Shown here: positions 1-64,000 of the stretch, in pieces
How positions within the stretch are numbered: position 1 is the first letter of the stretch
How the letters are laid out: every line of letters begins with the position of its first letter
Assembly (NCBI GenBank): GCA_900552015.1
Contig: URXY01000003.1
Location: 4,808-68,807, forward strand
DNA length: 64,000 nt
Origin: an uncultured Eubacteriales bacterium
GTDB taxonomy: Bacteria > Bacillota > Clostridia > Oscillospirales > Oscillospiraceae
Direction: 5' to 3'
Position numbers and translations under genes: made by a program
Notes under the pieces: model-generated
What the model saw: only the letters and a program-made list of their open reading frames with translations
The model's database searches: none
Told to the model about the DNA's origin: nothing

Positions 1-418
1 TGAAGAGGGCGAGCGGCAGTATTACGTTGTCTGGCGGCAGTACAGCGCGGACGGCACGGCGGCGGATGTGCAGAGCTGCTACCACGATGTGGAGGACGGC
101 TGGAACCTGAGGCTTCCGGAGGAATGGAGCAAGGAGAAGCTCGCGGCCGAGCGCACGGTCGGCGCAGATGAGACGGCCGTCTCCTTCTATCGCATGGACG
201 CGGACGGCACGCGCGAAAAGCTCTTGACGATCTACCGCTTGACGGGCGATATGAGAGAAGAGCTCGGGAGCATCGGCGACCGCTTCGCGCTCACGCGCCA
301 GGTCGAGGCGGTGTACGCCGCAGAGATCGGCGAGACGTGGAACGTGCAGCTCACCGAGCAGTCGCTGCGCGAGCGTTTCTCGCTCATCATGGCCGAATGG
401 ATGATGGGCGATAACTGA
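1..418 (+). CDS. hypothetical protein, 5'-truncated by window edge (reading frame open from position 2)
   Basis: Frame 2 is open from the first bases of the window and runs into the listed ORF 68..418. No recognisable motif. Confidence 0.4.
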   Translation, partial: EEGERQYYVVWRQYSADGTAADVQSCYHDVEDGWNLRLPEEWSKEKLAAERTVGADETAVSFYRMDADGTREKLLTIYRLTGDMREELGSIGDRFALTRQVEAVYAAEIGETWNVQLTEQSLRERFSLIMAEWMMGDN

Positions 419-434
419 GAAGAGGGGGCAGGAT

Positions 435-1124
435 ATGAAAAAAGTGCTGGTGCTGGAGGACGAAGCCAGTATCCGTAGTTTTATCGTCATCAATTTACAG
501 CGCGCGGGTTACGAGGTCGTGGAGGCCGCGTGCGGTGAGGAAGCGCTGCAAAAATTGCAGGATAACCCCGACACGAGGCTTTGCCTGCTGGACATCATGC
601 TGCCCGATATCGACGGGTTCGAGGTCTGTAGGCGTATCCGTATGTCCAACTCCCAGATCGGCATCATCATGCTGACGGCGCGCGCGCAGGAGATGGATAA
701 GGTGACGGGGCTCATGACCGGTGCGGACGACTATGTGACCAAGCCCTTTTCTCCCGTCGAGCTGACGGCGCGCGTGGATGCGCTGCTGCGCCGTATGGGC
801 GAGGGCGCGCCGACCGCGCGCTCGGGCGAGCTCTATCAGCCGCCGTTCCTGCTGAACATGACGAACCGCACGCTTGAGAAAAACGGCGAGCGGGTGAAGC
901 TGACGCAGCTTGAATACTCCATCATGAAGCTCTTTATGGAAAACCGCGGCAAGGCCCTTGCGCGCGAGGAGATCCTCGATGCGGTGTGGGGCAAGGGGTA
1001 TTTTGGCGAGCTGAAGATCGTGGACGTGAATGTGCGCCGCCTGAGACTGAAGATCGAGGACGACGCGCAGGAGCCGAAGTACATCTCGACCGTGTGGGGC
1101 TTTGGCTATAAATGGAACGTGTGA
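435..1124 (+). CDS. two-component response regulator, OmpR family (receiver + winged-helix DNA-binding domain)
   Basis: N-terminal receiver signature (VLVLEDE...LLDIMLPDIDGF...TKPF). C-terminal trans_reg_C-like region (LTQLEYSIMKLF...VDVNVRRLRLKIE...GFGYKW). RBS GGGGG upstream. Confidence 0.9.
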   Translation: MKKVLVLEDEASIRSFIVINLQRAGYEVVEAACGEEALQKLQDNPDTRLCLLDIMLPDIDGFEVCRRIRMSNSQIGIIMLTARAQEMDKVTGLMTGADDYVTKPFSPVELTARVDALLRRMGEGAPTARSGELYQPPFLLNMTNRTLEKNGERVKLTQLEYSIMKLFMENRGKALAREEILDAVWGKGYFGELKIVDVNVRRLRLKIEDDAQEPKYISTVWGFGYKWNV

Positions 1125-2590
1125 GCGCGGAAAAGAGCGAAAAGGGGGGGAGCGCCGTGCCGGAGAACAGAAAAAGCTTCGTTTCGGCACTGCACATCCG
1201 CGGCCTTCGCGAGCGCTGGCTCTTCAGTGCCGCGCTGCCCATTTTGCTGCTGCTGGTGCTGGCGGTGGCGATGTTCAGCATCGGCGTGCAGGAATACTAC
1301 TATAACGCGATGCGCTCGGGCCTTGAGAGCCGGGCACGCATCGCGGCGGAGACCTTTTCGGGCTACGGCGTGAAGAGCTACAGCGAGTATTACCGCCTTG
1401 CCTCCTACTCGGCCGAGACCTTTGAGGAGAAGGACACGATCGAGCTGCAGTTCATCAACACGAACGGGCGCGTGCAGGTCTCGTCCTACGGGCTGACGGC
1501 GGGCACGCTGCCCGGCACGAGCGACATTGACGAGGCTGTCGGCGGCGAGATGGCGTTCTATCAGGGGCGCGACCCGCAGACGGGGGAGAATATCCTCGCG
1601 GTGTCATACCCGCTGTACTTCAATTCCCGCGTCGTGGGCGTGCTGCGGTATGTGACATCGCTGCGCGAGGCGCAGCACCGGGTGCTGATGGATTCGCTGC
1701 TCGCATCGGCCGCGGCGCTCGTGTGCATGGTGCTCATCGCGGCGTCGAACGCCATCTTCATCAACAATGTCGTCGAGCCCGTCGCCGTCGTGAGCGACGC
1801 GGCACGGCGTATCTCGGGCGGCAGCTACGGCATCATGATCGAAAACCGCTACCGCGACGAGCTCGGCGAGCTGGTCGACAACATCAACGATATGTCGATG
1901 AAGATCAGCCAGGCCGAAAAGATACAGCAGGAGTTCATCTCGTCGGTCTCCCACGAGCTGCGAACGCCGCTCACGGCCATCAGCGGCTGGGCGGAGACGC
2001 TGAGTGTGGACCCCGGCAGCAACCTGGAGCAGACCAAGCGCGGCCTCGGTATTATTTTGAAGGAATCGCGCCGCCTCACCACGATGGTCGAGGAGCTGCT
2101 CGAATTCACCAAGATGCAGGACGGGCGCTTCACGCTGCGCGTGGAGAGCGTAGACCTTGCCAGCGAGCTCGAGGATGCGGTCTACACGTATTTTGAGCTT
2201 TTTAGGCAGGAGGGCATCGAGGTCTGCTACACAGGTCCCGACGACGATATCCCGCCCATCGTGGCGGACAGCGAGCGCATGAAGCAGGTCTTCTGTAATG
2301 TGCTCGATAATGCCGCCAAGCACGGCGGCAGCGGCAAGCGCATCGACGTGAGCGCCGCGCGCGAGGGGAACAGTTTCGTTATCCGCGTGCGCGACTACGG
2401 CCCCGGCATCCCGGAGGCGGAGCTGCCGTTCGTGAAGCAGAAGTTCTACAAGGGCTCGTCCAAGGCACGCGGCAGCGGCATCGGCCTTGCTGTGTGCGAC
2501 GAGATCGTGCACCTGCACGGCGGCACGTTCGACATCGCGAACGCCGACGGCGGCGGTGCAGTCGTGACCATCGCACTGCCGATACAGTAA
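1112..2590 (+). CDS. sensor histidine kinase (TM sensor, HisKA, HATPase_c)
   Basis: H-box SHELRTPLTAISGWAETL. N/G-boxes (LDNAAKHGG ... GSGIGLAVCDEIVHLHGG). Two TM segments near the N-terminus. Overlaps the regulator stop by 13 nt (operon coupling). Confidence 0.9.
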   Translation: MERVSAEKSEKGGSAVPENRKSFVSALHIRGLRERWLFSAALPILLLLVLAVAMFSIGVQEYYYNAMRSGLESRARIAAETFSGYGVKSYSEYYRLASYSAETFEEKDTIELQFINTNGRVQVSSYGLTAGTLPGTSDIDEAVGGEMAFYQGRDPQTGENILAVSYPLYFNSRVVGVLRYVTSLREAQHRVLMDSLLASAAALVCMVLIAASNAIFINNVVEPVAVVSDAARRISGGSYGIMIENRYRDELGELVDNINDMSMKISQAEKIQQEFISSVSHELRTPLTAISGWAETLSVDPGSNLEQTKRGLGIILKESRRLTTMVEELLEFTKMQDGRFTLRVESVDLASELEDAVYTYFELFRQEGIEVCYTGPDDDIPPIVADSERMKQVFCNVLDNAAKHGGSGKRIDVSAAREGNSFVIRVRDYGPGIPEAELPFVKQKFYKGSSKARGSGIGLAVCDEIVHLHGGTFDIANADGGGAVVTIALPIQ

Positions 2591-2607
2591 GAAGAATAGA
2601 ACGGGTG

Positions 2608-2636
2608 TTGCATTTTTGAAATGCCCGTGGTAAGAT
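2608..2636 (+). promoter_or_regulatory. sigma70-like promoter TTGCAT-17-TAAGAT upstream of DUF1385/prmC
   Basis: Hexamers read directly with 17-nt spacing. Located in the HK/DUF1385 intergenic region. Confidence 0.4.
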
Positions 2637-2662
2637 ATCGCATAGAAAAAGGAGAACCGTTC

Positions 2663-3625
2663 ATGGCAAAAGAAAATGTGCCCGCACCGAAGTTCCGCAC
2701 GAGCATCGGCGGTCAGGCATTGATCGAAGGTATTCTGATGCGCGGACCCGGCAAGCAGGCCATCGTCGTCCGCTCGCCGGAGGGCCTTGTGGAAAAGGTC
2801 GAGGAGCTGACGCTCGTGCGCGATAAGTATCCCATTCTGGGCCTGCCCGTCATCCGCGGTGCGGTGACATTCGTCGACTCGATGGTCAAGGGCGTCAAGG
2901 CGCTGATGTTCTCGGCAGATTACTTCCCCGATGAGGACCTTGCCGAGCCGAGCAAGTTCGACCAGTGGCTTGAAAAGAAGTTCGGCAGTGAGAAAATGTC
3001 GAAGTTCATCACGGCCCTTGCGGTCGTGCTGTCGCTGGGGCTGACGATCCTGCTCTTTTTCCTGCTGCCGACATTTCTGGCAGGGTTCATCGACCCGTTC
3101 ATCAAGAGCGTGACCATCCACAATCTGATCGAATCCATCATCAAGCTCATCATCTTTTTCGGATATTTGCTGCTCTGCTCCAAGCAGAAGGACATTTACC
3201 GCGTGTTCCAGTACCACGGGGCAGAGCACAAGACCATCTTCTGCTATGAGGCGGGCCTGCCGCTGACGGTGGAGAACTGCCGCATCCAGCCGCGCCACCA
3301 TCCGCGCTGCGGCACGAGCTTCCTCTTCGTGGTCGTGGTCGTGTCCATCCTCGTTTCGAGCGTCGTGTTCAGCTTTGTCGAGTGGCGCAACATCTGGGTG
3401 CGCATGGGGTTGCACCTGCTGCTGCTCATCCCCATCGTGGGCGTTTCCTATGAGTTCAACCGCTACGTCGGCGGACACGACAACAAGGTGACGCGCTTTT
3501 TGGCGCGTCCGGGCCTGTGGCTGCAGAACTTCACCACCAACGAGCCCGACGACAGTATGCTCGAGGTCGCGATCCGCGCGCTCGAGCTGGTCATTCCCGA
3601 AGAAAAAGGCAAGGATGCGTGGTAG
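2663..3625 (+). CDS. DUF1385 (YqhQ-like) membrane protein
   Basis: Start chosen at ATG 2663 with RBS AAAGGAGAA 7 nt upstream (the track ORF begins earlier at an alternate codon). Polytopic hydrophobic core. Family typically sits upstream of prmC. Confidence 0.7.
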   Translation: MAKENVPAPKFRTSIGGQALIEGILMRGPGKQAIVVRSPEGLVEKVEELTLVRDKYPILGLPVIRGAVTFVDSMVKGVKALMFSADYFPDEDLAEPSKFDQWLEKKFGSEKMSKFITALAVVLSLGLTILLFFLLPTFLAGFIDPFIKSVTIHNLIESIIKLIIFFGYLLLCSKQKDIYRVFQYHGAEHKTIFCYEAGLPLTVENCRIQPRHHPRCGTSFLFVVVVVSILVSSVVFSFVEWRNIWVRMGLHLLLLIPIVGVSYEFNRYVGGHDNKVTRFLARPGLWLQNFTTNEPDDSMLEVAIRALELVIPEEKGKDAW

Positions 3626-3627
3626 AG

Positions 3628-4494
3628 ATGGCGACGACATACAATAACCTTTATCTGGACCTGCGCGCGGAGCTCAAGCGCGCGGGCGACGAGGAGGCAA
3701 CGCAGTCGGCGCGCGAGCTCGTCTGCGCCGCGGCGGCAAAAACGCGAGAGGAATTCGTGCGCGACGGCTCTCTTTACGCCTCGCCCGAGGTGGAGAAGAG
3801 TGCGCGCGAGCTCGTCAAGCGCCACTTGGCGGGCGAGCCGGTGGCCTACCTCATCGGCGAGTGGGAGTTCTACGGTCTGCCGTTCGACATTTCGCCCGCG
3901 GTGCTCATCCCGCGCCCCGACACCGAGGTGCTGGCGACGAAGCTCATCGACGCGGCGCGCGGCGCCGGGGCCTGCCGCATCCTCGACCTCTGCGCGGGCA
4001 GCGGCTGCATCGGCCTTGCCGCGGCGGCGAATCTGCCGAACGCGCGTGTGCTGCTCGGCGAGCTTGACGACGAGGCGCTGAAAATTTGCCGCCAGAACAT
4101 CCGCCGCAGCAATCTGACGGGCCGCGTGACGAGCATGAAGCTCGACGCGCGCGAAAAGCCGACGCGCAGCCTCGGCGAGTTCAACTTCCTTGTGAGCAAC
4201 CCGCCCTACATCCCGAGCGCAGACATCGACACGCTCGACGTCTCTGTGCGCGAGCACGAGCCGCGTCTCGCGCTCGACGGCGGCGAGGACGGGCTAGACT
4301 TTTACCGCGTCATCTGCGAAAAATGGCGCGACGCGCTCGCGCCCGAGGGGATGCTCTTTTTCGAGGTCGGCATCGGGCAGGCGGACCAAGTGCTGCGCAT
4401 CATGCGCACGAACGGCTTTGGCGACATTCAGATCGTCAAGGACCTCAACAATATCCCCCGCGTGGTATACGGCACGCTGTGCGAGCACATCTGA
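3628..4494 (+). CDS. prmC: release factor glutamine N5-methyltransferase PrmC (HemK)
   Basis: NPPY motif (FLVSNPPYIPSAD). SAM-binding GxGxG (LDLCAGSGCIG). Start at ATG 3628 immediately after the upstream stop. Confidence 0.9.
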   Translation: MATTYNNLYLDLRAELKRAGDEEATQSARELVCAAAAKTREEFVRDGSLYASPEVEKSARELVKRHLAGEPVAYLIGEWEFYGLPFDISPAVLIPRPDTEVLATKLIDAARGAGACRILDLCAGSGCIGLAAAANLPNARVLLGELDDEALKICRQNIRRSNLTGRVTSMKLDAREKPTRSLGEFNFLVSNPPYIPSADIDTLDVSVREHEPRLALDGGEDGLDFYRVICEKWRDALAPEGMLFFEVGIGQADQVLRIMRTNGFGDIQIVKDLNNIPRVVYGTLCEHI

Positions 4495-4537
4495 AAAGCA
4501 AAATAGTTTGACATAAAGTTACGGGAGGAAAGCGAAT

Positions 4538-5633
<1,096 letters not shown>

Positions 5634-5644
<11 letters not shown>

Positions 5645-6266
5645 GAAGATCGAACGATCGAAGCATAAGCAGGAGCGCGTTCTCGTGTATCTGGAGGGGG
5701 GAGACCTCCTCCAGGTCACCGAGAGCGAGCTTCTGCGTTTCGGTTTATCGATAGGGCTGGACATTGATGATGGGACTGTGGTAGAATTGCAGCAGTCCGG
5801 CGCGCGGAGCGAAACGCGCGTGCGCGCGGCGAACATGATCTCATCCCGTCCGCTGTCGAGGAAAGAGCTTTCGAAAAAGCTCAGGGAAAAGGGCGCGGTC
5901 GAGGCCGACGCCGAATCGGCGTGCGACTGGCTCGAGGAGATCGGCGCGCTCAACGACGCGGAGTACGCCGCGATGCTCGTGCGCCATTACGGCGGCATGG
6001 GTTACGGCGAGGCGAAGATTCGCGACGAGCTCTACCGGCGCGGCGTGCCGCGCGAGCTGTGGGAGGACGCGCTGTCGCAGTCGCCCGACGCGCAGGAGGC
6101 CATTATGTGCGTCATCGCGCAGAAGACAAAGGGCCGCGTGCTCGATGAAAAGGGGCGCAAGCGACTGTCTGATATGCTGCTGCGGCGGGGCTTTGCGTGG
6201 CGCGATGTGCGCGCAGCGCTCGCCCAGATCAGCGAAAATATGACAGAATTCGATTACGAAGAGTAG
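5634..6266 (+). CDS. recX: recombination regulator RecX
   Basis: Lies immediately downstream of recA and overlaps its last 11 nt. Three-repeat helical RecX-like sequence. Start ATG 5634 inferred (the track ORF begins at 5610). Confidence 0.75.
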
Positions 6267-6311
6267 TCGTTCGAGATATTTCTACAATTAGTTACATTCG
6301 GGAGAGGTTTT

Positions 6312-7640
6312 ATGCCTTATAACATTTCATTCATTTCTCTTGGCTGTGCCAAAAACCAGGTGAACTGCGAGCAGATGATGGCCACGGTACAGGCCGCGGG
6401 CCATGCAGTGCAGCTCTCGCCCGAGGGGGCGGACGTGGCCGTGGTCAACACCTGCGGCTTTCTGGCCTCTGCCTGCGAGGAGGCCATCGATAATATCTTA
6501 GAGATGGCGGAGCTCAAAAAAGAGGGCAAGCTCAAAAAGATCATCGTCACCGGCTGCATGGCGCAGCGCTACAAGGACGATGTGCTCCATGAGCTGCCCG
6601 AGGTCGACGCGGTGCTCGGCACCGGCAGCTACGGCGAGATCGCCCGCGCGGTCGACGAGGTCATGGCGCCCGGCGGCCTGCGCCCCTGCTACATGGGCGA
6701 TATCCAGAACTGCGCGCAGGGCGGCGCGCGCATTTTGTCCACGCCGTCGTGGTATGCGTATCTGCGTATTGCCGAGGGCTGCGACAACTGCTGTGCCTAC
6801 TGCGTCATTCCGCGCCTGCGCGGCCGTTACCGCAGCCGCCCGATGAACGAACTTCTGGACGAGGCGAGCGAGCTTGCGTCCGCGGGCGTGAAGGAACTCA
6901 TCGTCATCGCGCAGGATATCACGCGCTACGGCACGGACTTAAACGGCGAGCATCAGCTGGCTGCTCTCCTGCGCGAGCTGTGTAAGCTCGATTTCCACTG
7001 GATCCGGCTCCACTACCTCTATCCCGACGACATTACCGATGAGCTCATCGATACCATCGCGCAGGAAGAGAAGATCGTGCCCTATCTCGATATCCCCATT
7101 CAGCACTGCAACGACGCCATTTTGAAGGCGATGAACCGCCGCGACACGAAAGAGAGCATCCGCAAGGTTTTCCACGACCTGCGCGCGCGCATCCCGGGCC
7201 TTGTGCTGCGGACGTCGATCATAGCCGGTCTTCCCGGCGAGGGGGAGAAGGAGTTCGAAGAGCTCTGCGACTTCCTGCGCGAAGAGAAGATCGAGCGCGC
7301 GGGCGTGTTCCCGTTCTCGCCCGAGGAGGGGACGAAGGCCGCGACGATGGAGCACGTTCCGATGGAGGAGGCCCAACGCCGCACGGAGCTTCTGGTCGAC
7401 GTGCAGAGCGATATCATCGACGCATACAACGACTCCGTCCTCGGCGACGTGCGCGAGGTGCTGTGCGAGGGCTGGAGCGAGGAAGCGCAGTCCTATGTCG
7501 GCCGCAGCTACGCCGAATCCGTGGATATCGACGGAAAGATCTACTTTTCCGCAGAACGTGATATCATGGCAGGCGAGTTCGTCAACGTCCGCCTGACCGG
7601 CACGATGGACGGCGAGCTGACCGGCGAAGCGGTCGAATAA
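6312..7640 (+). CDS. rimO: ribosomal protein S12 methylthiotransferase RimO (radical SAM MTTase with TRAM domain)
   Basis: N-terminal MTTase cysteine motif (SLGCAKNQVNCE). Radical-SAM CxxxCxxC (CDNCCAYC). C-terminal TRAM. Lies next to pgsA as in many Clostridia. Confidence 0.8.
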   Translation: MPYNISFISLGCAKNQVNCEQMMATVQAAGHAVQLSPEGADVAVVNTCGFLASACEEAIDNILEMAELKKEGKLKKIIVTGCMAQRYKDDVLHELPEVDAVLGTGSYGEIARAVDEVMAPGGLRPCYMGDIQNCAQGGARILSTPSWYAYLRIAEGCDNCCAYCVIPRLRGRYRSRPMNELLDEASELASAGVKELIVIAQDITRYGTDLNGEHQLAALLRELCKLDFHWIRLHYLYPDDITDELIDTIAQEEKIVPYLDIPIQHCNDAILKAMNRRDTKESIRKVFHDLRARIPGLVLRTSIIAGLPGEGEKEFEELCDFLREEKIERAGVFPFSPEEGTKAATMEHVPMEEAQRRTELLVDVQSDIIDAYNDSVLGDVREVLCEGWSEEAQSYVGRSYAESVDIDGKIYFSAERDIMAGEFVNVRLTGTMDGELTGEAVE

Positions 7641-7674
7641 GTAAATGCCCTGCGAGGCAGGAGGAAAGAGAGAT

Positions 7675-8199
7675 ATGACAACTGCAAACAAATTAACGAT
7701 CATGCGCATTGCGCTGATCCCTGTATTCTTAGTGGTGCTGTACCTGGACTTCGCGGGTGCGAGATGGTGGGCGCTTGGTATTTTCATTGTCGCGTGCCTG
7801 ACGGACTTTGCCGACGGCTACATCGCCCGCCACTATAATCAGATCACAAATTTCGGCAAGTTCATGGACCCGCTGGCGGACAAGATGCTCGTCATGGCGG
7901 CAATGTGCTACTTTGTCGAGTGCGGGCAGATGCCCGGCTGGTGTCTCGCCATCGTGCTGCTGCGCGAATTTGCCGTGTCCGGCATGCGCCTTGTCGCTGT
8001 GGAGCAGGGGCGCGTCATCGCGGCAGCATGGTCAGGCAAGGTGAAGACCGCCTCGACCATGGTGTGTTTGTGCCTGATGCTGGTGTTCCAGAGCATCCTT
8101 TTGAATGTCGTGTGCATTGCGGTCATCGTGGCGACGACCGTGTACTCCGGCATTGAGTATTTCGCAAAGAACCTCGACGTCTTCAAAGAGGCGGACTGA
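7675..8199 (+). CDS. pgsA: CDP-diacylglycerol--glycerol-3-phosphate 3-phosphatidyltransferase
   Basis: CDP-alcohol phosphatidyltransferase motif DFADGYIAR...G...DPLADK. Start ATG 7675 with RBS GGAGGAAAGAG. Confidence 0.9.
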   Translation: MTTANKLTIMRIALIPVFLVVLYLDFAGARWWALGIFIVACLTDFADGYIARHYNQITNFGKFMDPLADKMLVMAAMCYFVECGQMPGWCLAIVLLREFAVSGMRLVAVEQGRVIAAAWSGKVKTASTMVCLCLMLVFQSILLNVVCIAVIVATTVYSGIEYFAKNLDVFKEAD

Positions 8200-8233
8200 T
8201 CCCGACATTTCATCTTCTCAAAGGAGAGCTATC

Positions 8234-9688
8234 ATGTATTTATACAATTCCGCGACCCATAAAAAGGAAGAATTCAAGACCCATACGCCGAACCATGTGG
8301 AGATGTACACCTGCGGCCCCACCGTGTATCACTTTGCCCATATCGGCAACCTGCGCTCCTACATCATGGAGGACGTGCTGGAAAAGTACCTGCGCTTTTC
8401 AGGCTACAGCGTGAACCGCGTGATGAATATCACCGACGTCGGCCACCTGACGAGCGACGCCGACGAGGGCGAGGACAAGATGGTCAAGGGAGCCAAGCGT
8501 GAGCACAAGACCGTCATGGAGATCGCCAAGTTCTATACCGACGCGTTCTTCGCCGACTGCAAGAAGCTCAACATCAAGCGCCCCGACGTCGTCCAGCCCG
8601 CAACGGGCCTGATCGACGATTATATCAAGATCATCACGAAGCTGCTCGACACCGGCTATGCCTATATCGCCGGCGGCAATGTGTACTTCGACACGAGCAA
8701 GCTCGAGCGCTACTATATCTTCAACGACCACAACGAGGAAGACCTCGCCGTCGGCGTGCGCGAAGGCGTGGAGGAGGACGAGAACAAGAAGAACAAGAAT
8801 GACTTCGTTCTCTGGTTCACCAAGTCCAAGTTCGAGGATCAGGCGCTCAAGTGGGATTCCCCCTGGGGCGTCGGCTATCCGGGCTGGCACATCGAGTGCT
8901 CCGGCATTTCGATGAAGTACAACGGCGAATACCTCGACCTGCACTGCGGCGGCGTGGACAACGCCTTCCCGCACCACACGAACGAGATCGCGCAGAGCGA
9001 GAGCTACCTCGGTCATCCCTGGTGCCTCCAGTGGTGCCACGTGGCGCATCTCAACACCTCGCACGGCAAGATGTCCAAATCCAAGGGCGAATTTTTGACG
9101 GTCTCACTGCTTGAGGAAAAGGGCTATGACCCGCTGGCGTACCGCTTCTTCTGCTTACAGAGCCACTACCGCAAGAGTCTTGTCTTCACGTGGGAAAACC
9201 TTGACAATGCGGTCGCCGCGTACAACAAGCTCATCGCGAAGATCGCGAACATCAAGGACGAGGGCGGCGTGGACGAGGCCGTTCGCGCCGAGTACCGCGC
9301 GAAGTTCATGAAGGAGATGGACAATGACCTCAACACCGCCATGGGCGTGACCGCGCTCTACGATGTGCTTAAGGCCAAGACCACGGGCGCGACGAAGCTC
9401 GCCATCATCGGCGACTATGACACGGTGCTGAGTCTTAACCTTCTCAAAAAGGCCGAAGCCGAGCGCGAGAAGAAGGAGAAGGCCGCGTCCCAGCAGAGTG
9501 CGGGCGGCTTCACGGTCGTCTCTGAGGATGGCACGGCGGACGAGGGCATCGAGAATCTGATCCGCCAGCGCGCGGAGGCCAAGAAGGCGAAGAACTTCGC
9601 CGAGGCCGACCGCATCCGCGACGAGCTCAAGGCGCAGGGCATTGAAGTGACCGATATGCCCGGCGGCGCGAAGTGGAAGCGCGTGTAA
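8234..9688 (+). CDS. cysS: cysteine--tRNA ligase
   Basis: Class I HIGH motif (FAHIGN) and KMSKS (KMSKSKG). Start ATG 8234 with RBS AAGGAGAG. Confidence 0.95.
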   Translation: MYLYNSATHKKEEFKTHTPNHVEMYTCGPTVYHFAHIGNLRSYIMEDVLEKYLRFSGYSVNRVMNITDVGHLTSDADEGEDKMVKGAKREHKTVMEIAKFYTDAFFADCKKLNIKRPDVVQPATGLIDDYIKIITKLLDTGYAYIAGGNVYFDTSKLERYYIFNDHNEEDLAVGVREGVEEDENKKNKNDFVLWFTKSKFEDQALKWDSPWGVGYPGWHIECSGISMKYNGEYLDLHCGGVDNAFPHHTNEIAQSESYLGHPWCLQWCHVAHLNTSHGKMSKSKGEFLTVSLLEEKGYDPLAYRFFCLQSHYRKSLVFTWENLDNAVAAYNKLIAKIANIKDEGGVDEAVRAEYRAKFMKEMDNDLNTAMGVTALYDVLKAKTTGATKLAIIGDYDTVLSLNLLKKAEAEREKKEKAASQQSAGGFTVVSEDGTADEGIENLIRQRAEAKKAKNFAEADRIRDELKAQGIEVTDMPGGAKWKRV

Positions 9689-9705
9689 AAGGTAATTTTT
9701 AGAAA

Positions 9706-9748
9706 GCACAGGCGCGGCGGACCATCCGCCGCGCCTGTGCGCTTCTTT
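9706..9748 (+). terminator. rho-independent terminator after cysS
   Basis: GC-rich stem GCACAGGCGCGGCGG / CCGCCGCGCCTGTGC followed by GCTTCTTT. Confidence 0.7.
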
Positions 9749-9781
9749 GGGCAGAATAGAAAAACCATCACGGAGGGTACT

Positions 9782-10294
9782 ATGGGAAGAAAAGTGAGAA
9801 AACGGATGACAAAGGACACCATCCCCGAGGGGTTCAGCGTCCCGATGGCGCTCGTTGACCTGATCCCCGTCGTATTTTTCGGCCTTTCGGCGGTGAAGGC
9901 GGGGAGTCTGTTCCATAGCACACTGTTCATGGCGGGCGCTGTCATTTGCCTGCTCTCCGGCGTTGTGAAGGTGGGATGGAAGCTCATCGCGGCGGTCTCC
10001 CAAAGAAATATCTGGCCGATGTTTGTGCAGATGCGTGTTCTGATGCCGGTCGGATTTCTGGCGATGCTCGCGGCGCTGGTCGTGGACCGCATGGGATTGA
10101 ATGGGAAAGCGATGCTCGCGGGACTGACCGGCTTTCCATCTTGCGTATTTTTCCTCGCGGGCGCACTCGGTATGGTGACGATGACCGTTTTCGCCTTCCA
10201 GATGGACTCGAGCGATCCCAAGGTAAACTGGACGGAGCAGATCGTCAACGGCTTTGCACAGCTCTGCTTTTTTATCGGACTACTGCTGGCCTGA
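9782..10294 (+). CDS. hypothetical polytopic membrane protein
   Basis: Start ATG 9782 with RBS GGAGGG. About 5 hydrophobic segments. No recognised motif. Confidence 0.5.
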   Translation: MGRKVRKRMTKDTIPEGFSVPMALVDLIPVVFFGLSAVKAGSLFHSTLFMAGAVICLLSGVVKVGWKLIAAVSQRNIWPMFVQMRVLMPVGFLAMLAALVVDRMGLNGKAMLAGLTGFPSCVFFLAGALGMVTMTVFAFQMDSSDPKVNWTEQIVNGFAQLCFFIGLLLA

Positions 10295-10387
10295 GCGGGA
10301 AAAGCTGCATTTTGGCGCGGAGCGTCCGCTGCGAGGGAGAAACAGGGGCTGACCGCATGGGTTGGTACAGGACAATATGATCGGGAG

Positions 10388-10415
10388 AAGAGCCGCCTGT
10401 GGCGGCTCTTTTTTG
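10388..10415 (+). terminator. rho-independent terminator
   Basis: Stem AAGAGCCGCC / GGCGGCTCTT followed by TTTTG. Confidence 0.7.
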
Positions 10416-10599
10416 CATCATCGACAGAAACGATGAGAAAAAGAAAGCATCGTGGGGAATTTCGTTCAAAAAAGAAAATGAAAGAATGCGAAGGGCATCA
10501 TTCAATTATTGCAATATCTGAGCGGCGATTTTACTCGCTTTTTGCAAGAAAATGTGATACGCTGTCAAGGAAAATTGCGATGAGAAAGGAAGACCTCCC

Positions 10600-11301
10600 A
10601 TGATCGATATCTTTGATATGATGGGGCCTGTGATGGTCGGCCCGTCCAGCTCGCACACGGCGGGTGCGGCGCGCATCGGCGCCATGGGCCGCACGCTGCT
10701 CGGCGAGGAAGTGGCCGAGGCGAAGATCGGCCTGCACGGCTCGTTTGCCGAGACAGGCTTTGGCCACGGCACGGACCGCGCGCTGCTGGCAGGACTGCTC
10801 GGGATGAAGCCGGACGACCTGCGCATTCCGAATGCCTATCAGGAGGCAAAGAACGCAGGGATGAAGTATTCCTTTCGCACGGTCGACCTGCGCGATGCGC
10901 ATCCCAACACAGCTCTTCTGGAGCTGGCGGGCAAAAGCGGTAAGCAGATGACCCTACAGGCCTCGTCCGTTGGCGGCGGCGCGATCGTCGTCAACAAGAT
11001 CGACGGCATCAACGTGAATTTTACGGGCGAATTCAACACGCTCATCGTGCGCAACCAGGATGAATTCGGCTCGGTCGCGGCCATCACCTCCATTTTGAGC
11101 CAGCTGCGTATCAACGTGGCGAACATGAGCGTGAACCGCCACCGCCGCGGAGGTGATGCGCTGATGGTCATTGAGACCGACCAGCATATCAAGCGCAATC
11201 AGGTGGATTTTCTCGCGCAGTTACCGGGCATTTTGTCCGTGACCTATTACGATAAGGAGGACGACGAAGATGGTTCTGGATTCGATGAAGCAAATCTTTG
11301 A
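10600..11301 (+). CDS. sdaAB: L-serine dehydratase, iron-sulfur dependent, beta subunit (with ACT domain)
   Basis: N-terminal GPSSSHTAGA signature of the SdaA family. C-terminal ACT-like regulatory domain. Confidence 0.9.
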   Translation: MIDIFDMMGPVMVGPSSSHTAGAARIGAMGRTLLGEEVAEAKIGLHGSFAETGFGHGTDRALLAGLLGMKPDDLRIPNAYQEAKNAGMKYSFRTVDLRDAHPNTALLELAGKSGKQMTLQASSVGGGAIVVNKIDGINVNFTGEFNTLIVRNQDEFGSVAAITSILSQLRINVANMSVNRHRRGGDALMVIETDQHIKRNQVDFLAQLPGILSVTYYDKEDDEDGSGFDEANL

Positions 11302-12154
11302 GTGCTCGGAGCGGGAGAACCTCCCGTTCTGGGAGATCGTCCTGCGCTATGATATGGACCTGCGGCAGGTGAGCCGTCAGGCCTCGATGGCGAAGATGCT
11401 CTCGACCTGGCAGGCGATCCAGGACGCAGCGGACTCCTACACCGGCACGCAGCGCAGCGTGAGCGGCCTTGTCGGCGGCGACGGGCTGAAGATGCGGCTG
11501 TATCTGCGCCGCGGCGACAGCATCGGCGGCGAGCTCATCGGCGAGGCCATCGCGCAGGCGATCTCGATGGCCGAATCCAACGCCTGTATGCGCCGCATCG
11601 TGGCGGCGCCGACGGCGGGCTCCTGCGGCGTCGTTCCGGCGGTGCTGCTGGCCCTGCGGGAAAAGGAGGATTACACACAGCATCAACTGCTGGAAGCACT
11701 TTATGTCGCCTCGGGCATCGGCGCGGTCATCGCGTACCGCGCGGGCATCTCCGGCGCGGCGGGCGGCTGTCAGGCGGAGATCGGCACGGCGTCGGCCATG
11801 GCGGCGGGCGCGCTCGTGACCCTGCGCGGCGGCACGAACGAGCAGATCGGCCACGCGGTGGCCATCGCGCTTAAGAACCTGATGGGTCTTGTCTGCGACC
11901 CCGTGGCAGGCCTTGTCGAGGTGCCGTGTGTCAAGCGCAATGTCATCGGCGCGGTGAACGCTATCTCGGCGGCGGACATGGCGCTCGCGGGTATCGAGAG
12001 CCGCATTCCCGTCGATGAGGTCATCGACGCGATGGGCGAGGTCGGACGGCGTATGCCGGTCGAGTTCCGTGAAACGGCCCTCGGCGGTCTTGCCGCGACG
12101 CCCACGGGTGAAGCCGTGAAGGCGAGAATGCCACACGGAGAGCCAAACAAGTAA
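11270..12154 (+). CDS. sdaAA: L-serine dehydratase, iron-sulfur dependent, alpha subunit
   Basis: Conserved SDH_alpha blocks (GSCGVVPAVLLA ... CQAEIGTASAMAAGALV ... GLVCDPVAGLVEVPCVKRN). RBS AAGGAGG. Overlaps sdaAB by 32 nt. Confidence 0.9.
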   Translation: MVLDSMKQIFECSERENLPFWEIVLRYDMDLRQVSRQASMAKMLSTWQAIQDAADSYTGTQRSVSGLVGGDGLKMRLYLRRGDSIGGELIGEAIAQAISMAESNACMRRIVAAPTAGSCGVVPAVLLALREKEDYTQHQLLEALYVASGIGAVIAYRAGISGAAGGCQAEIGTASAMAAGALVTLRGGTNEQIGHAVAIALKNLMGLVCDPVAGLVEVPCVKRNVIGAVNAISAADMALAGIESRIPVDEVIDAMGEVGRRMPVEFRETALGGLAATPTGEAVKARMPHGEPNK

Positions 12155-12196
12155 AAAAATGCCATTCAGAGCACTGCTTTGAATGGCATTTTTTCT
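12155..12196. terminator. bidirectional terminator between convergent sdaAA and selD
   Basis: Stem GCCATTCAGAGC / GCTTTGAATGGC (1 mismatch) flanked by an A-run and a T-run. Confidence 0.6.
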
Positions 12197-12207
12197 GTGT
12201 CTGCGGT

Positions 12208-13248
12208 TCAGTCGAATTCGAGTTCAGTCGCCTTGCAATCAAGCACCTCGCCGACGATGGCGCTCCACGGGGCGAAGGGGCGGAGCAGGCCAAGGAGCTT
12301 TTCCGCCTGCTCGCGCGGCAGCGCGACGAGCAGACCGCCCGAGGTCTGCGGGTCGGCTGCAAGGTCCAAAAGCGCCTGCTGCGCCGAGGGCAGGACTGCG
12401 AGATGGGGCTTCACATAGTCCATATTGCGATAAGCGCCCGAAGGGATGATGCCCATTTCGGCCATGTCGAGCGCCTCATCCATCAGGGGAAGGGCCTTGC
12501 CGTGCAGGCGGATGGTCACGCCGCTGCCATCGGCCATCTCAAAGCTGTGGCCGAGCAGGCCGAAGCCCGTGATATCCGTGCAGGCGTGCACATCGCTCAC
12601 CTGACGCACCGCGTCGCCCGCAGCCTTATTGAGTGTGGCCATGTGCGCATACGCCGCGTCGCGCGAGGCATCGGAGATGAGGTCTGCCTTGAGCGCGGTG
12701 GTGAGAACGCCGCTGCCGATGGGCTTGGTGAGCACGAGCACGTCACCCGGCTGCGCGCCGACATTTTTGAGGATGCGGTCGGGATGCACGAAGCCCGTGA
12801 CGCACAGGCCGTACTTCGGCTCGTTATCCTGAATGGTGTGGCCGCCGGCGATGACACAGTGCGCCTCGACGGCTTTGGAATGTCCGCCCTCTAAAATGGC
12901 GCGGACATCCTCCTTGGGCAGACAGTTCGGCACGCAGAGAAGGTTCATCGCGACCCGCGGCTCGCCGCCCATGGCGTATACGTCGCTCAGCGCATTCGCC
13001 GCGGCGATCTGGCCGAAGAGATAGGGGTCGTCCACAATGGGGGTGAAGAAGTCGACCGTTTCGATGACGGCGACATCGTCGGAAACGCGGTAGACGGCGG
13101 CGTCATCGCTGCTGTCGTATCCGACGAGAAGGCCACGGTCTTTGACATTCGGCAGACCTTGCAGAATTTCCGTCAGGGCACCCGGCCCTAATTTTGCCGC
13201 TCAACCGGCGGCGGTGGTCATCTGCGTGAGACGGAGCTTTTCCTTCAT
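12208..13248 (-). CDS. selD: selenide, water dikinase SelD (selenophosphate synthetase); a selenoprotein with in-frame UGA (Sec) at 13201..13203
   Basis: The track ORF 12208..13035 aligns with SelD residues about 70-346 (DDPYLFGQIAAANALSDVYAMGG ...). Extending the frame upstream gives MKEKLRLTQMTTAAG-TGA-AAKLGPGALTEILQGL. This matches the SelD N-terminus, with TGA at the position of the catalytic Cys/Sec (E. coli GAGCGCK). ATG 13248 is preceded by AGGAGG at 8 nt spacing. Confidence 0.9.
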
Positions 13249-13322
13249 GCGCAGCACCTCCTGTCCTGAAAACGTCATCACGGGCGTGACCGCCCGCGAA
13301 GCAAAAAGGCAAAGTACACTCT

Positions 13323-13351
13323 ATTGTAGAGAATCGCGGCAGATTTGTCAA
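13323..13351 (-). promoter_or_regulatory. selD promoter (minus strand TTGACA-17-TACAAT)
   Basis: Reverse complement of 13323..13351 reads TTGACAAATCTGCCGCGATTCTCTACAAT. Lies about 70 nt upstream of the selD start. Confidence 0.6.
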
Positions 13352-13399
13352 ATTGGAAAAGAAGATGAAAACGCTTTGAGATGGAACGATATTGCAGAT

Positions 13400-14089
13400 T
13401 CAATGCGGAGAGAGGATGCGCAGCATATCGAGAAAGCTGGACAAGAGGTTTGTAGGGCGGCCATCGGAGATAACGACAGAACCAGAGAGCCCCTCGCAGC
13501 GGACGAAGTAGCGCTCGGCAGAGGAGAGGTTCGTAAATTCACAGCGCGCGGACGCACCATCTACCTTGTAGCACATGATGGGGGACGCATTTTCGGGATC
13601 TGTGACGCTCCAGAGCACGATCTCACCGCTCTGAAGTGCATCAGAGCGGAACGTGACGGTGATCTTCGTGCTGTTGGTGAACAGACGGCGGCCATCGCAG
13701 GTGTCAGCGAAGGTGCTCACTTCGCCATCGGCGAGATTACAGATATTTTCTTCGACTGCGGGGACGAAGGGGTGCTGAGCCTGTATGAGGTGGAGCCATG
13801 AAGCTGCCGCAAGTGAGAGCAGCACGATCAAAAGGATGGCGGCGAGCGTCAGAACCGTGCTGCGGCGACGGCGGCGTTTTTTTACCGTCAGCGCATAGTC
13901 TGCAAGCTTCGGTGTGTCGAGCGGCGGGTGGGTAAGGGCAAAGCGCTCGCTTTGCATTCGCTGCAGCGCTTTCTGACAGCCCGGACAGGCGGCGAGGTGT
14001 TCATCCACCAGTGCACGGCTCTCAGATGAGCAGGTCCCGTCGGCATAGAGCGGCAGAAGATCGCCGATGATGCGGCAGTCGATGTTCAT
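13400..14089 (-). CDS. anti-sigma factor, zinc-finger (zf-HC2 type) with one TM and an extracytoplasmic domain
   Basis: N-terminal motif CPGCQKAL with upstream Cys/His (zf-HC2). Central TM (LTLAAILLIVLLSLAAASWL). Overlaps the ECF sigma gene by 4 nt. Confidence 0.75.
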   Translation of the reverse strand: MNIDCRIIGDLLPLYADGTCSSESRALVDEHLAACPGCQKALQRMQSERFALTHPPLDTPKLADYALTVKKRRRRRSTVLTLAAILLIVLLSLAAASWLHLIQAQHPFVPAVEENICNLADGEVSTFADTCDGRRLFTNSTKITVTFRSDALQSGEIVLWSVTDPENASPIMCYKVDGASARCEFTNLSSAERYFVRCEGLSGSVVISDGRPTNLLSSFLDMLRILSPH

Positions 14090-14571
14090 AGGATACCCTC
14101 CATTTCTTCGATGAGTTTATTTTTGGCGCGGTAGAATGTGACCTTGGCCCACGATTCGGTCCTTCCGAAGATCTCCGCGATATCGCGGAAGCTCAACTCA
14201 CCAAGCACGCGCAGCGTAAAGACCTCGCGGTACGGCTCTTTGAGCCTATGGAGGTATTTGTGGATGTGCAGGGCCTGTTCCCGGTCGGCAAGCAGCGCGA
14301 AAAGGTCGTCTGGGACACTTTGCTCGGGCGATCCGTCCAGGGAAACTGTTCGCTTTTGGCGGTGGAGCTCCTTGTACAGTGCGTTTTTTGCGATTTGGCA
14401 GAGCCAGGTCTCGATACGGCAGTCGCCGCGAAACGCGCCGATGTGCTGGTAAGCCTGATAGAAGGTCTCGGCTGTCAGTTCGTCGGCGAGGTGTTCATCG
14501 CGGCAGAGGGAGAGCAGAAAGTGGTAGACGATAGGGGAAGTACGCTGAAAAATGAGATCAAAGTCATCCAT
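14086..14571 (-). CDS. RNA polymerase sigma-70 factor, ECF subfamily
   Basis: Sigma70 region 2 (ELTAETFYQAYQHIGAFRG...ETWLCQIAKNALY) and region 4 HTH (LSFRDIAEIFGRTESWAKVTFYRAKNKL). Confidence 0.85.
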   Translation of the reverse strand: MDDFDLIFQRTSPIVYHFLLSLCRDEHLADELTAETFYQAYQHIGAFRGDCRIETWLCQIAKNALYKELHRQKRTVSLDGSPEQSVPDDLFALLADREQALHIHKYLHRLKEPYREVFTLRVLGELSFRDIAEIFGRTESWAKVTFYRAKNKLIEEMEGIL

Positions 14572-14850
14572 GCAAAGCCCTCCTTCTTGCTGGTCTTGTC
14601 AATAAGAGCGCGTAAGGCGCAAAAAGATACAATTTTTTATTTATCTTATCAGCCGGCCGCCTGCGGCGCAAGTGGACCGCCCGTGGAGAAGAAAAGATGT
14701 AAAAATGCGATGGTTTATCCTTATTTATCATGGAAAACAATGGAAGGGAAAGCGTAAACGCGAAAAAAGGCGTGCCAAAGGGAAAATTATCTGCTATAGT
14801 TGAAAACGAATATCGGCGGAGCATCCGCTTTGGAAAAAGGAGATATCACT

Positions 14851-15456
14851 ATGACGATCGAAGTAAATGCGATGGGCGAAGCCTGCCCCATCCCTGTTGT
14901 GAAGACGCAGAAGGCCATGAAGGAGCTTGGCGGCGCGGGTGTGATCGAGACGCTGGTCGACAACGAGACGGCGGTGCAGAACCTCGGCAAGCTGGCCGCG
15001 AGCAAGGGCTGTGCGTCCAAGACCGAAAAGCTCGGCGAGAATCAGTACCGCGTGACCATCACCGTTGGCGAGAACACCAACGTGGAGGAAGAGAGCAGCG
15101 AATGCTATACCTGCGGCAAGCCGAAGGTCGTGGCAGTGCTGTCCTCCGACAAGATGGGCAGCGGCAACGACGAGCTCGGCGGCGCGCTGATGAAGGCCTT
15201 CGTCTACGCCCTGAGCCAGCAGGAGACCCTGCCCGACACCGTCCTCTGCTACAACGGTGGCGTGAAGCTGACGTGCGAGGGCTCGGAGTCTCTTGAGGAC
15301 CTTAAGGGCATGGCGGAGCGCGGCGTGGAGATCCTTAGCTGCGGCACGTGCCTGAACTTCTACGATCTGAAGGAAAAGCTGGCGGTCGGCGAAGTGACGA
15401 ATATGTATGTCATCGTCGAGAAGATGAGCGGTGCGGACCGTGTGGTGCGCCCGTAA
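14851..15456 (+). CDS. yedF: selenium metabolism protein YedF (TusA-like CPxP domain fused to DsrE-like domain)
   Basis: N-terminal TusA-like CPxP motif (GEACPIPVV). C-terminal DsrE/DsrF-like domain with conserved Cys (LSCGTCLNFY). Start ATG 14851 with RBS AAAGGAG. Confidence 0.8.
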   Translation: MTIEVNAMGEACPIPVVKTQKAMKELGGAGVIETLVDNETAVQNLGKLAASKGCASKTEKLGENQYRVTITVGENTNVEEESSECYTCGKPKVVAVLSSDKMGSGNDELGGALMKAFVYALSQQETLPDTVLCYNGGVKLTCEGSESLEDLKGMAERGVEILSCGTCLNFYDLKEKLAVGEVTNMYVIVEKMSGADRVVRP

Positions 15457-15460
15457 GGAC

Positions 15461-16594
15461 ATGATCTATCTGGACAACGCGGCGACCACGCTGCGAAAGC
15501 CCCCGCAGGTCATCGACGCGGTGGTGCAGGCCATGGGGAGCTTCGGCAACAGCGCGCGCGGCACGCACGAGGAGGCGCTTGCCGCTTCGCGCGTCATTTA
15601 CGACACGCGCTGCAAGCTCGCCGCGCTCTTCGGCTGCAAGAGGCCTGACCACGTGGCCTTTGCCTGCAACTCGACCGAGGCGCTGAACATCGCCATCAGC
15701 GGCTGTATCCGTGCGGGCGACCATGTCATCTCGACGGACCTTGAGCACAATTCTGTGCTGCGTCCGCTCTATCGGCTGAGGGCGGAGAGAAATGTCAGCC
15801 TGAGCTTCGTCCCAGCGGATAGACAGGGGAACATCGACTATGCAGACTTTGAACGGCTCTTACAGCCGGAGACCCGCGCCGTCGTCTGCACGCACGCCTC
15901 GAACCTGACGGGCAATGTGCTGGACCTTGCGCGCATCGGTGCATTTACGCACGAGCATGGGCTTTTGTTTATCGTGGATGCCTCGCAGAGCGCGGGCGTT
16001 CTGCCGATCGACATGGAGAAAATGCACATCGACGTGCTGTGCTTCACAGGGCACAAGTCGCTCATGGGCCCGCAGGGCACGGGAGGACTGTGCGTGCGCG
16101 AGGGCGTGGACATCGCGCCTTGGAAGGTCGGCGGCACAGGTGTGCAGACATATTCCGAATCTCAGCCCGAGCAGATGCCGACGCGTCTCGAAGCCGGTAC
16201 GCTCAACGGCCACGGCATCGCGGGCCTCAACGCGGCGCTCGATTTTTTGAACGAGACCGGTATCGATACCATCCACGCGCACGAGACGGCGCTGCTGCGC
16301 CGCTTTGTTGCAGGCGTGAAGGATATTCCGGGCGTGACGCTCTACGGCGATCTTGACCACGAGCGCACAGCGGTCGCCACGCTGAACATCGAGGGCATGG
16401 ACTCGGGCGAGGTCGCGGACATTCTGGCCGAGGACTACGGCATTGCGACACGTCCGGGCGCGCACTGCGCGCCGCGGCTGCACCGTGCGCTCGGGACTGA
16501 GGAACAGGGTGCGGTGCGCTTCAGCTTTGGCTGGTACAATACAGAAGAGGAAGCGGACGAGGCGGCGCGCGCCATCCGCGAGATAGCGACATGA
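15461..16594 (+). CDS. class V aminotransferase-fold PLP enzyme, cysteine desulfurase / selenocysteine lyase family
   Basis: PLP-lysine block (CFTGHKSLMGPQGTG) and C-terminal active-site Cys (RPGAHCAP). The ATG at 15461 is translationally coupled to yedF (alternative GTG start at 15431). Confidence 0.8.
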   Translation: MIYLDNAATTLRKPPQVIDAVVQAMGSFGNSARGTHEEALAASRVIYDTRCKLAALFGCKRPDHVAFACNSTEALNIAISGCIRAGDHVISTDLEHNSVLRPLYRLRAERNVSLSFVPADRQGNIDYADFERLLQPETRAVVCTHASNLTGNVLDLARIGAFTHEHGLLFIVDASQSAGVLPIDMEKMHIDVLCFTGHKSLMGPQGTGGLCVREGVDIAPWKVGGTGVQTYSESQPEQMPTRLEAGTLNGHGIAGLNAALDFLNETGIDTIHAHETALLRRFVAGVKDIPGVTLYGDLDHERTAVATLNIEGMDSGEVADILAEDYGIATRPGAHCAPRLHRALGTEEQGAVRFSFGWYNTEEEADEAARAIREIAT

Positions 16595-16827
16595 GAGAAA
16601 AAAAACTCTATTTGATCATCACCTTCCACACGACGGCTGCGGCGATCGCGATGGAGCGGCTCTGCCGGGACAAGGGACTGCCCGGGCGGCTCATCCCCGT
16701 ACCGCGTGAGCTGACGGCGGACTGCGGCATGGCGTGGCGCGCGGGCGTGGAGGACAAGCCCGCGCTCGAGGCCATGGTCGAGCAGGAGAAGCTGGAGGCT
16801 GCCGGTTTCTACGAAGTGATGATCTGA
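16591..16827 (+). CDS. DUF3343 family small protein (selenium/sulfur-carrier-associated)
   Basis: 78 aa, overlaps the aminotransferase stop (ATGA). Family is recurrently found next to yedE/yedF. Sequence MREKKLYLIITFHTTAAAIAMERL. Confidence 0.65.
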   Translation: MREKKLYLIITFHTTAAAIAMERLCRDKGLPGRLIPVPRELTADCGMAWRAGVEDKPALEAMVEQEKLEAAGFYEVMI

Positions 16828-16999
16828 CCAAAGTTCAAAAACTAAAAACCGCACACATTATCGGGTTTTTCGATAATGCGTGCGGTTTCATTATGAGATA
16901 CCATTTGCTCTTTCCGTTAAGAACCCATATACTGTTATCGGCAAATTTCAACAAATGCCAGGTGTGTATCGAAAAATAGAATAGGAGAGTTGAGAAAAA

Positions 17000-18097
17000 A
17001 TGAAAAAAGTACATCTGGGCGTCATCATTGCCGGTGCCGCCGTGGGTCTTGCCGCGCTCATTCTGACGGCGCTCGGCAACCCCTCGAACATGGGCTTCTG
17101 CATCGCCTGCTTCCTGCGCGACATTTCGGGCGCCTGCGGCCTGCACAGCGCCGCGAAGGTGCAGTATGTCCGTCCTGAGATCATCGGTCTCGTGCTCGGC
17201 GCGTTCATCATGAGCGTTGCGAGCAAGGAATTCAAGGCCCGCACGGGCTCGTCCCCCGCGGTCCGCTTCGTGCTCGGCGCGTTCGTCGTCATCGGCGCGC
17301 TGGCGTTCCTTGGCTGCCCGCTGCGTATGGTGCTCCGTCTCGGCGGCGGCGACCTCAACGCGCTCGTCGGTCTCGTCGGCTTCATCATCGGTATCCTCAT
17401 CGGTATCGCGTGCCTGAAGAAGGGCTTCTCCCTCAAGCGTTCCTATGAGGCGCATGTGGCCGAGGGCGGCGTTCTGCCGACCGTGATGGCCGTGTTGCTC
17501 ATCCTTGTCGTCACCGTGCCTGCGCTGTTCAAGGCCTCCGAAGAGGGCCCCGGCTCCATGCACGCGCCGTTCTGGATCGCACTCGTCATCGCGCTCGTTG
17601 TCGGCGCGCTCGCACAGAAGAGCCGCCTTTGCATGGTCGGCGGCCTGCGTGACGCTTTCATGCTCAAGGATCTCCACCTGCTCTACGGCTTTGTTGCCAT
17701 CTTCGTCGTCACGCTGATCGGCAACCTCATCATGGGCAAGTTCCACCTCGGCTTTGCGCTCCAGCCGGTCGCGCACAGCGCGCACCTCTGGAACCTGCTG
17801 GGCATGGTGCTCGTCGGCTGGGGCAGCGTGCTGCTCGGCGGCTGCCCGCTGCGCCAGCTCATCCTGGCCGCACAGGGCAACGGCGACAGTGCCGTCACCG
17901 TGTTCGGTATGCTCGTTGGCGCGGCGCTCGCGCACAACTTCGGCCTTGCCGGCAACCCCGACTCCAAGAGCGAGGCGGGCGAGCTGATCGTCGGTGGCAT
18001 TTCCAATGCCGGTAAGATCGCGGTCGTCCTTGGCCTCGTTGTGATGCTGGTCGTTGCCGTGCTGAATATGCCTAAGAAGGAGGAAGCAAACGCATGA
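17000..18097 (+). CDS. yedE: YedE/YeeE family putative selenium/sulfur-compound transport membrane protein
   Basis: Polytopic protein with the two conserved Cys loops of the YeeE/YedE family (GFCIACFLRD and GGCPLRQL). Confidence 0.8.
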   Translation: MKKVHLGVIIAGAAVGLAALILTALGNPSNMGFCIACFLRDISGACGLHSAAKVQYVRPEIIGLVLGAFIMSVASKEFKARTGSSPAVRFVLGAFVVIGALAFLGCPLRMVLRLGGGDLNALVGLVGFIIGILIGIACLKKGFSLKRSYEAHVAEGGVLPTVMAVLLILVVTVPALFKASEEGPGSMHAPFWIALVIALVVGALAQKSRLCMVGGLRDAFMLKDLHLLYGFVAIFVVTLIGNLIMGKFHLGFALQPVAHSAHLWNLLGMVLVGWGSVLLGGCPLRQLILAAQGNGDSAVTVFGMLVGAALAHNFGLAGNPDSKSEAGELIVGGISNAGKIAVVLGLVVMLVVAVLNMPKKEEANA

Positions 18098-18297
18098 TTG
18101 ACGCAAGAGGTTATTCCTGCCCCATGCCCGTTGTGATGGTGCAGAACGAAGTGAAGAAGAACGCGCCCGCGTCTCTTGAAGTGCTGGTCGACAGCATGAC
18201 CTGTGTGGAGAATGTCTCCCGCTTTGCAGAAAAGCAGGGCTATAAGGTGAGCTATGCCGCCGAAGGCGAGGATTTCCGCCTGAAGCTCAACAAGTAA
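18094..18297 (+). CDS. TusA-like sulfurtransferase (YeeD/TusA family)
   Basis: 67 aa with CPxP motif (YSCPMPVV). Overlaps the yedE stop by 4 nt. Confidence 0.8.
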   Translation: MIDARGYSCPMPVVMVQNEVKKNAPASLEVLVDSMTCVENVSRFAEKQGYKVSYAAEGEDFRLKLNK

Positions 18298-18312
18298 GCA
18301 AACACAAGGGGA

Positions 18313-18344
18313 AAATGCCGGAGGGGTTACCCTCCGGCATTTTT
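18313..18344 (+). terminator. rho-independent terminator ending the yedE-tusA unit
   Basis: Stem GCCGGAGGG / CCCTCCGGC followed by ATTTTTG. Confidence 0.75.
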
Positions 18345-18401
18345 GCTTGTCGGTTTCCTTGAAATATGATAAAATACCGGGAAAAGAAGGAGGACGAGCG
18401 G

Positions 18402-18572
18402 ATGAAAGCAATCAAACGGATGCTGACAGGCCTGATGCTGATGCTGACGGCGATTTTAGCTGCTGTGGGGGATGGGAGCCGGGGCTCATGGATGGGCGGA
18501 GCGGGGTTTGTCCTGCTGCTGATGGCACTGGCCATGTTTGTGCTCGGCCTTTTCACGAAAGAGGAAAAATAA
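18402..18572 (+). CDS. small hypothetical membrane protein (2 TM)
   Basis: ATG 18402 preceded by AGGAGG. Two hydrophobic helices. No homology recognised. Confidence 0.4.
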   Translation: MKAIKRMLTGLMLMLTAILAAVGDGSRGSWMGGAGFVLLLMALAMFVLGLFTKEEK

Positions 18573-18618
18573 AAGCTTGTGCACAGCAGATGGCGGCCAT
18601 GGAGCGCCGGCCGCTGCT

Positions 18619-19134
18619 TTATTCCTTCAGCAGCTTCATCCGCTCGCGCCAGTCGGGCATGTAGCGCTCGATGAGCGCGTAGAAGGCGGGGGAGTGGTCA
18701 TGATGGCGGATGTGCGCAAGCTCGTGGACGACGACATAGTCAATGGCCTCGGGTGGGTACTGCATCAGCCGCCAGGAAAAGCAGATGCTGTTTTTGCCGC
18801 TGCATGAGCCAAAGCGCGTGCGCGCGGAGGTGATCTTGAGGCCCGTCGGCGTGAGGCCCATGATGCCGCTCCAGTAATCGACGCGCATCGGGAGGTATTC
18901 CTTTGCCAGCGCGATGAGCGCCCTGCGCTCCTCATCCGTCGGCTCGGGGTGGGCAAGGCGGCGCGCCTGCTGCTTTGCTCTCGCGCGCTCAAGCCAGCTT
19001 TCGTGTGCTGCAACAAAGCGGTCGATGTACTCTTTTTTGACACCGTAGGGCGCGCGGACGACGGCTTTTCCCTCGCGGTCCAATTGCAGGGACATCGTGC
19101 GCCGCCTGGCACGGATGAGCGTATAGTCCGTCAT
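18619..19134 (-). CDS. M48-like metallopeptidase, YgjP/DUF45 family
   Basis: HExxH zinc motif in characteristic context (VVVHELAHIRHHDHSP). Confidence 0.75.
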   Translation of the reverse strand: MTDYTLIRARRRTMSLQLDREGKAVVRAPYGVKKEYIDRFVAAHESWLERARAKQQARRLAHPEPTDEERRALIALAKEYLPMRVDYWSGIMGLTPTGLKITSARTRFGSCSGKNSICFSWRLMQYPPEAIDYVVVHELAHIRHHDHSPAFYALIERYMPDWRERMKLLKE

Positions 19135-19346
19135 TCGTCGATATAGGTGAAGCGGCGGAAGGTCTTGCCGTCGCGCTCGACGGTTTCATTCCACATCCGC
19201 GCGGGGCGCACCCAGAGCCCAAAGTCGCCGTACAGCGCACGGTAGACGACCATCTCCTCCTGCGTTTCGGAGTGGCGGGCGATGCCGATGACCTCGTATT
19301 CGTTGCCCTTGAAGTGGCGGTAGCGCCCGGGCTTGATCTCATCCAT
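19131..19346 (-). CDS. DUF1653 domain protein
   Basis: 71-aa core MDEIKPGRYRHFKGNEYEVIGIARHSETQEEMVVYRALYGD typical of DUF1653. Start ATG 19346 with RBS GGAGGG (the track ORF is extended upstream by an alternate start). Confidence 0.6.
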   Translation of the reverse strand: MDEIKPGRYRHFKGNEYEVIGIARHSETQEEMVVYRALYGDFGLWVRPARMWNETVERDGKTFRRFTYIDE

Positions 19347-19393
19347 GAAAGAACCCTCCTGTTGATCGTTTGAAAAAGTATAACATGAGGGCG

Positions 19394-19429
19394 CAAAAAA
19401 AGGAAGCGGCGCGTGCCGCTTCCTTTTTG
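19394..19429. terminator. bidirectional terminator (A-run, AGGAAGCGGC / GCCGCTTCCT stem, T-run)
   Basis: Perfect 10-bp stem with GCGT loop, flanked by A7 and T5. Confidence 0.7.
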
Positions 19430-19446
19430 CTGTTTGGGGTTGATCC

Positions 19447-20778
19447 TTAGTAGCTGCCGAGGTCGGCGGACTTGTCGCCCTCGACGCTGACGCCGAAGAC
19501 ATAGTCGTTGCCGGGCAGGATGGCGTTGAGGATGACGCCGCAGAGGGCTGCGATGGCGAGGCCGGAGAGCGTGACCGCCGCGTCGCCGACGGTGAAGGTG
19601 ATGCCGCCGACGGAGCTGAAGCCGAGGCCGCTGACGAACATGACCGCCGCGATGATGAGGTTGCGGGACTTGGTGAGGTCGACCTGGTTTTCCACGATGT
19701 TGCGCACGCCGACCGCGGAGATCATACCGTAGAGGATGAAGCTGACGCCGCCGACGATGGCCGCGGGGATGGAGTTGACGAGCGCGTCAAACTTGGGGGA
19801 GAAGCTCAGGATGATGGCGTAGATGGCCGCGAGGCGCACGACGCGGGGGTCGTAGACCTTGGAGAGGGCGAGCACGCCGGTGTTCTCACCGTAGGTGGTG
19901 TTGGCGGGGCCGCCGAACATACCGGCAAAGGCGGTGGCAAGACCGTCGCCGAGCAGCGTGCGGTGCAGGCCGGGATCTTCGATGAAGTTGCGGCCGGTGG
20001 TGGAGGAGATGGCGGAGATATCGCCGATGTGCTCCATCATGGCGGCGATGGCGATGGGGGCCATGACGAGGATGGCGGAAACGTCGAACTTTGCGATGAT
20101 GAACTTCTGGAGACCGACGAGGTGCGCGCTGTTTACGGCAGAGAAGTCGACCTTACCGGCAACAAGAGCAACGATGTAGCTGCCGACCACGCCGAGAAGG
20201 ATAGGAATGATCTTGATCATGCCCTTGCCCCAGATGTTGGCGACCACGATGATGGCCATAGCGACGAGGGCGAGCCACCAGCAGGTGGAGGCGTTATTGA
20301 TGGCGGAGCCGGAGAGGTTGAGGCCGATCATGATGATCATCGGGCCGGTGACGATGGGCGGGAAGTAACGCATGACCTTCTTCGCGCCGAGGAGCTTGAA
20401 GAGCAGCGCCAGCACGAGGTAGAGAAGACCCGCGATCACGATGCCGCCGAGCGCGTAGGCGAGCTTGAGCTCAGGGTCGATGCCCTCATAAGCGGGGAGC
20501 GATGCGACCGTGGAGAAGCCGCCGAGGTAGGCGAAGGAGGAGCCGAGGAACGCGGGGACCTTAAACTTGGTGCAGACGTGGAAGAGGAGCGTGCCGAGAC
20601 CGGCAAAGAGCAGCGTCGTCTGGATGGAGAGGGGCAGGCCGTAGCCCTGCACGAGGATGGGGACGAGCACCGTTGCGCCGAACATGGCGAACATATGCTG
20701 CAATCCGAGGACCAACATTCTGGGGGTGCCCAGCTGACGGGCATCGTAGATGGCTTCGTGTCCGAGTTCTTTCTTCAT
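19447..20778 (-). CDS. uracil permease (NCS2 / nucleobase:cation symporter-2 family, UraA/PyrP-like)
   Basis: Strong similarity to UraA (LQHMFAMFGATVLVPILV ... NTTYGENTGVLA). Start ATG 20778 (MKKELGHEAIYDARQLG); upstream track codons are alternate-start extensions. Confidence 0.85.
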   Translation of the reverse strand: MKKELGHEAIYDARQLGTPRMLVLGLQHMFAMFGATVLVPILVQGYGLPLSIQTTLLFAGLGTLLFHVCTKFKVPAFLGSSFAYLGGFSTVASLPAYEGIDPELKLAYALGGIVIAGLLYLVLALLFKLLGAKKVMRYFPPIVTGPMIIMIGLNLSGSAINNASTCWWLALVAMAIIVVANIWGKGMIKIIPILLGVVGSYIVALVAGKVDFSAVNSAHLVGLQKFIIAKFDVSAILVMAPIAIAAMMEHIGDISAISSTTGRNFIEDPGLHRTLLGDGLATAFAGMFGGPANTTYGENTGVLALSKVYDPRVVRLAAIYAIILSFSPKFDALVNSIPAAIVGGVSFILYGMISAVGVRNIVENQVDLTKSRNLIIAAVMFVSGLGFSSVGGITFTVGDAAVTLSGLAIAALCGVILNAILPGNDYVFGVSVEGDKSADLGSY

Positions 20779-20848
20779 GTGATTTTTCCCTTTCTGCTTT
20801 TTTATTCTTATTTTCATTTGAATAAACATGATCCTGCCCCGCGCGGGC

Positions 20849-20880
20849 AAAAAATAAGACCGGTAAAAAATTACCGGTCA
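20849..20880 (-). terminator. leader (attenuator) terminator upstream of the uracil permease: 9-bp stem GACCGGUAA / UUACCGGUC followed by UUAUUUUUU
   Basis: Read directly on the minus strand. Lies about 70 nt upstream of the permease start codon. Confidence 0.55.
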
Positions 20881-20966
20881 ACAGAAACAATATCAATATC
20901 AATAAAAACAGAAACAAAACGACCAATAGAGGAGTTTTTCTTTTTCGGCGCAGTGCAGAGCATCAT
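20871..20966 (-). CDS. putative 31-aa leader peptide (MMLCTAPKKKNSSIGRFVSVFIDIDIVSVDR) of the uracil permease attenuator
   Basis: AGGAGG RBS 8 nt upstream of tandem ATG ATG. The UAA stop lies inside the 5' arm of the leader terminator hairpin. A U-rich pause region precedes the terminator. Confidence 0.45.
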   Translation of the reverse strand: MMLCTAPKKKNSSIGRFVSVFIDIDIVSVDR

Positions 20967-21123
20967 GTGGCGTTCCTCCTGTTCGTTTATTGTCGTCTGA
21001 CCAAGAATACCTGAAAGTAAGGAAAATTGCAAGGTGGGATATTGCACAAGAAAAATGAAGGATATCTTTCTTTTTTGTCGCAATTTGCAGGCGGAAAGAC
21101 GAAACTTTTCCTGCAAAAACCTC

Positions 21124-21152
21124 TTGCCAAATGAAATTAAATGCAGTACAAT
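21124..21152 (+). promoter_or_regulatory. sigma70-like promoter TTGCCA-17-TACAAT for the DAACS symporter
   Basis: Hexamers with 17-nt spacing, about 65 nt upstream of ATG 21218. Confidence 0.45.
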
Positions 21153-21217
21153 AAATGTGACCCCTATTGATAATGTCTATAAATGGGGGATCTTCATTTA
21201 GAAAGTGTGTGTGGAGC

Positions 21218-22453
21218 ATGGAAAAGAAAAAACTCAGCCTGCCGGTGCAGATCGTTATTGCGCTTATCCTCGGTATTGCGGCCGGTCTTATCTTCTACTT
21301 TGTCGGTAAGCCCGAATTTACCACCAACTACTTAAAGCCCTTCGGCACGATCTTCGTCAATCTTCTCAAGTTCATCGTTGTGCCCGTCGTGCTGCTGTCG
21401 ATGATCGACGGCATCATCTCCATGGGCGATATGAAGAAGGTCGGCTCCGTCGGCTGGAAGACGGTCGCCTACTTCCTTGTCACCACGGCCGCGGCCTGCG
21501 TCATCGGCCTGGTATTCGCCAACCTCTTCAACAATGCAGGCTGGTTCCCCACGCTCGCGCTGGAGGACGGCGCGGTCTGGGATAAGGCCACCAGCGCCAA
21601 CTTCATGGATACCCTGGTCGCCATCTTCCCGAGCAACATGTGGAAGTCCTTCACCGACGCAAACATGCTGCAGGTCATCGTGATCGCCCTGATGTTCGGC
21701 GGCGGCATCCTTGCCGCGGGCGAAAAGGGCAAGCTTGCCAAGGACCTGGTCTCCACGCTCTATGCGGTCATCGAGCGCGTGATGGCGTTCATCATTGCCC
21801 TCAGCCCCATCGGTGTGTTTACGATGATGGCGTGGGTCGTCGCCACGCAGGGCCCCGAGATCCTGACGTCTCTCGGTATCGTGCTTGGCTGCGCTTACCT
21901 CGGATACATTGTCCACGCGATCCTCTGCTATTCCTTCTCCGCTAAGGCGTTTGCTGGCATCAGCCCCATCACCTTCTTCAAGAAGGCTTCCCCCGCGATG
22001 ATTTTCGCATTTACCTCCACCTCTTCTGCCGCTACGATCCCCCTGAGCAAGGAGTGCGCGGATGAGCTGGGCGCGGAGAACGACGTGTCCTCCTTCGTCA
22101 TCCCCCTCGGCGCGACGATCAACATGGACGGCACCGCCATCTATCAGTGCGTCGCCACCATCTTTCTTGCCACCTGCTGCGGCATGACGCTGACTCTTGG
22201 CCAGATGGTCACGATCGTCGTCACCGCAACGCTTGCCTCCATCGGCACGGCCGGTACGCCGGGCGCGGGCATGATCATGCTCGCTATGGTGCTCGAGGCG
22301 ATGAACATCCCCGTCGATATGATCATGATCATCTACGGCATCGACCGTCTTTTCGACATGGGCCGTACCTGCCTGAACATCACGGGCGATATCTCCTGCG
22401 CCTGCTGCGTGACCAAGTGGGAGAGTAAGAAGGCCGCGCAGACTGCCAAGTAA
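21218..22453 (+). CDS. dicarboxylate/amino acid:cation symporter (DAACS family, GltP/GltT-like)
   Basis: About 8 TM and re-entrant loops. Conserved SSSAATIP, PLGATINMDGTA and NITGD motifs of the SDF/DAACS family. Confidence 0.85.
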   Translation: MEKKKLSLPVQIVIALILGIAAGLIFYFVGKPEFTTNYLKPFGTIFVNLLKFIVVPVVLLSMIDGIISMGDMKKVGSVGWKTVAYFLVTTAAACVIGLVFANLFNNAGWFPTLALEDGAVWDKATSANFMDTLVAIFPSNMWKSFTDANMLQVIVIALMFGGGILAAGEKGKLAKDLVSTLYAVIERVMAFIIALSPIGVFTMMAWVVATQGPEILTSLGIVLGCAYLGYIVHAILCYSFSAKAFAGISPITFFKKASPAMIFAFTSTSSAATIPLSKECADELGAENDVSSFVIPLGATINMDGTAIYQCVATIFLATCCGMTLTLGQMVTIVVTATLASIGTAGTPGAGMIMLAMVLEAMNIPVDMIMIIYGIDRLFDMGRTCLNITGDISCACCVTKWESKKAAQTAK

Positions 22454-22471
22454 TTTTCCCGCTGCATCGTC

Positions 22472-22506
22472 AAAATGCCGCTCTGCTTTGCAGAGCGGCA
22501 TTTTTT
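22472..22506 (+). terminator. rho-independent terminator
   Basis: Stem TGCCGCTCTGC / GCAGAGCGGCA followed by TTTTTTG. Confidence 0.75.
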
Positions 22507-22594
22507 GCCCGCGCGGCATGCTATTTCTTGCTTTTTCGCAGGCAGCGGCATACAATGTTACCGTTCCGCGTCGGGTGGAACAAGGAGGAAGAAG

Positions 22595-23557
22595 ATGACG
22601 ACTGATCGGAAACGGGGATATCTCTATATCCTGCTTGCCGCGATGCTCTATTCCACGACGGAGGTCGCGCTCAAGGCGCTCGGCGGCGCGTTTGCACCCA
22701 TGCAGGTGACAGTCGAGCGTGTGCTGCTCGGCGCGCTGGCGCTGCTGCCGTTTGCCCTCAGGGAACTCAAAACGCGCGGCATCCGCCTCACAGGGGCGGA
22801 CTGGGGCTATTTTGCGCTTCTCGGCTTTCTCACGGTGACGCTGCACATGTCGCTTTTGCAGATGGCAGTGCTGCACATGGACGCCTCGGCCACGTCGATC
22901 ATTTACTCGGGGAATCCCGTTTTTGCGCTGGCGGCGGCGCATCTCATCCTGCACGAGCCGCTCAAAAAGAACCACCTGCTCGCCATCGGCATAGAGCTTA
23001 TTGGTATCCTTCTGATCCTCAACCCCGCAAAGCTTGAGATCAGCCTCCGCGGCTTTTTCGAGATCCTCGGCGCGACGATCCTCTTTGCCATGTACGGCAC
23101 GCTCTGCAAACTGCGTGTCGCAAGGCTTGGCAGCCTGGTGATCGCGGATCTCAATATCCTTGTGGGCGGGCTGGAGCTTTTGTTTCTGCTGCTGCTCGGA
23201 AAGATCCCGGCGATCGGTACGCTTTACCGCGGCCTCGGGCTGGACATTTTTGCCGACGTCCCGTTTTTTTCGGGCTTTACGCTCAAGTCGGCGCTGCTTT
23301 TGTGCCATGTCGGCATCGGCTGCGCGGCCATCGGCTTTCTGCTCATGGCGAAGATCACGGAGTATACCTCCGCGACCGAGGCCTCGTTCGTTTACCTTGT
23401 CAAGCCCGTTCTCGCAACGGTTTTGGCGGTGGCCGTGTACGGCGAGCACATCAGCACGAACCGCATGATCGGCATCACGTTCTTTGTGGCGGCGTCGCTG
23501 TGCGTCAGTGTGCCGGTCCTGCGCGAAATGCGGAGGGAGCGTGCGGTGAAAACTTGA
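22595..23557 (+). CDS. EamA/DMT superfamily transporter
   Basis: 10-TM organisation with duplicated EamA halves. Start ATG 22595 with RBS AAGGAGG. Confidence 0.75.
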   Translation: MTTDRKRGYLYILLAAMLYSTTEVALKALGGAFAPMQVTVERVLLGALALLPFALRELKTRGIRLTGADWGYFALLGFLTVTLHMSLLQMAVLHMDASATSIIYSGNPVFALAAAHLILHEPLKKNHLLAIGIELIGILLILNPAKLEISLRGFFEILGATILFAMYGTLCKLRVARLGSLVIADLNILVGGLELLFLLLLGKIPAIGTLYRGLGLDIFADVPFFSGFTLKSALLLCHVGIGCAAIGFLLMAKITEYTSATEASFVYLVKPVLATVLAVAVYGEHISTNRMIGITFFVAASLCVSVPVLREMRRERAVKT

Positions 23558-23569
23558 AAATGAGAATGG

Positions 23570-23602
23570 AAAAGCGGAAGGGCAGCGCCCTTCCGCTTTT
23601 TG
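23570..23602. terminator. bidirectional terminator between the DMT transporter and the MATE gene
   Basis: Stem AGCGGAAGGGC / GCCCTTCCGCT followed by TTTTTG, with an A-run upstream. Confidence 0.7.
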
Positions 23603-24985
23603 CTATTCGTCGATGCGGGTGATGTCGTGGATCCACTTGCCGCTGCGCAGGCGGTAGAGGCCGATGGGGGACTTGATGATGTATTCGATCATCAGACAGA
23701 AGCAGAAGACCTCGTTCGGCACCTTGAGCACAAGGCCTAAAAGGCACATGATGGGCAGCGTGCCGCACCAGAGGGGAACATTGTCGATCACGAGCGAAGC
23801 GTTCACATCGCCGCCGCCGCGCAGCACGCCGACGACCATCGTGGTCGAAAAGCTGTGGAGCGGGATGGCGCAGGCATAGCACATGAGCATCACACTGCAA
23901 AGCCGCTCGGCGACCGCCGAGAGCGAGAAGAGCGGCATGACGAACGGGCGCATCAGCGTCACGAACATCGTGTATTCGGCGACGCCGAGCACAATGCCGA
24001 ACGCGAACGCCGTGAAGCACAGCGCGCGGCCGATGTTGTAAACGCCCTTTAAGTTGCCCGTGCCGATCTCCTTGCCGACGATGACGGATACCGCCGCCGC
24101 GATGCCGAACACGCCGGAGGTCATCAGTTTGTCGATATTGCCCGCAAGCGTGTAGGCGGCGATGAGATCGCTGCTATTTGCCATGTGGCCCATGATGACC
24201 GTGATCATCGAAAAGCCCGTGCCCCAGAGCGTCTCGTTGATGAGCACCGGCGCGCTGTAGCGCAGGAATTTACGCAGCATGTCCATGCCGGGGCGGAGGA
24301 TGGCGTGCTTCATGAGCGGCATCGTGCGGCAGCGGAACGCGTAGGAGAACGCGACGACGAACTCCACCACGCGGGACAGAAGCGTCGCTACCGCCGCACC
24401 CGTGATGCCGAGCGCGGGCAGACCGAGCTTGCCGAAGATCAGCACATAGTTGCCGAGCGTGTTGCAGAGCATCGAGATCGCGAAGACGATCATGCCGAAG
24501 CGCGGATTTTCGATGCTGCGCTGCATGCCGATGTAGATGGAGGAAAGCGAGTTGAAAATGTAGGAGAAGCCGACGATGCGCAGGTACGGCTCGGCCAGCT
24601 CCACGAGTGTCAGATTGTCGGTGATGAGGTAGAGCACCTGCGCGGGAAACGCGCACAGAATGGCGGCAAACAGCACGCTCACGCCGCCCGCGATCATAAA
24701 GCCGATGCCCATGACGCGGTTGATGCTCTCGCGGTCGCCGCGGCCCCAGTATTGGCTGATGAGCACGCTTGAGCCGCTTTGCAGGCCGAAGACGACGAGC
24801 TGGATGATGAAGACTGGCACGTTCGCCACCGTGACGGCGGACATCTGATCGCTGCCGAGAAGTCCCACCATGAACGTATCGAGAAAGCCGAGCGACGTGG
24901 TGATCAGATTCTGCACGATGACCGGCAGCGCCAGCAGAAAAAGATGCTTGTAAAAGCCCTTGGGCTGGTGAAGATAGGAGAACAT
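23603..24985 (-). CDS. MATE family efflux transporter
   Basis: 12-TM protein of typical MATE length with duplicated halves. N-terminus LFLLALPVIVQNLITTSLGFLDTFMVGLLG. Confidence 0.8.
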   Translation of the reverse strand: MFSYLHQPKGFYKHLFLLALPVIVQNLITTSLGFLDTFMVGLLGSDQMSAVTVANVPVFIIQLVVFGLQSGSSVLISQYWGRGDRESINRVMGIGFMIAGGVSVLFAAILCAFPAQVLYLITDNLTLVELAEPYLRIVGFSYIFNSLSSIYIGMQRSIENPRFGMIVFAISMLCNTLGNYVLIFGKLGLPALGITGAAVATLLSRVVEFVVAFSYAFRCRTMPLMKHAILRPGMDMLRKFLRYSAPVLINETLWGTGFSMITVIMGHMANSSDLIAAYTLAGNIDKLMTSGVFGIAAAVSVIVGKEIGTGNLKGVYNIGRALCFTAFAFGIVLGVAEYTMFVTLMRPFVMPLFSLSAVAERLCSVMLMCYACAIPLHSFSTTMVVGVLRGGGDVNASLVIDNVPLWCGTLPIMCLLGLVLKVPNEVFCFCLMIEYIIKSPIGLYRLRSGKWIHDITRIDE

Positions 24986-25005
24986 AAAAACCTCGAATGT
25001 TGGAA

Positions 25006-26139
25006 TTACAGCATGGGGAAGCGCGTGTCGCGGTGGGTTTTGAGCGCGGAGACGAGTGCGTCGATCTCTTCTTTCGTCGTCTCGGGGCCGAAGCTGACAC
25101 GCAGCACGCCCGCGGCGGTCTTTTTGTCAAGGCCCATCGCGCGGTAGACGTGGCTCAGCTGCCCGCGATGGCAGGCGGAGCCTGCCGAGATGCAGATGCC
25201 CTGTGCGCCAAGTTCCGTAACGACATTCGCCGACGGGTAGCCGACGAGCGAGATCGACAGGATGTGCGGCGCGGTCCCGTCGCCGATGCGGACGACGCCG
25301 TCGAGTGCGAGGAGCTTTTCCTCGGCATAGGCCTTGATGGCGGCGATGTGGGCGAGCTTTTCATCGAGATGGTCGGCGCGCAGCTCGACCGCCTTGGCAA
25401 AGCCTGCGATCTGGCCCGTGGCCTCTGTGCCGGAGCGCAGGCCGCTCTCCTGCCCGCCGCCAAAGATCAGCGGCTTGGGCGCGCGGATGCGCTCACCCAA
25501 ATACAGTCCGCCGATGCCCTTGGGCGCGCCGAGCTTGTGCGCGCTGACGGAGATGAGGTCCGCGCCCAAGGTGTCGGCGCGGAAGGGGACTTTCAAAAAG
25601 GCCTGCACCGCGTCGGTGTGCAGCAGCGCACGGGACTTTTTCGCCTTTAGGAGCTGCGCGACCTCGGCAACGGGGAAGATGCAGCCTGTTTCGTTGTTTA
25701 CAAGCATCATCGTGACGAGCGCGGTGTCATCGCGCAGTGCACTTTCGACCTGAGAGGCGGTGATGTCGCCGTTCTTGTCGGGCTTTAAGTACGTGACGGA
25801 ATAGCCCTCCTGCTCGAGCGCTTTGCAGGTCTCGAGGATCGCGCTGTGCTCCACAGCGGTCGTGATGATGTGCTTGCCGATATGGCGGTTCTGGTGCGCG
25901 GCGAGGCGGATGGCCCAGTTGTCGCTCTCCGAGCCGCAGGAGGTGAAGACGAACTGTTCACTCTTGCAGCCGAGCGCGGCGGCAATCGTCTCGCGCGCCG
26001 CGGCGACAGCGTCGCGCGCCTGCTTTCCGATGGGGTATTGCGAGCTGGGGTTGCCCCAGCCAGAAACCAGCGTATCGTAAACGGCGTGCGCCACCTCTTC
26101 GGGAACGGGGGTGGTGGCCGCGTGATCGAGATAGATCAT
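25006..26139 (-). CDS. cysteine desulfurase NifS/IscS family
   Basis: PLP-lysine motif (SVSAHKLGAPKGIGGLY) and C-terminal active-site Cys (ISAGSACH). N-terminus MIYLDHAATT. Confidence 0.9.
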   Translation of the reverse strand: MIYLDHAATTPVPEEVAHAVYDTLVSGWGNPSSQYPIGKQARDAVAAARETIAAALGCKSEQFVFTSCGSESDNWAIRLAAHQNRHIGKHIITTAVEHSAILETCKALEQEGYSVTYLKPDKNGDITASQVESALRDDTALVTMMLVNNETGCIFPVAEVAQLLKAKKSRALLHTDAVQAFLKVPFRADTLGADLISVSAHKLGAPKGIGGLYLGERIRAPKPLIFGGGQESGLRSGTEATGQIAGFAKAVELRADHLDEKLAHIAAIKAYAEEKLLALDGVVRIGDGTAPHILSISLVGYPSANVVTELGAQGICISAGSACHRGQLSHVYRAMGLDKKTAAGVLRVSFGPETTKEEIDALVSALKTHRDTRFPML

Positions 26140-26292
26140 ATCGGGAAAATCCTTTCTTTGGACTTGTCAGATAGCTCAAATGATTATACAATATAAAAAT
26201 AAAAAAGCAAGGGCGGCGGACGCTTTGCGTCGGAAACGGCAGAAAAAAGCGGGACTTTACCGTCCAAATCGCGGAAAAGGATACAAACATAC

Positions 26293-27579
26293 ATGAAAGT
26301 TGCGATCTGTACCCTCGGGTGCAAGGTGAACCAATATGAAACGCAGGCGCTCGAGCAGGAGCTTTTACACCGCGGACACGAGTTGGTGGACTTTGAGGAG
26401 ACGGCGGACGCCTACGTCGTCAACACCTGCTCTGTCACGGCGGTGAGCGACAAAAAGTCGCGCCAGATGCTCCGCCAGGCGCAGCGCCGTAACCCGAGCG
26501 CGGTCATCGCCGCCTGCGGCTGCTACGCCCAGACGCATCCCGAGGACGTCAAAAAGCTCGGGCTCGACGTCATCGCCGGCACGAATGACCGCGCGAAGTT
26601 CATCGACCTTTTGGAGCGCGCGGCACAGGACAAAACGCCTATTGTCGATGTCGACGATGTCTGGGAGCGGCGCGATTTTGAGGTGCTGCCCGCGGGCGGT
26701 ATGGTGAATCGCACACGCGCGATGCTCAAGGTCGAGGACGGGTGCGTGAACTTCTGCACCTACTGCCTCATTCCTTACGCGCGCGGGCGCGTGCGCTCGC
26801 TGCCGATGGACGAAGCTGCAAAGCAGGTGAAAGCGCTGCGTGAGGAGGGCTACCGTGAGATCGTGGTCACGGGCATCGAAATTTCGTCCTACGGCTCGGA
26901 CTTCAAGGACGGGACCTCACTCATCGACCTTTTGGAGCTCATCGCGCGCGAGGGCGGCGACATGCGCATCCGCCTCGGCTCGCTCGAACCGCGGACCATC
27001 ACGGAGGAATTCTGCAAGCGGGCGTCGAAGCTTCCTTACCTTTGCCCACATTTCCACCTCTCGATGCAGTCGGGCTGCGACGCGACCTTAAAGCGTATGA
27101 ACCGCAAATATGATACGGCGCGCTATATGGAATCCTGCGACCTGCTGCGTCAGTATTTTGACGACCCTGCCATCACGACCGACCTCATCACGGGCTTTCC
27201 CGAGGAGACGGAGGAGGAATTCGCGCAGACGCTCGACTTCATCGCGCGTGTCGGCTTTGCCGACATGCACGTCTTCCCTTATTCCATCCGCCCGGGCACG
27301 AAGGCTGCGGAGATGCGCCAGATCGACATGCCCGTGCGCGAAGAGCGCGCTGCGCGCGCCTCGGCTGTCGCCAAGACGATGCACGAAGCGTATCTTGCGT
27401 GCTGCGTGGGCAAGATATTCCCCGTGCTCTTCGAGCGCGACCGCAAGGGCGGCAGCGCGGGCCACGCGCCGAACTATATGGAGGTATCCGTCGCGCAGGA
27501 GGGACTGCACAATCAGGTGAAGAACGTGAAGATCACGGCGGTCGACGGCGGCAGTCTTCGCGGCAATCTGGAGGAATAA
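26293..27579 (+). CDS. mtaB: tRNA t6A37 methylthiotransferase MtaB (radical SAM MTTase)
   Basis: N-terminal TLGCKVNQYE motif, radical-SAM CTYC motif, TRAM-like C-terminus. Distinct from the RimO-type N-terminus at 6312. Confidence 0.8.
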   Translation: MKVAICTLGCKVNQYETQALEQELLHRGHELVDFEETADAYVVNTCSVTAVSDKKSRQMLRQAQRRNPSAVIAACGCYAQTHPEDVKKLGLDVIAGTNDRAKFIDLLERAAQDKTPIVDVDDVWERRDFEVLPAGGMVNRTRAMLKVEDGCVNFCTYCLIPYARGRVRSLPMDEAAKQVKALREEGYREIVVTGIEISSYGSDFKDGTSLIDLLELIAREGGDMRIRLGSLEPRTITEEFCKRASKLPYLCPHFHLSMQSGCDATLKRMNRKYDTARYMESCDLLRQYFDDPAITTDLITGFPEETEEEFAQTLDFIARVGFADMHVFPYSIRPGTKAAEMRQIDMPVREERAARASAVAKTMHEAYLACCVGKIFPVLFERDRKGGSAGHAPNYMEVSVAQEGLHNQVKNVKITAVDGGSLRGNLEE

Positions 27580-27582
27580 CGC

Positions 27583-28158
27583 ATGGCCAACCATTTTTAC
27601 GCCTATATCTCCCGTATGCGCTGCGTCAAGCGCTGGGCGCTCATGCGCAACACCGAGGAGGAGAACATTCAGGAGCACAGCCACATGGTCGCGGTGCTGG
27701 CGCACGCGCTCGCGCTCATCCGCACGCGTGTCTTCGGCCTGCCCGCGGACGCGAACGCCGTGGCGGTCGCTGCGCTCTACCACGACGCGACGGAGATATT
27801 GACCGGCGATATGCCGACGCCCATCAAGTACTATAACCCCGAGATCCGCGACGCCTACCGCAAGGTCGAGGCCGTGGCAAGCGACAAGCTGCTCTCCATG
27901 CTGCCGGACGAACTGCGCGCGGACTATGAGCCCATCATCAAGATCGAGGACGAGACGACGAAAAAGCTCGTCAAAGCGGCGGACAAGCTCTCGGCCTACA
28001 TCAAGTGCGTCGAAGAGCTCAAGGCGGGCAACATGGAATTCAAAAAGGCTGCAGAGCAGACGCGCCGCGCGCTGAGCGAGATGCACATGCCCGAACTCGA
28101 CTATTTTATGGTCAACTGCATGGAGAGCTTCTCCATGACGCTCGACGAGCTCGAATAA
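27583..28158 (+). CDS. HD-domain 5'-deoxynucleotidase (YfbR-like)
   Basis: HD motif (ENIQEHSH ... YHDATEILTGD). Length about 190 aa, typical of YfbR. Confidence 0.8.
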   Translation: MANHFYAYISRMRCVKRWALMRNTEEENIQEHSHMVAVLAHALALIRTRVFGLPADANAVAVAALYHDATEILTGDMPTPIKYYNPEIRDAYRKVEAVASDKLLSMLPDELRADYEPIIKIEDETTKKLVKAADKLSAYIKCVEELKAGNMEFKKAAEQTRRALSEMHMPELDYFMVNCMESFSMTLDELE

Positions 28159-28246
28159 GAAAAACAACGGATTTTCGGAACCTTTTGCACAAAATGAGCG
28201 TCTAAAGCTTCAGAGACCCCAAAAAACAAAAATGAGGTGGATGAAG

Positions 28247-29215
28247 ATGAAGAAGATAGTTTCCTTTTTGCTCGCGCTCATGCTGGCGCTGTCTCTTGCC
28301 GCATGCAGCGCGAAGTCTGCCAGCAGCGACAGCGCGTCGATGGCGTCGGACAGCTACGACTTCAACGGCGCGGAGCTGCCGGATGCCAAGTATGACGATA
28401 CCGCGTCGGACGACGGTGCGTGGAACGGGCAGGAAGTATCAAGCGCTGGTGCGGACCTTGCCGAGCGCGGCGTCAAGATGGTCTACACCGCGAGCATCGA
28501 GATGCAGACGCTGGAATTTGATCAGGCCGCGCAGGACATTGCCGCGCTCGTAGAGAGCATGGGCGGCTACTTTGAGCAGAAGAATTTCTCGAATTACTCC
28601 AGCAGCTACCGCCACGCAAGCTACACCGTGCGCGTGCCCGCCGAGCAGTTCACGGACTTCTGTGCGCAGGTCGGCACGCTCTGCCATGTGACGTGGCAGA
28701 GCGACACGGCGGAGAACATCAGCGAGCAGTATTACGATACGCAGTCGCGCCTCGAAACGGCGCAGATCAAGCTCGAGCGGCTGCAGGAGCTTTTGAAAAA
28801 GGCCGAGAGCATGGAGGATATCATCACCATCGAGTCCGCCATCTCGGAGACGGAGTACGAGATCGAGGACCTTTCCGGCACGATGCGGCATTACGACGCG
28901 CTGGTGGACTATGCGACCGTTGACCTTGAATTGAGCGAGGTCTATCGCCTCTCCGGTACGGAGGATGCGCCGAAGAGCTTCGGCGAAAAGCTTGCCAATG
29001 CCTTTACCGATGGCCTTGCCGCCACGGGACAGGCGTTGGAAGACTTTGCGGTGTGGCTGGCCTATAGCTGGTTGGATGTCCTGATCTTCGCGGCGGTCGT
29101 GTTCGTGGCCGTGAAGCTCATCGGCCGCCTGCGCCGCGGGAAAAAGCTGCCGAAGCCCGTCAGAAAAAAGAAAAACGCAGAGACTCCCGCGGATGAAACG
29201 AAAACGGAGGAATAA
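28247..29215 (+). CDS. DUF4349 family lipoprotein (N-terminal lipobox, coiled-coil region, C-terminal TM)
   Basis: Signal peptide with lipobox LSLAAC. Coiled-coil QSRLETAQIKLERLQELLKKAE. C-terminal hydrophobic anchor plus a basic tail. Confidence 0.65.
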   Translation: MKKIVSFLLALMLALSLAACSAKSASSDSASMASDSYDFNGAELPDAKYDDTASDDGAWNGQEVSSAGADLAERGVKMVYTASIEMQTLEFDQAAQDIAALVESMGGYFEQKNFSNYSSSYRHASYTVRVPAEQFTDFCAQVGTLCHVTWQSDTAENISEQYYDTQSRLETAQIKLERLQELLKKAESMEDIITIESAISETEYEIEDLSGTMRHYDALVDYATVDLELSEVYRLSGTEDAPKSFGEKLANAFTDGLAATGQALEDFAVWLAYSWLDVLIFAAVVFVAVKLIGRLRRGKKLPKPVRKKKNAETPADETKTEE

Positions 29216-29218
29216 ACC

Positions 29219-29836
29219 ATGAACATCACCTGGCTGGGCCATTCCTGCTTTGTGGTCGAGAGCGCTGGCTGGCGCATCGTGCTCGACCCCTACTATGTGG
29301 AGACCTATCCCGCGCTGCACGTCGAGGCGGACGAGGTGCTGTGCTCGCATGGCCACCGCGACCACGCCTTTTTAGAGGCAGTGATGCTCTCGGGGCGTGA
29401 TAGATCGGAGAGCCCGTTCACGGTCGAGACTGTGGCGACGTTCCACGATGACAAGCAGGGGGCGCTTCGCGGCGAGAACACCATTCATATCCTGCGCGCC
29501 GAGGGATCAACGGTCGTGCACTGCGGCGACCTCGGCCACGAGCTGAGTGAAGACCAGCTCGCGGCGGTCAAGGGCTGCGATGCGCTGCTCATCCCCGTCG
29601 GCGGGTACTACACGATCGACGCGAAGACGGCGAAGAAGGTCGCGGACACGATCGCACCGCGCGTGCTCGTGCCGATGCACTACCGTTTCGGCGCGCGCGG
29701 GTATCCCGAGATCGGCACGCTGGACGAGTTTCTGGCGCTGTGTGAGGCGAAGGACATCCGCAGACTTGACGGAAACAGTTTCGAGCTGACGAAGGCCGCG
29801 CCCGCCGGCGTCATCGTGCCGCAGTTTGCCGAATAA
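29219..29836 (+). CDS. MBL-fold metal-dependent hydrolase
   Basis: HxHxDH motif (CSHGHRDHA) and downstream His/Asp ligands. Confidence 0.8.
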   Translation: MNITWLGHSCFVVESAGWRIVLDPYYVETYPALHVEADEVLCSHGHRDHAFLEAVMLSGRDRSESPFTVETVATFHDDKQGALRGENTIHILRAEGSTVVHCGDLGHELSEDQLAAVKGCDALLIPVGGYYTIDAKTAKKVADTIAPRVLVPMHYRFGARGYPEIGTLDEFLALCEAKDIRRLDGNSFELTKAAPAGVIVPQFAE

Positions 29837-29950
29837 GAGAAGAAATGCGAAAGCCGCCCGATGGGCGCCTTTTGCTGTATAAAGCCCGTCTTTTTCGCGT
29901 AGACTATAGTGCTTGCCCGGCTTGACCGGGACGGAAAGGGAGGACGGAGC

Positions 29951-30493
29951 ATGAAACGGGAGCTGCGCCGATGGGAGATCATCGGCTTTGCCGCAACAGG
30001 CCTTGCTGGGACGCTGCTGCACTTTGTCTACGAATGGTCGGGTGGGAACCGTGTGGTCGCGGCGTTTTCGGCGATCAACGAGTCGACCTGGGAGCACATG
30101 AAGCTGCTGTTCATTCCGTTTTTAGTCTTCACGGTGGTGGAGTTCATCGTGTTTTCGGAGGCGTTTCGGAATTTCTTTGCCGTCAAGGCGGCGAGCATCC
30201 TGCTGGGGCTCATCGCTATCCCGGTGCTCTTCTATACGCTGACGGGGATATTCGGCAAGCTTCCGGACTGGGTGAATATCACGATCTTTTTCCTGGCCGA
30301 CGCGCTTTTGTACTTTGTGAGCTACCGCATGCTGGCGGACGGGCGGCTGCGCGGAGGCGCGGTGCAGCTCGCGGGCTTTGTGCTTATGTGGCTGCTGCTG
30401 TTCACCTTCGTCTGGTGCACGTACCGCCCGCCGCACCTGCCGCTGTTTCTCGACCCTGTGAGCGGCTGCTACGGACTCGATGTTCCCTGCTGA
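29951..30493 (+). CDS. hypothetical membrane protein (DUF6512-like)
   Basis: Start ATG 29951 with RBS GGGAGG. 5-6 TM helices. Confidence 0.5.
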   Translation: MKRELRRWEIIGFAATGLAGTLLHFVYEWSGGNRVVAAFSAINESTWEHMKLLFIPFLVFTVVEFIVFSEAFRNFFAVKAASILLGLIAIPVLFYTLTGIFGKLPDWVNITIFFLADALLYFVSYRMLADGRLRGGAVQLAGFVLMWLLLFTFVWCTYRPPHLPLFLDPVSGCYGLDVPC

Positions 30494-30526
30494 AAAAAAG
30501 GCTCCCGCTGCGGCGGGAGCCTTTGC
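30494..30526 (+). terminator. rho-independent terminator
   Basis: A-run, stem GGCTCCCGC / GCGGGAGCC, then TTT. Confidence 0.65.
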
Positions 30527-30753
30527 TGCTGATATACAAAGAGTATTATCACGGAATTCTTGCAGATCGGATATGGCAAAGCGGCGAAAATGACAGCTTC
30601 TTCATCGGGGAAGAGAAGCAATGCTGCTCGACAAAAGTTGCCAAAAGACGAATGGAGCCGTGTTTTTGCGACCTTGTTCGATCGCTTTAGCGCACTTGAG
30701 CGGGAAAGCGACAAATTAACATAACGATTTCAATAAATCGATACTACGGTGAG

Positions 30754-30783
30754 TTATCCACAGTTTCCACAGAGTTTTCCACA
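30754..30783 (+). promoter_or_regulatory. cluster of three same-orientation DnaA-box-like 9-mers (TTATCCACA perfect, TTTTCCACA 8/9, GTTTCCACA 7/9)
   Basis: Read directly: GAGTTATCCACAGTTTCCACAGAGTTTTCCACACAGG in the intergenic region between convergent genes. Confidence 0.5.
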
Positions 30784-30952
30784 CAGGGCGGAAAACGAAA
30801 ACAGCCTTATTTTACGGGAGTTCAGGCAGTCGCTTTCGGAGAGTGGAAAAACTTGACACAGACTTTACAGCGTGTCGAAATTTACATAATATTGAAGTTG
30901 GTAAAATTATTGCAGAACAGATTTTCGATTTGTTACCATAACAGACGGATTT

Positions 30953-31064
30953 TGCAAGACGATGTAAATGTCTTGCAGCCCGCGGTGCAGCGGGGGGGCT
31001 GCACCGCCTGAAAGGCAAGTCAAAGGGGATGTTCTCTTTTGCGAAAGAGAACATCCCCTTTGAC
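30953..31064. repeat. three consecutive strong hairpins: 8-bp stem 30953..30977; 10-bp GC stem with G-tract loop 30982..31007; perfect 21-bp palindrome with TGCG loop 31019..31064
   Basis: Inverted repeats verified by reverse-complementing each arm. The region lies 36 nt beyond the tsaD stop. Confidence 0.7.
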
Positions 31065-31100
31065 TGTGACAGCATGGGGTGCTGCGCCTTAGTTATTTTT

Positions 31101-32117
31101 TCAAACGATGGGATCGTCGATATCCCGTGTCGCATACGCGTTGAGCGACCAGTCTGCACGCGCGCCGGCGAGGTATTCGTAGTAGCCCTGCGCGCCGATC
31201 ATCGCGCCGTTGTCGCCGCAGAGCTTCAGCGGCGGCATATAGAGCCGATAGCTGCGCTTCTGGCACTCTTTTTCGAGCGCTGCGCGGATGAAGGAGTTTG
31301 CCGCCACGCCGCCTGCGGCGGCGAGCGTTTTGTGCCCGCTTTGCTCCATGGCGAGCATCGCGCGCGGCACGAGCTCGTCGATGACCGCCTGCGTGAAGTC
31401 GCGCGCAAGCGCGGCGCGGTCAAGCTGCTTTCCGGTCTGCTCGGCGTTGTGCGCAAGGTTCACGACGGCAGTCTTGAGACCAGAGAAGCTCATATCGAGC
31501 GGGCAGCCGTCGATCTTCGCGCGCGGCAGCTCGTAGACGCCGCCCTTGCTCTCGTGGGCAAGCTTGTCCATCGCCGCGCCGCCGGGGTAGGGAAGACCGA
31601 GCACGCGCGCGGCCTTGTCGAAGCATTCGCCCGCCGCGTCGTCGCGTGTCGCGCCGAGGAGCGCAAAGTCCGTATAATCGCGCACATCAACGATGAGCGT
31701 GTTGCCGCCGGACATGCACAGCGCCAGAAATGGTGGCTCGAGCTCGGGAAACGCCAAGTAATTTGCGGCGATATGGCCGCGGATATGGTGCACGGGGATG
31801 AGCGGCACGTTCAGCGCATAGGCCGCGCTCTTGGCGAAGTTCAGCCCCACGAGCACCGCACCGATGAGCCCCGGTGCGTAGGTCGCGGCCACGGCATCGA
31901 TTTCTTTTTTCTCGACGCCTGCCTCTTTGAGAGCCTGATCGGTCAGCGCGGCGATGGCCTCGATGTGCTTGCGCGATGCGATCTCCGGCACGACGCCGCC
32001 GTAGAGCGCGTGCAGGTCAGCCTGCGACGCGATGGCGTCGGAGAGGATCTTGCGACCGTCCTCGACGACCGCGACGGCGGTCTCGTCGCAGGAGGACTCG
32101 AAAGCGAGAATTTTCAT
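31101..32117 (-). CDS. tsaD: tRNA N6-adenosine threonylcarbamoyltransferase TsaD
   Basis: Start MKILAFESSCDETAVAVV with conserved metal-binding His pair (PVHHIRGH). The ATG at 32117 carries a GGAGG RBS; the upstream part of the track ORF is an alternate-start artifact. Confidence 0.95.
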   Translation of the reverse strand: MKILAFESSCDETAVAVVEDGRKILSDAIASQADLHALYGGVVPEIASRKHIEAIAALTDQALKEAGVEKKEIDAVAATYAPGLIGAVLVGLNFAKSAAYALNVPLIPVHHIRGHIAANYLAFPELEPPFLALCMSGGNTLIVDVRDYTDFALLGATRDDAAGECFDKAARVLGLPYPGGAAMDKLAHESKGGVYELPRAKIDGCPLDMSFSGLKTAVVNLAHNAEQTGKQLDRAALARDFTQAVIDELVPRAMLAMEQSGHKTLAAAGGVAANSFIRAALEKECQKRSYRLYMPPLKLCGDNGAMIGAQGYYEYLAGARADWSLNAYATRDIDDPIV

Positions 32118-32602
32118 TGTTTTGCCTCCGCTTCCGCCGCACCAAATTCCTTCGTCATGATGATGGCATCCTCTTTCGGGTGGTCGTAGTAGTTCTTGCG
32201 GCGGCCCTCGCCGCGGAAGCCGCGGCTGCCGTAGAGCGAGATGGCGGCATAGTTGCTCTCGCGTACCTCCAGCGTCAAAAACGCAAGGCTGCTGCCCTCG
32301 GCGAAGCGGATGAACACGTCGAGAAGCTGACCCGCCACACCGCCGCGGCGGCAGTCGGGGCGGACGGCCATCTTGGTGATGCAGCCCTCGTCCGCGACGG
32401 CGAGAAGTCCCGCGTAGCCGACGACGCTGTCGGCCTCTGCGTCCAGCGCGACTAAGAAAGCCGAGCACGCGTTTTCGAGCTCCTCTGCGAGCATGTTGCG
32501 CGACCAGGGGTTCGAGAAGCATGTGCGCTCAAGCTCGGCCACGTCGTTCAAATATTCGTTCGTCATCGGTACGATGCGGACCTTTTTCTTTAGCTGTTCC
32601 AT
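32114..32602 (-). CDS. rimI: ribosomal-protein-alanine N-acetyltransferase RimI (GNAT)
   Basis: GNAT motifs (ITKMAVRPDCRRGGVAGQLL). 4-nt overlap with tsaD. Confidence 0.85.
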   Translation of the reverse strand: MEQLKKKVRIVPMTNEYLNDVAELERTCFSNPWSRNMLAEELENACSAFLVALDAEADSVVGYAGLLAVADEGCITKMAVRPDCRRGGVAGQLLDVFIRFAEGSSLAFLTLEVRESNYAAISLYGSRGFRGEGRRKNYYDHPKEDAIIMTKEFGAAEAEAKQ

Positions 32603-32615
32603 TGGTTTCCTCCGG

Positions 32616-35276
32616 TCATTTGGCTTCCAGCCAGTTTTTGCCCCAGTGGGCCTCGGCGGTCAGGGGAACGGAGAGGTGCACTGCGCCCTCCATCTCCTCG
32701 GTGAGGAGCCGTGCGACCGTCTCCTTTTCCTCCTCCGGGCACTCGACGATGAGTTCGTCGTGCACCTGCAAAATGAGCTTTGCCTTTAAGTTTTCCTTGT
32801 GCAGCCGCTCGTCGACGCGCACCATCGCGAGCTTGATGACGTCCGCGGCTGTGCCCTGGATGGGCATGTTGCGCGCCACACGTTCGCCGAACGAACGGGT
32901 ATTGAAGTTGCTCGCCGTCAGCTCGGGCAGCGCACGGCGGCGGTGCATCAGTGTTTCGACATAGCCGCGCTCTTTCGCCTGCGCGACGACCTCGTCCATA
33001 TAGCGGCGGATGCCGGGGAAGCGCTCAAAGTACGTCTCGATATATTCCTTCGCCTCGTACACCGGCACGCCGATGTCCTGCGCGAGCGAGAAGGCGGAAA
33101 TGCCGTACACGATGCCGAAGTTGACGGCCTTCGCGTGCGAGCGCATCTGCTTGGTGACCTGATCAGTCGGCACGCCGAAGACCTGCGAGGCGGTGACGGT
33201 GTGAATGTCCTCGCCGGTCAGAAACGCCTGCTTCATCGCCTCGTCGTCCGCGATGTGCGCAAGCAGGCGCAGCTCGATCTGGCTGTAGTCCGCGTCAACG
33301 AGCACGCAGCCGCTTGCTGGGACGAACATCCGGCGAAATTCGCTGCCGAGCTTTGTGCGCGTGGGGATGTTCTGCAAATTCGGCTCGGTCGAGCTGAGGC
33401 GCCCCGTCGCCGTGACGGTCATCTGGAAGCTCGTGTGGATGCGCCCGTCGGGCGCGATGACCTTCAAAAGGCCGTCGCAATAGGTCGAGCGGAACTTTGC
33501 GTACTGGCGGTATTGCAGCACTTCTTCAACGATGGGATTTTCCCAGCGGAGCTTTTCAAGCACGTCCGCGTTCGTCGACCAGCCGGTTTTCGTCTTTTTG
33601 CCGTGCGGCAGCTGCAAGCGCTCAAAGAGCACCTCGCCGAGCTGCTTGGGGGAGTTGATGTTGAACGGCCCACCGGCTTCTTCGTAGATGTGCTGCTCGA
33701 GCGTTTTGAGCTGGGCTTCCATCTCATTGCCGAACGCCGCGAGAGCGTTGGCATCGACGCGCATGCCCGCGTGCTCCATGCGTGCGAGCACGGCGCAGAG
33801 GGGCAGCTCTACCTTGTAATAGAGCTCGTGCAGCTCGCGCTTTTCGATTTCGGGGGAAAGGGTCTCATACAGCGCGTCGACGGCGCTGACATAGATGTGG
33901 AATGCCGTCTCGGCCCCCGCGGTGTCGCCGAGCATCGAGAAAGCCTCAGGTTCCAAGTGCTTCGGCTCAGCGAGCGTCTGGTGGAAGTAGGCGGCGAAGA
34001 GCGAGGCAATGTCATACTTGCCCGCCGTCGCGTCGAGAAGATACCCTGCGAGCGCGACGTCGAAGATGAAGCCGTCAATGGGAAGACCGTTTTCGAGGAG
34101 TGTGCGCTGCAAGTCCTTGACGTTGTGGCTGACCTTTTTGATATCGTCCGAGAACAGGGCGCGCAGCAGCGCGTTCCAGTCGCCCTCGTAGCGGTTAAAG
34201 TAGAATTCGGCAGAGACGGCAGTGCTTTCACCCGTATCACAGTCGACGATCACGCCGGAGAGGTCGGGCAGCGCCAGCAGCGTCACGTACTCCGCCTTGC
34301 GGAAGAGCGCGAGCAGCTCGTCCGCGTGCGTTTCCGCGCTCACGACCTCAGCCGTCACGGTGAGGTCCTTCGGCGCTTCGGCGGCGGGAAGGTCGGCGGA
34401 CGGCTTGAGGCCGTATTTGTCGATGAGCTTCGTGAACTCTAACTTCATAAAGAGCGGGTAGAGCGCATCTGATGGCGATTTGCGCAGATTGTCCTGCGGG
34501 GAAAATTCGAGCGGCGCGTCCGTCACGATGGTTGCAAGGTGGAAGCTCTGGTGCGCGCTCTCCTCACCCTCGGTGAGCTTTTTGATGACGTTCGGCTTTG
34601 CCTCGATATCCGGCAGCAGACGGTAAATTTCGTCGATGCTCTGATATTTCTGGATGAGCGCCGTCGCCGTCTTTTCGCCAACACCCGGGACGCCGGGGAT
34701 GTTGTCGCTCGCGTCGCCCATCAGGGCCTTGAGGTCGACGATGTGGACGGGGGCGAAGCCGTAGCATTCAAAAAACGTCTCGGGCGTCATGTCCTTCGTC
34801 GTGGTCTGACCCATGCGCGTTGAGATGAGCTTGACGGTCGTGTGGTCGGTGACAAGCTGCAAAGAATCCTTGTCTCCCGTGGCGACGACGCAGTCCCAGC
34901 CCTCTTTTTCGCACTTGCGCGAGATCGTGCCGATGAGGTCGTCCGCTTCAAAGCCGACGAGCTCGTAGCGGGGAATGTTCATCGCGTCGAGCACGTCCTT
35001 CAAAACGGGGATCTGCATGGCGAGTTCCTCGGGCATGGCATGGCGCGTGGCCTTGTAGCCCTCATATTCCAGGTGACGGAAGGTCGGCTCGCGGCGGTCG
35101 AAGGCGACGCAGAGCGCCTCGGGCTTTTCCTCATCCAGAAGACGGCCCAGCATCGTCACAAAGCCGAAAATCGCGTGGGTGAAAAAGCCGTCGCGTGTCG
35201 TGAGCGGACGGACACCGTAATAGGCGCGGTTGACGATGGAGTTGCCGTCAAGCACCATCAATTTCATGGGAAGCAC
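32616..35276 (-). CDS. polA: DNA polymerase I
   Basis: 5'-3' exonuclease domain (MVLDGNSIVNRAYYG). 3'-5' exo-like middle. Pol A motifs (DYSQIELRLLAH ... QVHDEL). RBS GGGAGG before ATG 35276. Confidence 0.97.
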   Translation of the reverse strand: MLPMKLMVLDGNSIVNRAYYGVRPLTTRDGFFTHAIFGFVTMLGRLLDEEKPEALCVAFDRREPTFRHLEYEGYKATRHAMPEELAMQIPVLKDVLDAMNIPRYELVGFEADDLIGTISRKCEKEGWDCVVATGDKDSLQLVTDHTTVKLISTRMGQTTTKDMTPETFFECYGFAPVHIVDLKALMGDASDNIPGVPGVGEKTATALIQKYQSIDEIYRLLPDIEAKPNVIKKLTEGEESAHQSFHLATIVTDAPLEFSPQDNLRKSPSDALYPLFMKLEFTKLIDKYGLKPSADLPAAEAPKDLTVTAEVVSAETHADELLALFRKAEYVTLLALPDLSGVIVDCDTGESTAVSAEFYFNRYEGDWNALLRALFSDDIKKVSHNVKDLQRTLLENGLPIDGFIFDVALAGYLLDATAGKYDIASLFAAYFHQTLAEPKHLEPEAFSMLGDTAGAETAFHIYVSAVDALYETLSPEIEKRELHELYYKVELPLCAVLARMEHAGMRVDANALAAFGNEMEAQLKTLEQHIYEEAGGPFNINSPKQLGEVLFERLQLPHGKKTKTGWSTNADVLEKLRWENPIVEEVLQYRQYAKFRSTYCDGLLKVIAPDGRIHTSFQMTVTATGRLSSTEPNLQNIPTRTKLGSEFRRMFVPASGCVLVDADYSQIELRLLAHIADDEAMKQAFLTGEDIHTVTASQVFGVPTDQVTKQMRSHAKAVNFGIVYGISAFSLAQDIGVPVYEAKEYIETYFERFPGIRRYMDEVVAQAKERGYVETLMHRRRALPELTASNFNTRSFGERVARNMPIQGTAADVIKLAMVRVDERLHKENLKAKLILQVHDELIVECPEEEKETVARLLTEEMEGAVHLSVPLTAEAHWGKNWLEAK

Positions 35277-35394
35277 CTCCCAAAGTGCAAATTTTTACTA
35301 AATATAGTATAGCGCAAAGCGACCAAAAACACAACAGAAACAAAAGCGAAGACCGTCAGGAGATGAGAAAATACAGCAAAAATAAACAGAATAC

Positions 35395-35423
35395 TTGCAT
35401 TTTCATAGCGAGACCTTTATAAT
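35395..35423 (+). promoter_or_regulatory. sigma70 promoter TTGCAT-17-TATAAT for the purine permease
   Basis: Hexamers with exact 17-nt spacing, about 80 nt upstream of ATG 35501. Confidence 0.6.
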
Positions 35424-35500
35424 AATGGCTGAAAATCTGTTTTGCTTCCTGAAAAAAATTCAGGTGTAGGGGCAAAGCAGAAAAAGAAAGGGAGAATATC

Positions 35501-36934
35501 ATGGAAAAGCTTTTTAAGCTGAAGGCCAACGGTACGACGGTCCGCACCGAGCTCCTTGCCGGTCTCACCACGTTTATGACCATGGCCTACATCATCGCGC
35601 TCAACCCGAATCTTCTGACGAACTTTGCAGCAGGTACGCCGCTGTGGAACGGTGTGTTCCTCGCGACGTGCATTGCCTCGGCCATCGGTACGATCTGCAT
35701 GGCGTTCTTCGCCAACAAGCCCTTCGTCATGGCGCCCGGCATGGGCCTCAACAGCTTCTTTGCTGTCGTTGTGGCCAACATCGCCGTCATCAATGAGTGC
35801 GAGTATGAGTCCGCATTCCAGGCGGCGCTCGTCATCATCCTCGTTGAGGGCATCGTGTTCCTTATCCTCACGCTCTTAAAGGTCCGCGAGAAGATCGTCG
35901 AGGCCATTCCTCTCGGCGTGCGCTACGGCATCGCTCCCGCCATCGGTCTGATGCTGATGAACGTGGGCCTTGGCTCCAACGTCGGCATCTATGCTGAGGG
36001 CAACGGCTTTGCGAGTCCCTTCTACATGATGCGCGACTTCTTCGGCGCGCTCACGCCCAGCATCATCAAGGACAGCATGGGCGATGTCGGTTACAATACC
36101 ATGGTCCTGACTGTTGTGACGGCGTTCCTCGGCGTGTTCGTCATGGTCGTCCTCGCCAAGAAGGGCGTGAAGGCGGCAGTTCTCCTCGGTATGCTGTTCT
36201 CCTCCGTCATCTACTGGGCGGGCAGCGCGATCTTCCTGCACGTGAACCCCTTTGAGAGCCTGGCCACCGCGAGCTTTGTCCCGCCCTTTGCTGACATGGT
36301 CTCCTCCACTCTCTTCAAATTTGACTTTGCTGGCTTTGTGAATATCGGCTGGTTCACTGCCATCACGCTCGTCATCACCTTCTGCATGATCGATATGTTC
36401 GACACCATCGGTACCCTCGTCGGCACGGCCTCCCGCGCCGGCATGGTCGATGAAGAGGGCAACATGCCCAACATGAAGGAAGCCCTGCTCTCCGACGCCA
36501 TCGGTACGGTCGCGGGCGCCTGCACCGGTACCTCCACCGTCACGACCTTCATTGAGTCCGCCTCCGGCGTGGAAGCGGGCGGCCGCACTGGCCTGACCGC
36601 ACTGACTGCGGGCATCCTGTTTCTCGCCTGCATGTTCCTCGCTCCTATTGCCGCCATCATCCCCGGCGCTGCGACCTCCGCCGCGCTGATCTATGTCGGC
36701 GTTCTGATGCTCCAGGGCCTCAAGAATGTGGACTTCAGCGACATGGACCAAATGCTGCCGGTGTCCATCATGCTCATCGGTATGCCGATCTCCGGTTCCA
36801 TCGGCCACGCCATCGGTCTTGGTCTCATCTCCTATACCTTCGTCAAGGTCTTCTCCGGCAAGGCTAAGGACGTCAGCGTTTTGACCTACGTCATTTCCGC
36901 GCTGTTCCTCGTCAAGTTCTTCGCCGTGGTGTAA
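35501..36934 (+). CDS. NCS2-family purine permease, AzgA/PbuG-like (adenine/guanine/hypoxanthine)
   Basis: Characteristic N-terminus (MEKLFKLKANGTTVRTELLAGLTTFMTMAYIIALNPNLL) and AzgA-type length (477 aa). Confidence 0.85.
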   Translation: MEKLFKLKANGTTVRTELLAGLTTFMTMAYIIALNPNLLTNFAAGTPLWNGVFLATCIASAIGTICMAFFANKPFVMAPGMGLNSFFAVVVANIAVINECEYESAFQAALVIILVEGIVFLILTLLKVREKIVEAIPLGVRYGIAPAIGLMLMNVGLGSNVGIYAEGNGFASPFYMMRDFFGALTPSIIKDSMGDVGYNTMVLTVVTAFLGVFVMVVLAKKGVKAAVLLGMLFSSVIYWAGSAIFLHVNPFESLATASFVPPFADMVSSTLFKFDFAGFVNIGWFTAITLVITFCMIDMFDTIGTLVGTASRAGMVDEEGNMPNMKEALLSDAIGTVAGACTGTSTVTTFIESASGVEAGGRTGLTALTAGILFLACMFLAPIAAIIPGAATSAALIYVGVLMLQGLKNVDFSDMDQMLPVSIMLIGMPISGSIGHAIGLGLISYTFVKVFSGKAKDVSVLTYVISALFLVKFFAVV

Positions 36935-36950
36935 GTGTGTCAAAAACCTT

Positions 36951-36985
36951 AAAAAGAGCGTCCCGCACGGGACGCTCTTTTTTTC
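36951..36985 (+). terminator. rho-independent terminator
   Basis: Stem AGAGCGTCCCG / GGGACGCTCT followed by TTTTTTTCTG. Confidence 0.8.
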
Positions 36986-37185
36986 TGCGCCGCGGTATGA
37001 TATCATGACGAAGATACATAGGGTAATAGGAGCGCACGGCGAAAAAACCTTGAAAAATCAAGGATTGCAACTGCCGGTTGACAAATTTGACAGTGCGCTT
37101 TCTTTCCCGCAACCGCGAAATGGGCTATGATAACGCCATCCAAACGGCGCGGGACCGCGCCGCAGAATTTCAGGAGGAAGACGAT

Positions 37186-38220
37186 ATGATCTTAGCAGAT
37201 AAGATAATCACGCTGCGCAAAAAGGCGGGCTGGTCGCAGGAGGAACTGGCGGTTCAGCTCGGCGTGACGCGCCAGTCGGTCAGCAAATGGGAGGGCGCGC
37301 AGTCCGTGCCCGACCTTGACAAGGTGGTGCAGATGAGCCGGCTGTTTGGCGTGAGCACCGACTATTTATTGAAGGACGAACTCGAAGAAGAGGAGTTCGT
37401 CGGATCCGAGGCGGAGGAAACGCCGCTGCGGAGAGTGACGATGGAGCAGGCGGCGCGATACCTCACACTGCGCAGGGCCTGCGCGCCGAGGATGGCGCTG
37501 GCGGTGGCGATGTGTATCGTCTCGCCGGTCGTGATCATTCTGCTTGCCGCGATGGCGGATACAGGGCTCTGCGGTATTTCTGATGATCTGGCCGCAGGTC
37601 TCGGCGTGAGCGTCATTTTGGTGCTGGTCGCCATTGCGGTGGGGATGTTCCTCTCGTGCGGGGCGAAGACGAAGGAATTCGACTTTCTTGAAAAAGAGCC
37701 GTTTGAGACCGAGTACGGCGTGAGCGGCATGGTGCGCGAGCGGCGCAAGGCCTATGAGCCGACCGCCTCGCGCTGTACGATCCTCGGCGTGGTGCTGTGC
37801 ATCCTTGCTGTTGTGCCGCTGATGCTCGGGGTCGGTCTCGCGTCGTCCGATGTCGCCGCGCTGCTCGTGCGCGTCGCTCCGGCGGATGTTTACGCCGCGG
37901 CGGCGGTGGATGCGCTGCTGCTTCTGGTCGCCTGCGGCGTGGGCGTGCTCGTCTGGAGCGGGACCTACACCGGCGCGATGGACCAGCTGCTCGAGGAGGG
38001 CGACTACACGCGCAAAAAGAAGGCGCGCAGCGGCGTAATGAGCACGGTGTCGCTCATCTACTGGCTGAGCGTGACGGCGATCTTCCTGTTCTACACTTTC
38101 GGACCCAAGGGGAACGGCCAGCCGCAGTATAGCTGGTTTATCTGGGCCGTTGGCGGCGTACTGTATGCGGCGGTGATGGGTATTGTGTCGCTCGTGCTGT
38201 ATCACAAAGATAAAATGTAA
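37186..38220 (+). CDS. membrane-tethered XRE-family HTH transcriptional regulator (N-terminal HTH_3, C-terminal approx 6 TM)
   Basis: HTH_3 signature (LRKKAGWSQEELAVQLGVTRQSVSKWE). Multiple C-terminal TM helices. RBS CAGGAGG. Confidence 0.75.
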   Translation: MILADKIITLRKKAGWSQEELAVQLGVTRQSVSKWEGAQSVPDLDKVVQMSRLFGVSTDYLLKDELEEEEFVGSEAEETPLRRVTMEQAARYLTLRRACAPRMALAVAMCIVSPVVIILLAAMADTGLCGISDDLAAGLGVSVILVLVAIAVGMFLSCGAKTKEFDFLEKEPFETEYGVSGMVRERRKAYEPTASRCTILGVVLCILAVVPLMLGVGLASSDVAALLVRVAPADVYAAAAVDALLLLVACGVGVLVWSGTYTGAMDQLLEEGDYTRKKKARSGVMSTVSLIYWLSVTAIFLFYTFGPKGNGQPQYSWFIWAVGGVLYAAVMGIVSLVLYHKDKM

Positions 38221-38375
38221 AGCACACTTGACAAATAGGAACGACAGTGATATCCTACAAGTAAAGCAAACTTGACATTTGCAAAATGGCTCTTGACAGT
38301 TGGAAATCACATGATATTATTTTGATATTACAAAGATATTCGAAACGGCTGCAAGAAGAAAAGAGGGAGAACCTT

Positions 38376-39089
38376 ATGCTCTTTATTGACCACCTGACCA
38401 AGACCTTCGGCGAAAAGAAAGCCGTGGACGATCTGTCGCTCCACATCGCGCCGGGGGAGATCTACGGCTTTATCGGCCACAACGGCGCGGGCAAGACCAC
38501 GACGCTCAAATCCGTCGTCGGCATCCAGCAGTTCGATTCCGGCAAGATCACCATCGGCGGACACTCCATTCAGGATGACCCTATCGCCTGCAAGAAAATG
38601 CTGGCCTACATCCCGGATAACCCTGACCTTTACGAGTTTATGACGGGCATCCAGTACCTCAATTTTATCGCCGACATCTTCGGTGTGGAGGAAAGCACGC
38701 GGCAGGAGCGCATCCGCAAGTACGCGGACCTCTTCGAGCTGACGGGCGACCTCGCGCAGCCCGTCGCGGCCTATTCCCACGGCATGAAGCAGAAGCTTGC
38801 TATCATTTCGGCGTGGCTGCACGAGCCGAAGCTCATTTTGATGGATGAGCCGTTCGTCGGCCTCGACCCAAAGGCCGCGCATATCTTAAAGGGCATGATG
38901 CGCGAGGTGTGCGACGCGGGCGGCGCGATCTTCTTCTCGACCCACGTGCTCGAGGTGGCGGAAAAGCTCTGCGACAAGGTCGCCATCATCAAAGGCGGTA
39001 AGCTCATCCGCTCCGGCACGATGGAGGAGGTCAAGGGCGACGACTCGCTCGAGGAGGTCTTCCTTGAGCTGGAGGGCGAATCATGCTGA
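38376..39089 (+). CDS. ABC transporter ATP-binding protein
   Basis: Walker A GHNGAGKTT. ABC signature and Walker B (LSGGMKQKLAIISAWLHEPKLILMDEP). Confidence 0.9.
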   Translation: MLFIDHLTKTFGEKKAVDDLSLHIAPGEIYGFIGHNGAGKTTTLKSVVGIQQFDSGKITIGGHSIQDDPIACKKMLAYIPDNPDLYEFMTGIQYLNFIADIFGVEESTRQERIRKYADLFELTGDLAQPVAAYSHGMKQKLAIISAWLHEPKLILMDEPFVGLDPKAAHILKGMMREVCDAGGAIFFSTHVLEVAEKLCDKVAIIKGGKLIRSGTMEEVKGDDSLEEVFLELEGESC

Positions 39090-40678
39090 AAACGCTCGTC
39101 AAGAAGCAGCTGATGGAAATTTTCCGCAGCTACTTTTATAATGCCAAAACCAATAAAAAACGTTCGACGGCGGGGATTATCGCTTATATCCTGCTCTTTG
39201 CCGCGTTGATGATCGGCCTGATCGGCGGGATGTTCACGGGGCTTTCCGTTTTGCTCTGTGCGCCGCTTACGCAGGCGGGGATGGGCTGGCTCTATTTTGC
39301 ACTCATGTCGCTGCTCGCCATCTTTCTCGGCGCGTTCGGCAGCGTGTTCAACACGTATTCGGGCCTGTACTTCGCTAAGGACAACGACCTGCTGCTGTCT
39401 CTACCCATCCCGGTGCGGACGCTGATGGCCTCGCGGCTGCTGACGGTCTATCTCATGGGTCTCATGTACTCCGCGGTCGTCATCCTGCCCGCGGTCATCG
39501 TCTACTGGGTCACGGTCTCGACGGCGCCGATGGCGCTCCTCGGCGGCGTGCTGCTGACGGCGCTCATCTCCATCTTCGTGCTCACGCTCTCGTGCGCGCT
39601 GGGCTGGGTCGTGGCGAAGGTGAGCCGTAAGCTCAAGCACAAGAGCTTCATCACGGTCATCGTCTCGCTCGCGGGGCTTGCCATCTACTATTTCTTCGTC
39701 TTCAAGGCGCAGACGGCCATCGAGCAGCTCGTCGCCAACGCCGCGGTCTACGGTGAGAAGATCAAGGGTGCGGCGCATCCGATCTACGTCTTCGGTCAGG
39801 TCGGCACGGGCGATGGTCTTGCGATGCTGCTGGCTTCGGCGGTCATCCTCGCGCTGTTCGCGCTGATGTGGGCGGTGCTCTCGCGCAGCTTTTTGCAGAT
39901 CACGACCACGACGGGCGCATCGGGCAAGGCGGTGTATCGCGAAAAGATCGTTAAACGCCAAAGCGCGGACGCGGCGCTATTCCGCAAGGAGCTCGCGCGC
40001 TTCACCGCGAGCCCGAACTATATGCTCAACTGCGGCCTTGGCATCCTGCTGCTGCCGGTCACGGGTATCCTGCTTTTGTGGAAGGGCGGGATGGTCGTGT
40101 CACTGCTGAACGAGGCCTTCGCCTCGCACAGCGGCTGTGCGGAGGTGCTGCTCTGCACCGGAGTGTGCGTCATCGCGTCGATGAACGATATGGCGACGCC
40201 GTCGGTCTCGCTCGAGGGCAAGTCCCTCTGGCTCGCGCAGTCGCTGCCGGTCAAACCCTGGTGGGTGCTGCGCGCGAAGCTCAAGGTGCAGCTCGCGCTC
40301 ACGGCCCTTCCGGCGCTCGTGCCGCTTGTCTGTATGGTGTTCATCCTGCCCGCGACGGCGGCGCTGCCGTTCGTTTTTGTCGCGGCGCTCGCGTACATCC
40401 TGTTTTCCGCGTGCCTGGGGCTGACGCTCGGCGTCACGCGGGCGAGCTTTACCTGGACGAGCGAGCTTATGCCCATCAAGCAGAGCCTGGCGGTGACGAT
40501 CGCGCTGTTCGGCGGCTGGCTCTATGCCGTTGCGCTTGCGGGGCTTTACCTCTGGCAGGGCTGGAAGCTCGGTGCGCCGGTCTACCTTGCCATCGCGGCG
40601 GCGGTGACGCTCCTCGCGGCGGGACTTCTCTTGAGATGGCTCAAAACGAACGGCGCGCGACGATTCGCTGCATTGTAA
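39083..40678 (+). CDS. ABC exporter permease (large polytopic, putative ABC-2 / ABC_export-type)
   Basis: 531 aa, about 12-14 TM. Overlaps the ATPase gene by 7 nt. Confidence 0.7.
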   Translation: MLKTLVKKQLMEIFRSYFYNAKTNKKRSTAGIIAYILLFAALMIGLIGGMFTGLSVLLCAPLTQAGMGWLYFALMSLLAIFLGAFGSVFNTYSGLYFAKDNDLLLSLPIPVRTLMASRLLTVYLMGLMYSAVVILPAVIVYWVTVSTAPMALLGGVLLTALISIFVLTLSCALGWVVAKVSRKLKHKSFITVIVSLAGLAIYYFFVFKAQTAIEQLVANAAVYGEKIKGAAHPIYVFGQVGTGDGLAMLLASAVILALFALMWAVLSRSFLQITTTTGASGKAVYREKIVKRQSADAALFRKELARFTASPNYMLNCGLGILLLPVTGILLLWKGGMVVSLLNEAFASHSGCAEVLLCTGVCVIASMNDMATPSVSLEGKSLWLAQSLPVKPWWVLRAKLKVQLALTALPALVPLVCMVFILPATAALPFVFVAALAYILFSACLGLTLGVTRASFTWTSELMPIKQSLAVTIALFGGWLYAVALAGLYLWQGWKLGAPVYLAIAAAVTLLAAGLLLRWLKTNGARRFAAL

Positions 40679-40687
40679 CAGGATAAA

Positions 40688-40741
40688 AAATGAAAGACGA
40701 AAGGGGAAAGCTGGACGGCTTTCCCCTTTCGTCTTTCATTT
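40688..40741. terminator. bidirectional terminator: perfect 24-bp stem (AAATGAAAGACGAAAGGGGAAAGC / GCTTTCCCCTTTCGTCTTTCATTT) with TGGACG loop
   Basis: Arms are exact reverse complements. A-run upstream; the right arm ends at the spoVT stop codon. Confidence 0.75.
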
Positions 40742-41283
40742 CAGCTTTCCATGTGCTTTCCGAGAAAGCCGGCAATGGTCTGTGCGAGCTTGTATTCCGT
40801 GTCACCCGCGGTCGTTTCGCCCTCCGTGCCGACAAAAAGCACGAGGCCCAGCGCGTCGCCCTCGGAGATGATGGGGGCGGCAATGGTCGCGCAGTAACGG
40901 TCGAGCGATTCGGTGACGAAGATGCTGCGCTCGCTCGGCACGGCGCGGTAGATGCCGCGGTCCTCCATGACCTGCTCGAGCTGGGGACTGATGCGCTTGC
41001 CGATGAGGTCGCGGCGCGCGCTGCCCGCCGCGGCGATGACGCTGTCGCGGTCGGTGACGGCGACAGTCGTACCGGTGGACTTGCTGAGGGTGTCGCACAA
41101 CTGCGCGGCAAACTCGTCCACGCCGCCCATGAGGGAATACTTTTTGAAAATGACCTCGCCGTCCTTGCTCGTGTAGATCTCCAGCGGGTCGCCTTCGCGG
41201 ATGCGCATGGTGCGGCGGATCTCCTTGGGGATGACGACACGGCCCAGGTCGTCGATCCGCCTGACGATTCCAGTTGCTTTCAT
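40741..41283 (-). CDS. spoVT: stage V sporulation protein T (AbrB-type SpoVT/AbrB N-domain + GAF domain)
   Basis: N-terminal swapped-hairpin motif (TGIVRRIDDLGRVVIPKEIRR). About 180 aa with a GAF-like C-domain. Confidence 0.85.
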   Translation of the reverse strand: MKATGIVRRIDDLGRVVIPKEIRRTMRIREGDPLEIYTSKDGEVIFKKYSLMGGVDEFAAQLCDTLSKSTGTTVAVTDRDSVIAAAGSARRDLIGKRISPQLEQVMEDRGIYRAVPSERSIFVTESLDRYCATIAAPIISEGDALGLVLFVGTEGETTAGDTEYKLAQTIAGFLGKHMES

Positions 41284-41495
41284 CTATCAAAACTCCTTCT
41301 TATTGCTTGCTGAACGATGCTTAGTCTTTGGAAAACCCGCCAATTTATCCAAAGGAAGTGCTGGAAGATTTTTCAGTGCGCGGACAGATGAGTGGGATAA
41401 TTGCTTTGAGACAGCGACACGGGGTGATTTTTATGTCAGTTTTGACGAATTTTTTACATATGGGAGTTCTTGGTACAAATACATCTGTCCATCCC

Positions 41496-41524
41496 TTGAA
41501 AAACAGACTGCCCGCGCGTATAAT
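41496..41524 (+). promoter_or_regulatory. sigma70 promoter TTGAAA-17-TATAAT for sstT
   Basis: Hexamers with exact 17-nt spacing, about 95 nt upstream of ATG 41618. Confidence 0.55.
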
Positions 41525-41617
41525 GAGTTCTGCTGTACAAAACCGCCTTTGTGGCCGAAAAGGAAAACAAAGACGATTCTCAAAGGCGTATTATTGGGAA
41601 AGAGAGAATACATCCAA

Positions 41618-42886
41618 ATGAATCAGATCACGAAAGCATTGAAAAAAGTGGCTGCCGCCTATAACGGCGTCAGCCTGATCCTACGCATCGCCGTCGGCCT
41701 TGTCATCGGTGCGATCTTGGCGCTCATTTGCCCGGGCGCGACTTGGTTACGGGAGCTCGGCAACCTGTTTGTCGGCGCGCTCAAGGGCATCGCCCCTGTG
41801 TTGGTGTTCGTCATCGTGGCGAGCGCGCTGGCGCAGGGCTCGTCCAAGCTCGACCGCCGCTTCGGCACGGTCGTGTGGCTCTACATGCTCACGACGTTCG
41901 TCGCCGCGGCGCTGAGCGTTGTGACCAGCATGCTCTTCCCGCAGACGCTCCTGCTGGCCGAGGCCGCTGAGGCCGAGGTCATCCCGCAGGGCCTTGGCGA
42001 GGTTATGCACACGCTGCTGTCCAACATCGTCTCGAACCCCATCTCCGCCATTATGAACGGCAACTACATCGGCATTCTGATGTGGGGCTGTCTCTTCGGC
42101 GTGGCGATGAAGAAGCTCGGTGCGGACTCGACGAAGGTCTTCCTCAGCAACACGGCGGACGCGGTGTCCACCATCGTGCGCTGGATCATCAATTTGGCAC
42201 CGTTCGGCATCATGGGCCTTGTGTTCACGAACGTCGTGAGCAACGGCCTTGCGATCTTCACCCAGTACGGCAAGCTCCTGCTGCTTTTGGTCGGCACGAT
42301 GCTCTTCATGGCGCTTGTCATCAACCCCATCATCATCTTCATCTATCTGCGCTGCAACCCCTATCCGCTGGTTTTCCGCTGCCTGCGTGAAAGCGGCCTG
42401 ACGGCCTTCTTCACTCGTTCCTCCGCAGCGAACATCCCCGTGAACATGGCGATGTGCGAAAAGCTCGGCATGGACAAGGACTTCTACTCCGTCTCTATCC
42501 CCCTCGGCGCGACGATCAACATGGACGGCGCGGCCATCACCATCACCATCATGACGCTGGCCGCGGCCAACACGCTGGGCATGCAGGTCTCGCTGCCCGC
42601 GGCGATCTTGCTTTCCATCATGTCGGCCCTTGGCGCGTGCGGCGCTTCCGGCGTGGCGGGCGGCTCGCTGCTGCTGATCCCGATGGCGTGCTCGCTGTTC
42701 GGCATTTCGAACGACATCGCGATGCAGGTCGTCGGCGTCGGCTTCATCATCGGCGTCATTCAGGACTCTGTCGAGACCGCGCTCAACTCTGCGGGCGACG
42801 TGGAGTTTGCCGCGACGGCCGAATATCATCAGTGGCTCAAGCAGGGCAAGCCCCTGCCGGAGTTCCTCGGCGGCAAGAAAAAGTAA
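41618..42886 (+). CDS. sstT: serine/threonine transporter SstT (DAACS family)
   Basis: Near-colinear with SstT (NLFVGALKGIAPVLVFV ... FFTRSSAANIPVNMAMCEKL ... PLGATINMDGAAITI ... DSVETALNSAGDVEF). The track ORF upstream of 41618 is an alternate-start extension. Confidence 0.9.
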   Translation: MNQITKALKKVAAAYNGVSLILRIAVGLVIGAILALICPGATWLRELGNLFVGALKGIAPVLVFVIVASALAQGSSKLDRRFGTVVWLYMLTTFVAAALSVVTSMLFPQTLLLAEAAEAEVIPQGLGEVMHTLLSNIVSNPISAIMNGNYIGILMWGCLFGVAMKKLGADSTKVFLSNTADAVSTIVRWIINLAPFGIMGLVFTNVVSNGLAIFTQYGKLLLLLVGTMLFMALVINPIIIFIYLRCNPYPLVFRCLRESGLTAFFTRSSAANIPVNMAMCEKLGMDKDFYSVSIPLGATINMDGAAITITIMTLAAANTLGMQVSLPAAILLSIMSALGACGASGVAGGSLLLIPMACSLFGISNDIAMQVVGVGFIIGVIQDSVETALNSAGDVEFAATAEYHQWLKQGKPLPEFLGGKKK

Positions 42887-42995
42887 GAAAAGCGCGGCGA
42901 TAGACCGTGACGGAAAACGACTTACCGCCGAATAGGGCAGGCAGAGACCTTGCCGATATAAAATAACAAGGACGCATTGCAGAATGGCGCCCTGA

Positions 42996-43050
42996 ATAAA
43001 AGAGATGAGCAGGTTTCCCCGAAAGGGGAGCTTGCTCATCTCTTTGTCTT
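42996..43050. terminator. bidirectional compound terminator hairpin
   Basis: Outer stem AGAGATGAGCA / TGCTCATCTCT and inner CCCC-GAAA-GGGG stem, flanked by A- and T-rich tracts. Confidence 0.65.
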
Positions 43051-43051
43051 A

Positions 43052-44290
43052 TTACTGCTGTGTTTCGCTCTTCTGCGCGCTGCGGTGGATGTACTTTTCG
43101 AGCGCCGCATACAAAAGCGGCGGGTCGATGGGCTTGGGGAGATGTTCGTTCATGCCTGCGTCGATCGTGCGCTTCTGCTCCTCGGCAAAGGCATCCGCCG
43201 TCATAGCGACGATGGGGACTGTCTTCGCGTCGGCGCGCGATAGTGCGCGGATGGCCCTCGTTGCCTCAATGCCGTTCATCACCGGCATTCTCACGTCCAT
43301 CAAAATAGCGTCGATGCCGCCGATCGCAGAGGACTCAAACTGCGAGAGAGCCTCTTGTCCGTTTTCCGCCGTGGTGACGACGCAGCCGACCTCTTCCAGA
43401 ATGAGTTTTGCCACATAGGTGTTGATCTCGTTGTCTTCGACCAGCAGGATGTTTGCGCCCCGCAAGTTCCTGCCGGGCTGCTCCTGCAAAGCCTTGTGCG
43501 CCACAGGTTCCGCCAGCGGGGCGCAGATCGTCACGACGAGTTCCGTACCCTCGCCGAGCTTGCTCTTGACGCTGATCGTGCCGCCCATGGCGTCCACCAG
43601 GCTTTTCACGATGGGAAGGCCCAGTTCGGTCCCCTTCACGCTGCCGCTGAGCTGGGAATGTTCCTGCGAAAACGGGTCGTAGAGGTGCTCTAAAAAGTCC
43701 TGACTCATGCCGATGCCGTTGTCGCGTATCGTAAAGCGCAGGTTCGCCATGCCCTCGGCAGCCGGAAGGCTCTCCATCCGCATGCAGACCTCGCCGCCCA
43801 CCGGCGTGAATTTCGCCGCGTTGGACAGCAGGTTCAAAAAGATCTGCTGGAAGCGCAGGCGGTCGACCGAAATGCACTCTGGTCCGCCATCCACGCGGCA
43901 GTCGAAGTGAATGCGGCGGCTGTCCATCAGCGGACGGATGACCGTGTTGATCAACTCGGTGAACTCTTTCTTGGTCACCGGCTCGGGATCGAGCGTCAGA
44001 CTGCCGCTTTCGATCTTGCTCATATCGAGGATGTCGTTGATGAGACCGAGCAGAAAATCGCTGGACGGATCGATCTTGTCAAGATACTCGCGGATGGTGG
44101 AGAGGTCGCTCTCCTCCTCGGCGAGGTGGGTCAGATCCACGATGGCGTTCATGAGCGTCCGGATATCGTGGCTCATGTTGCTGAGGAAGGTGGTCTTTGC
44201 CATGTTGGCCTCGCGCGCCTGCTCGAGCGCAGACTTGAGCCATCTGCTGTTGCGGTAAGATAAATACGGTATTTTCAACAAGGCGGGCAC
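43052..44290 (-). CDS. hybrid histidine kinase lacking any sensor domain (HisKA + HATPase_c + REC), probably 5'-truncated
   Basis: H-box FLSNMSHDIRT appears about 35 codons into the ORF. The only in-frame start at 44290 is a GTG inside a perfect 13-bp palindrome; the first ATG is at 44203. The C-terminal REC domain is intact. Confidence 0.6.
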   Translation of the reverse strand: MPALLKIPYLSYRNSRWLKSALEQAREANMAKTTFLSNMSHDIRTLMNAIVDLTHLAEEESDLSTIREYLDKIDPSSDFLLGLINDILDMSKIESGSLTLDPEPVTKKEFTELINTVIRPLMDSRRIHFDCRVDGGPECISVDRLRFQQIFLNLLSNAAKFTPVGGEVCMRMESLPAAEGMANLRFTIRDNGIGMSQDFLEHLYDPFSQEHSQLSGSVKGTELGLPIVKSLVDAMGGTISVKSKLGEGTELVVTICAPLAEPVAHKALQEQPGRNLRGANILLVEDNEINTYVAKLILEEVGCVVTTAENGQEALSQFESSAIGGIDAILMDVRMPVMNGIEATRAIRALSRADAKTVPIVAMTADAFAEEQKRTIDAGMNEHLPKPIDPPLLYAALEKYIHRSAQKSETQQ

Positions 44291-44311
44291 TCAGCTTCGA
44301 GTGCCCGCCTT
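44280..44311. repeat. perfect 13-bp inverted repeat AAGGCGGGCACTC-N6-GAGTGCCCGCCTT at the junction of divergent genes
   Basis: Arms are exact reverse complements. Overlaps the kinase ORF's nominal start. Confidence 0.7.
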
Positions 44312-44351
44312 GTTGCCGTACCGGTGCTTGTTTTTTGGCACAGCATGCGGT

Positions 44352-45713
44352 ATGATGGAGAACAGCATAACAGAAGGACCGGAAAAAGCCATGAAACTTG
44401 CCATCATCACCAGCCAGTCGCTGCGCGACCCGACGGCAGCCTCGCTCGCGCGGCTGCAAAAGCTGCAGCCAGACTACGAGACGGTGCTGCTCACCTATGA
44501 GAACTTTGCCCAGCTACCCGCGCTCTACGATGAATACGCGCCCTCGGTCGACGGTTTTCTCGTCAGCGGTCAGGTCACGCTGGCGGCCATCGAGAGGAAG
44601 GAGCACGCGGTGCGCAAGCCGCTGCTGCATTTTCAGGCCGACACGGCTGAACTATACAAGTCGATCTTGCAGTACGTGCTGGCGCATCCGGGCGCGGATA
44701 TCGGCCGCATCGTGCTCGACTTCCTGCTGCCGCTCAAGGGCGGCTGCTCGGCGCAGACATTTTTAGACGAAATGGAGCTGCCGATGCTTGAATCACAGGT
44801 GAGCGGCTGGGTCGGCACGATGCAGACCGACCATCTTGAACAGCTCGAATCGTCTATCGCTTCGCGCATCGTGGAGATGTGGGAGAGTGGGAAGATCGAT
44901 ATGGTCATCTGCCTTTACGGTAGCATCGCACCCGTTCTGCGTGCGCACGGCATCCCGTTTGAATGTCCGCTGGTCGAGGATATGCACCTGCTGGACCTTC
45001 TGCGACGGCTGCAGGTCACCATCGAGCTCGACCGGCTGCGGGCCAATATGCCGGCGGTGGTCAGTGCCTCGCCGCGCGGTAAAGAGGCTGCGGCGCATTT
45101 AGATGCGCTGCAGGAAAAGCTCGAACTCTTCCTGCGGGAAAATCTGCTCGACTGTATGCTGCAGAAAAAGCGCGACCACTGCGAGTTTTTCACGAGCGTG
45201 TCGGTCGTGCAGTATTTGACGGACCATGCCAAGACGAGCAGGCTCTCTTCCTGGCTGGATGAAGAGCTCGCATTCCCGACCGCCGTGGGCTACGGCATCG
45301 GCGTGGACATCAATCAGGCGATGCTCAACGCGCAGGCCGCGCGCAAAGAGTCGGAATTCGTGGGCAAGAGCTTCATCCGCAACGAAAAGGAAGCGCTGAT
45401 CGGTCCGCTCGGCACGGCGAAGGCCATGGTCGTAGAGTACGGCAACGTGCAGGGTGTGGGGGAGATCGCACGCCGGTGCGGGCTCTCGACGCTGACGATC
45501 CAGAAGGTCGCGGCCAGTATGAAGCAGTCCGGCTCACAGAAGATCACCACGCAGGAGCTGGCCGGGCGCTTCGGTGTCACGGTCCGCAACGCCAACCGTA
45601 TCCTCGGCCGCCTTGTGGAGGGCGGGTACGCGCGCGTGGCGTACTTTCAGACAGCCAATTCCAAGGGCCGCCCCGTCAAGGTCTACGAGTTGATGCTCGA
45701 CGCCAAGCAGTAA
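44352..45713 (+). CDS. hypothetical regulator with C-terminal winged-HTH (N-domain unknown)
   Basis: C-terminal HTH-like segment (ITTQELAGRFGVTVRNANRILGRLVEGGYARV). Start uncertain (ATG 44352 or 44391). Confidence 0.5.
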   Translation: MMENSITEGPEKAMKLAIITSQSLRDPTAASLARLQKLQPDYETVLLTYENFAQLPALYDEYAPSVDGFLVSGQVTLAAIERKEHAVRKPLLHFQADTAELYKSILQYVLAHPGADIGRIVLDFLLPLKGGCSAQTFLDEMELPMLESQVSGWVGTMQTDHLEQLESSIASRIVEMWESGKIDMVICLYGSIAPVLRAHGIPFECPLVEDMHLLDLLRRLQVTIELDRLRANMPAVVSASPRGKEAAAHLDALQEKLELFLRENLLDCMLQKKRDHCEFFTSVSVVQYLTDHAKTSRLSSWLDEELAFPTAVGYGIGVDINQAMLNAQAARKESEFVGKSFIRNEKEALIGPLGTAKAMVVEYGNVQGVGEIARRCGLSTLTIQKVAASMKQSGSQKITTQELAGRFGVTVRNANRILGRLVEGGYARVAYFQTANSKGRPVKVYELMLDAKQ

Positions 45714-45893
45714 AACGGAAAGGTGCGGCCTTTACATGGTGTTTTTGGCCGGAGAAAGGCAATATGCCAAGCCCGACTCGGAAGCTCAGGGGATATGAGG
45801 GCGAAGAGGATGTCAAATCAGGAGGGCGGATTTGTGGCAGAACATATGCAATTGAGTGATATCCCTAAATTTTGCGCGGAAATAGAAGAGTGA

Positions 45894-46539
45894 CTGAACA
45901 CGCGATACGAAGAAGCGGAGGGAAAGAAGCTCTGGGAGGCGACCTGCCGCCAGTATGATGAATACCTCAAGGAGCTTCCCGACTGCGGTGGGAAAAAGAC
46001 CAGCCATGCCCTCGCGATCTACGGCAGTATCGTGATCTTCTCGCTGTATCCGCTGCTGCCGGACCATCCGCCGGTAGAGGAACTGCAGGAGCTCGTCACG
46101 AGCCTTTTTATGTCGGGATTTGTAAGATCGGGAAATAGCTTTGACCTGAACCGGAGCTTTGACATGTGGCTGATCGACAAGGTTTTCCACGGGTGGGGGA
46201 AAAGGACCGAAAGCTGTACGCACAGCATCCGGCATGCTTCTGCAACGTCTCCGAGCCGTACGACAAAAAGAACCATGCTGCGAGATACCATTTTACGCAG
46301 TGCCCGAATGCGGAATTTGCGAAAAAGCACGGTTTGATGCACGTGCTCCCGCTTTCTGCAATTCCGACTATTGGGGAATGAGTCAGCTTCATGGAACGCT
46401 GATCCGCCGCGGTACTTGCGGGAACTCCGACAGATGCGACTATTGCGTGGTCGGGTCTGAAGATCCGATGGCAAAAGCATATGAGATCGTAAAGGATGAA
46501 GCTGGATTTTTGGTGAGTCGGAAAATCGAGAGGGAATAG
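45894..46539 (+). pseudogene. frameshifted pseudogene, Cys-rich small enzyme family (possibly L-2-amino-thiazoline-4-carboxylic acid hydrolase-like)
   Basis: Coding potential passes through three frames (about 45894-46190 in frame 3, 46190-46350 in frame 2, 46350-46539 in frame 1). No ATG at the 5' end. Cys-rich C-terminal motifs (CPNAEF ... FCNSDYWG ... CGNSDRCDYCV). Confidence 0.4.
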
Positions 46540-46576
46540 TGCCTTTTTACAGGTTTTGTGCATTTTGTAAGGGAAT

Positions 46577-46613
46577 GAGGCCCGGCGCGCTGCGCCGGGC
46601 CTCGTTTTGTTTC
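46577..46613 (+). terminator. rho-independent terminator
   Basis: Perfect 12-bp GC stem GAGGCCCGGCGC / GCGCCGGGCCTC followed by GTTTTGTTTC. Confidence 0.75.
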
Positions 46614-46663
46614 AAAAAACAACAGTTGCTTCTGTATAAAAACAACAAAATTCATAAAGGTTA

Positions 46664-46692
46664 TTGACGGGATAAATAGGCTGTGCTACTAT
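46664..46692 (+). promoter_or_regulatory. sigma70-like promoter TTGACG-17-TACTAT for the M20 amidohydrolase
   Basis: Hexamers with 17-nt spacing. Confidence 0.45.
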
Positions 46693-46773
46693 TTTAACGA
46701 TATCTATTCCGTAAATATACCATAAATGAAGGGGGCGGACCTCCGCCCAAATGAAAAGAAGGAGGACCTGATC

Positions 46774-47946
46774 ATGAACGACTATGAACGCGCCTTAGCG
46801 CTGCGGGACGAGACCGTTGCGCACCGCCGCTGGATGCACACCCATGCAGAAGTCGGCCTGGAGATGCCGAAGGCACGGGCCTATGTGCTGGAGCAGTTAA
46901 AGCTCGCAGGGCTGGAGCCGCGCCCCTGCGGTCACGGCGTTGTGGCGGAGCTTGGGAAAAAGAGCGGCAAGACGCTGCTGCTGCGCGCAGATATGGACGC
47001 GCTGCCGATGAAGGAGGAGAGCGGTGAGCCCTTCGCCTGCCCGAGCGGTACCGAGGCGCACGCCTGCGGCCATGACTTCCACACGGCGATGCTGCTGTCG
47101 GCGGCAAAGCTTCTTAAAGAGTCGGAGGACAAGCTCGAAGGCACGGTCCGCTTCATGTTCCAGCCCGCGGAGGAGACCTTCGAGGGCGCAAAGGATATGA
47201 TCGCGAACGGCATTCTGGACGGCGTGGACGCGGCGCTCGCCTATCACGTGAGCACCGGTCGTATGCCGGTCGGTATCTTTATGTACAACGACAGCGGCAC
47301 GATGATGAACTCGGTCGACGGCTTCAAGATCACCGTTCACGGGAAGGGTTCGCACGGCGCATACCCGCAAAATTCGATCGACCCGATCAACATCGGCGTG
47401 CACATCTATCTGGCGCTCGAAGCGCTCCTTGCGCACGAGGCCGACCCCAACAAGACCTGCGTGATGACCGTCGGACAGTTCACTGCCGGCGCCGCGGCCA
47501 ACATCATCCCCGATACCGCTGTTCTGCAGGGTACCATCCGCACGAACGACCGCGACAGCCGCGTGCTGCTGGTGCGCCGCATGAAGGAGACCGCCGAGAA
47601 GACTGCCGAGGTCTACGGCGGCACGGCGAGCGTGGAGATGATCTCCGGGGTCCCGCCGCTGATCTGCGACCCCGCGCTGACCAAGCAGATCGTGGGCTAT
47701 ATGCAGGAGCTGCCCATCCCCGGTCTCACGCCGTATCCCGGCATTTCGGCCAACGCGTCGGAGGATTTCGCCTCCGTCGCCGAACGCGTGCCGTCCACAT
47801 TCATGTATCTCTCCGCGGGATTCCTCGACGAGCGCGGCGATGCGCCCGCGCACAACCCCAAGGTGCGCTTCAACGAGGATGTCTGCCCCATCGGTGTGAG
47901 CTGTCTGACGCACTGCGCCATCCGCTGGCTGGAAGAGAACAAGTAA
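46774..47946 (+). CDS. M20 family metallopeptidase / amidohydrolase (aminoacylase-like)
   Basis: M20D motifs (LLRADMDALP ... HACGHD ... FQPAEE). RBS AAGGAGG before ATG 46774. Confidence 0.85.
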   Translation: MNDYERALALRDETVAHRRWMHTHAEVGLEMPKARAYVLEQLKLAGLEPRPCGHGVVAELGKKSGKTLLLRADMDALPMKEESGEPFACPSGTEAHACGHDFHTAMLLSAAKLLKESEDKLEGTVRFMFQPAEETFEGAKDMIANGILDGVDAALAYHVSTGRMPVGIFMYNDSGTMMNSVDGFKITVHGKGSHGAYPQNSIDPINIGVHIYLALEALLAHEADPNKTCVMTVGQFTAGAAANIIPDTAVLQGTIRTNDRDSRVLLVRRMKETAEKTAEVYGGTASVEMISGVPPLICDPALTKQIVGYMQELPIPGLTPYPGISANASEDFASVAERVPSTFMYLSAGFLDERGDAPAHNPKVRFNEDVCPIGVSCLTHCAIRWLEENK

Positions 47947-47980
47947 AAACCGGAACGAAGCAAGAAAGGGACCAAAAACT

Positions 47981-49420
47981 ATGGCAAATGAAACAAGCAC
48001 TGCCGTCATTCAGCTTCCCAAGGGCAAAAAGAACCTCGTTCAGTTGGGCGCTATTTGCCTGACCGTTTCCATCGCGTGCTACGGTCTTGCGCTGTCCACG
48101 CTCATCACACCCATCCTCTCCAGCATGGACGCCATGGGCTATGTTGGCCTGTTTTCCATTTTTTCCTCGATCGGCATCACCATCATGACGCCGATCGGCG
48201 GCAAACTCGGCGATATCTTCGGCCGCAGACGGATCGTAGTCATCGCAGGAATCGTCTGTGTGCTGTGCGGCGTCGGCATCGCGTTTGCGCCAAACCTGCC
48301 GATCTTGATGATCTGCCGCTTCGGTGTTGGCTTTGCGCAGGGCGCGTTCATGGCCGCGCCATACATCATCGTCGGCGTCATCAACGAGAAAAAGGACGTG
48401 CCGAAGGCGATGGGCTTTCTGGCGATGGCGCTGTCCATCGGCGGTTTCGGCGGCAGTATCGTCGCGGGCCTCCTGACCGATATGGGGATGCTGACGGCGG
48501 CTATTCTCTTCCCCGCGATCCCGCTGATCGTCGGTATCGTGCTGATAGGCCTGTTCTATCCCGATGATAAGAGCGCCGCCAAGCAGAAGATCGACACGGT
48601 GGGCATCCTGCTGCTCGTGGCCGCGCTGTGCGGCATCCTGCTGCCGCTGAACTACGGCGCGACCGCCGGCTGGACGGATCCGCTGATCCTCGGCGGGCTC
48701 GTGCTGGGCATCGTTTTCACCGCGCTGCTGATCCGCTATGAGTCCAAGATCGAGCAGCCCATCATTCCCGTCAAGATGTTCCGCCACAAGAGCTACCTTG
48801 CCTTCGTGCTCGTGGGCTTCCTGTGCTACTTCTACCGCGGCGCGATGGACGTTTATTCGCCCCTCGGCGCGATCAATGTCATGGGCACCAGCACGACGAC
48901 CGCGGGCTCGCTGCAGTTGCCGCGCACCATCGTGACGATGTTCCTGCCGGTCATCGCGGGCGCGTGGGTCGGCAAGAAGAGGGTCAACCTGTGGAAGGCT
49001 ATGGCCATCGCCACCGCGCTTGCCGCCTTCCCGATGCTCGCGATGGGCTTTACTACGCCACAGACGTCCGTACTGCTGTACTTCATCGCGCTCACCATCA
49101 CCGGCGTTGCCGAGAGTTACCGCGGCGTGTCCGTCACGCCCGCCGCACAGGGCTGCCTGAAGACAGAGGACATCGGCATCGGCACAGCGCTCGTGAACTT
49201 TGCGAACTCGCTGGCGGGTTCGCTGGCCGCAGCCATTTACGGTATGATCTACGGCGCCTGCACTGCCGCTGACCCGACCAACGTCGCCAACATCCAGAAG
49301 GGCGTCAACGCCGTTTTCCTGACGGCCGGCGGCGTCACGGTGGTTGGTCTTCTGCTGGTCCTCTTCTGGGTCCGTCCGCTGATCGAAAAGCAGGCCCGCG
49401 AGGAAGTGCAGCAGGCCTGA
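47981..49420 (+). CDS. MFS transporter (14-TM drug:H+ antiporter-like)
   Basis: MFS signature between TM2-3 (GGKLGDIFGRRRI). About 14 TM. Confidence 0.85.
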   Translation: MANETSTAVIQLPKGKKNLVQLGAICLTVSIACYGLALSTLITPILSSMDAMGYVGLFSIFSSIGITIMTPIGGKLGDIFGRRRIVVIAGIVCVLCGVGIAFAPNLPILMICRFGVGFAQGAFMAAPYIIVGVINEKKDVPKAMGFLAMALSIGGFGGSIVAGLLTDMGMLTAAILFPAIPLIVGIVLIGLFYPDDKSAAKQKIDTVGILLLVAALCGILLPLNYGATAGWTDPLILGGLVLGIVFTALLIRYESKIEQPIIPVKMFRHKSYLAFVLVGFLCYFYRGAMDVYSPLGAINVMGTSTTTAGSLQLPRTIVTMFLPVIAGAWVGKKRVNLWKAMAIATALAAFPMLAMGFTTPQTSVLLYFIALTITGVAESYRGVSVTPAAQGCLKTEDIGIGTALVNFANSLAGSLAAAIYGMIYGACTAADPTNVANIQKGVNAVFLTAGGVTVVGLLLVLFWVRPLIEKQAREEVQQA

Positions 49421-49452
49421 GGAAAGAACCCTAGTATCCTGAGATCGATAGC

Positions 49453-49503
49453 AAAAAAGCAGCAGCGGCCGACTTATTACGTCAGGCGCTGCTGCTTTTT
49501 TGC
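49453..49503. terminator. bidirectional terminator
   Basis: A6, stem GCAGCAGCG / CGCTGCTGC, T7. Confidence 0.7.
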
Positions 49504-49783
49504 GGCCTTTGCGGCAGTATCAGAAATGAGTGTGTTCCGCGATGAGGTCGTTGACAGTCGTATCCAGCATGACGCTCAGGACGTAGAAGTTATCCACACT
49601 CGGCAGGCTTCGACCCGCCTGCCGGTGGTACACCGCCTGTGGGCAGGCAGCGCCATCTGCATGATATAAAAAGCAAATTGTAGTTGAAATTATGAGAAAA
49701 TGTGATATATTTAGAACAATACCAGTGAAAACGAGGTGTGTGCCGTGAAAAAGAACTTGACATCGCGCTTCGCGGTGCAATAC

Positions 49784-49855
49784 TGCTGAGAGCAGAGCAG
49801 AGCAGAGCAGAGCAGAGCAGAGCAGAGCAGAGCAGAGTAGAGTAGAGTAGAGTAA
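49784..49855. repeat. pentanucleotide tandem repeat (GCAGA)x9 followed by (GTAGA)x3
   Basis: Read directly at 49791..49850. Lies about 150 nt upstream of the surface-protein start codon. Confidence 0.9.
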
Positions 49856-49904
49856 GTAAAGCTCTGCGCTTTTTTGCTGCCAAAAATTATTATTTTGTAA
49901 TAGA

Positions 49905-49950
49905 AGACACTCCCTGACATGGGTTATCCATGCCAGAGGGTGTCTTTTTA
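49905..49950 (+). terminator. imperfect long hairpin followed by TTTTTAT in the 5' leader of the surface-protein gene (attenuator-like)
   Basis: GACACTCCCTGACATGG-GTTATC-CATGCCAGAGGGTGTC then a T-run. Lies about 50 nt upstream of ATG 50000. Confidence 0.4.
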
Positions 49951-49999
49951 TTTATCATTCAGCCCGCGGAGACGGGTAGAAAAACAGGTGGAAAGAAAT

Positions 50000-52453
50000 A
50001 TGAAAAAACGATTATGCTCAATATTGTTGGGGTTATGTCTTGTTTTGACAATGCTGCCGACAATGGCACTGGCGGCAGACGGTGGGGATGGAACACAGGC
50101 AAATCCCTGGAATATTTCTGCCGAGGGTGAGGGAAACAACGTTACGGCCTATCTAGAGCAGAACGACGATGGTCCTACCTATACGCTCGTCATCTCCGGC
50201 TCCGGAGCAATGAAAGATTTCAAATTCTCGTCACCCTCAGGATATTGGACATCGGATGCTCCTTGGCATACTGCGTTGACAGTAGATTCCTCAATAAATA
50301 GATACCCGATCACGGCTCTGGAAATTGAGGATGGCATTACTCATATCGGCAGCGCTGCATTCGCATCTTTGTCCATTCCGGAGATTTCTTTCAAACGGAA
50401 CGTGACAAGCTATGGCACGTACGTATATATTTCCTGCACAGCCGTGACGACTGTCGACTGGACGAATTTCAGCATCGAGACGATTCCGGAAGGTCTTCTG
50501 TATGGGTGCACTGCGCTGCGCACGTTCAAAAATGGCGACGCAGTCTCCGCTGATTACACGTTGATGCTTCCGAGCGCTGTGACAGGAATTGGGACGAGTG
50601 CTTTCTTTGGGTGCAGAAGTCTGATCCGTGCTGATTTGACGAACCTGTCCAAAAGCGTAGGGCAGAATGCATTTATGTCCTGCACGGGCCTGAAGCAGGT
50701 TGATTTGCCCAAAACTGTAGATGAATCCTGCGTGGACAGTTATTTTGGAATTGGCTGCTTCAGCACCTCGGCAATCGAGACCATTACTCTGCCGGAAAAT
50801 GTCACAATGATTTCGAATAATATGTTCAACCGGTGTGGTTTGCTTACGGATGTTAAGACGACCAGTTCTATCAAAACGATTGGAGAAACAGCATTTTTCT
50901 GCGACAAAGATAGTGTGGGGAAGACAGAGGCTCCTTGGAGTTCTTTTGTTGGTACCAATTTGGATCTCAGCGGCGTTACAACGATTGGAGCGTCTGCGTT
51001 TAACACTTGTTCTTCTCTCAAGAACGTGATTCGTCTTGATTCGATCCAGAATTTAGGCGAGCGGGCTTTTGGCGACTGCTCCTCCGTTCAGGTCGTTGAT
51101 ATGAGTAAAGCTGGCGAATCGATTACTTGTGCAAGTGACGCATTCACACAGCTAGGAAATGACTCCGTTATTTATATCGCGAATAATTTGAGTTCTTTGA
51201 CGGGCCAATATGAAGGCATTTATTCGAAGAATAAGACGGTGCTCGCCATTACTAATGGCGGCACATTCCCGGCCACGTCCCAGTTCGTCGCGGGCCAGCT
51301 TGCCGAGCCGGTCAAGGGCGGCTATAAATTCGAGGGCTGGTATGAAAGCGCCACATTCGAAGATGAGGCCCTTACGGGCACACCGATTGCTGGCAAGACC
51401 TACTATGCCAAGTGGGAAGAAAAGGCCGAGCAGTCCGCGCCTGCAGCGCCTACGCTGAAAGACCGCGGCTATACCAGCATCACCCTGGAAACCATCGAGG
51501 GCGCTCAGTACCGGTGCAACGGCGGCGCTTGGCAGACCTCCCCGGAGTTTACCGGCCTGACCGCCGGAACGGTCTACACCTTCGAGACCCGCTATCCCGA
51601 AACGGAGGATCACAAGGTGTCTCCCGTCAGCGATGCGGTAGAGCTTTCCACCTTGTATTATGTTGTGCCCTCTGTCTCGAGCAACAGCGTTTCCGCGCCC
51701 TCTACCCCCAACGGCACCGTGACCGTCTCTCCGGCCAACGCTTCTAAGGGTACGACCGTGACCGTCGCGACCAAGCCTAACGAGGGCTATGAGCTCGGCA
51801 GTCTGACCGTGACCGACGCAAACGGCAACGCGCTTGCCCTCACCGATCTCGGCGATGGCAAGTACAGCTTTGTGATGCCAGGCAGCAAGGTCAGCGTCGA
51901 GGCGAGCTTCGTCAAGACCGCGGTCTCTACCGGCTTTGCCGATGTCCCTGCGGATGCTTACTTTGCCGACGCGGTCAAGTGGGCCGTTGACAAGGGCGTG
52001 ACGAACGGTCTGACCGACACGATGTTCGGCCCCTATGAGCCCTGCACCCGCGCGCAGATCGTCACCTTCCTGTGGCGCGCAGCCGGTTCTCCCGAACCGA
52101 CCAGCACCAGCACGTTCGCTGACGTTCCCGCAAGCGCCTACTATGCCAAGGCGGTCGCTTGGGCGGTCGAGAACGGCATCACGGACGGCATGACCGCGAC
52201 GGAGTTTGCTCCCAACGCCACCTGCACGCGCGGCCAGAGCGTGACCTTCCTGTATCGCGCCCTCAAGGGGACCGCCGGCAGCGGCGCGAGCTTCGGTGAT
52301 GTTGCATCCGGCGCATTCTACGCCGATGCGGTCAACTGGGCGGTCGCGAGCAACGTGACGAACGGCACGTCCGACACCACGTTCTCTCCCGACGCGAGCT
52401 GCACCCGCGCGGAGATCGTGACGTTCCTGTATCGTGCCTATCAGGGCAAGTAA
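50000..52453 (+). CDS. S-layer-anchored surface protein: signal peptide, BspA-type leucine-rich repeats, Ig/FN3-like spacer, three C-terminal SLH domains
   Basis: Signal peptide MKKRLCSILLGLCLVLTMLPTMALA. Repeated LRR_5-like units (IGSAAF..C..L..V.LP). Three SLH repeats (FADVPADAYFADAVKWAV..GVTNG; FADVPASAYYAKAVAWAV; FGDVASGAFYADAVNWAV). Confidence 0.85.
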   Translation: MKKRLCSILLGLCLVLTMLPTMALAADGGDGTQANPWNISAEGEGNNVTAYLEQNDDGPTYTLVISGSGAMKDFKFSSPSGYWTSDAPWHTALTVDSSINRYPITALEIEDGITHIGSAAFASLSIPEISFKRNVTSYGTYVYISCTAVTTVDWTNFSIETIPEGLLYGCTALRTFKNGDAVSADYTLMLPSAVTGIGTSAFFGCRSLIRADLTNLSKSVGQNAFMSCTGLKQVDLPKTVDESCVDSYFGIGCFSTSAIETITLPENVTMISNNMFNRCGLLTDVKTTSSIKTIGETAFFCDKDSVGKTEAPWSSFVGTNLDLSGVTTIGASAFNTCSSLKNVIRLDSIQNLGERAFGDCSSVQVVDMSKAGESITCASDAFTQLGNDSVIYIANNLSSLTGQYEGIYSKNKTVLAITNGGTFPATSQFVAGQLAEPVKGGYKFEGWYESATFEDEALTGTPIAGKTYYAKWEEKAEQSAPAAPTLKDRGYTSITLETIEGAQYRCNGGAWQTSPEFTGLTAGTVYTFETRYPETEDHKVSPVSDAVELSTLYYVVPSVSSNSVSAPSTPNGTVTVSPANASKGTTVTVATKPNEGYELGSLTVTDANGNALALTDLGDGKYSFVMPGSKVSVEASFVKTAVSTGFADVPADAYFADAVKWAVDKGVTNGLTDTMFGPYEPCTRAQIVTFLWRAAGSPEPTSTSTFADVPASAYYAKAVAWAVENGITDGMTATEFAPNATCTRGQSVTFLYRALKGTAGSGASFGDVASGAFYADAVNWAVASNVTNGTSDTTFSPDASCTRAEIVTFLYRAYQGK

Positions 52454-52484
52454 GTGGATTTGACCCTGTTTAACTGATTTTGAT

Positions 52485-52530
52485 AAAAAGGTGCTCGACC
52501 ATTCGGAAAGAATGATCGGGCACCTTTTTG
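52485..52530. terminator. bidirectional terminator
   Basis: Stem AAAGGTGCTCGA / TCGGGCACCTTT (1 mismatch) with a large loop, flanked by A- and T-runs. Confidence 0.55.
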
Positions 52531-52551
52531 GTTTAACGATAACCTGATATC

Positions 52552-54105
52552 TCAGCTCAGATCGCCGGCGGCTTTGATCTTGACGCGGTTGGTGTTGCCG
52601 GGGTAGTAGGCGAGGGGAACGTCTTCCATCTCGATGATCTCGACGGTCTCGCGCACGGCACCGGCCTCGACCGCGAGCTCGATGGCCTCGTTCTTGGCCT
52701 TTTCGAGCGACTGCTCGCGGGGCAGCTCATCGTAGTTCATCAGCTTTTCGTAGGTACCGCTGACCTTGGAAATGGCAGAGCCGATGGCGTTGGCGCAGCC
52801 GAAATGCTCCGGCTTCAGAACCGTTGCCGCACCGCTGATCTTTTCCGGCAGGATAATGGAGCCGCCGCCGACGAGGATAAGATCGACGTCCGCGTTGGAG
52901 ACCTTCATGGCGTCCACGCTGTCTTCAACGAGGGAGCGAATGACGGCCATGGCCTTATCCGCGACCTCCTGCGGGATGTCGGCGACCTTGGACTTGTCGC
53001 CGAGCTCCACCATGCCGAGACGCACGGCGATATCGGTGGTCGTCATCGTGTTGCCGCCGAAGACGAGCGCCTTTTTCGTGATCTCATAACCCACGCTGTC
53101 GGGACCGACGGTCACGCTGCCGTCATCCTTGACGCGCACGATGGAGCCGCCGCCAAGGCCGATGGAGATGACGTCCGGCATACGGAAGTTCGTGCGCACG
53201 CCGCCGATGGTGACGGCCACGCTCGATTCACGCGGGAAGCCGTTCTGGATGACGCCGAGGTCGGTCGTCGTGCCGCCGACGTCAACGACGATGGCGTCCT
53301 TGAGCGAGGAGAGGTAGCTTGCGCCGCGGATGGAGTTCGTCGGACCGCAGGCGACCGTGAGGATAGGGTAGCGGCGGGCGTGCTCCATGGTCATGAGAGT
53401 GCCGTCGTTCTGGCTGAGATAGACGTCCGCGTTCGTGATGCCCTCGTCGCGCAGGCTCTTGGCAAAGCCCTTGGTGAAGCGCTCGGCCACTTGCCAGAGC
53501 GCGGCGTTCAGAATGGTGGCGTTCTCGCGCTCGATAAGGCCCATGGAGCCGATCTCGCTGGAGATGGAGACATGGATGTCCTCACCCATGACCTCGCGGC
53601 AGAGCTTTGCGGCCTCAAGCTCGTGGTCATTGCGGACGGTGGAGAACACGCAGGAGATGGCGACGGACTTGACGCCCTTTGCCTTCATATCGGTGAAGAA
53701 GGCCTTCGCGGCCTCCACGTCGAAGGGGGCGAGCTCCTTGCCGTCGTATTCAAAGCCGCCGCCGATGATGGCACTGCCGACAGCGACCTTCTGGATATCC
53801 TCGGCCCAGTCGACCATGGGGCGGATGCCCGTGGTGGCGGGCGCGCCGATGCGCAGGATGCCGATGGGGGCGAGGTTCTTGCGCTCCACAATGGCGTTGG
53901 TGCACTGCGTCGTGCCGAGCATGGCCTGGTGGATATGCTTGGGATCCACGCCGGAGACCTCGAGCACCGTGCGCATCGCGCCCAGAATGCCGTCGTAAAT
54001 ATCCGCAGAGGTGGGATACTTGATATCCGCGACCACCGCGCGGTTTTCGTCGATCAGGACAGCGTCCGTATTGGTGCCGCCCACATCAATTCCGAGTTTA
54101 TACAT
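52552..54105 (-). CDS. hydantoinase/oxoprolinase-family protein (HyuA-like N-terminal domain)
   Basis: Sugar-kinase/Hsp70/actin fold signatures (MYKLGIDVGGTNTD ... DVGGTTTD). Confidence 0.75.
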   Translation of the reverse strand: MYKLGIDVGGTNTDAVLIDENRAVVADIKYPTSADIYDGILGAMRTVLEVSGVDPKHIHQAMLGTTQCTNAIVERKNLAPIGILRIGAPATTGIRPMVDWAEDIQKVAVGSAIIGGGFEYDGKELAPFDVEAAKAFFTDMKAKGVKSVAISCVFSTVRNDHELEAAKLCREVMGEDIHVSISSEIGSMGLIERENATILNAALWQVAERFTKGFAKSLRDEGITNADVYLSQNDGTLMTMEHARRYPILTVACGPTNSIRGASYLSSLKDAIVVDVGGTTTDLGVIQNGFPRESSVAVTIGGVRTNFRMPDVISIGLGGGSIVRVKDDGSVTVGPDSVGYEITKKALVFGGNTMTTTDIAVRLGMVELGDKSKVADIPQEVADKAMAVIRSLVEDSVDAMKVSNADVDLILVGGGSIILPEKISGAATVLKPEHFGCANAIGSAISKVSGTYEKLMNYDELPREQSLEKAKNEAIELAVEAGAVRETVEIIEMEDVPLAYYPGNTNRVKIKAAGDLS

Positions 54106-54107
54106 CG

Positions 54108-55199
54108 TTAGTTACCTCCTTTGCTGCGCTCTTCGAGCGGAATGTAGTCGGTGTCCACGCCGAAGTAGCGCGGGCCTACGAGCTCAAGGCCCTTTTCCGT
54201 GCGCCAGAGGTGGAAGCACTTGAGACCGACCACCATGACGCGCTTACCGTACTTGAGCGCGTCGGTCGTGACAGGGGTAAAGGTCTCCGTATCCACCAGC
54301 GAAATAAGGTCGGGGGTGGTGGCAAGGATCCTGCCGTCCACCGTGGCGGTCAGGTTCTCATTCTGGAACTCCACATAGGCGGTATGGCCCTTGCACTCAC
54401 CGATGCCCTCCAGCACCACCTTGCCGATGTTGAAGCCGGCCCGGGTCTCGCGCAGCACGTCTGCGATCTTGCCCTTGAAGAGCTTGAAGCCTTCGGACAT
54501 TTCAAGGAAGTGCTCCTCGGGCGTCTTGTCGCCGCAGTCCTTGACGGTGCGGATGGCGCGGCCCAGCTGCTGGCTGCGGGTCACGATGCCGTGAACGCCA
54601 AACTCCTTCATCTCTTTACCGCTCATGGGATAAAGAGACACGGAAACGGATGCGCCGCAGCTCATGGTGACCGCCCGGGCCAGCTCCTCCGTCCACTTGT
54701 TGGTGATGGTCTCAAAGATACAGCTGTTGCCCTTCTCGTCCACCAGCGCCATCGGCGTTGCCTTCATACCGCCGATGGTAAAGGTCACCATCTGCAATTC
54801 AGGGAAAGCGCGGCCCATGCCGTCCACATCCACCATCGGCATATTCAGTCGGGCCGCCGCGGCGATGGGCAGCATGGAGTTGACGCCGCCAGCCTCGATG
54901 GGCATAAAGGCGTAGATATCCCTGCCAAAGAACTTGGATACCATATCAAATAGCTTTTTGTATTCGTTTCCGCCGATGCCCTTCTCTGCCAAGACCGTCG
55001 GCGCGCCCATCATGGCGATGGGGACGACGAGCGCGTCGTCCGGCACCTCCTCCGGCTCGAGCAGCGTGACAGGACCGCACTCCTGCACCGCGCCGATGGC
55101 AACGAGCTTGCCGACATAGGGGTCGCCGCCGCCGCCCGCGCCCAGCAGGGCTGCGCCGGTGGCAATATCTTCGATCTCAGGGATACCGATTTTTCGCAT
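54108..55199 (-). CDS. DUF917 family protein (partner of hydantoinase-like proteins)
   Basis: N-terminal GAALLGAGGGGDPY signature and about 360 aa, typical of DUF917. Arranged in tandem with the hydantoinase-like gene. Confidence 0.7.
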   Translation of the reverse strand: MRKIGIPEIEDIATGAALLGAGGGGDPYVGKLVAIGAVQECGPVTLLEPEEVPDDALVVPIAMMGAPTVLAEKGIGGNEYKKLFDMVSKFFGRDIYAFMPIEAGGVNSMLPIAAAARLNMPMVDVDGMGRAFPELQMVTFTIGGMKATPMALVDEKGNSCIFETITNKWTEELARAVTMSCGASVSVSLYPMSGKEMKEFGVHGIVTRSQQLGRAIRTVKDCGDKTPEEHFLEMSEGFKLFKGKIADVLRETRAGFNIGKVVLEGIGECKGHTAYVEFQNENLTATVDGRILATTPDLISLVDTETFTPVTTDALKYGKRVMVVGLKCFHLWRTEKGLELVGPRYFGVDTDYIPLEERSKGGN

Positions 55200-55276
55200 G
55201 ACCTTTTCCTTCTTTCATTAAAATTACAACGCAAGGAGAAGCGAGCGGACGCTTGCTCCTCCTGCAAGAGAGGGGA

Positions 55277-56599
55277 TTACGCAGTTTCCTTTTCGGGAAA
55301 GACCTTCGCAAGGATGACGTACAGCACGAGCGAGACGACGATACCGTTGACCGGGCCGACAAAGAACGGCCAGTTCAGGAACGGCAGGGCCTCGACAAGG
55401 CCGGGGAAGCTTGCGAACGTGCCGCCGGTGATGCAGGCGAAGATAGCGCCCACAGCGAAGGAGATGATGCCGACGGCGGAGAAGCCGGAACGGATGGCGA
55501 AGTTTTCCTTCTTGCCCTTGCCGACGATCCAGTAGGACGCAATGAGCACGCCCGCGAGCGGCGGGATGAGGGCGGACATGAGCGACAGGAAGCTCTGGAA
55601 GGCGTTGAGCAGGCCGAAGGCGGCGAGCAGCGTGCCGATGCCGCCGGCGACGCCGGTCGTGACCTTGAACTTGCTCTCATCAAAGCCGAGCAGGTTGCTC
55701 AAGGCGAGACCGCCAGAGTAAGCATTGGTGACGTTGGTCGTCCAGGTGGCGAGCACAAGGGCGATAAGGCCGATGAACGGCACGCCGAGGGAGGCGAGGA
55801 TGGCGGAGATGTCATACTGGCCCGTGACGATGCTCATCAGCGCGCCGGTCATGAGCATGAAGAGACCTGCGGGGATGACGCCGACGATGGAGGACTTGAC
55901 CACGTCGCCGCGGCTCTTGGCAAAGCGGCAGTAGTCGGCGGAGATGACGCCGCCGAGGGCAAAGGAGGCAACGACCATGGAGATGCCGAACACCAGACCG
56001 CTCGAGACTTCAGGCGCATAGTTCGCGATGGCGCTGCCGCCGTCGTTGGCGGTGATACCGGCGATCAGGCCGTACAGGCAGACGATGACGAGCAGGGGAA
56101 CGGCGATGTAGTTGAGCCACTTGAGACCCTTGAAGCCGATGCAGGCCGTGACCAGCATGATGACGCCCCAGACGATGGAGCTGATAGAGACGAACAGGGG
56201 AGACGCCTCAGTGCCCATCATGCTCGCAAGCATACTGGCAAAGGCGCTGCCGCAGGTCGCGGACTGAATGCCGAACCAGCCGACGCAGGCGATGGCAAGG
56301 AGCGTGCTGATGATGTAGCGCGCGCCCTTTTCACCCAGCGCGCCGGAGGCCATCACCGAAACGGGAAGGCCCGTATCACAGGCCTGCATACCGATGCAGA
56401 TCATATATGCGCAGATCAGACCGTAGCCGATCAGAATGGACGCAATGATCTCGCCCATGCTCAGTCCGCCGCCGGCCAGCACGCCGCCGATCATCAGGCA
56501 GGGGACACAGATCATGCCGCCCGCCCAGACTGCCGCGATGGACAGCCAGTTCTGGCGTTGGGATTCGTCTACTTTGAATCCGCTGTTGTTTTCACTCAT
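55277..56599 (-). CDS. NCS1 family nucleobase/cytosine-type permease (CodB-like)
   Basis: 12-TM protein with purine-cytosine permease family conservation. Start ATG 56599 (MSENNSGFK). The track ORF is extended upstream by an alternate start. Confidence 0.8.
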   Translation of the reverse strand: MSENNSGFKVDESQRQNWLSIAAVWAGGMICVPCLMIGGVLAGGGLSMGEIIASILIGYGLICAYMICIGMQACDTGLPVSVMASGALGEKGARYIISTLLAIACVGWFGIQSATCGSAFASMLASMMGTEASPLFVSISSIVWGVIMLVTACIGFKGLKWLNYIAVPLLVIVCLYGLIAGITANDGGSAIANYAPEVSSGLVFGISMVVASFALGGVISADYCRFAKSRGDVVKSSIVGVIPAGLFMLMTGALMSIVTGQYDISAILASLGVPFIGLIALVLATWTTNVTNAYSGGLALSNLLGFDESKFKVTTGVAGGIGTLLAAFGLLNAFQSFLSLMSALIPPLAGVLIASYWIVGKGKKENFAIRSGFSAVGIISFAVGAIFACITGGTFASFPGLVEALPFLNWPFFVGPVNGIVVSLVLYVILAKVFPEKETA

Positions 56600-56693
56600 G
56601 GAAAGCACCTCTTTTTTGGAAGTTTTGCGGGGGGAAAATGAAGAATGGGGCAAGTATAACACCGGAAAATGCAAATGAATACTGTCGGATAGG

Positions 56694-56746
56694 CAGAAAA
56701 AAAGCTCCACGCATTGTCCTGAAAGACAATTCGTGGAGCTTTTCTC
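56694..56746. terminator. bidirectional terminator between the PucR regulator and the permease operon
   Basis: 16-bp stem AGCTCCACGCATTGTC / GACAATTCGTGGAGCT (1 mismatch) flanked by A7 and T4. Confidence 0.65.
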
Positions 56747-56756
56747 ATAATGAATA

Positions 56757-58352
56757 TCAATGCGCCTCATGGAGCAGGCGGTAAATGGCCGCGCCGCGGT
56801 AAAGCTCGATGGTCTCTGGCATCTTGCCGATACGGTAGCCCAGAAGGTCGGAGATGCGCTGCAGGCGGTATTTGATGGTGTTCTTGTGCAGAAACAGCAT
56901 CTCTGCTGTACGGGTCACGCTGCTGTCGCAGTCCAAAAGGAACACGCAGGCGGTGTGTAGCAGTTCCGGATATTCCGTCTCAGACTGGAGGACAGAGAGC
57001 GGCAGGATGCGCTGCGCGGCAGCGGCCTCGCCCTCGCTGATGCGCCTGCGGCAGGAGGAGGCGAGCTCCAGCTCGCCCTGCAGAAATACATTTTTGTGGG
57101 GGAAAATGCGTTTTGCGTCGTCCAAGTTGTCCAGCATCGACAAATATGCGCGGCGGCAGCTTGTTGTATTGGACAATCCGCTGCAGCGGACGACCACAGC
57201 GTCCGGACTGGCTCTGAGCGCACCAGCAAGGAGCTCCTGTATCACGCTCTCCGCTTCGCGCAGCGAGTGGGGCGTGCTCAGAAACATGACGGGTTGGCCT
57301 TCATAGATGCCGCCGACGACGGTGTCGGCACACTGGCGCGCGAGCGCGAGGTCCTGCTCCATGCGGGAGCTCACTTCGTCCGCACTTGTGCCGCAGAGCA
57401 TCCAGAGCTCATGGATGGCGGCGACGTCAACATGGAAAATGTCGGCCAGGCGCCGCATCTTGAGCGGATCATCCTGCAAAATGGCACGCAGCAGCTCGTG
57501 GATAGCGACCGCGCCATGCTGCCGGCCCCAGATATTGATGCAGATACGCACGGTGTCCGCCGCCTGCTCCACGGCGCGCTCGCCCAGCGGCGTGCCGACC
57601 TTGATGAGCGTTAGCTGGAGCGGCTGGGCAAGGTCCGACTGAATGGAGACAGAAGACATTTCCGCGTCTGGCAGGAAGGAACATGGTAGGTGCGCCTGCT
57701 CCGCGGGCAGCGGCAGACGGCGCTCAATGCCCTCGCGGATGGTATCGTCCATGCCGCTTGGCCAGGTGGCGAGATTCAGGATGTTGCCCTCATGGGTACT
57801 CAGCACCGCCGAGCAGCCGAGCTCCGCGCAGAGCATTTGCAGCGCTGTGCCGACCGACTGCTGGTGATGCGGCGCGGACGAGATGCGCGCAAGAATGTCC
57901 GACACGAGCGAACCGGCTGATGAGCGATCGCGGTAGATGCACTCCGTCACGTCGGTGATGAGGTCGCTGTAGCGCAGATGCCGCTGCCCCTCCGGCATAC
58001 AGATGAGCACGAAGTCATGCGTGTCGGCAATGTCGATGAGCCGCTGATCCACGGAGGGAAGGTAGACACCGACGTAGTACAGCACGAGCCCAACTTCGCC
58101 GCCGTCGATGAGCCGCATAAGGTTCAGGCACTGACGGTCTATGTCGTTGATGCAGTTCAAAAAGCCTGTGATGACGATCTCGCTTCCGGAGTACTTGTCA
58201 TGCGGGAAGACCTCGTTGACGAGGACCGAGGGGTCCGTGGATTCCAGCACCGAGATGGACGAGACCACCTTTTGCAGTCCGCCCGCCCCGCCCAGGACCT
58301 TCGCCTGCCGCAGAGAGGGGAGCTTCAGCAGATCCGATACCGTAACGCTCAC
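56757..58352 (-). CDS. PucR-family transcriptional regulator (purine catabolism regulator-like, C-terminal HTH)
   Basis: N-terminal PucR-type domain (MSVTVSDLLKLPSLRQAKVLGGAGGL). C-terminal PucR HTH (TAEMLFLHKNTIKYRLQRISDLLG). Confidence 0.8.
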   Translation of the reverse strand: MSVTVSDLLKLPSLRQAKVLGGAGGLQKVVSSISVLESTDPSVLVNEVFPHDKYSGSEIVITGFLNCINDIDRQCLNLMRLIDGGEVGLVLYYVGVYLPSVDQRLIDIADTHDFVLICMPEGQRHLRYSDLITDVTECIYRDRSSAGSLVSDILARISSAPHHQQSVGTALQMLCAELGCSAVLSTHEGNILNLATWPSGMDDTIREGIERRLPLPAEQAHLPCSFLPDAEMSSVSIQSDLAQPLQLTLIKVGTPLGERAVEQAADTVRICINIWGRQHGAVAIHELLRAILQDDPLKMRRLADIFHVDVAAIHELWMLCGTSADEVSSRMEQDLALARQCADTVVGGIYEGQPVMFLSTPHSLREAESVIQELLAGALRASPDAVVVRCSGLSNTTSCRRAYLSMLDNLDDAKRIFPHKNVFLQGELELASSCRRRISEGEAAAAQRILPLSVLQSETEYPELLHTACVFLLDCDSSVTRTAEMLFLHKNTIKYRLQRISDLLGYRIGKMPETIELYRGAAIYRLLHEAH

Positions 58353-58676
58353 GCTGTGCCTCCTATTCTTATCCGCCGATCTTAAAAAAGCAGCGGAGAG
58401 CTGAGAAAATAAAATTTTCCTCTATTGTAGCCGCAAGATGAAAAAATGGCAAGAGGGAAGGCCGCATATGCTGTTTTTGCAAGTGTGTCCGGCGGGGCAA
58501 CAGATAAGTGGTGAAAGGCCATTGCGCGCTTTGCAGTGGGAAGTATTAGCTCATAGCCAGCCTATTATCGCAAAAGACTTCGGAGACCTTACGCTGCAAG
58601 GCCTCCGAAGTTCTTTTCTAAAGTGCAGTGCTTTTACACTTGCCAGTATTAAATTATAGAGTATCAGCGCTTTCGC

Positions 58677-59462
58677 TCACTCAAAAAGCCAACTGTACTT
58701 TCGCTTCTGCTCGAGCAGCACATATTCAGCCCGCTGGAGCACCTCTGGATCATAAAGCTCAGATGATCGCTCAAACTCTTTTTTCAGTTCATCTCGTGTG
58801 ATATGGAACGTAAGCTGTGAGCCATATAACTCCTCCGCTGCCGCCATTTGCTCTGCATGGTCTCGATCAAATGGTTTTGCCTTTACTCGCTCAATGCAGG
58901 TATACAGATCATCCGTGAGCGGGTAGTCGTTCAGATCCGAAAGCAGTGAAAGGCCATTATCGAAAATCGGACAAAGGCGGAACTCCTTGGTCTCTTCGTA
59001 CCGTAATACAGCAAGATCGTTTGTATGCCGGTCTTCATTGAGCGTTAGGCAATCAAGCTCCAGGATGGCAGTGAGATACTTCCCCACATCCGTCAAGTTT
59101 GTAACTCGCTCTATAAAGTCGACCGTATAAACGATCCGATCCTTCGGTGGATCAAACGCTGCAAGTGCCTGTGCAAGACCGTGGCCTTCATAGGCACGGT
59201 GCAACCGCTCAAACGGGATCAGCATTTCCCCTTTCCGCATAAAATCGCGGCTGATACATCCGGCCACATCTTTATCGTCATAATGAAGAAGGACCGGATC
59301 ATAGGTCACAAGATCCGCTGCGTTTGAATGTGCCAGCAGGCGCGAAACGATGACTTCGGCCAACGCCTCATAACCCATGTGATCTGCCTTGTACCCCGTA
59401 AGATAAACATATTTGCTGTGGGATGGATGTTCTTCCTGCCAGATCATATCTTCGTCATTCAA
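58677..59462 (-). CDS. HipA-like kinase C-terminal domain protein (stand-alone, no HipA N-domain)
   Basis: HipA catalytic-loop-like motifs (LNEDRHTNDLAVL and PIFDNGLSLL). Only 261 aa. No RBS upstream of the annotated ATG. Confidence 0.5.
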   Translation of the reverse strand: MNDEDMIWQEEHPSHSKYVYLTGYKADHMGYEALAEVIVSRLLAHSNAADLVTYDPVLLHYDDKDVAGCISRDFMRKGEMLIPFERLHRAYEGHGLAQALAAFDPPKDRIVYTVDFIERVTNLTDVGKYLTAILELDCLTLNEDRHTNDLAVLRYEETKEFRLCPIFDNGLSLLSDLNDYPLTDDLYTCIERVKAKPFDRDHAEQMAAAEELYGSQLTFHITRDELKKEFERSSELYDPEVLQRAEYVLLEQKRKYSWLFE

Positions 59463-59702
59463 ATCATTCAGAACATCAAAATCATGACCCTTCTAGGCAC
59501 AAGTAGGTGTGGTGCGTATCATTTCATAGGAATTACCCCATGGTATTCCCTGATCATAATAGGTACTTCAATGTTCTATCACAAACGAAAGACTCGCAGT
59601 AGCGGGATGACTTAGCATCCTTAACTACTACGAGTCCTTGTGCTTATGCAGTTGGACGGTAAGCATGGTGGTATAAGGCGGCACTCACTATGAGAGCTGC
59701 CG
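59463..59702. other. low-GC, highly structured non-coding island (possible ncRNA or mobile-element remnant)
   Basis: GC content drops visibly relative to flanks. Compound hairpin GACTCGCAGTAG ... GGATG-N-CATCC ... CTACTACGAGTC, and GCTTATGCAG...GGTAAGC. No ORF. Confidence 0.3.
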
Positions 59703-60155
59703 TCAGAGTAGCCGCTGTATCACGCAGAGACGCTGCAGATCGGTGTCGTAGAAAAGATATAGAGTGCTGTTGTCCTCCGCCGTGCGGCTGTTCCAGCGGT
59801 AGGCATGGGTGTAGTCGGGCAGGTAGGCCTCATCTACTTCAAGATAAGACAGGATATCCGTGATGTCCTGCTCGGCCTGAACGCTCTTCTGCTCGGTCAG
59901 GTGGGAGAGGAACGTCTCGTCCCCACCGTCCCATTGGAAGACAGTGTAGCGCTCGCCGTCGCCGTGAAAGCTTGTTGGCGTATGTACGTTGTATTCCTCC
60001 CGGATGCCCTTCGGCAGGTCGATATCCCAGTTTATTTCGATCGTCCGTTCGGTCGTGAAGTAGAGGTTTCCCAGAAGATACAGCCCCGCCGGGACCGTGA
60101 TCGCGATGACAGCGACCGCAAGCATGATCTGAAGCGTTGTCTTTGCCGTACGCAT
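59703..60155 (-). CDS. hypothetical membrane-anchored protein (N-terminal TM)
   Basis: N-terminal hydrophobic helix (LQIMLAVAVIAITVPAGLYLLG). No motif recognised. Confidence 0.45.
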   Translation of the reverse strand: MRTAKTTLQIMLAVAVIAITVPAGLYLLGNLYFTTERTIEINWDIDLPKGIREEYNVHTPTSFHGDGERYTVFQWDGGDETFLSHLTEQKSVQAEQDITDILSYLEVDEAYLPDYTHAYRWNSRTAEDNSTLYLFYDTDLQRLCVIQRLL

Positions 60156-60233
60156 GAGCCCGCCCTCCCATCGTTTGTCAGTTACCTGATTAGACGCAGG
60201 CAGGGAACAAAAGGTTCCATAGTGGGTAACAAT

Positions 60234-60407
60234 ATGGAAAACGGAACAAAACTCAGAATCCTATATTTATATCAACACCTTGTTCAACACACCGATGCCG
60301 AGCATACATTAGCGACCGCCGAGCTGATGAAGATCCTCAAGGAAGACTATTCCTTTAAGGTCTCCCGCAACACGATCAGTGATGATCTTCCTATACATAC
60401 GACGTGA
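60234..60407 (+). pseudogene. N-terminal HTH fragment of a DeoR/WYL-type regulator, abutting a truncated kinase fragment
   Basis: MENGTKLRILYLYQHLVQHTDAEHTLATAELMKILKEDYSFKVSRNTISDDL is a typical HTH_11-type N-terminus. The ORF ends after about 58 codons with no ligand-binding domain. Confidence 0.5.
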
Positions 60408-61770
60408 AGTGCCCTATATATACAAGGCTCAGCTTTCCAGCCAGCACCTGCTCAGCCTGATCAACGATGTACTGGATATGAGCAAGATCGAGTCCGGTGA
60501 GGTCAGTCTGAACCGCGAGCCGGTCAGCTTTGCGGAGATCGTCGGCCAGATCGACAGCATCATCCGCTCCCAGACCAACGAGCGCGGACAGTCCTTCCAA
60601 ATGCAGGTCCACACAGTGGCGCATGAGTACATCATGTCAGACGGTTTGCGCCTGTGCCAGCTACTTATCAACCTGCTCTCCAATGCCACCAAGTACACAC
60701 CGCGCGGCGGCAGCATCACCTTTGACCTCATTGAGCGTCCTTGCGATAAGGATGGCTATGCCTCCTACCGCATCATCGTGGAGGACACCGGCTTCGGTAT
60801 GGCTCCGGAGTTTATGGAACATCTTTTTGAGGCTTTTGCGCGCGAGGAAAATTCCAGAACAAATCAGATACAGGGCACGGGCCTCGGCATGGCGATCGCC
60901 AAGAACATCGTCGATATGATGGGCGGTACGATCAGTGTGCAAAGCGAGGTCGGCAAGGAGACCCGCTTCGAGGTCGATCTGACCTTTGAAATTGATCACA
61001 ACGCCGATATGAAGGTAGACCTTGGCTCGGCGCTGCTCATTATCGACGACGAGGTGCTGCGCGATAACATGGCAGCTTCCATGCGGGAGGCCAATGTCCG
61101 CTTCTATACCGCCACGACCCGTGCGGAGGCGACGGAACTGATGCAGCAGCAGAACATGGATATCGTCCTGATTGGCGGCCATCTTGCCGACGAAGAACTG
61201 GCAGACAAGGTGGCCTTGATCCGCAATGCCGCAAAAGAAGCCATCCTGATCCTCTTTGTGGATCATGTTCGCGCCGATCAGATCGAAGAAGTGGTGTCCG
61301 CCTGCCGTGCGGATGGCCTGATCCCCCGTCCATTCTTCCTCTCGAATCTCCTGCGGACCATTGAACGGATCAGGAACGCGGATGCCTATGAGGATAAGCG
61401 GCGCTCCAGTCTCAAGGGTAAGCATTTCCTCTGTGCGGAGGACAGCCAGCTCAACGCAGAGATATTAACGGCGATTCTGGAGGATAAGGGCGCAAGCTGC
61501 ACGATCTGCCGCAACGGTCAGGAGATCGTAGACGCCTTTGCGTCGGTCAAGCCCGGCGAGTATGACGTGATCCTCATGGATATGCAGATGCCGCAGATGA
61601 ACGGTCTGGAGGCGACAAAGATTATCCGCAGCGGCGAGAACCCGCTGGGTAAGACCATCCCCATTATTGCGATGACCGCAAATGCCTTTAACATTTTCTG
61701 CGTGCTTTATAATACGTTTATCCAATCAACAGGGGGAAATTTGTTATTACTTATCAGAAGCAGGATGTAA
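60379..61770 (+). pseudogene. hybrid histidine-kinase fragment truncated at both ends (partial HisKA, HATPase_c, degenerate REC, partial second REC)
   Basis: Homology to the 43052..44290 kinase starts mid-HisKA (LLSLINDVLDMSKIESG). The second REC stops after AMTANAF and runs into non-homologous sequence. Confidence 0.6.
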
Positions 61771-62235
61771 CAGCGTATTGCCGCTATTTTTGCAGAGAAG
61801 ACCGTACAAGCCGAAAACATTCTGCGGTCGCTCAAACGCCACTGAGGGCAATTACGGTGTGTTTCCCATTATATCTATCTCGGATGCGGATATGGACAGA
61901 GAGAGGTACAGAGCAAAAATGTGGCAGACACCGCAAAAGCATTGCTGCTTCCCGGAAGAGCCGATAGAACTGTCTGATGCCCGTACCGAGCGTCTGGACG
62001 AGATCGACAACGCTGTTTATGAGTGCCTCTGCGTGCTCCTTCAAAAAACGGAAGATGATTGGACCTGTGGTTGAGCACAATGTCGTATTTCCAAATTGAT
62101 AAGCCCAGCTTCCGCTGGACTTTTTCGACAGGTTGTAATATAACAGAGAAGGATCTATATGAAAAAATATTTAAAAAGTTTGTGCAATAAATCGTCCTTT
62201 CCGTGCATTACACGGATGACAGGAGAAAAAAGCCC

Positions 62236-62811
62236 ATGCTCAGTATGCTGATGACAACCGAATATGCGCCGGCGGAGGAGCGCCGCGAACTGCAGCGATT
62301 GCTCATCCGCGTTGCCGGTGGTGACCGTGACGCTTTGGCGGAGCTGTATCAGCGCACGCGCGCGGCGGTGTACGGCTTAGCGCTTTCCTACCTTAAAAAC
62401 GCGCACGACGCGCAGGATATCACACAGGATGTCTATGTGCAGGTGTGGGACTGCGCAGCGCAGTACCGTTCCACTGGCTCGCCGATGGGGTGGCTGCTGA
62501 CGGTCTGCCGCAACCTCTGTCTGATGCGCCTGCGGCGCGAAGAACGTCATGCCGCGCTCAGCGAGGAGGAATGGGACGCCATTCCCGCGCAGGAATGCGG
62601 TTTGGATGCCGACGAGCGTGCGCTGCTGCAAGGCGCGCTGGCAAGCCTTGCTGATGAGGAGCGGCGCATCGTGCTGCTTCACGCGGTCACGGGCATGAAG
62701 CACCGGGAGATCGCGGCGCTGCTGGAACTGCCGCTTCCCACCGTCCTGTCGAAATATCACAGAGCATTGAAAAAGATGCGAATTTTTCTGGAAGGAGATG
62801 ACGCCCGATGA
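62236..62811 (+). CDS. RNA polymerase sigma-70 factor, ECF subfamily
   Basis: Region 2 (DITQDVYVQVWD...GWLLTVCRNLC) and region 4 (MKHREIAALLELPLPTVLSKYHRALKKMR). RBS AGGAG before ATG 62236. Confidence 0.85.
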   Translation: MLSMLMTTEYAPAEERRELQRLLIRVAGGDRDALAELYQRTRAAVYGLALSYLKNAHDAQDITQDVYVQVWDCAAQYRSTGSPMGWLLTVCRNLCLMRLRREERHAALSEEEWDAIPAQECGLDADERALLQGALASLADEERRIVLLHAVTGMKHREIAALLELPLPTVLSKYHRALKKMRIFLEGDDAR

Positions 62812-64000
62812 CCAATGAAAAAATGGAGCAGAGGCTGGCTGCGGCGCTTGAAAAGACCGCGCCGGACGATGTGAGCGGCGTTCTCTCCCGCTGTGAAGCG
62901 CGGAAAGGAACGGTAATCAACATGGAAACGAAGAAAACGACAAAGAGAAGATGGACATCGCTCATCGCCTCTTGCCTTGCGGTAATGCTGCTCGGCGGAG
63001 GACTGTTCTACCAGCGAGCGAACGCAGTCGCGTCCGTGGTGTCGCTGGATGTGAACCCGAGCATCGAGCTGAAAGTGAATCGGAGCGAAAAGGTGCTCGT
63101 CTGTACCCCGCTCAACGAGGATGCAAAAGCCATCCTTGCGGATATGAGCAATGGCGCTGACCTCAAGGGCGCGAAGCTCGACGTGGCGGTGAACGCCATC
63201 GTGGGCAGCCTTGTGCGAAACGGCTACCTCAATAGCATTTCCTCCGCCATCATGATCTCGGTGGAGGATAAGGATACCGATCGCGCGGAAAAGCTCCAGC
63301 GCGAGCTGACGAGCACCGTGGACGGTGTTTTGCAGACAAGCGAATCGAGGGCGTCCGTCCTGACGCAGACGCTTACGCAGGACGCGGGACTTACGCAGCA
63401 GGCGCGGGAGAACAGCATCTCCACCGGAAAGGCGGCACTGGTAAACCGTGTGCTGGCGCTCAACGCCACACTGAAGTTTGACGCGCTGGCGAAGCTTTCG
63501 GTCGAGGAGCTCAAGGACCTCGCCGAAGCGGGTGCACCTGCCATGCCCATCGGTATGGATGCAGCCCGCACCGCTGCGGAGGAGTATGCCGGAACGACGG
63601 CGGTGGATTCCGTTACAGCGGAGGTCGATCCCGAACTCGACGAATCCCCTGCGCACTACGAAGTAGAGCTGCAAACGGCATGGGGCGAGTTCGAGTATCT
63701 AGTGGATGCCTACACAGGGAAGGTGCTCAGCGGGCAGAAAGATTTATTGGCTGCCGTTTCCGCATCGAATGAAACGACGAAGCCCTCTGGTCAAAAGCCC
63801 GCGCCGTCCGGAACGGTGCAGGATATCGGCTACGCCAAGGCGAAGTCCATTGCCCTGAACCACGCGGGCGTGAGTGAAAATGAAGCGTATGACATGGACA
63901 TTGAGCTGGATGATGAGGACGGAAAGCTCGTCTACGAAATCGAGTTCAGATCCGGCAATATGGAATATGACTACGAGATCGACGCGGCCTCCGGCACCAT
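62808..64000 (+). CDS. putative anti-sigma factor with single TM and extracytoplasmic PepSY-like repeats, 3'-truncated by window edge
   Basis: ATGA overlap with the sigma gene. TM (WTSLIASCLAVMLLGGGLF). PepSY-like segments (AKAKSIALNHAGVSENEAYDMDIELDDEDGKLVYEIEF). Frame open to the end of the window. Confidence 0.7.
   Translation, partial: MTNEKMEQRLAAALEKTAPDDVSGVLSRCEARKGTVINMETKKTTKRRWTSLIASCLAVMLLGGGLFYQRANAVASVVSLDVNPSIELKVNRSEKVLVCTPLNEDAKAILADMSNGADLKGAKLDVAVNAIVGSLVRNGYLNSISSAIMISVEDKDTDRAEKLQRELTSTVDGVLQTSESRASVLTQTLTQDAGLTQQARENSISTGKAALVNRVLALNATLKFDALAKLSVEELKDLAEAGAPAMPIGMDAARTAAEEYAGTTAVDSVTAEVDPELDESPAHYEVELQTAWGEFEYLVDAYTGKVLSGQKDLLAAVSASNETTKPSGQKPAPSGTVQDIGYAKAKSIALNHAGVSENEAYDMDIELDDEDGKLVYEIEFRSGNMEYDYEIDAASGT

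What the first reader, a model, noticed from the sequence alone, without database searches (positions are those of the whole stretch)
12208..13248. selD is itself a selenoprotein: in-frame UGA at 13201..13203 hidden from ORF calling
The ORF track shows only a 275-aa SelD fragment starting at a GTG. Reading the same frame upstream gives MKEKLRLTQMTTAAG-UGA-AAKLGPGALTEILQGLP. This aligns residue-for-residue with the SelD N-terminus, and the UGA sits exactly where the catalytic Cys/Sec belongs (E. coli GAGCGCK). An AGGAGG-N8-ATG start at 13248 and a TTGACA-17-TACAAT promoter at 13323..13351 complete the gene. The organism therefore uses selenocysteine (selA/selB/tRNA-Sec must lie elsewhere). Standard annotation would call this gene truncated or miss its start.
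Basis: partly seen in the sequence, partly recalled or inferred. Interest (0 to 1): 0.6.

Follow-up and report, generated by a model that had tools for sequence, protein, structure and literature searches.

The report
Selenocysteine-encoding selD gene, mis-called as truncated
The gene for the enzyme that activates selenium (SelD) contains a UGA "stop" codon at its catalytic position that almost certainly encodes selenocysteine; this arrangement is well known and widespread in bacteria, so the finding is correct but ordinary, though automatic annotation does cut the gene short.

Summary
On the minus strand, ATG 13248 opens a 346-codon frame that ends at 12208 and has one in-frame TGA, at 13203..13201 (codon 16). 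The full translation is a clear SelD (TIGR00476, 394 bits). U16 aligns with E. coli Cys17 and K19 with Lys20. ORF calling, and public gene calls on identical contigs, give only a 275-aa fragment that lacks the catalytic loop and two ATP/metal-binding Asp residues.

Several results show the TGA is real and selected:
- It occurs in five independent assemblies.
- It sits at the same codon in 28 of 80 related SelD loci; the other 52 have Cys.
- Window versus L001 (95% identical) differ in codons 1-15 only synonymously.
- TGA is an ordinary stop for 24 of 52 window genes.

A 5-7 bp hairpin with loop CGGGU lies 11 nt after the UGA. It meets the published bacterial SECIS model and shows strong covariation across 106 homologous sequences.

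Neighbours form a known selenium island (yedF, Sec-lyase-like, DUF3343, yedE, tusA-like). No selA, selB or tRNA-Sec lies in the window, and I could not find them for the source genome. Among relatives, 19-20 of 28 Sec-type loci carry selA (19 also selB) next to selD.

Sec-containing SelD is one of the two most widespread bacterial selenoproteins, so this is a new member of a known kind. Interest is low.

The parts
12208..13248 (-). selD coding sequence, 346 codons plus stop. It encodes selenide, water dikinase (selenophosphate synthetase) with Sec at residue 16.
   Evidence: Translation. TIGR00476 scores 394.4 bits (cutoff 125) and NF002098 scores 351.2 bits (cutoff 299). PDB matches: 3u0o at 5e-71 and 2yye at 6e-69.
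13201..13203 (-). In-frame UGA (codon 16), read as selenocysteine in the motif G-U-A-A-K.
   Evidence: Aligns with E. coli Cys17, and K19 aligns with Lys20. The same codon is TGA in 28 and TGC/TGT in 52 of 80 related loci. TGA is present in 5 independent assemblies.
13173..13191 (-). SECIS-type hairpin UUAGGGC-CGGGU-GCCCUGA. The core 5 bp span 13189..13175 and the apical loop is 13184..13180. The core stem starts 11 nt after the UGA, and there are 16 nt between the UGA and the loop.
   Evidence: MFE fold. Hairpin energy is -9.6 kcal/mol in context and -9.0 alone. RNAalifold consensus. Covariation across 106 sequences. The hairpin meets the bSECIS model quoted in PMC13188914.
13257..13262 (-). 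Shine-Dalgarno sequence AGGAGG, 8 nt before the ATG.
   Evidence: Read directly from the sequence.
13323..13351 (-). Sigma-70-type promoter: TTGACA, 17-nt spacer, TACAAT.
   Evidence: 11 of 12 consensus matches. The block is conserved against L001 while the flanks diverge.
13249..13316 (-). Presumed 5' UTR (about 68 nt). It has a GC-rich hairpin (GCGGGCG-GUCA-CGCCCGU) and possible pairing of CCUUUUU with the SD region.
   Evidence: Fold gives -25 kcal/mol, but z is only -1.56. The TSS is inferred, not shown.
12153..12195 (-). Intrinsic terminator between the convergent selD and sdaAA genes. It has an A-tract, a stem and a U-tract, so it could act in both directions.
   Evidence: Fold gives -23 kcal/mol with z = -6.8.
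14800..15456 (+). yedF (TusA-domain selenium metabolism protein). Public gene calls start it at about 14851 (201 aa).
   Evidence: TIGR03527 scores 220 bits. Pfam TusA.
15431..16594 (+). Class V PLP enzyme of the cysteine desulfurase / selenocysteine-lyase (SclA-like) family.
   Evidence: TIGR01977 scores 431.6 bits (cutoff 377). NF040779 SclA scores 368.9 bits, below its 525 cutoff.
16591..16827 (+). DUF3343 / Se_S_carrier small protein.
   Evidence: Precomputed Pfam PF11823 on the identical gene in L081-L084.
17000..18097 (+). yedE, a putative selenium transporter.
   Evidence: TIGR04112 scores 500 bits.
18094..18297 (+). Small TusA/SirA-like protein (67 aa, CPMP motif).
   Evidence: ORF translation. 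Pfam TusA on the identical gene.
13400..14571 (-). ECF sigma factor (14086..14571) and zf-HC2 anti-sigma factor (13400..14089). They lie directly upstream of selD on the same strand and are specific to this lineage.
   Evidence: Pfam and NCBIfam hits. Absent from L001 and from the other 79 related loci.

Best explanation
This is a complete, functional selD gene whose codon 16 is a selenocysteine-encoding UGA.

Inferred mechanism:
- Transcription starts from the conserved TTGACA-N17-TACAAT promoter, and possibly also by read-through from the upstream ECF sigma operon.
- Translation starts at ATG 13248.
- At UGA 13203..13201 the ribosome is reprogrammed by SelB·GTP·Sec-tRNA(Sec). SelB binds the short hairpin AGGGC-CGGGU-GCCCU, which begins 11 nt downstream, so Sec is inserted instead of termination.
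- The product is a 346-aa selenophosphate synthetase. Its N-terminal glycine-rich loop (G15-U16-A-A-K19) carries Sec in place of the catalytic Cys17 of E. coli SelD.
- The gene ends at an ordinary UGA stop followed by an intrinsic terminator.
- Selenophosphate made by SelD feeds Sec-tRNA synthesis, so SelD needs its own product pathway. This makes a selenium-dependent positive loop.
- The neighbouring yedF, Sec-lyase-like, DUF3343, yedE and tusA-like genes plausibly import and deliver selenium to SelD.

Shown here: gene identity, position of the UGA, its conservation, the hairpin and its covariation, and the truncated public annotation.

Inferred, not shown: actual Sec insertion, SelB binding to this hairpin, the presence of selA/selB/selC elsewhere in the genome, and the roles of the island genes.
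For: (1) Identity. The full-length translation passes both SelD equivalog models from profile position 1-3. It aligns end to end with solved SelD structures.

(2) Position. U16 and K19 align with E. coli C17 and K20, and with Aquifex GCAAKVGPG.

(3) Cys/Sec pairing. In 80 related genomic loci the codon is TGA in 28 and TGC/TGT in 52.

(4) Purifying selection upstream of the UGA. Window versus L001 differ in codons 1-15 only by two synonymous changes (CTC/CTG and GGT/GGG). The adjacent 5' UTR is heavily diverged.

(5) Not an error. The TGA appears in 5 independent assemblies with 98.6-100% identical sequence.

(6) Not a reassigned code. 24 of 52 window genes, including selD itself, end in TGA.

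(7) SECIS model. The hairpin has a 7-bp stem, a 5-nt loop CGGGU with G at loop position 2, and 16 nt between the UGA and the loop. Its energy is -9.6 kcal/mol. This satisfies the consensus bSECIS constraints quoted in PMC13188914.

(8) Covariation in 106 distinct GPG-type Sec-SelD sequences.
- 78.7% of cells are paired, against at most 51.6% when the partner columns are slid.
- The covariation score is 0.201 against 0.128 ± 0.009 in shuffles (0 of 500 reach it).
- Pair 18:26 occurs as U:A 50, G:C 22, A:U 7, G:U 7 and C:G 1.
- A permutation test on the slightly larger set of 114 sequences (63-nt de-duplication) gives 95/114 paired against 51 ± 5.

(9) Control. Cys-type SelDs with the same AAKVGPG peptide (L019, L027, L028, L047, L051) lack the stem.

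(10) Machinery linkage in relatives.
- selA lies within 10 kb of selD in 20 of 28 Sec-type loci, and selB in 19 of those. Only 3 of 52 Cys-type loci have them.
- tRNA-Sec is adjacent in 5 Sec-type loci.
- L003 (69% identical SelD, same selenium island) has selA, selB and tRNA-Sec immediately upstream.

(11) Context. yedF, yedE, a Sec-lyase-like gene and DUF3343 lie next to selD. This is the arrangement described by Lin et al. 2015 (PMC5322559).

(12) The 275-aa fragment starts at Val72. It therefore lacks U16 and K19, and lacks D49 and D66, which align with the ATP/metal-ligand Asp51 and Asp68 of E. coli SelD (alignment; the roles of those residues are from established SelD structural work).
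Against: - No selA, selB or tRNA-Sec lies in the 64 kb window, nor within about 10 kb beyond its left end and about 6 kb beyond its right end on longer public contigs.
- Seven SelA candidates from the protein database could not be tied to this organism.
- The hairpin is short, and its folding energy alone is not distinguishable from shuffled sequence (z = -0.9; -0.3).
- The metagenome pattern used to collect homologues fixed G16, G17, C19, C28 and U29. Only pairs 17:27, 18:26 and 19:25 and the outer pairs are therefore free tests.
- The sequences are phylogenetically related, so shuffle statistics overstate independence.
- No proteomic or 75Se evidence exists.
Confidence: 0.93

Rival explanations
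1. The TGA is a nonsense mutation and selD is a pseudogene, or makes only a 15-residue peptide.
For: Gene callers stop there and report a 275-aa fragment. The Sec machinery has not been demonstrated for this genome.
Against: - The same codon is TGA in 28 related loci from many lineages and in more than 100 metagenomic homologues.
- The downstream 330 codons are intact and score as a full SelD.
- The upstream 15 codons show only synonymous change against L001.
- A covarying hairpin follows the codon.
Confidence: 0.03
2. The UGA is decoded as a standard amino acid: Trp or Gly by code reassignment, or Cys/Trp by near-cognate read-through, without selenocysteine.
For: UGA reassignment exists in some bacteria (established knowledge). 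Sec insertion itself was not measured here.
Against: - 24 of 52 genes in the window terminate at TGA, including selD itself, and no other gene has an internal TGA.
- The position is Cys in 52 homologues, never Trp or Gly.
- Sec-type loci co-locate with selA, selB and tRNA-Sec.
Confidence: 0.02
3. Translation re-initiates downstream (for example at GTG 13035), giving an N-terminally truncated AIRS-domain protein with another role.
For: An ORF with a GTG start exists.
Against: - The GTG is Val72, inside a conserved motif, and has no separate RBS.
- There is no start codon in the 55 conserved codons between the TGA and the GTG.
- The fragment lacks the catalytic loop and two conserved Asp residues.
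- The AGGAGG-N8-ATG start and the promoter upstream of codon 1 are conserved.
Confidence: 0.02

Closest known systems
Selenocysteine-containing SelD of bacteria and archaea (for example Haemophilus influenzae, Clostridium difficile and C. perfringens, Moorella thermoacetica, Aquifex aeolicus, Methanococcus)
   Same: UGA at the catalytic N-terminal G-[U/C]-x-x-K loop, a SECIS hairpin inside the coding region directly downstream, and Cys-containing orthologues in sister lineages. FdhA and SelD are described as the most widespread bacterial selenoproteins (PMC1794560). The Aquifex enzyme in PDB 2yye/2zod aligns as GCAAKVGPG against GUAAKLGPG here.
   Different: Only the host differs: an uncultured human-gut Clostridia lineage, closest to MAG UMGS1263. 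Here selA and selB are not adjacent to selD, whereas they are in 19-20 of the 28 Sec-type relatives.
E. coli SelD (Cys17 enzyme, PDB 3u0o)
   Same: Same family and length, alignable over residues 3-337. It shares Lys20 and the conserved Asp-containing motifs.
   Different: E. coli uses Cys at the position where this gene has UGA/Sec. E. coli selD needs no recoding.
Bacterial SECIS element (E. coli fdhF type; bSECISearch consensus model)
   Same: A stem-loop immediately 3' of the UGA, a small apical loop with G followed by G/U in the first positions, UGA-to-loop spacing within 16-37 nt, and energy at or below -7.5 kcal/mol (PMC13188914).
   Different: It is very compact (5-7 bp) and sits at the minimum allowed spacing of 16 nt. 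Other SelD subfamilies in the same data set (Tissierellia and Lachnospiraceae types) instead show a stronger 8-9 bp hairpin about 24 nt after the UGA. Rfam has no matching family.
YedE / YedF / DUF3343 / Sec-lyase selenium gene neighbourhood (Lin et al. 2015, PMC5322559)
   Same: The same five gene families are clustered next to selD.
   Different: In this strain lineage an ECF sigma / anti-sigma pair is inserted between selD and yedF. It is absent from L001 and from all 79 other loci. There is no LysR_Se regulator here.

Membership tests
SelD (selenide, water dikinase; TIGR00476 / NF002098) | Whole-protein HMM score above the curated equivalog cutoff | tested here: met
   TIGR00476 scores 394.4 bits against a cutoff of 125. 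NF002098 scores 351.2 bits against 299. The match covers residues 2-338.
SelD (selenide, water dikinase; TIGR00476 / NF002098) | N-terminal glycine-rich loop with catalytic Cys/Sec and Lys (E. coli C17, K20) | tested here: met
   G15-U16-A-A-K19 aligns with E. coli GAGCGCK and Aquifex SSGCAAK.
SelD (selenide, water dikinase; TIGR00476 / NF002098) | Conserved Asp-containing ATP/metal motifs (DDAAVY, DFFTPIVDDP, NALSDVYAMGG, TDITGFGLLGH) | tested here: met
   All four motifs are present and aligned to the E. coli and Aquifex structures.
SelD (selenide, water dikinase; TIGR00476 / NF002098) | ATP-dependent selenophosphate synthesis activity | not testable with these tools
   Needs an enzyme assay.
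Bacterial selenoprotein gene (Sec-UGA recoding) | In-frame UGA aligned with Cys in homologues | tested here: met
   28 TGA against 52 TGC/TGT at the same codon in 80 loci.
Bacterial selenoprotein gene (Sec-UGA recoding) | bSECIS hairpin meeting the consensus model: loop 3-9 nt, stem 4-16 bp, G in the first two loop positions, 16-37 nt from UGA to loop, MFE at or below -7.5 kcal/mol | tested here: met
   Loop CGGGU (5 nt), stem 7 bp, spacing 16 nt, energy -9.6 kcal/mol. Model taken from PMC13188914.
Bacterial selenoprotein gene (Sec-UGA recoding) | Hairpin conserved by compensatory change across homologues | tested here: met
   On 106 sequences, 78.7% of cells are paired against at most 51.6% when slid. 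Pair 18:26 has four Watson-Crick types plus G:U, and 0 of 500 shuffles reach the observed covariation score. Caveat: part of the stem was fixed by the search pattern.
Bacterial selenoprotein gene (Sec-UGA recoding) | selA, selB and tRNA-Sec (selC) present in the same genome | not testable with these tools
   None in the window, nor within about 10 kb beyond its left end and about 6 kb beyond its right end. Seven SelA candidates could not be linked to this organism. Indirect support: selA and selB are adjacent to selD in 19-20 of 28 Sec-type relatives.
Bacterial selenoprotein gene (Sec-UGA recoding) | Selenium physically incorporated at the UGA position | not testable with these tools
   Needs 75Se labelling or MS/MS.
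YedE/YedF selenium-metabolism neighbourhood | YedE (TIGR04112) and YedF (TIGR03527) equivalog hits next to selD | tested here: met
   YedE scores 500 bits (cutoff 200) and YedF scores 220 bits (cutoff 110).
Selenocysteine lyase SclA (NF040779) | Score above the curated cutoff | tested here: not met
   368.9 bits against a cutoff of 525. The protein does pass the broader TIGR01977 cysteine desulfurase family model (431.6 against 377). It is therefore called SclA-like only.

The most novel reading that the evidence does not exclude
In this strain lineage an ECF sigma / zf-HC2 (redox-sensing type) anti-sigma pair has been inserted directly upstream of selD, on the same strand and with no terminator between them. 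It splits selD from the divergent yedF island. If transcription reads through, selenophosphate synthesis, and hence all selenium use, would come under an envelope- or thiol-stress sigma factor. That regulatory link has not been described for selenium metabolism.

A second, more modest reading: the compact GPG-type SECIS forces a coupling between a synonymous Gly codon and the identity of a nearby amino acid (GGU-Asp, GGG-Ala, GGA-Val, GGC-Gly) across many SelD lineages.
Probability: 0.1. Interest if true: 0.3.

Novelty: new member of a known kind. Interest (0 to 1): 0.12.

Why it matters
There are two practical points.

First, annotation. Public gene calls on identical contigs list this gene as a 275-aa AIRS-domain fragment. 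Pipelines that ignore Sec will therefore under-call selenium utilisation in a prevalent human-gut Clostridia lineage. One window protein is indexed in more than 700 blocks of the public assembly collection.

Second, biology. A Sec-containing SelD marks the organism as a selenocysteine user and a competitor for dietary selenium. It also makes selenium activation depend on selenium supply.

Conceptually nothing new is added. Sec-SelD, the coding-region SECIS and the YedE/YedF island are all described in the literature (PMC1794560, PMC5322559, PMC13188914).

Tried and rejected
- Rfam, at gathering thresholds over the whole window and at permissive E-values over 12100-13450, found nothing relevant. 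I recall no bacterial SECIS family in Rfam, so I take this as uninformative.
- Folding energy alone does not single out the window's hairpin (z = -0.9 and -0.3). I relied on covariation instead.
- A search for a second selenoprotein gene in the window (in-frame TGA with coding signal on both sides) found only selD plus one antisense artefact at 42484-42786.
- Genetic-code reassignment was rejected from stop-codon usage.
- I tried to find selA/selB of the source organism.
  - I queried the protein database with SelA of relative L003.
  - I then looked up 7 candidates (P0057, P0043, P0049, P0063, P0091, P0070, P0075).
  - None came from the MAG UMGS1263 or from the samples that carry the window's contigs. 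All showed selA-selB operons of other organisms.
  - Extending beyond the window's ends on longer public contigs (about 10 kb on the left, about 6 kb on the right) showed no sel genes.
- The outermost predicted pair 13:31 (U-A in the window) is not conserved: it is unpaired in 75 of 106 sequences. I therefore treat only the 5-6 bp core as the conserved element.
- A weak distal GCA-AGGUC-UGC hairpin in the window resembles the fdhF apical loop, but it is not conserved in L002-L004 and was dropped.
- The 5' UTR SD-sequestering fold is not significant (z = -1.56) and is not clearly conserved in L001.

Full report
**Observation.** Reading the minus strand from 13500 to 12100 and translating 13248..12208 gives MKEKLRLTQMTTAAG*AAKLGPGALTEILQGLP… followed by 330 more codons and a terminal TGA. 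The internal stop is TGA at 13203..13201, which is codon 16. AGGAGG lies at 13262..13257, 8 nt before the ATG. The promoter-like site TTGACA-17-TACAAT lies at 13351..13323 and matches 11 of 12 consensus positions. It is one of only two such sites in 3 kb. The mechanical ORF list contains only 12208..13035, 275 aa, with a GTG start.

**What the protein is.** With residue 16 written as Cys, the 346-aa product passes both NCBIfam SelD equivalog models. TIGR00476 scores 394.4 bits against a cutoff of 125, aligned from profile position 1. NF002098 scores 351.2 bits against 299. The product aligns over residues 3-337 with E. coli SelD (PDB 3u0o, 5e-71) and over 5-335 with Aquifex aeolicus SelD (2yye, 6e-69). 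In those alignments U16 pairs with E. coli Cys17 and K19 with Lys20. The Aquifex crystal sequence reads GCAAKVGPG against GUAAKLGPG here. The 275-aa fragment begins at Val72, inside the conserved FFTPIVDDP motif. It therefore lacks the catalytic loop and two conserved Asp motifs, and cannot be a working SelD.

**Is the TGA real and selected?**
- The 221-nt stretch from the promoter past the TGA is 98.6-100% identical in five independent ENA metagenome assemblies, and all carry TGA.
- Public gene calls on those contigs list the gene as a 275-aa AIRS/AIRS_C protein. This confirms the predicted mis-annotation.
- A scan of one genome per GTDB species returned 80 SelD loci. The homologous codon is TGA in 28 and TGC/TGT in 52. 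This is the classic Cys/Sec pairing.
- The closest relative, L001 (MAG UMGS1263, 95% identical SelD, syntenic), differs from the window in codons 1-15 only by two synonymous changes. The 5' UTR just upstream is heavily diverged, and the promoter block is almost invariant.
- TGA is a normal stop for 24 of 52 window genes, including selD itself. No other gene shows coding signal on both sides of an internal TGA. Code reassignment is therefore excluded.

**The recoding signal.** Eleven nucleotides after the UGA lies the hairpin AGGGC-CGGGU-GCCCU. In the window it is extended by U·G and U-A pairs to 7 bp (13191..13173). Its energy is -9.6 kcal/mol. The published consensus model for bacterial SECIS elements requires four things (PMC13188914): a 3-9 nt loop, a 4-16 bp stem, a G in the first two loop positions, and 16-37 nt from UGA to loop with MFE at or below -7.5. 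The window's values are a 5-nt loop, a 7-bp stem, loop CGGGU, a spacing of 16 nt and -9.6 kcal/mol.

Folding energy alone is not significant against shuffles (z = -0.9 and -0.3), so I tested conservation.
- Among the seven closest Sec-type sequences, RNAalifold predicts the same hairpin, with compensatory changes at two pairs.
- A metagenome scan for the pattern GGN-TGA-GCN-GCN-AAR-NTN-GGN-CCN-GGN-NNN-CT gave 120 stretches, all SelD N-termini.
- Together with the genomic loci this yields 106 distinct 42-nt sequences. For these, 78.7% of cells are paired in the proposed stem, against 30-52% when the 3' partners are slid by 1-3 columns. The covariation score is 0.201 against 0.128 ± 0.009 in shuffles, and 0 of 500 shuffles reach it.
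- The informative pair is column 18, the third base of the Gly codon, with column 26, the second base of the codon after G-P-G. It occurs as U:A 50, G:C 22, A:U 7, G:U 7 and C:G 1.
- In protein terms the codon pairs are GGU with GAC (Asp), GGG with GCC (Ala), GGA with GUC (Val) and GGC with GGC (Gly). A permutation test on a slightly larger set of 114 sequences (63-nt de-duplication) gives 95/114 paired against 51 ± 5.
- Cys-type SelDs that encode the same AAKVGPG peptide (the Blautia loci L019, L027, L028, L047, L051) do not form the stem.
- Caveats: the search pattern fixed G16, G17, C19, C28 and U29. The sequences are related by descent. The outermost pair 13:31 is not conserved.
- Other SelD subfamilies have, in addition or instead, a stronger 8-9 bp hairpin about 24 nt after the UGA.

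**Sec machinery.**
- The window has no tRNA gene at all and no SelA or SelB domain among about 52 genes scanned.
- On longer public contigs, the roughly 10 kb beyond the window's left end and 6 kb beyond its right end also lack them.
- In relatives the link is strong. selA lies within 10 kb of selD in 20 of 28 Sec-type loci, and selB in 19 of those, against 3 of 52 Cys-type loci. tRNA-Sec is adjacent in five Sec-type loci.
- L003 (69% identical SelD with the same selenium island) has selA (TIGR00474, 596 bits), selB (TIGR00475, 384 bits) and tRNA-Sec directly upstream.
- I tried to find the source organism's selA by searching the protein database with L003 SelA and looking up seven candidates. 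None could be tied to the same MAG or samples.
- This defining feature therefore remains untested for this genome.

**Surroundings.**
- selD converges on sdaAB/sdaAA (10600-12154). The two are separated by a strong terminator with A- and U-tracts on either side of the stem (12153-12195; -23 kcal/mol, z = -6.8).
- Upstream on the same strand lie an ECF sigma factor (14086-14571) and a zf-HC2 anti-sigma factor (13400-14089).
- Beyond them, running the other way, is a selenium island:
  - yedF (TIGR03527, 220 bits);
  - a cysteine-desulfurase / SclA-like PLP enzyme;
  - a DUF3343/Se_S_carrier protein;
  - yedE (TIGR04112, 500 bits);
  - a 67-aa TusA-like protein.
- This is the neighbourhood described by Lin et al. 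2015 (PMC5322559).
- The sigma/anti-sigma pair is absent from L001, where yedF starts about 230 bp from selD, and from all other loci. Its GC3 is lower than that of its neighbours (0.69 against about 0.8). No terminator is called between it and selD.

**Comparison with what is known.** Zhang et al. [quoted passage not shown] They list Sec-SelD in several Clostridia, including C. difficile, C. perfringens, Moorella and Thermoanaerobacter (PMC1794560). Later reviews repeat this (PMC9312934). The gene here meets every sequence-level criterion for that class. It is a new, publicly mis-annotated member of it in an uncultured human-gut Clostridia lineage.

**Verdict.** My confidence that this UGA encodes Sec is about 0.93. 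This is a new member of a known kind and interest is low (0.12). The residual uncertainty is the undemonstrated Sec machinery in this particular genome and the absence of protein-level evidence.

Noticed in passing
window 13400-14571 (minus strand): An ECF sigma factor plus a zf-HC2 anti-sigma factor sit between the selD promoter and yedF. They are present in identical ENA contigs but absent from the 95%-identical relative L001 and from all 79 other SelD loci. Their GC3 is 0.69 against about 0.8 in the neighbours. No terminator is called before selD, so read-through into selD is possible.
   Followed up: partly
window 14800-18297: A complete selenium-handling island lies next to selD: yedF, an SclA-like cysteine desulfurase / Sec lyase, DUF3343/Se_S_carrier, yedE and a 67-aa TusA-like protein. 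The lyase-like protein scores below the curated SclA cutoff (369 against 525 bits).
   Followed up: yes
L017 (Terrisporobacter mayombei DSM 6539 plasmid pTM1, 21.9 kb), about 10001-15500: A complete plasmid record carries a Sec-type selD (TGA), selA, selB and a Sec-lyase-like gene. The selenocysteine machinery is therefore plasmid-borne here.
   Followed up: no
L008, L009, L012, L025, L029, L031, L044, L080 and L005, L017, L020, L035, L041, L054, L059: 24-45 nt after the Sec codon: Other Sec-SelD subfamilies carry a much stronger 8-9 bp hairpin with GGUU/AGUU-type loops about 24 nt after the UGA. The window's clade lacks it. The SECIS position seems to differ between SelD subfamilies.
   Followed up: partly
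window 13175-13189 and 106 homologous sequences (alignment A3): The SECIS stem couples a synonymous Gly codon to the amino acid two codons later: GGU-GAC Asp, GGG-GCC Ala, GGA-GUC Val, GGC-GGC Gly. An RNA-structure constraint is therefore visible in the protein sequence.
   Followed up: yes
window 13249-13316 (minus strand): The presumed 5' UTR contains a GC-rich hairpin, and a CCUUUUU stretch that can pair with the AGGAGG Shine-Dalgarno sequence. It is not significant against shuffles (z = -1.56) and is not clearly conserved in L001.
   Followed up: partly
window 52552-58352; L219 17717-20453: A cluster of hydantoinase, S-Me-THD/DUF917, cytosine/purine permease and a PucR regulator. In a related strain (L219), xanthine-dehydrogenase-family genes (FAD_binding_5, Fer2, MoCoBD) abut the hydantoinase gene. 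At that position the window has the SLH/LRR surface protein 49919-52453. This could relate to selenium-dependent molybdenum hydroxylases.
   Followed up: no
window 60379-61770: A hybrid histidine-kinase / receiver protein (463 aa) is present in the window but absent at the corresponding place in strains L219 and L220. There the 150-aa gene is only about 260 bp from the sigma-factor gene.
   Followed up: no
window 25006-26139 (minus strand): A second class V aminotransferase (cysteine-desulfurase-like, 377 aa) lies about 9 kb from the selenium island. Next to it is a MiaB-like radical SAM enzyme (26293-27579).
   Followed up: no

What the first reader, a model, noticed from the sequence alone, without database searches (positions are those of the whole stretch)
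20779..20980. Leader-peptide transcription attenuator resembling E. coli pyrBI upstream of a uracil permease
Upstream of the uracil permease (minus strand) there is a strong RBS (AGGAGG-N8) and a 31-codon leader ORF (MMLCTAPKKKNSSIGRFVSVFIDIDIVSVDR). Its UAA stop lies inside the 5' arm of an intrinsic terminator: GACCGGUAA-UUUU-UUACCGGUC followed by UUAUUUUUU, about 70 nt before the permease start. The leader-ORF region just upstream of the terminator is strikingly U-rich (GUUUUGUUUCUGUUUUUAUUGAUAUUGAUAUUGUUUCUGUU), which would provide UTP-sensitive pause sites. This is the logic of E. coli pyrBI/pyrE attenuation, where RNAP pauses at low UTP, the ribosome catches up and occludes the terminator. 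Firmicutes pyr/uracil-transport genes normally use PyrR, and I find no PyrR box here (no CCAGAGAGG-like motif). A pyrBI-style UTP-sensing attenuator in a Clostridial uracil permease would be unusual.
Basis: partly seen in the sequence, partly recalled or inferred. Interest (0 to 1): 0.65.

Follow-up and report, generated by a model that had tools for sequence, protein, structure and literature searches.

The report
Leader-peptide attenuator before uracil permease
A short translated leader, a uridine-rich stretch and a terminator precede a uracil-permease gene in a gut Clostridia family, and probably switch it on when pyrimidine nucleotides run low, much as E. coli controls pyrBI and pyrE.

Summary

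The window plus 24 related Oscillospiraceae-type loci share the layout: promoter, GGAGG-ATG, an 18-37 codon ORF, a U-rich second half, and a stop at or inside the terminator hairpin. The peptide sequence itself is barely conserved. U is enriched most at synonymous third positions (62%, against 8% in the window's permease gene), so selection acts on the RNA or DNA and not on the peptide. The terminator is the only conserved RNA structure. No PyrR box or other Rfam family matches.

Best reading: a ribosome/RNA-polymerase race attenuator that senses UTP (and possibly CTP). It resembles pyrBI (pyrL) in having a dedicated U-rich leader ORF, and rph-pyrE in placing the stop codon next to the hairpin. 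It shows no detectable sequence similarity to E. coli pyrL. Translation of the leader, UTP-dependent pausing and the direction of regulation are inferred, not shown. I found no published description. I class it as a new variant of a known kind, of moderately high interest.

The parts
21004..21032 (-). Putative sigma-A promoter of the leader-permease transcript: -35 TTGCAA (21032-21027), 17-nt spacer, -10 TATTCT (21009-21004). The inferred start is near 20998-20996, leaving only about 17 nt of 5' UTR before the SD.
   Evidence: Sequence. The position matches TTGCAT-17-TATAAT in the relatives. The window copy scores 8/12, below the scanner's cut-off. The start site is inferred, not mapped.
20975..20980 (-). 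Shine-Dalgarno AGGAGG of the leader ORF, 8 nt before the ATG.
   Evidence: A GGAGG-like SD precedes the start codon in all 25 leaders, usually 6-9 nt upstream.
20871..20966 (-). Leader ORF: 31 codons plus UAA (MMLCTAPKKKNSSIGRFVSVFIDIDIVSVDR).
   Evidence: An equivalent ORF of 18-37 codons is present in 24 related loci. Frame 0 is open in 25/25, frames +1 and +2 in 7/25 and 15/25. Translation is not shown.
20934..20946 (-). A-rich Lys-codon box GAAAAAGAAAAAC in the first half of the leader. Role unknown.
   Evidence: AAAAAG recurs in at least 9 relatives. E. coli pyrL has CTGAAAAAAGAC. No conserved pairing partner was found.
20880..20920 (-). U-rich tract (27 T in 41 nt) with one T5 run and two TTNTTT motifs. 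Proposed UTP-sensitive and/or NusG-dependent pause region.
   Evidence: Across the 25 leaders the last 30 nt before the stop are 48-54% T and 7-16% A per 10-nt bin. T at codon position 3 is 62% in the last 12 leader codons, against 8% in the window's permease CDS. Pausing is inferred.
20858..20879 (-). Terminator hairpin GACCGGTAA-TTTT-TTACCGGTC. The leader stop codon (20873-20871) lies in its 5' arm.
   Evidence: It is the only conserved structure in 11 aligned leaders, with compensatory changes at 6 of 8 pairs.
20849..20857 (-). Terminator U tail TTATTTTTT.
20836..20848 (-). GC-rich hairpin GCCCGCGCGGGGC directly after the U tail. Function unknown and membership uncertain.
   Evidence: Present in L001 and L002, with variants in L003, L007 and L014, and absent in L004-L006 and L008.
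19447..20795 (-). Regulated gene: purine-rich RBS region (about 20795-20779), ATG at 20778, and a 443-aa UraA-like NCS2 uracil permease ending at 19447.
   Evidence: The UraA substrate-binding residues E241 (MEHIG) and E290 (NTTYGEN) are conserved.

Best explanation
This is a ribosome-mediated transcription attenuator that reads the pyrimidine-nucleotide pool through a race between RNA polymerase and the first ribosome.

Proposed sequence of events:
1. Transcription starts about 17 nt upstream of a strong SD, so a ribosome can load on the 31-codon leader ORF as soon as it emerges.
2. With ample UTP (and CTP), polymerase moves quickly through the U-rich second half of the ORF and the terminator. 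The hairpin forms before the ribosome arrives, and transcription stops at the U tail 70 nt before the permease gene.
3. With scarce UTP, polymerase stalls repeatedly in the 41-nt, 66% U tract, possibly helped by NusG at TTNTTT motifs.
4. The ribosome catches up and runs to the stop codon in the 5' arm of the hairpin. It holds that arm in its mRNA channel, the hairpin cannot form, and polymerase reads through into the uracil permease gene.
5. Uracil uptake therefore rises when pyrimidine nucleotides fall.

Shown: the anatomy, its conservation, the nucleotide-level selection for U, the absence of any alternative RNA structure or PyrR site, and the restriction of the layout to this permease among the sequences examined.

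Inferred: leader translation, UTP-sensitive pausing, occlusion by the ribosome, and the direction of regulation.
For: - Architecture confirmed in the window.
- The same layout occurs in 24 related loci, mainly Oscillospiraceae-type records (Vescimonas, Oscillibacter, Dysosmobacter, Lawsonibacter, Pseudoflavonifractor capillosus). All have a GGAGG-like SD; 24 of 25 use ATG; ORFs are 18-37 codons.
- The same TGACCGG hairpin is used in two reading registers (TTT TGA CCG and GAC CGG TAA). Both place a stop in the arm.
- Specificity: 21 of the 26 terminator-like sites with an SD-led ORF ending at the hairpin are permease leaders, out of 208 sites scanned.
- The U tract is conserved in composition, not sequence: 53% T upstream of leader terminators against 26% for other terminators (p = 5e-13).
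- T at codon position 3 is 62% in the last 12 leader codons, against 8% in the window's permease CDS, where GTT is 3/43 Val, ATT 1/42 Ile and TCT 1/29 Ser. Selection is therefore on nucleotides and runs against codon bias.
- RNAalifold on 11 leaders finds only the terminator, with 6 of 8 pairs covarying and no antiterminator or aptamer. The roughly 17-nt 5' UTR leaves no room for one.
- No PyrR or other Rfam family.
- The gene is UraA-like.
- Published support for individual steps: moving a stop codon to 5 bp before a terminator drops termination from about 90% to under 10% in a translation-dependent way (PMC4824070). At pyrL, tight coupling is needed to prevent terminator formation (PMC5021804). 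T-rich TTNTTT NusG pauses give time for leader-peptide translation in B. subtilis tlrB (PMC11602163).
Against: - Nothing here shows that the leader is translated, that polymerase pauses in the tract, or that read-through responds to UTP.
- In the Firmicute model B. subtilis, polymerase outruns ribosomes (PMC13323073), and leader-peptide attenuators were reported as rare in Firmicutes (PMC2965389). The mechanism needs strong pausing to work at all.
- TTNTTT motifs are absent from 9 of the 25 leaders, and a T run of 5 or more from 5 of them.
- I could not examine pyrimidine biosynthetic genes or pyrR in the same genomes, so no regulon-level support exists.
- The 25 loci are phylogenetically related, so the counts are not independent events.
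- Substrate specificity of the permease is inferred from similarity to UraA. Its score is below NCBIfam's uracil-permease equivalog cut-off (318.7 against 477).
Confidence: 0.6

Rival explanations
1. The element is a ribosome-dependent attenuator, but its input is not UTP. The race would report general translation capacity, charged-tRNA supply, or a nascent-peptide or ligand-induced stall at the stop codon (TnaC-like). The U tract would only provide a constitutive pause.
For: The ORF and stop-hairpin register are the best-supported features. Close relatives share some peptide features, such as KKK and VS(V/I)F. 16 of the 25 stops are UGA.
Against: Peptides are not conserved across the family beyond composition. 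There is no run of codons for a single amino acid. U enrichment peaks at synonymous positions, which points to an RNA or DNA signal. A pyrimidine transporter gives this reading no physiological logic.
Confidence: 0.15
2. A trans-acting factor binds the single-stranded U/C-rich tract next to the hairpin and controls termination. Candidates are an uncharacterised pyrimidine-responsive RNA-binding protein, Hfq or a cold-shock protein, or an sRNA. The ORF would be secondary.
For: The tract is A-poor and pyrimidine-rich (about 73% Y), and GUUUC-like repeats recur in many leaders. The tract can pair with purine-rich sequences at about -16 kcal/mol.
Against: No conserved sequence or spacing exists beyond close relatives. 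No conserved structure was found. There is no PyrR box. Cognate tract-RBS duplexes are no better than non-cognate ones. This reading does not explain the strong SD or the tight stop-hairpin register. No conserved neighbouring regulator gene was seen.
Confidence: 0.1
3. The pyrimidine-rich leader is a Rho entry site or an mRNA-stability element that is shielded when translated. The intrinsic terminator would be incidental.
For: B. subtilis Rho prefers C>G and T-rich RNA left exposed by runaway transcription (PMC13323073).
Against: Those Rho targets need more than 150 nt of bias, whereas the tract is 35-45 nt. A canonical hairpin plus U tail is conserved with covariation.
Confidence: 0.03
4. The small ORF encodes a functional hydrophobic micro-protein (for example a transporter accessory peptide), followed by an ordinary leaky terminator.
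For: The C-terminal halves are hydrophobic.
Against: Length varies from 18 to 37 aa and the sequence is not conserved. The hydrophobic stretch is too short for a membrane span. The hydrophobicity follows from U-rich codons, which are used against codon bias. This reading does not explain why the stop is locked to the hairpin.
Confidence: 0.03

Closest known systems
E. coli/Salmonella pyrBI attenuator (pyrL leader peptide)
   Same: A dedicated SD-led short leader ORF, a U-rich stretch upstream of an intrinsic terminator, no antiterminator hairpin, a ribosome that must follow polymerase closely to block the hairpin (PMC5021804), and a pyrimidine-pathway gene. Both leaders carry an A-rich Lys-codon patch.
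   Different: No detectable sequence similarity (BLASTP finds no alignment at E <= 100). The pyrL ORF of 44 codons runs through the terminator and ends 3 nt before pyrB. Here the ORF stops in the 5' arm. The U tract here is denser and abuts the hairpin. The host is a Clostridia lineage and the target is a transporter. No T run at the likely start site suggests the additional reiterative-transcription control seen in E. coli.
E. coli rph-pyrE attenuator
   Same: A stop codon of the upstream ORF lies next to the terminator hairpin. Reading the frame 3' of the K-12 frameshift site, the rph stop lies 8 nt before it. From my own knowledge: that frame is the wild-type one, and the K-12 rph-1 frameshift, which moves the stop upstream, lowers pyrE expression.
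   Different: The upstream ORF is a full-length gene (rph), not a dedicated leader. No U-rich tract lies just upstream of the hairpin. It is in Enterobacteria.
PyrR-mediated attenuation of pyrR-pyrP-pyrB operons in Bacillus and other Firmicutes (Rfam RF00515)
   Same: It controls the orthologous uracil permease by premature intrinsic termination in response to pyrimidine nucleotides. One related locus (L071) has pyrR directly upstream of the permease.
   Different: No PyrR-binding loop. No antiterminator or anti-antiterminator. A translated ORF occupies the leader instead.
Firmicute leader-peptide attenuators that depend on T-rich NusG pauses (B. subtilis tlrB, vmlR; bmrCD/BmrB)
   Same: They are in Firmicutes. 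A short leader ORF must be translated while polymerase is held at a TTNTTT pause (PMC11602163; PMC4191407 was listed and only its abstract was seen).
   Different: Those sense ribosome-targeting antibiotics and use alternative RNA hairpins. Here no alternative hairpin is conserved and the target is a nucleobase transporter.
Thermus pyr operon leader peptide with PyrR (from my own knowledge; not retrieved here)
   Same: Translation of a short leader ORF overlapping a terminator is proposed to prevent termination at a pyrimidine operon.
   Different: The signal there is PyrR blocking leader translation. No PyrR site is present here.
E. coli upp-uraA control by UTP-sensitive start-site selection and reiterative transcription (from my own knowledge; reiterative transcription in general is described in PMC6524683)
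   Same: A uracil permease is controlled directly by UTP without a repressor.
   Different: That mechanism acts at initiation on a T run at the start site. No such run follows the -10 element in these leaders.

Membership tests
pyrBI/pyrL-type UTP-sensitive coupled attenuator (mechanistic class) | Short leader ORF with its own ribosome-binding site upstream of the structural gene | tested here: met
   AGGAGG-N8-ATG and 31 codons in the window. An SD plus an ORF of 18-37 codons in 25 of 25 leaders. Translation itself is not shown.
pyrBI/pyrL-type UTP-sensitive coupled attenuator (mechanistic class) | Intrinsic terminator between the leader start and the structural gene | tested here: met
   A 9-bp hairpin plus TTATTTTTT. 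It is conserved, with 6 of 8 pairs covarying.
pyrBI/pyrL-type UTP-sensitive coupled attenuator (mechanistic class) | U-rich region just upstream of the terminator | tested here: met
   66% T over 41 nt in the window. 53% against 26% T for leader and other terminators, p = 5e-13. 62% T at third codon positions against 8% in the CDS.
pyrBI/pyrL-type UTP-sensitive coupled attenuator (mechanistic class) | The translating ribosome can physically cover the terminator's 5' arm | tested here: met
   The stop lies -6 to +4 nt from the hairpin base in 22 of 25 and inside the hairpin in 3. A ribosome protects about 10 nt or more 3' of the A site (PMC4824070). The geometry differs from pyrL, where the ORF runs through the terminator.
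pyrBI/pyrL-type UTP-sensitive coupled attenuator (mechanistic class) | No alternative antiterminator structure is required | tested here: met
   RNAalifold finds only the terminator.
pyrBI/pyrL-type UTP-sensitive coupled attenuator (mechanistic class) | UTP-dependent pausing and UTP-dependent read-through | not testable with these tools
   This needs in vitro transcription and coupled assays, or in vivo reporters.
pyrL family by descent (sequence homology) | Detectable sequence similarity to E. coli pyrL | tested here: not met
   BLASTP of the two leader peptides gives no alignment at E <= 100. Only the peptides were compared; the two leader DNA sequences were not aligned.
rph-pyrE-type attenuator | Stop codon of the upstream ORF within a few nt of the terminator hairpin | tested here: met
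   -6 to +4 nt here. The rph stop, read in the frame 3' of the K-12 frameshift site, lies 8 nt before the hairpin in E. coli.
rph-pyrE-type attenuator | The upstream ORF is a full-length protein-coding gene | tested here: not met
   The upstream ORF is a dedicated leader of 18-37 codons behind its own promoter.
PyrR-dependent attenuator (RF00515) | PyrR-binding stem-loop | tested here: not met
   No RF00515 hit at E <= 10 in the window leader, and none at gathering score in 40 related loci or in the whole window.
PyrR-dependent attenuator (RF00515) | Antiterminator and anti-antiterminator alternative hairpins | tested here: not met
   The terminator is the only conserved helix.
Classical amino-acid leader-peptide attenuators (trpL, hisL, pheL and similar) | A run of regulatory codons for one amino acid, plus mutually exclusive 2:3 and 3:4 hairpins | tested here: not met
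   The peptides vary and share no repeated codon class. There is no alternative hairpin. Phe_leader scored 18.8 bits on the wrong strand, against a gathering score of 55.
Riboswitch | A conserved ligand-binding aptamer upstream of the expression platform | tested here: not met
   No Rfam family matches. There is no conserved structure. The inferred 5' UTR is about 17 nt and the remainder is ORF.
Rho-dependent attenuation at a pyrimidine-rich entry site | A long (over 150 nt) C>G, T-rich untranslated stretch | tested here: not met
   The tract is 35-45 nt, lies inside an ORF, and is followed by a canonical intrinsic terminator. The criterion comes from PMC13323073.

The most novel reading that the evidence does not exclude
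Gut Oscillospiraceae independently evolved a repressor-free UTP/CTP sensor built from an RNA-polymerase/ribosome race. It takes the place that PyrR holds at the uracil permease gene in other Firmicutes. This would show that functional transcription-translation coupling can be forced by a dense U-rich (possibly NusG-assisted) pause tract, and then used for metabolite sensing, in a phylum where polymerase is thought normally to outrun the ribosome. The abundant terminated leader RNA (about 140-150 nt from the inferred start, with a U-rich stretch plus terminator that resembles an sRNA) might also act in trans.
Probability: 0.5. Interest if true: 0.75.

Novelty: new variant of a known kind. Interest (0 to 1): 0.65.

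Why it matters
- It would be the first nucleotide-sensing leader-peptide attenuator described in Clostridia that I could find. It would also be a clear case of convergence with the enterobacterial pyrBI and pyrE controls.
- It bears on a current question: whether Firmicutes, which show runaway transcription in B. subtilis, can use ribosome-polymerase coupling for regulation. It offers a compact natural test system of about 150 nt.
- It explains how a group of abundant gut anaerobes may control uracil salvage at this gene, which carries no PyrR site. Uptake of fluoropyrimidine drugs may be affected too, but that is speculation.
- It flags a class of small ORFs that gene callers may miss.
- The U-at-synonymous-sites signature is a simple, searchable mark that could reveal similar sensors at other nucleotide-metabolism genes.

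Tried and rejected
- **Rfam.** I scanned the leader at E <= 10, the whole window, and 40 related loci. Nothing real was found. The weak L20_leader, Phe_leader and frnS hits only reflect a U-rich stretch plus a terminator.
- **Conserved antiterminator, anti-SD helix or aptamer.** RNAalifold on 11 leaders finds only the terminator. The single-sequence fold has z = -2.9, but its long-range A-box/U-tail pairing is not conserved.
- **U tract pairing with the permease RBS as a second, translational switch.** Cognate duplexes (-15.95 kcal/mol) are no better than non-cognate ones (-15.34), and the mean z against shuffles is -0.5. I rejected this as a specific feature.
- **Further copies of the architecture.** A scan of the window and all 80 loci found none at other genes apart from 5 low-pyrimidine chance hits. 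The window's two other nucleobase transporters lack it.
- **Pyrimidine genes nearby.** tBLASTn with E. coli PyrB, PyrI and PyrE against all loci and the window found nothing, and tBLASTn with the PyrR encoded in L071 matched only L071 itself. Downstream neighbours of the permease are heterogeneous. A regulon test was therefore not possible.
- **Similarity to E. coli pyrL.** None.
- **Exact-protein look-up of the permease for more context.** Not on record.
- **Literature.** Seven searches found no description of such an attenuator in Clostridia or at pyrP. The Turnbough and Switzer review (requested as PMC2415746, an id recalled from memory) is not held.
- **Reiterative transcription at the start site.** No T run follows the -10 element.
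Full report
**1. The observation**

- AGGAGG (20980-20975), an 8-nt spacer, and ATG at 20966.
- A 31-codon ORF, MMLCTAPKKKNSSIGRFVSVFIDIDIVSVDR, with a UAA stop at 20873-20871.
- A 9-bp hairpin GACCGGTAA-TTTT-TTACCGGTC (20879-20858) whose 5' arm contains that stop.
- The tail TTATTTTTT (20857-20849), 70 nt before the permease start.

The terminator scan calls this hairpin. The 41 nt before it (20920-20880) are 66% T in a window that is 59% G+C overall. Only 347 of 127,930 36-nt windows on either strand reach 19 or more T.

A likely promoter sits just upstream: TTGCAA, 17 nt, TATTCT at 21032-21004. It aligns with TTGCAT-17-TATAAT in the relatives. This leaves only about 17 nt of 5' UTR before the SD.

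The permease carries PF00860 at 302 bits. Its closest solved relatives are the three UraA uracil-permease chains, and both UraA substrate-binding glutamates are kept (MEHIG and NTTYGEN). It scores below NCBIfam's equivalog cut-off for uracil permease.

**2. Comparative test of the leader ORF**

A scan of one genome per species returned 80 loci encoding relatives of the permease. In the window plus 24 of these, the region upstream of the permease has the same layout: a promoter, a GGAGG-like SD, a start codon (ATG in 24, GTG in 1), an ORF of 18-37 codons, a U-rich second half, and a terminator. One more locus, L062, shows it by eye.

Most of the 24 loci carry Oscillospiraceae-type record titles: Vescimonas, Oscillibacter, Dysosmobacter, Lawsonibacter, and the cultured Pseudoflavonifractor capillosus An386a.

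[quoted passage not shown] In L021, L050 and L055 it lies inside a longer hairpin. It is never well upstream of the hairpin and never beyond it.

The leader frame is open in 25 of 25. The other two frames are open in 7 and 15 of 25.

The same TGACCGG hairpin is read in two registers in different lineages: TTT TGA CCG, and GAC CGG TAA. Both put a stop in the arm. This argues that the stop position itself is under selection.

A blind scan of all 208 terminator-like sites in the 644 kb held (both strands) found an SD-led 14-50 codon ORF ending at the hairpin at 21 permease leaders and only 5 other sites. Those 5 have ordinary or low pyrimidine content.

The peptides share little beyond composition. 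They have a polar, often Lys-rich first half and a Phe/Ser/Val/Ile/Leu-rich second half.

**3. The U-rich tract is selected at the nucleotide level**

Aligned on the stop codon, T rises from 14-29% in the first part of the leader to 48-54% in the last 30 nt. A falls to 7-16% per 10-nt bin there.

The 36 nt upstream of leader terminators average 53% T and 73% pyrimidine. The 186 other terminator-like sites average 26% T (Mann-Whitney p = 5e-13).

In the last 12 leader codons, T occupies 39%, 46% and 62% of codon positions 1, 2 and 3. In the window's permease CDS, position 3 is only 8% T: GTT is 3 of 43 Val codons, ATT 1 of 42 Ile, and TCT 1 of 29 Ser. Yet the window leader ends GTT TCT GTT TTT ATT GAT ATT GAT ATT GTT TCT GTT.

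So the leaders use the genome's least favoured synonymous codons. This points to selection for U in the transcript (or T in the non-template strand) and not for a particular peptide.

A T run of at least 5 is present in 20 of 25 leaders, and a TTNTTT motif in 16 of 25.

**4. What is not there**

- No Rfam family matches the leader even at E <= 10. The best hit, L20_leader at 22 bits against a gathering score of 58.7, only reflects a U-rich stretch plus a terminator. No PyrR element appears in the window or in 40 related loci at gathering score.
- RNAalifold on 11 aligned leaders predicts only the terminator hairpin, with compensatory double changes at 6 of 8 pairs. It finds no antiterminator, anti-SD helix or aptamer.
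- Pairing of the U tract with the purine-rich permease RBS is possible by composition (about -16 kcal/mol). It is no better for cognate than for non-cognate pairs, so I do not count it as a feature.
- No T run follows the -10 element, so upp-like or pyrBI-like reiterative initiation is not suggested.
- The window's two other nucleobase transporters lack such a leader: an NCS2 gene at 35501 and an NCS1 gene in a PucR/hydantoinase cluster.
- Most of the other, mainly Lachnospiraceae-type, permease loci lack it too. One (L071) has pyrR directly upstream, which is the classical Firmicute layout.

**5. Most likely mechanism**

The anatomy fits a race between polymerase and the first ribosome.

The default outcome is termination. 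The ORF is short, so unless polymerase is delayed it will have made the hairpin and U tail before a ribosome can initiate and translate 20-30 codons. This holds all the more if, as in B. subtilis, polymerase normally outruns ribosomes (PMC13323073).

A tract in which about three of four incoming nucleotides are UTP or CTP should slow polymerase when those pools are low. TTNTTT motifs could add NusG-dependent pauses. In B. subtilis tlrB such pauses give time for leader-peptide translation (PMC11602163).

A ribosome that has caught up will run to the stop codon and hold the 5' arm in its mRNA channel. In E. coli, moving a stop codon to 5 bp before a terminator lowered termination from about 90% to under 10%, and this depended on translation (PMC4824070). 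At pyrL, tight coupling is needed to prevent terminator formation (PMC5021804).

Read-through would then raise uracil uptake exactly when pyrimidine nucleotides are short.

By the usual kinetic view of intrinsic termination, slow U-tail synthesis alone would favour termination. This is my inference. On that view the ribosome is what inverts the response.

Shown: the anatomy, its conservation, the nucleotide-level U selection, the lack of alternatives, and the restriction to this gene among the sequences examined. Inferred: translation, pausing, occlusion, and the sign of the response. I put this explanation at about 0.6.

**6. Rivals**

- The same ribosome-dependent switch with a non-UTP input, such as translation status or a nascent-peptide stall (0.15). 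The non-conserved peptides and the synonymous-site signal argue against it.
- A trans-acting factor binding the U tract (0.10). This does not explain the strong SD or the stop-hairpin register, and no motif or structure is conserved.
- A Rho entry or stability element (0.03). The tract is far shorter than the 150 nt or more reported for B. subtilis Rho targets, and a covarying intrinsic terminator is present.
- A functional micro-protein (0.03). The ORF is too variable, and its hydrophobicity follows from the U-rich codons.

**7. Comparison with known systems**

I fetched the E. coli comparators.

pyrL has an SD-led 44-codon ORF, a CTGAAAAAAGAC patch, a CCGTTTTTCTTCCCGTT pyrimidine stretch, and a terminator. 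However, its ORF runs through the terminator and ends 3 nt before pyrB.

At rph-pyrE, the reading frame 3' of the K-12 frameshift site ends at a TGA 8 nt before the hairpin, and no U-rich tract lies directly upstream. From my own knowledge, that frame is the wild-type rph frame. Also from my own knowledge, the K-12 rph-1 frameshift moves the stop upstream and lowers pyrE expression.

The element here is therefore a hybrid. The dedicated U-rich leader ORF is pyrBI-like, and the stop next to the hairpin is pyrE-like. It shows no sequence similarity to pyrL, it sits in a different phylum, and it controls a transporter.

It works like these attenuators, but I found no evidence of descent from them. 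It fails the defining features of PyrR attenuators, classical amino-acid attenuators and riboswitches (see the membership table).

**8. Novelty and limits**

Seven full-text searches found no description of a pyrBI-like or leader-peptide attenuator at uracil permease genes or in Clostridia. A 2010 survey noted that leader-peptide attenuators were almost unknown in Firmicutes (PMC2965389). The library does not hold most subscription-journal papers, so an older report cannot be excluded.

I could not test three things: whether the same signature precedes pyrimidine biosynthetic genes, whether pyrR is absent in these genomes, and any biochemical step.

The 25 loci are related by descent. However, the variation in ORF length, the two hairpin registers and the different terminator sequences show that the layout has been maintained through substantial sequence turnover.

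**Verdict**

I class the element as a new variant of a known kind, with interest about 0.65.

Noticed in passing
window 20836-20848 (-): A GC-rich hairpin GCCCGCGCGGGGC lies directly after the terminator U tail. It is also in L001 and L002, with variants in L003, L007 and L014, and is absent in L004-L006 and L008. Its function is unknown. It might stabilise read-through transcripts or block backtracking.
   Followed up: partly
window 20934-20946 (-); relatives: An A-rich Lys-codon box (GAAAAAGAAAAAC; AAAAAG in at least 9 relatives) sits in the first half of the leader ORF. E. coli pyrL has a similar CTGAAAAAAGAC. No conserved pairing partner was found.
   Followed up: partly
L003, L006, L008, L010, L011, L067 versus window, L001, L002, L007, L014, L043: The same TGACCGG/CGCCGG-type hairpin is read in two reading registers (TTT TGA CCG or GAC CGG TAA). 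Each places a stop codon in the 5' arm. 16 of the 25 leader stops are UGA.
   Followed up: partly
L071:2390-2944: In this Clostridia MAG a pyrR gene ends about 60 nt upstream of the permease, the classical pyrR-pyrP layout. Rfam was not run on this locus.
   Followed up: partly
L013 and L061, upstream of the permease: There is no leader ORF. In L013 the permease follows another gene whose stop lies about 10 nt before a terminator hairpin, about 30 nt ahead of the permease RBS. L061 has the same upstream gene, but its terminator was not examined. The L013 arrangement superficially resembles rph-pyrE.
   Followed up: no
window 35501-36934 (+) and 52552-58352 (-): The window holds two further nucleobase transporters. 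One is an NCS2 family gene behind a TTGCAT...TATAAT promoter. The other is an NCS1 permease in a cluster with hydantoinase, an S-Me-THD-like protein and a PucR-type regulator. Neither has a leader ORF/terminator of this kind or any Rfam riboswitch.
   Followed up: partly
window 1-64000: No Rfam family, not even a tRNA, reaches its gathering score anywhere in the 64 kb.
   Followed up: yes
L010:4524-4693, L011:4479-4654, L012:4460-4631; L008:5903-6021; L032:4459-4539; L039:5100-5706: Other riboregulators lie near the permease in related loci: lysine riboswitches just downstream in L010-L012, an FMN riboswitch in L008, a ZTP riboswitch in L032, and two TwoAYGGAY RNAs in L039.
   Followed up: no
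L022 (NZ_JACSNZ010000006.1): A cultured isolate, Pseudoflavonifractor capillosus An386a, carries the leader: a 19-codon ORF with its stop 1 nt before a 13-bp hairpin. It is a practical organism for experimental tests.
   Followed up: no

What the first reader, a model, noticed from the sequence alone, without database searches (positions are those of the whole stretch)
30560..31100. 600-bp structured intergenic region between convergent genes: DnaA-box cluster plus three strong hairpins including a perfect 21-bp palindrome
Convergent genes rarely leave 600 bp of spacer. This one contains the following elements:
- Three same-orientation DnaA-box-like 9-mers within 30 bp (TTATCCACA, GTTTCCACA, TTTTCCACA at 30754..30783).
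- A TTGACA -35-like element at 30853.
- Three consecutive hairpins: an 8-bp stem at 30953..30977, a 10-bp GC stem with a G6-7 loop at 30982..31007, and a perfect 21-bp stem GTCAAAGGGGATGTTCTCTTT/AAAGAGAACATCCCCTTTGAC at 31019..31064.
None of the hairpins has a canonical U-tract, so they are not simple terminators for tsaD. Possibilities: an sRNA gene; a DnaA-titrating box cluster (analogous to B. subtilis DBCs); a binding site for a dimeric regulator or recombinase; or a REP-like element. The G7 homopolymer in one loop is also slippage-prone.
Basis: seen in the sequence. Interest (0 to 1): 0.55.

Follow-up and report, generated by a model that had tools for sequence, protein, structure and literature searches.

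The report
Conserved DnaA-binding site after tsaD
The spacer holds a conserved cluster of three binding sites for the replication initiator DnaA just after the tsaD gene, the same odd position as a DnaA-bound cluster of unknown role in Bacillus subtilis; the three hairpins are species-specific 3'-end structures.

Summary
In detail: a 607-bp spacer (30494..31100) lies between convergent genes, DUF6512 on + and polA-rimI-tsaD on -. It holds three same-orientation DnaA-like boxes (30754..30783) and three strong hairpins.

The two parts behave differently. The hairpins, including the 22-bp perfect palindrome, occur only in strains of this species. Relatives carry an ordinary terminator there.

The box triplet is the conserved part. 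A ~180-bp module built around it lies 100-900 bp after tsaD, on the tsaD strand, in 39 of 75 related Oscillospiraceae species, whatever gene follows. It shows no conserved RNA structure and no conserved reading frame.

B. subtilis has a DnaA-box cluster at the same place, the 3' ends of convergent gcp(=tsaD) and ydiF. DnaA binds it in vivo and in vitro, and its role is unknown. I fetched that spacer: it has the same box polarity relative to tsaD and the same abutting head-to-tail box pair.

The same triple-box layout recurs in clostridial jag/mnmE regions and in phage contigs, so it looks like a generic DnaA-binding unit.

New here are two copies of TTAYGTnAAC at fixed distances, -107 and +59. 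They resemble the XerD arm of dif; what binds them is unknown.

It is not an origin, a terminus, an sRNA or a REP element.

The parts
30754..30783 (-). Three head-to-tail DnaA boxes. On the tsaD-sense (-) strand they read TGTGGAAAA-CTC-TGTGGAAAC-TGTGGATAA, a 9-3-9-0-9 layout. The box farthest from tsaD is a perfect consensus box.
   Evidence: This is the most conserved part of the spacer in relatives. The same layout occurs in jag/mnmE regions and in phage contigs. B. subtilis has the abutting pair TGTGGATAG|TGTGTATAA after tsaD.
30705..30898 (-). The whole conserved module of about 190 bp: U motif, a length-constrained A-rich linker, the three boxes, CT..TGTAG, TTATnGA and the D motif.
   Evidence: The nhmmer profile hits the window once, envelope 30705..30788, and hits 39 species loci. 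The anchored alignment is A2. RNAalifold finds 0 pairs and no frame is open across species.
30880..30889 (-). Upstream flank motif (U): TTATGTAAAT on the tsaD-sense strand, 106 nt before box 1.
   Evidence: It lies 105-110 nt before box 1 in 71 modules and nowhere else within 400 bp either side. It matches XerD-arm sequences of dif sites.
30715..30724 (-). Downstream flank motif (D): TTATGTTAAT on the tsaD-sense strand, 59 nt after the start of box 1.
   Evidence: It lies at +58/59 in most modules. In several species it reads as the palindrome TTTACGTAAA.
30932..30941 (-). Third, degenerate copy of the flank motif (TTATGGTAAC). It is shared with L012 and L013.
   Evidence: (repeat D11). The same variant serves as the U or D motif in L090, L052 and L054.
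30842..30850 (+). Weak DnaA-like box in the opposite orientation (AGTGGAAAA on the + strand).
   Evidence: inverted repeat I19. It is conserved only in L012 and L013, and is not part of the family-wide module.
30497..30524 (.). Bidirectional intrinsic terminator: a 12-bp GC-rich hairpin with an A-run on one side and a T-run on the other. It has 7 U on the - strand and UUUG on the + strand.
   Evidence: I7; -23 and -25.3 kcal/mol, z -6.1 and -5.0. It ends the DUF6512 transcript and any - strand transcript that crosses the module.
31018..31065 (.). 22-bp perfect palindrome with a 4-nt loop. On the tsaD-sense strand it is followed by UUGCCUUUC. It is most likely the main tsaD 3'-end or terminator hairpin of this species.
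   Evidence: I1; -36.8 kcal/mol, z -9.6. It is found only in same-species assemblies L001-L010. L012 and L013 have a canonical terminator in its place.
30982..31007 (.). 10-bp GC hairpin with a G/C homopolymer loop.
   Evidence: I12; z -3.4. The G7 run is invariant in the aligned strains. The hairpin is not conserved in L012 or L013.
30953..30977 (.). 8-bp hairpin. Its tsaD-distal arm overlaps sequence shared with L012 and L013 (CTTGCAAAATCCG).
   Evidence: I21; z -4.6.
31101..32117 (-). tsaD, the last gene of a polA-rimI-tsaD run on the - strand. The module is anchored to its 3' end.
   Evidence: Pfam TsaD hit at 1e-87. Gene order.
29951..30493 (+). DUF6512 membrane-protein gene, convergent with tsaD. 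This neighbour is not conserved.
   Evidence: Beyond L012 and L013 the neighbour is replaced by other genes.

Best explanation
**What it is.** The functional core of the spacer is a chromosomal DnaA-box cluster (DBC). It is a cis-acting DNA site, not a gene.

**How it most likely works.**
- Three head-to-tail 9-mers lie on the tsaD-sense strand: TGTGGAAAA-3 nt-TGTGGAAAC-0 nt-TGTGGATAA.
- They offer one consensus box and two near-consensus boxes in the close same-orientation spacing that lets domain IV-bound DnaA molecules contact each other through their AAA+ domains.
- The site should therefore nucleate a short, cooperative oligomer that prefers ATP-DnaA.
- It is the positional and architectural counterpart of the B. 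subtilis cluster DBC[gcp-ydiF].
- The most likely role is a secondary DnaA-binding locus that helps set how much active DnaA is free for oriC, by titration or regulation, as shown collectively for the six B. subtilis DBCs.

**What is added in Oscillospiraceae.** The triplet sits in a fixed ~180-bp module. Two TTAYGTnAAC motifs lie about 166 bp (about 16 helical turns) apart, which suggests that a second sequence-specific protein binds both ends and shapes the complex.

**The hairpins.** The three hairpins next to tsaD are a separate, species-specific feature. They are most simply the 3'-end or terminator structures of the polA-rimI-tsaD transcript. The terminator at 30497..30524 stops whatever reads through.

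**Shown:** the sequence, the conservation, the architecture and the correspondence with B. subtilis.

**Inferred:** DnaA binding in this organism, oligomer formation, and the titration or regulatory role.
For: 1. **Conservation.**
 - blastn of the spacer against 80 species loci aligns essentially only 30752..30783 in distant relatives.
 - An nhmmer profile finds one copy on the tsaD strand, 100-900 bp after tsaD, in 39 of 75 informative species.
 - DnaA-box density is 3.7 per kb there against 0.38 per kb in control sequence.
 - The neighbouring gene varies and is co-directional or convergent about equally, 19 against 17.

2. **It acts as DNA.** The 33-species alignment gives 0 consensus base pairs. 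No reading frame is open across species. There is no Rfam hit and no tRNA.

3. **The boxes are DnaA-type.**
 - One is a perfect TTATCCACA.
 - The same 9-3-9-0-9 triplet recurs in unrelated clostridial contexts, including the jag/mnmE region, which is another B. subtilis DBC site.
 - It also recurs in 23 viral contigs.

4. **Literature.**
[quoted passage not shown] That cluster is conserved in Bacillus species and its role is unclear (PMC2533591).
 - It is among the strongest sites in vitro: Kd 0.15 uM for ATP-DnaA and a 16-fold preference for ATP-DnaA at 55 nM (PMC4447404).
 - Deleting all six DBCs causes early initiation (PMC3245932).

5. **Direct comparison with Bacillus.** The fetched spacers of B. 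subtilis, B. velezensis and one further Bacillus genome (TsaD 81% identical) carry most boxes as TGTGGATAA on the tsaD-sense strand. They include abutting pairs (TGTGGATAG|TGTGTATAA; TGTGGATAA|AGTGGATAA-CT) and are followed by a bidirectional terminator.

6. **Wider linkage to tsaD.** Of 72 metagenome loci found through the box pattern alone, 20 have the tsaD 3' end just upstream. Three of these have distant TsaD (47-66% identity) and lack the flank motifs.

7. **Hairpins.** Every relative has its own GC hairpin with a T-run after tsaD. The window's palindrome exists only in this species.
Against: - No binding data exist for this organism, and it has only 3 strong boxes where B. subtilis has 8-10.
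- Half of the related species lack the module after tsaD, including the closest one (L011, 94% TsaD identity).
- Complete modules also occur after other genes: an AEC transporter, an RluD-like gene, cysK and an ABC-2 permease. The tsaD position is therefore frequent but not obligatory, and common descent with the Bacillus cluster is not proven.
- In B. subtilis, deleting DBC[gcp-ydiF] alone had no effect, and re-inserting it did not rescue the six-fold deletion. A titration role for this particular cluster is weakly founded.
- In some lineages all three boxes read TGTTGA, which departs from the classical box at a base that is normally specific.
- The flank motifs are unexplained.
Confidence: 0.68

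Rival explanations
1. DnaA acts here as a transcription factor rather than being titrated. The boxes would overlap a weak tsaD-sense promoter: TGGAAA at 30769..30764, a 17-nt spacer, then TAGTAT at 30746..30741. They would also lie across the path of read-through from tsaD. Bound DnaA would then repress or block a short - strand transcript of about 210-240 nt that ends at the 7-U terminator at 30497..30524. In relatives it would control the next co-directional gene.
For: - The - strand terminator lies after the module, and L012 and L013 have an equivalent tsaD-sense terminator.
- The conserved CT..TGTAG just after box 3 could be part of a -10 element: TAGTAT in the window, TAGAAT in L012 and L013.
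- In about half of the relatives a co-directional gene follows, sometimes with a ribosome-binding site within 50 nt.
- Box polarity follows tsaD, not the direction of replication.
- DnaA regulates sda, ywlC and yydA from comparable clusters in B. subtilis.
Against: - The hexamers match only 8 of 12 positions and fall below the scan threshold.
- The -10-like hexamer lacks its final T in most species.
- The following gene is convergent as often as co-directional.
- The putative transcript shows no conserved structure or reading frame.
- In B. subtilis this cluster was judged 'uncharacteristic for transcriptional regulation'.
Confidence: 0.17
2. The module is a composite site for DnaA plus a second protein, with the flanks doing the main work. 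Two XerD-like or other dimeric-regulator sites (TTAYGTnAAC) 166 bp apart would loop or bracket the DnaA triplet. This would make a datA/DARS-like device that changes the nucleotide state of DnaA, or a chromosome-organisation landmark such as an SMC roadblock or unloading site.
For: - The flank motifs lie only at -105..-110 and +58/59 in 71 modules, while the linker sequence between them drifts.
- In the 64-kb window the motif occurs only twice, both times here.
- Its variants (TTATGTAAAC, TTATGTTAAC, TTATGGTAAC) are the variants seen in XerD arms of dif sites.
- From my own knowledge: XerD-only sites (XDS) that act without recombination exist in B. subtilis (Karaboja 2021, cited), and E. coli datA and DARS2 combine DnaA boxes with IHF or Fis sites.
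Against: - No XerC arm or central region is present, so these are not dif sites.
- The locus lies in mid-replichore, whereas XDS are terminus-specific.
- In some species the D motif is a perfect palindrome (TTTACGTAAA), which fits a dimeric regulator better than a XerD monomer.
- The Bacillus clusters lack the motif.
- Identifying the binding protein is pure inference.
Confidence: 0.12
3. The spacer encodes a + strand small RNA of about 200 nt. It would start at the promoter-like site TTTACA-17-TAATAT (30864..30892), contain the three hairpins, and end at the weak stem plus T-run at 31075..31100, convergent with tsaD.
For: A promoter-like and a terminator-like site lie on the + strand. The three hairpins are far more stable than shuffled sequence. 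The region is identical across strains.
Against: - There is no Rfam family; only spurious microRNA-model hits to the palindrome.
- The -35 element and all three hairpins are missing in L012 and L013.
- The '+ terminator' stem is no better than shuffles (z -0.37).
- A perfect palindrome folds equally well on both strands, so it says nothing about which strand is transcribed.
Confidence: 0.05
4. The region is a replication origin (or an origin-like unwinding module), a terminus/dif site, or a repeated or mobile palindromic element.
For: [quoted passage not shown] The flank motif resembles a dif arm. The module occurs in several genomic contexts.
Against: - GC skew is positive on both sides and most genes on both sides lie on the + strand, so this is mid-replichore.
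- The flanking genes converge, and dnaA and dnaN were not seen among the genes identified.
- DnaA-trios are absent from the window. They should lie 5' of box 1 on the TGTGGATAA strand, where the sequence is instead T-rich (GTTTTCGTTTTCCGCCCTG).
- There is no XerC arm.
- The palindrome and the module are both single-copy in 64 kb. The linker sequences are not conserved between species, which argues against recent mobility.
Confidence: 0.03

Closest known systems
B. subtilis DnaA-box cluster DBC[gcp-ydiF] (Ishikawa 2007; Okumura 2012; Smith & Grossman 2015)
   Same: - It is an intergenic DnaA-box cluster just after tsaD (gcp), between convergent genes, and it regulates no obvious gene.
- Most boxes read TGTGGATAA on the tsaD-sense strand.
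- It contains a directly abutting head-to-tail pair.
- A bidirectional terminator closes the spacer.
   Different: - B. subtilis has 8-10 boxes spread over about 150 bp, including one in the opposite orientation. The window has 3 strong boxes in 30 bp.
- The Bacillus spacers lack the TTAYGTnAAC flanks and the fixed 107/59-nt spacing.
- The neighbour is ydiF there and variable here.
- tsaD is co-directional with replication in B. subtilis and head-on here.
- DnaA binding is demonstrated only in Bacillus.
E. coli datA and DARS1/DARS2 loci
   Same: They are non-origin chromosomal DnaA-box clusters of a few boxes in a defined arrangement. In datA and DARS2 the boxes are combined with sites for a second DNA-bending protein at fixed positions, and the loci tune initiator activity. 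This comparison rests on my own knowledge.
   Different: There is no sequence or positional homology. Box orientations differ, and the partner proteins (IHF, Fis) are absent from Firmicutes. No activity on the nucleotide state of DnaA is known or testable here.
Box part of the oriC basal unwinding system (BUS: tandem DnaA boxes + DnaA-trios + AT-rich DNA)
   Same: Both have co-oriented tandem boxes at most 3 bp apart, with the best box farthest from the flanking GC-rich cluster.
   Different: The window has no DnaA-trio array and no AT-rich unwinding element. There is no GC-skew switch, and dnaA and dnaN were not seen among the genes identified. The flanking genes converge.
XerD arm of dif / XerD-only sites (XDS)
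   Same: The flank motifs match the 10-11-nt XerD arm (TTATGTAAACT, TTATGTTAACT, TTATGGTAACT).
   Different: There is no XerC arm or 6-bp central region. The two copies are direct repeats 166 bp apart in mid-replichore, not at the terminus.

Membership tests
DnaA-box cluster (DBC) of the B. subtilis gcp-ydiF type | At least 3 DnaA boxes (TTATNCACA with few mismatches) packed within tens of bp | tested here: met
   There are 3 boxes in 30 bp with 0, 2 and 1 mismatches, plus one weak inverted box. In relatives the three boxes mostly have 0-1 mismatch.
DnaA-box cluster (DBC) of the B. subtilis gcp-ydiF type | Location in the spacer just 3' of tsaD/gcp | tested here: met
   In the window box 1 starts 318 bp after the tsaD stop. 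The module is present in 39 of 75 species loci and in 20 of 72 pattern-selected metagenome loci.
DnaA-box cluster (DBC) of the B. subtilis gcp-ydiF type | Same box polarity and abutting head-to-tail pair as the Bacillus cluster | tested here: met
   B. subtilis L092 has TGTGGATAG|TGTGTATAA, and L094 has TGTGGATAA|AGTGGATAA-CT, on the tsaD-sense strand. The window has TGTGGAAAC|TGTGGATAA-CT.
DnaA-box cluster (DBC) of the B. subtilis gcp-ydiF type | Stable DnaA binding with a preference for ATP-DnaA | not testable with these tools
   This is known only for B. subtilis.
DnaA-box cluster (DBC) of the B. subtilis gcp-ydiF type | Common descent with the Bacillus cluster (presence in intervening Firmicutes lineages) | tested here: inconclusive
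   Three distant tsaD loci (47-66% identity) also carry a triple box about 110 nt after tsaD. However, 36 of 75 relatives lack it, and no systematic survey of other families was possible.
Replication origin / basal unwinding system | DnaA-trio array (at least 3 repeats of 5'-TAG-like triplets with a middle A) within about 16 bp of the boxes, followed by AT-rich DNA | tested here: not met
   On the TGTGGATAA strand the sequence 5' of box 1 is GTTTTCGTTTTCCGCCCTG, which is T-rich. The orientation rule was taken from the C. difficile trio sequence and from the BUS definition.
Replication origin / basal unwinding system | Sign change of GC skew and divergent gene orientation | tested here: not met
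   Skew is positive over all 64 kb. Genes are mostly on the + strand on both sides, and the flanking genes converge.
Intrinsic terminator | GC-rich hairpin followed directly by a U-run on the transcribed strand | tested here: met
   The hairpin at 30497..30524 has a 12-bp stem and 7 U on the - strand.
Intrinsic terminator | The same, for the 22-bp palindrome after tsaD | tested here: inconclusive
   The tail is UUGCCUUUC (5 U in 9) and the scan lists it as terminator-like. A 22-bp stem is atypically long. Relatives have canonical terminators at this place.
Known RNA families / structured sRNA | A match to an Rfam model, or a conserved structure with covariation | tested here: not met
   No hit reaches gathering score, and only microRNA models match the palindrome below threshold. 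RNAalifold gives 0 pairs on 33 species.
REP / MITE-like repeated palindromic element | Many copies per genome | tested here: not met
   The window holds one copy in 64 kb, even allowing 3 mismatches. There is none in 204 loci of other organisms and none in viral contigs. The whole genome was not available.
dif / XerCD site | 28-bp site: XerC arm, 6-bp centre, XerD arm, at the terminus | tested here: not met
   Only the XerD-arm-like 10-mer is conserved. The 17 nt before it are not conserved. The locus is in mid-replichore.

The most novel reading that the evidence does not exclude
The ~180-bp module is a previously undescribed two-protein chromosomal device of Clostridia. A DnaA trimer-nucleating site would be bracketed, about 16 helical turns apart, by two half-sites for XerD or for another TTAYRTAA-binding dimer. 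Together they would form a looped complex that controls initiator activity (a Firmicute functional analogue of datA/DARS) or marks the chromosome for SMC or segregation machinery. Its repeated placement after tsaD in both Bacilli and Clostridia would then reflect an ancient functional coupling rather than chance.
Probability: 0.13. Interest if true: 0.8.

Novelty: new variant of a known kind. Interest (0 to 1): 0.52.

Why it matters

A counterpart now appears in gut Oscillospiraceae, a different class of Firmicutes. It has the same polarity relative to tsaD and a strictly conserved architecture. This argues that such clusters are selected in their own right.

It also gives a compact test object: three boxes and two flank motifs in 180 bp. 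That is far simpler than the Bacillus cluster.

The flank motifs point to an unidentified partner protein. The recurring 9-3-9-0-9 triplet is a candidate minimal DnaA-oligomer nucleation unit in Clostridia and their phages.

If the boxes do not bind DnaA, the module would be an unexplained conserved DNA element, which would be more interesting still.

Tried and rejected
- **Known RNA or tRNA.** Rfam at gathering score over the window, and at E up to 10 over the region, gave only microRNA-model noise on the palindrome. There is no tRNA or tmRNA.
- **Structured RNA in the conserved module.** RNAalifold predicts nothing.
- **Small protein.**
  - No frame is open across species.
  - A 12-codon GTG..TAG mini-ORF across the boxes exists in many TGTGG-type species.
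  - It has no start codon in TGTTG-type species and no ribosome-binding site in the window lineage, so I dropped it.
- **oriC / BUS.** I first misjudged which side the trios should be on. I re-derived the rule from the C. difficile trio sequence and the E. coli R1/DUE order (my own knowledge). The correct side is T-rich in the window, although several relatives have purine-rich, weakly trio-like sequence there. GC skew and gene orientation exclude an origin or a terminus.
- **Full dif site.** Only the XerD-arm-like part is present.
- **Sigma-70 promoters built on the flank motifs.** TTnACA could serve as a -35, but the -10 positions are not conserved.
- **Sporulation-sigma, PhoP, WalR, TnrA, PlcR, Zur/PerR, BlaI and parS-like readings of TTAYGTnAAC.** I compared these from memory and none fits. 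They were not tested further.
- **Spo0A boxes.** The GTCGAA core is about 2.6-fold enriched near modules but has no fixed position.
- **A dedicated promoter for the next gene.** The orientation of that gene is about 50:50.
- **REP or mobile origin of the palindrome.** No other copy was found anywhere I could search.
- **Literature search for the flank motif string.** It returned only dif tables and primers.
- **The XDS paper (PMC7897262).** It was not available.
Full report
**1. What is in the sequence**

The window is about 59% G+C. GC skew is positive throughout and most genes on both sides lie on the + strand, so the locus sits in mid-replichore with + as the leading strand.

The spacer 30494..31100 (607 bp, 41-50% G+C) separates two convergent gene sets:
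- a + strand run that ends with a DUF6512 membrane-protein gene (29951..30493);
- a - strand run polA (32616..35276), rimI (32114..32602), tsaD (31101..32117).

The palindrome is in fact 22 bp (31018..31065).

The hairpins fold far better than shuffled sequence. On the tsaD-sense strand the z-scores are -9.6, -3.4 and -4.6.

- A terminator at 30497..30524, whose U-run (7 U) lies on the - strand.
- A weak inverted box at 30842..30850.
- Two copies of TTATGTnAAT on the - strand, at 30880..30889 and 30715..30724. These are the only two matches to TTAYGTNAAY in 64 kb.

**2. The hairpins and the boxes have different histories**

Ten metagenome contigs encode an identical TsaD. The seven whose spacers I aligned are nearly identical to the window, G7 run included, with 5 variable columns in 633. 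They are strains of one species and say nothing about constraint.

I then fetched the tsaD loci of 80 species representatives with TsaD identity of 94-64%. By their record titles they are Oscillospiraceae: Oscillibacter, Dysosmobacter, Pseudoflavonifractor, Faecousia and others.

blastn of the spacer against these loci gave the following:
- The tsaD-proximal 140 nt, which holds the palindrome and the G-loop hairpin, matches nothing, not even L012 and L013 (92-93% TsaD identity).
- A 32-nt core, window 30752..30783, matches more than 25 species. This core is exactly the three boxes.

Each relative has its own GC-rich hairpin with a T-run directly after tsaD. L012, for example, has GCGCGGGCC...GGCCCGCGC-CTTTCTTTTTT.

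The window's palindrome is found only in the same-species contigs. It is unique in the window even with 3 mismatches allowed and absent from viral contigs.

I conclude that the hairpins are a lineage-specific replacement of the tsaD 3'-end or terminator region:
- On the tsaD-sense strand the 22-bp stem is followed by UUGCCUUUC, and the scan calls it terminator-like.
- Its unusual length is unexplained.
- I found nothing to support an sRNA. There is no Rfam match, the + strand -35 element is not conserved in L012, and the + strand 'terminator' stem is no better than shuffles.

**3. The conserved module**

A profile of the conserved block finds:
- one hit in the window;
- one hit in each of 39 of the 75 species loci that have at least 300 bp after tsaD.

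In the species loci the hit is always on the tsaD strand and 100-900 bp after the stop codon. In those loci the 1 kb after tsaD has 3.7 DnaA boxes per kb, against 0.38 per kb in control sequence. The 36 loci without the module are at background, 0.46 per kb.

The neighbouring gene differs between species: DUF6512, RadC-like, GNAT and others. It is co-directional in 19 loci and convergent in 17.

On the tsaD-sense strand the module reads, in order:
- TTATGTAAAC, the U motif;
- a linker of about 97 nt, conserved in length and A-richness but hardly in sequence;
- TGTGGAAAA-N3-TGTGGAWAA-TGTGRATAA, the three boxes;
- CT-N3-TGTAG;
- TTATnGA;
- TTAYGTnAAC, the D motif.

U starts 105-110 nt before box 1 and D starts 58-59 nt after the start of box 1. 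Across 71 modules from two independent searches, the motif occurs nowhere else within 400 bp either side. U and D are therefore about 166 bp apart, or about 16 helical turns.

RNAalifold predicts no base pair on the 33-species alignment, and no frame stays open across species. The module acts as DNA.

**4. Why the boxes are read as DnaA boxes**

- Box 3 is the consensus TTATCCACA in the window and in many relatives. Boxes 1 and 2 differ from it by one or two bases.
- A scan of metagenome contigs with the triplet pattern alone returned 80 loci.
  - 31 have the U and/or D flanks.
  - 49 have the same 9-3-9-0-9 triplet in other settings.
  - Among those other settings, the triplet lies inside mnmE/trmE next to jag. 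That is the origin-proximal neighbourhood, where B. subtilis has another DnaA cluster, thdF-jag.
- The triplet also occurs in 23 IMG/VR viral contigs, sometimes with a fourth abutting box.

A layout that recurs in chromosomes and phages, with no shared flanking sequence, is what a protein-binding unit looks like.

The close co-oriented spacing is that of the tandem boxes described for origin unwinding modules, at most 3 bp apart.

In some lineages all three boxes have changed together to TGTTGA. This points to one reader protein for all three, but it departs from the classical box.

**5. The match with Bacillus**

The literature reports the following:
[quoted passage not shown] - gcp is tsaD.
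- In vitro it is among the strongest sites, with Kd 0.15 uM for ATP-DnaA. It is one of the two sites with the largest preference for ATP-DnaA (PMC4447404).
- Deleting all six non-origin clusters causes early initiation. Deleting gcp-ydiF alone has no measurable effect, and re-inserting it alone does not rescue (PMC3245932).

I then fetched the real Bacillus spacers:
- Its contigs showed tsaE-tsaB-rimI-tsaD followed by the convergent ABC-F gene.

On the tsaD-sense strand the B. subtilis spacer reads, in order:
- TTATCCACA;
- GATGGATAA;
- AGTGGATAA;
- the abutting pair TGTGGATAG|TGTGTATAA;
- TGTGGATAA;
- a bidirectional terminator.

B. velezensis keeps the pair. A further Bacillus genome (P0117, TsaD 81% identical) has TGTGGATAA|AGTGGATAA-CT.

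Position, strand polarity relative to tsaD, the abutting pair and the closing terminator are therefore shared with the window.

Polarity follows tsaD rather than replication. From the contig coordinates, tsaD is co-directional with replication in B. subtilis. In the window it is head-on.

**6. Limits of the tsaD link**

- Among 72 pattern-selected metagenome loci with enough upstream sequence, 20 have the tsaD 3' end just upstream, at a median of 231 nt. That is far above chance for one gene among thousands.
- Three of these have distant TsaD (47-66% identity) and lack complete flanks.
- Complete U/D modules also occur after an AEC transporter, an RluD-like gene, cysK and an ABC-2 permease.
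- Half of the relatives, including the closest species L011, have no module after tsaD.

The placement is thus frequent but not obligatory. I cannot decide between common descent and convergence with Bacillus.

**7. The flank motifs**

Their variants (TTATGTAAAC, TTATGTTAAC, TTATGGTAAC) coincide with XerD-arm sequences of dif sites tabulated for many bacteria (PMC2731167), and with the B. subtilis dif arm TTATGTAAACT (my own knowledge).

They are not dif sites, because there is no XerC arm, no central region and no terminus context.

In several species D is the perfect palindrome TTTACGTAAA, which would suit a dimeric regulator.

The Bacillus spacers do not carry the motif.

The binding protein is unknown. 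The fixed spacing with a drifting linker suggests a protein-protein or looping constraint.

**8. Mechanism and confidence**

The best-supported reading is a secondary chromosomal DnaA-binding locus: a short cooperative ATP-DnaA oligomer nucleated on three co-oriented boxes. I give about 0.8 that DnaA binds, and 0.68 for the overall explanation.

Its physiological output is inferred by analogy. The candidates are titration or regulation of the initiator, or a roadblock or operator acting on tsaD-sense transcription that ends at 30497..30524. The output is uncertain even in B. subtilis.

Origin, terminus, sRNA, small protein and REP readings were tested and rejected; see the membership table.

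**9. Verdict**

The element is a new variant of a known kind. Interest is moderate:
- It extends an unexplained Bacillus feature to Clostridia.
- It defines a compact module with unknown partner sites.
- It is directly testable.

Noticed in passing
L118, L120, L105, L122, L163 (metagenome loci; box positions as): In some Clostridia the same triple DnaA box lies inside the mnmE/trmE coding sequence, where it translates as ..DVDNCVDNVYKLL... It sits just after jag, in the neighbourhood where B. subtilis has its thdF-jag DnaA cluster.
   Followed up: partly
L044, L049, L063, L089, L090 (and partly L030, L032, L064, L079, L088): All three boxes of the module read TGTTGA instead of TGTGGA in the same genome. 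This is a concerted change at a normally specific base. In these lineages the conserved TGTAG after box 3 is also lost.
   Followed up: no
L011:5015-5900: The closest other species (TsaD 94% identical) lacks the whole module. After tsaD it has only a canonical terminator and a convergent membrane-protein gene, so the module can be gained, lost or moved between close relatives.
   Followed up: partly
window 30873..30879 (+), and around modules in relatives: A perfect Spo0A-box-like TGTCGAA lies beside the U motif. The GTCGAA core is about 2.6-fold enriched within 300 bp of modules (31 observed, 11.7 expected) but has no fixed position.
   Followed up: partly
L215-L237 (IMG/VR viral contigs): Twenty-three viral or prophage contigs carry the same 9-3-9-0-9 DnaA-box triplet, some with a fourth abutting box (TTGTGGATAATGTGGAAAACTATGTGGAAAATGTGGATAA). 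Their gene context was not examined.
   Followed up: no
window 2788..2796 (-) and 49590..49598 (+): Two further isolated matches to TTWTCCACA occur elsewhere in the window. Neither is clustered.
   Followed up: no
window 6312..7640 (+) and 26293..27579 (+): Two MiaB/MtaB-like radical-SAM methylthiotransferase genes (UPF0004 + Radical_SAM) lie within 20 kb of each other. The window also holds recA-recX (4538..6266) and an ECF sigma/anti-sigma pair (13400..14571, -).
   Followed up: no
window 30682..30711: An imperfect 12-bp hairpin (TCGCTTTAGCGC / GCGGGAAAGCGA) lies directly after the D motif. A similar hairpin is present at the same place in L012 and L013. Its role is unknown.
   Followed up: no
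L094:4230-4300: In one Bacillus genome (P0117, TsaD 81% identical to B. subtilis) the string CATGTAAAC lies a few nt before a forward DnaA box in the tsaD-ydiF spacer. It shares 8 nt with the Oscillospiraceae flank motif. This may be chance.
   Followed up: no
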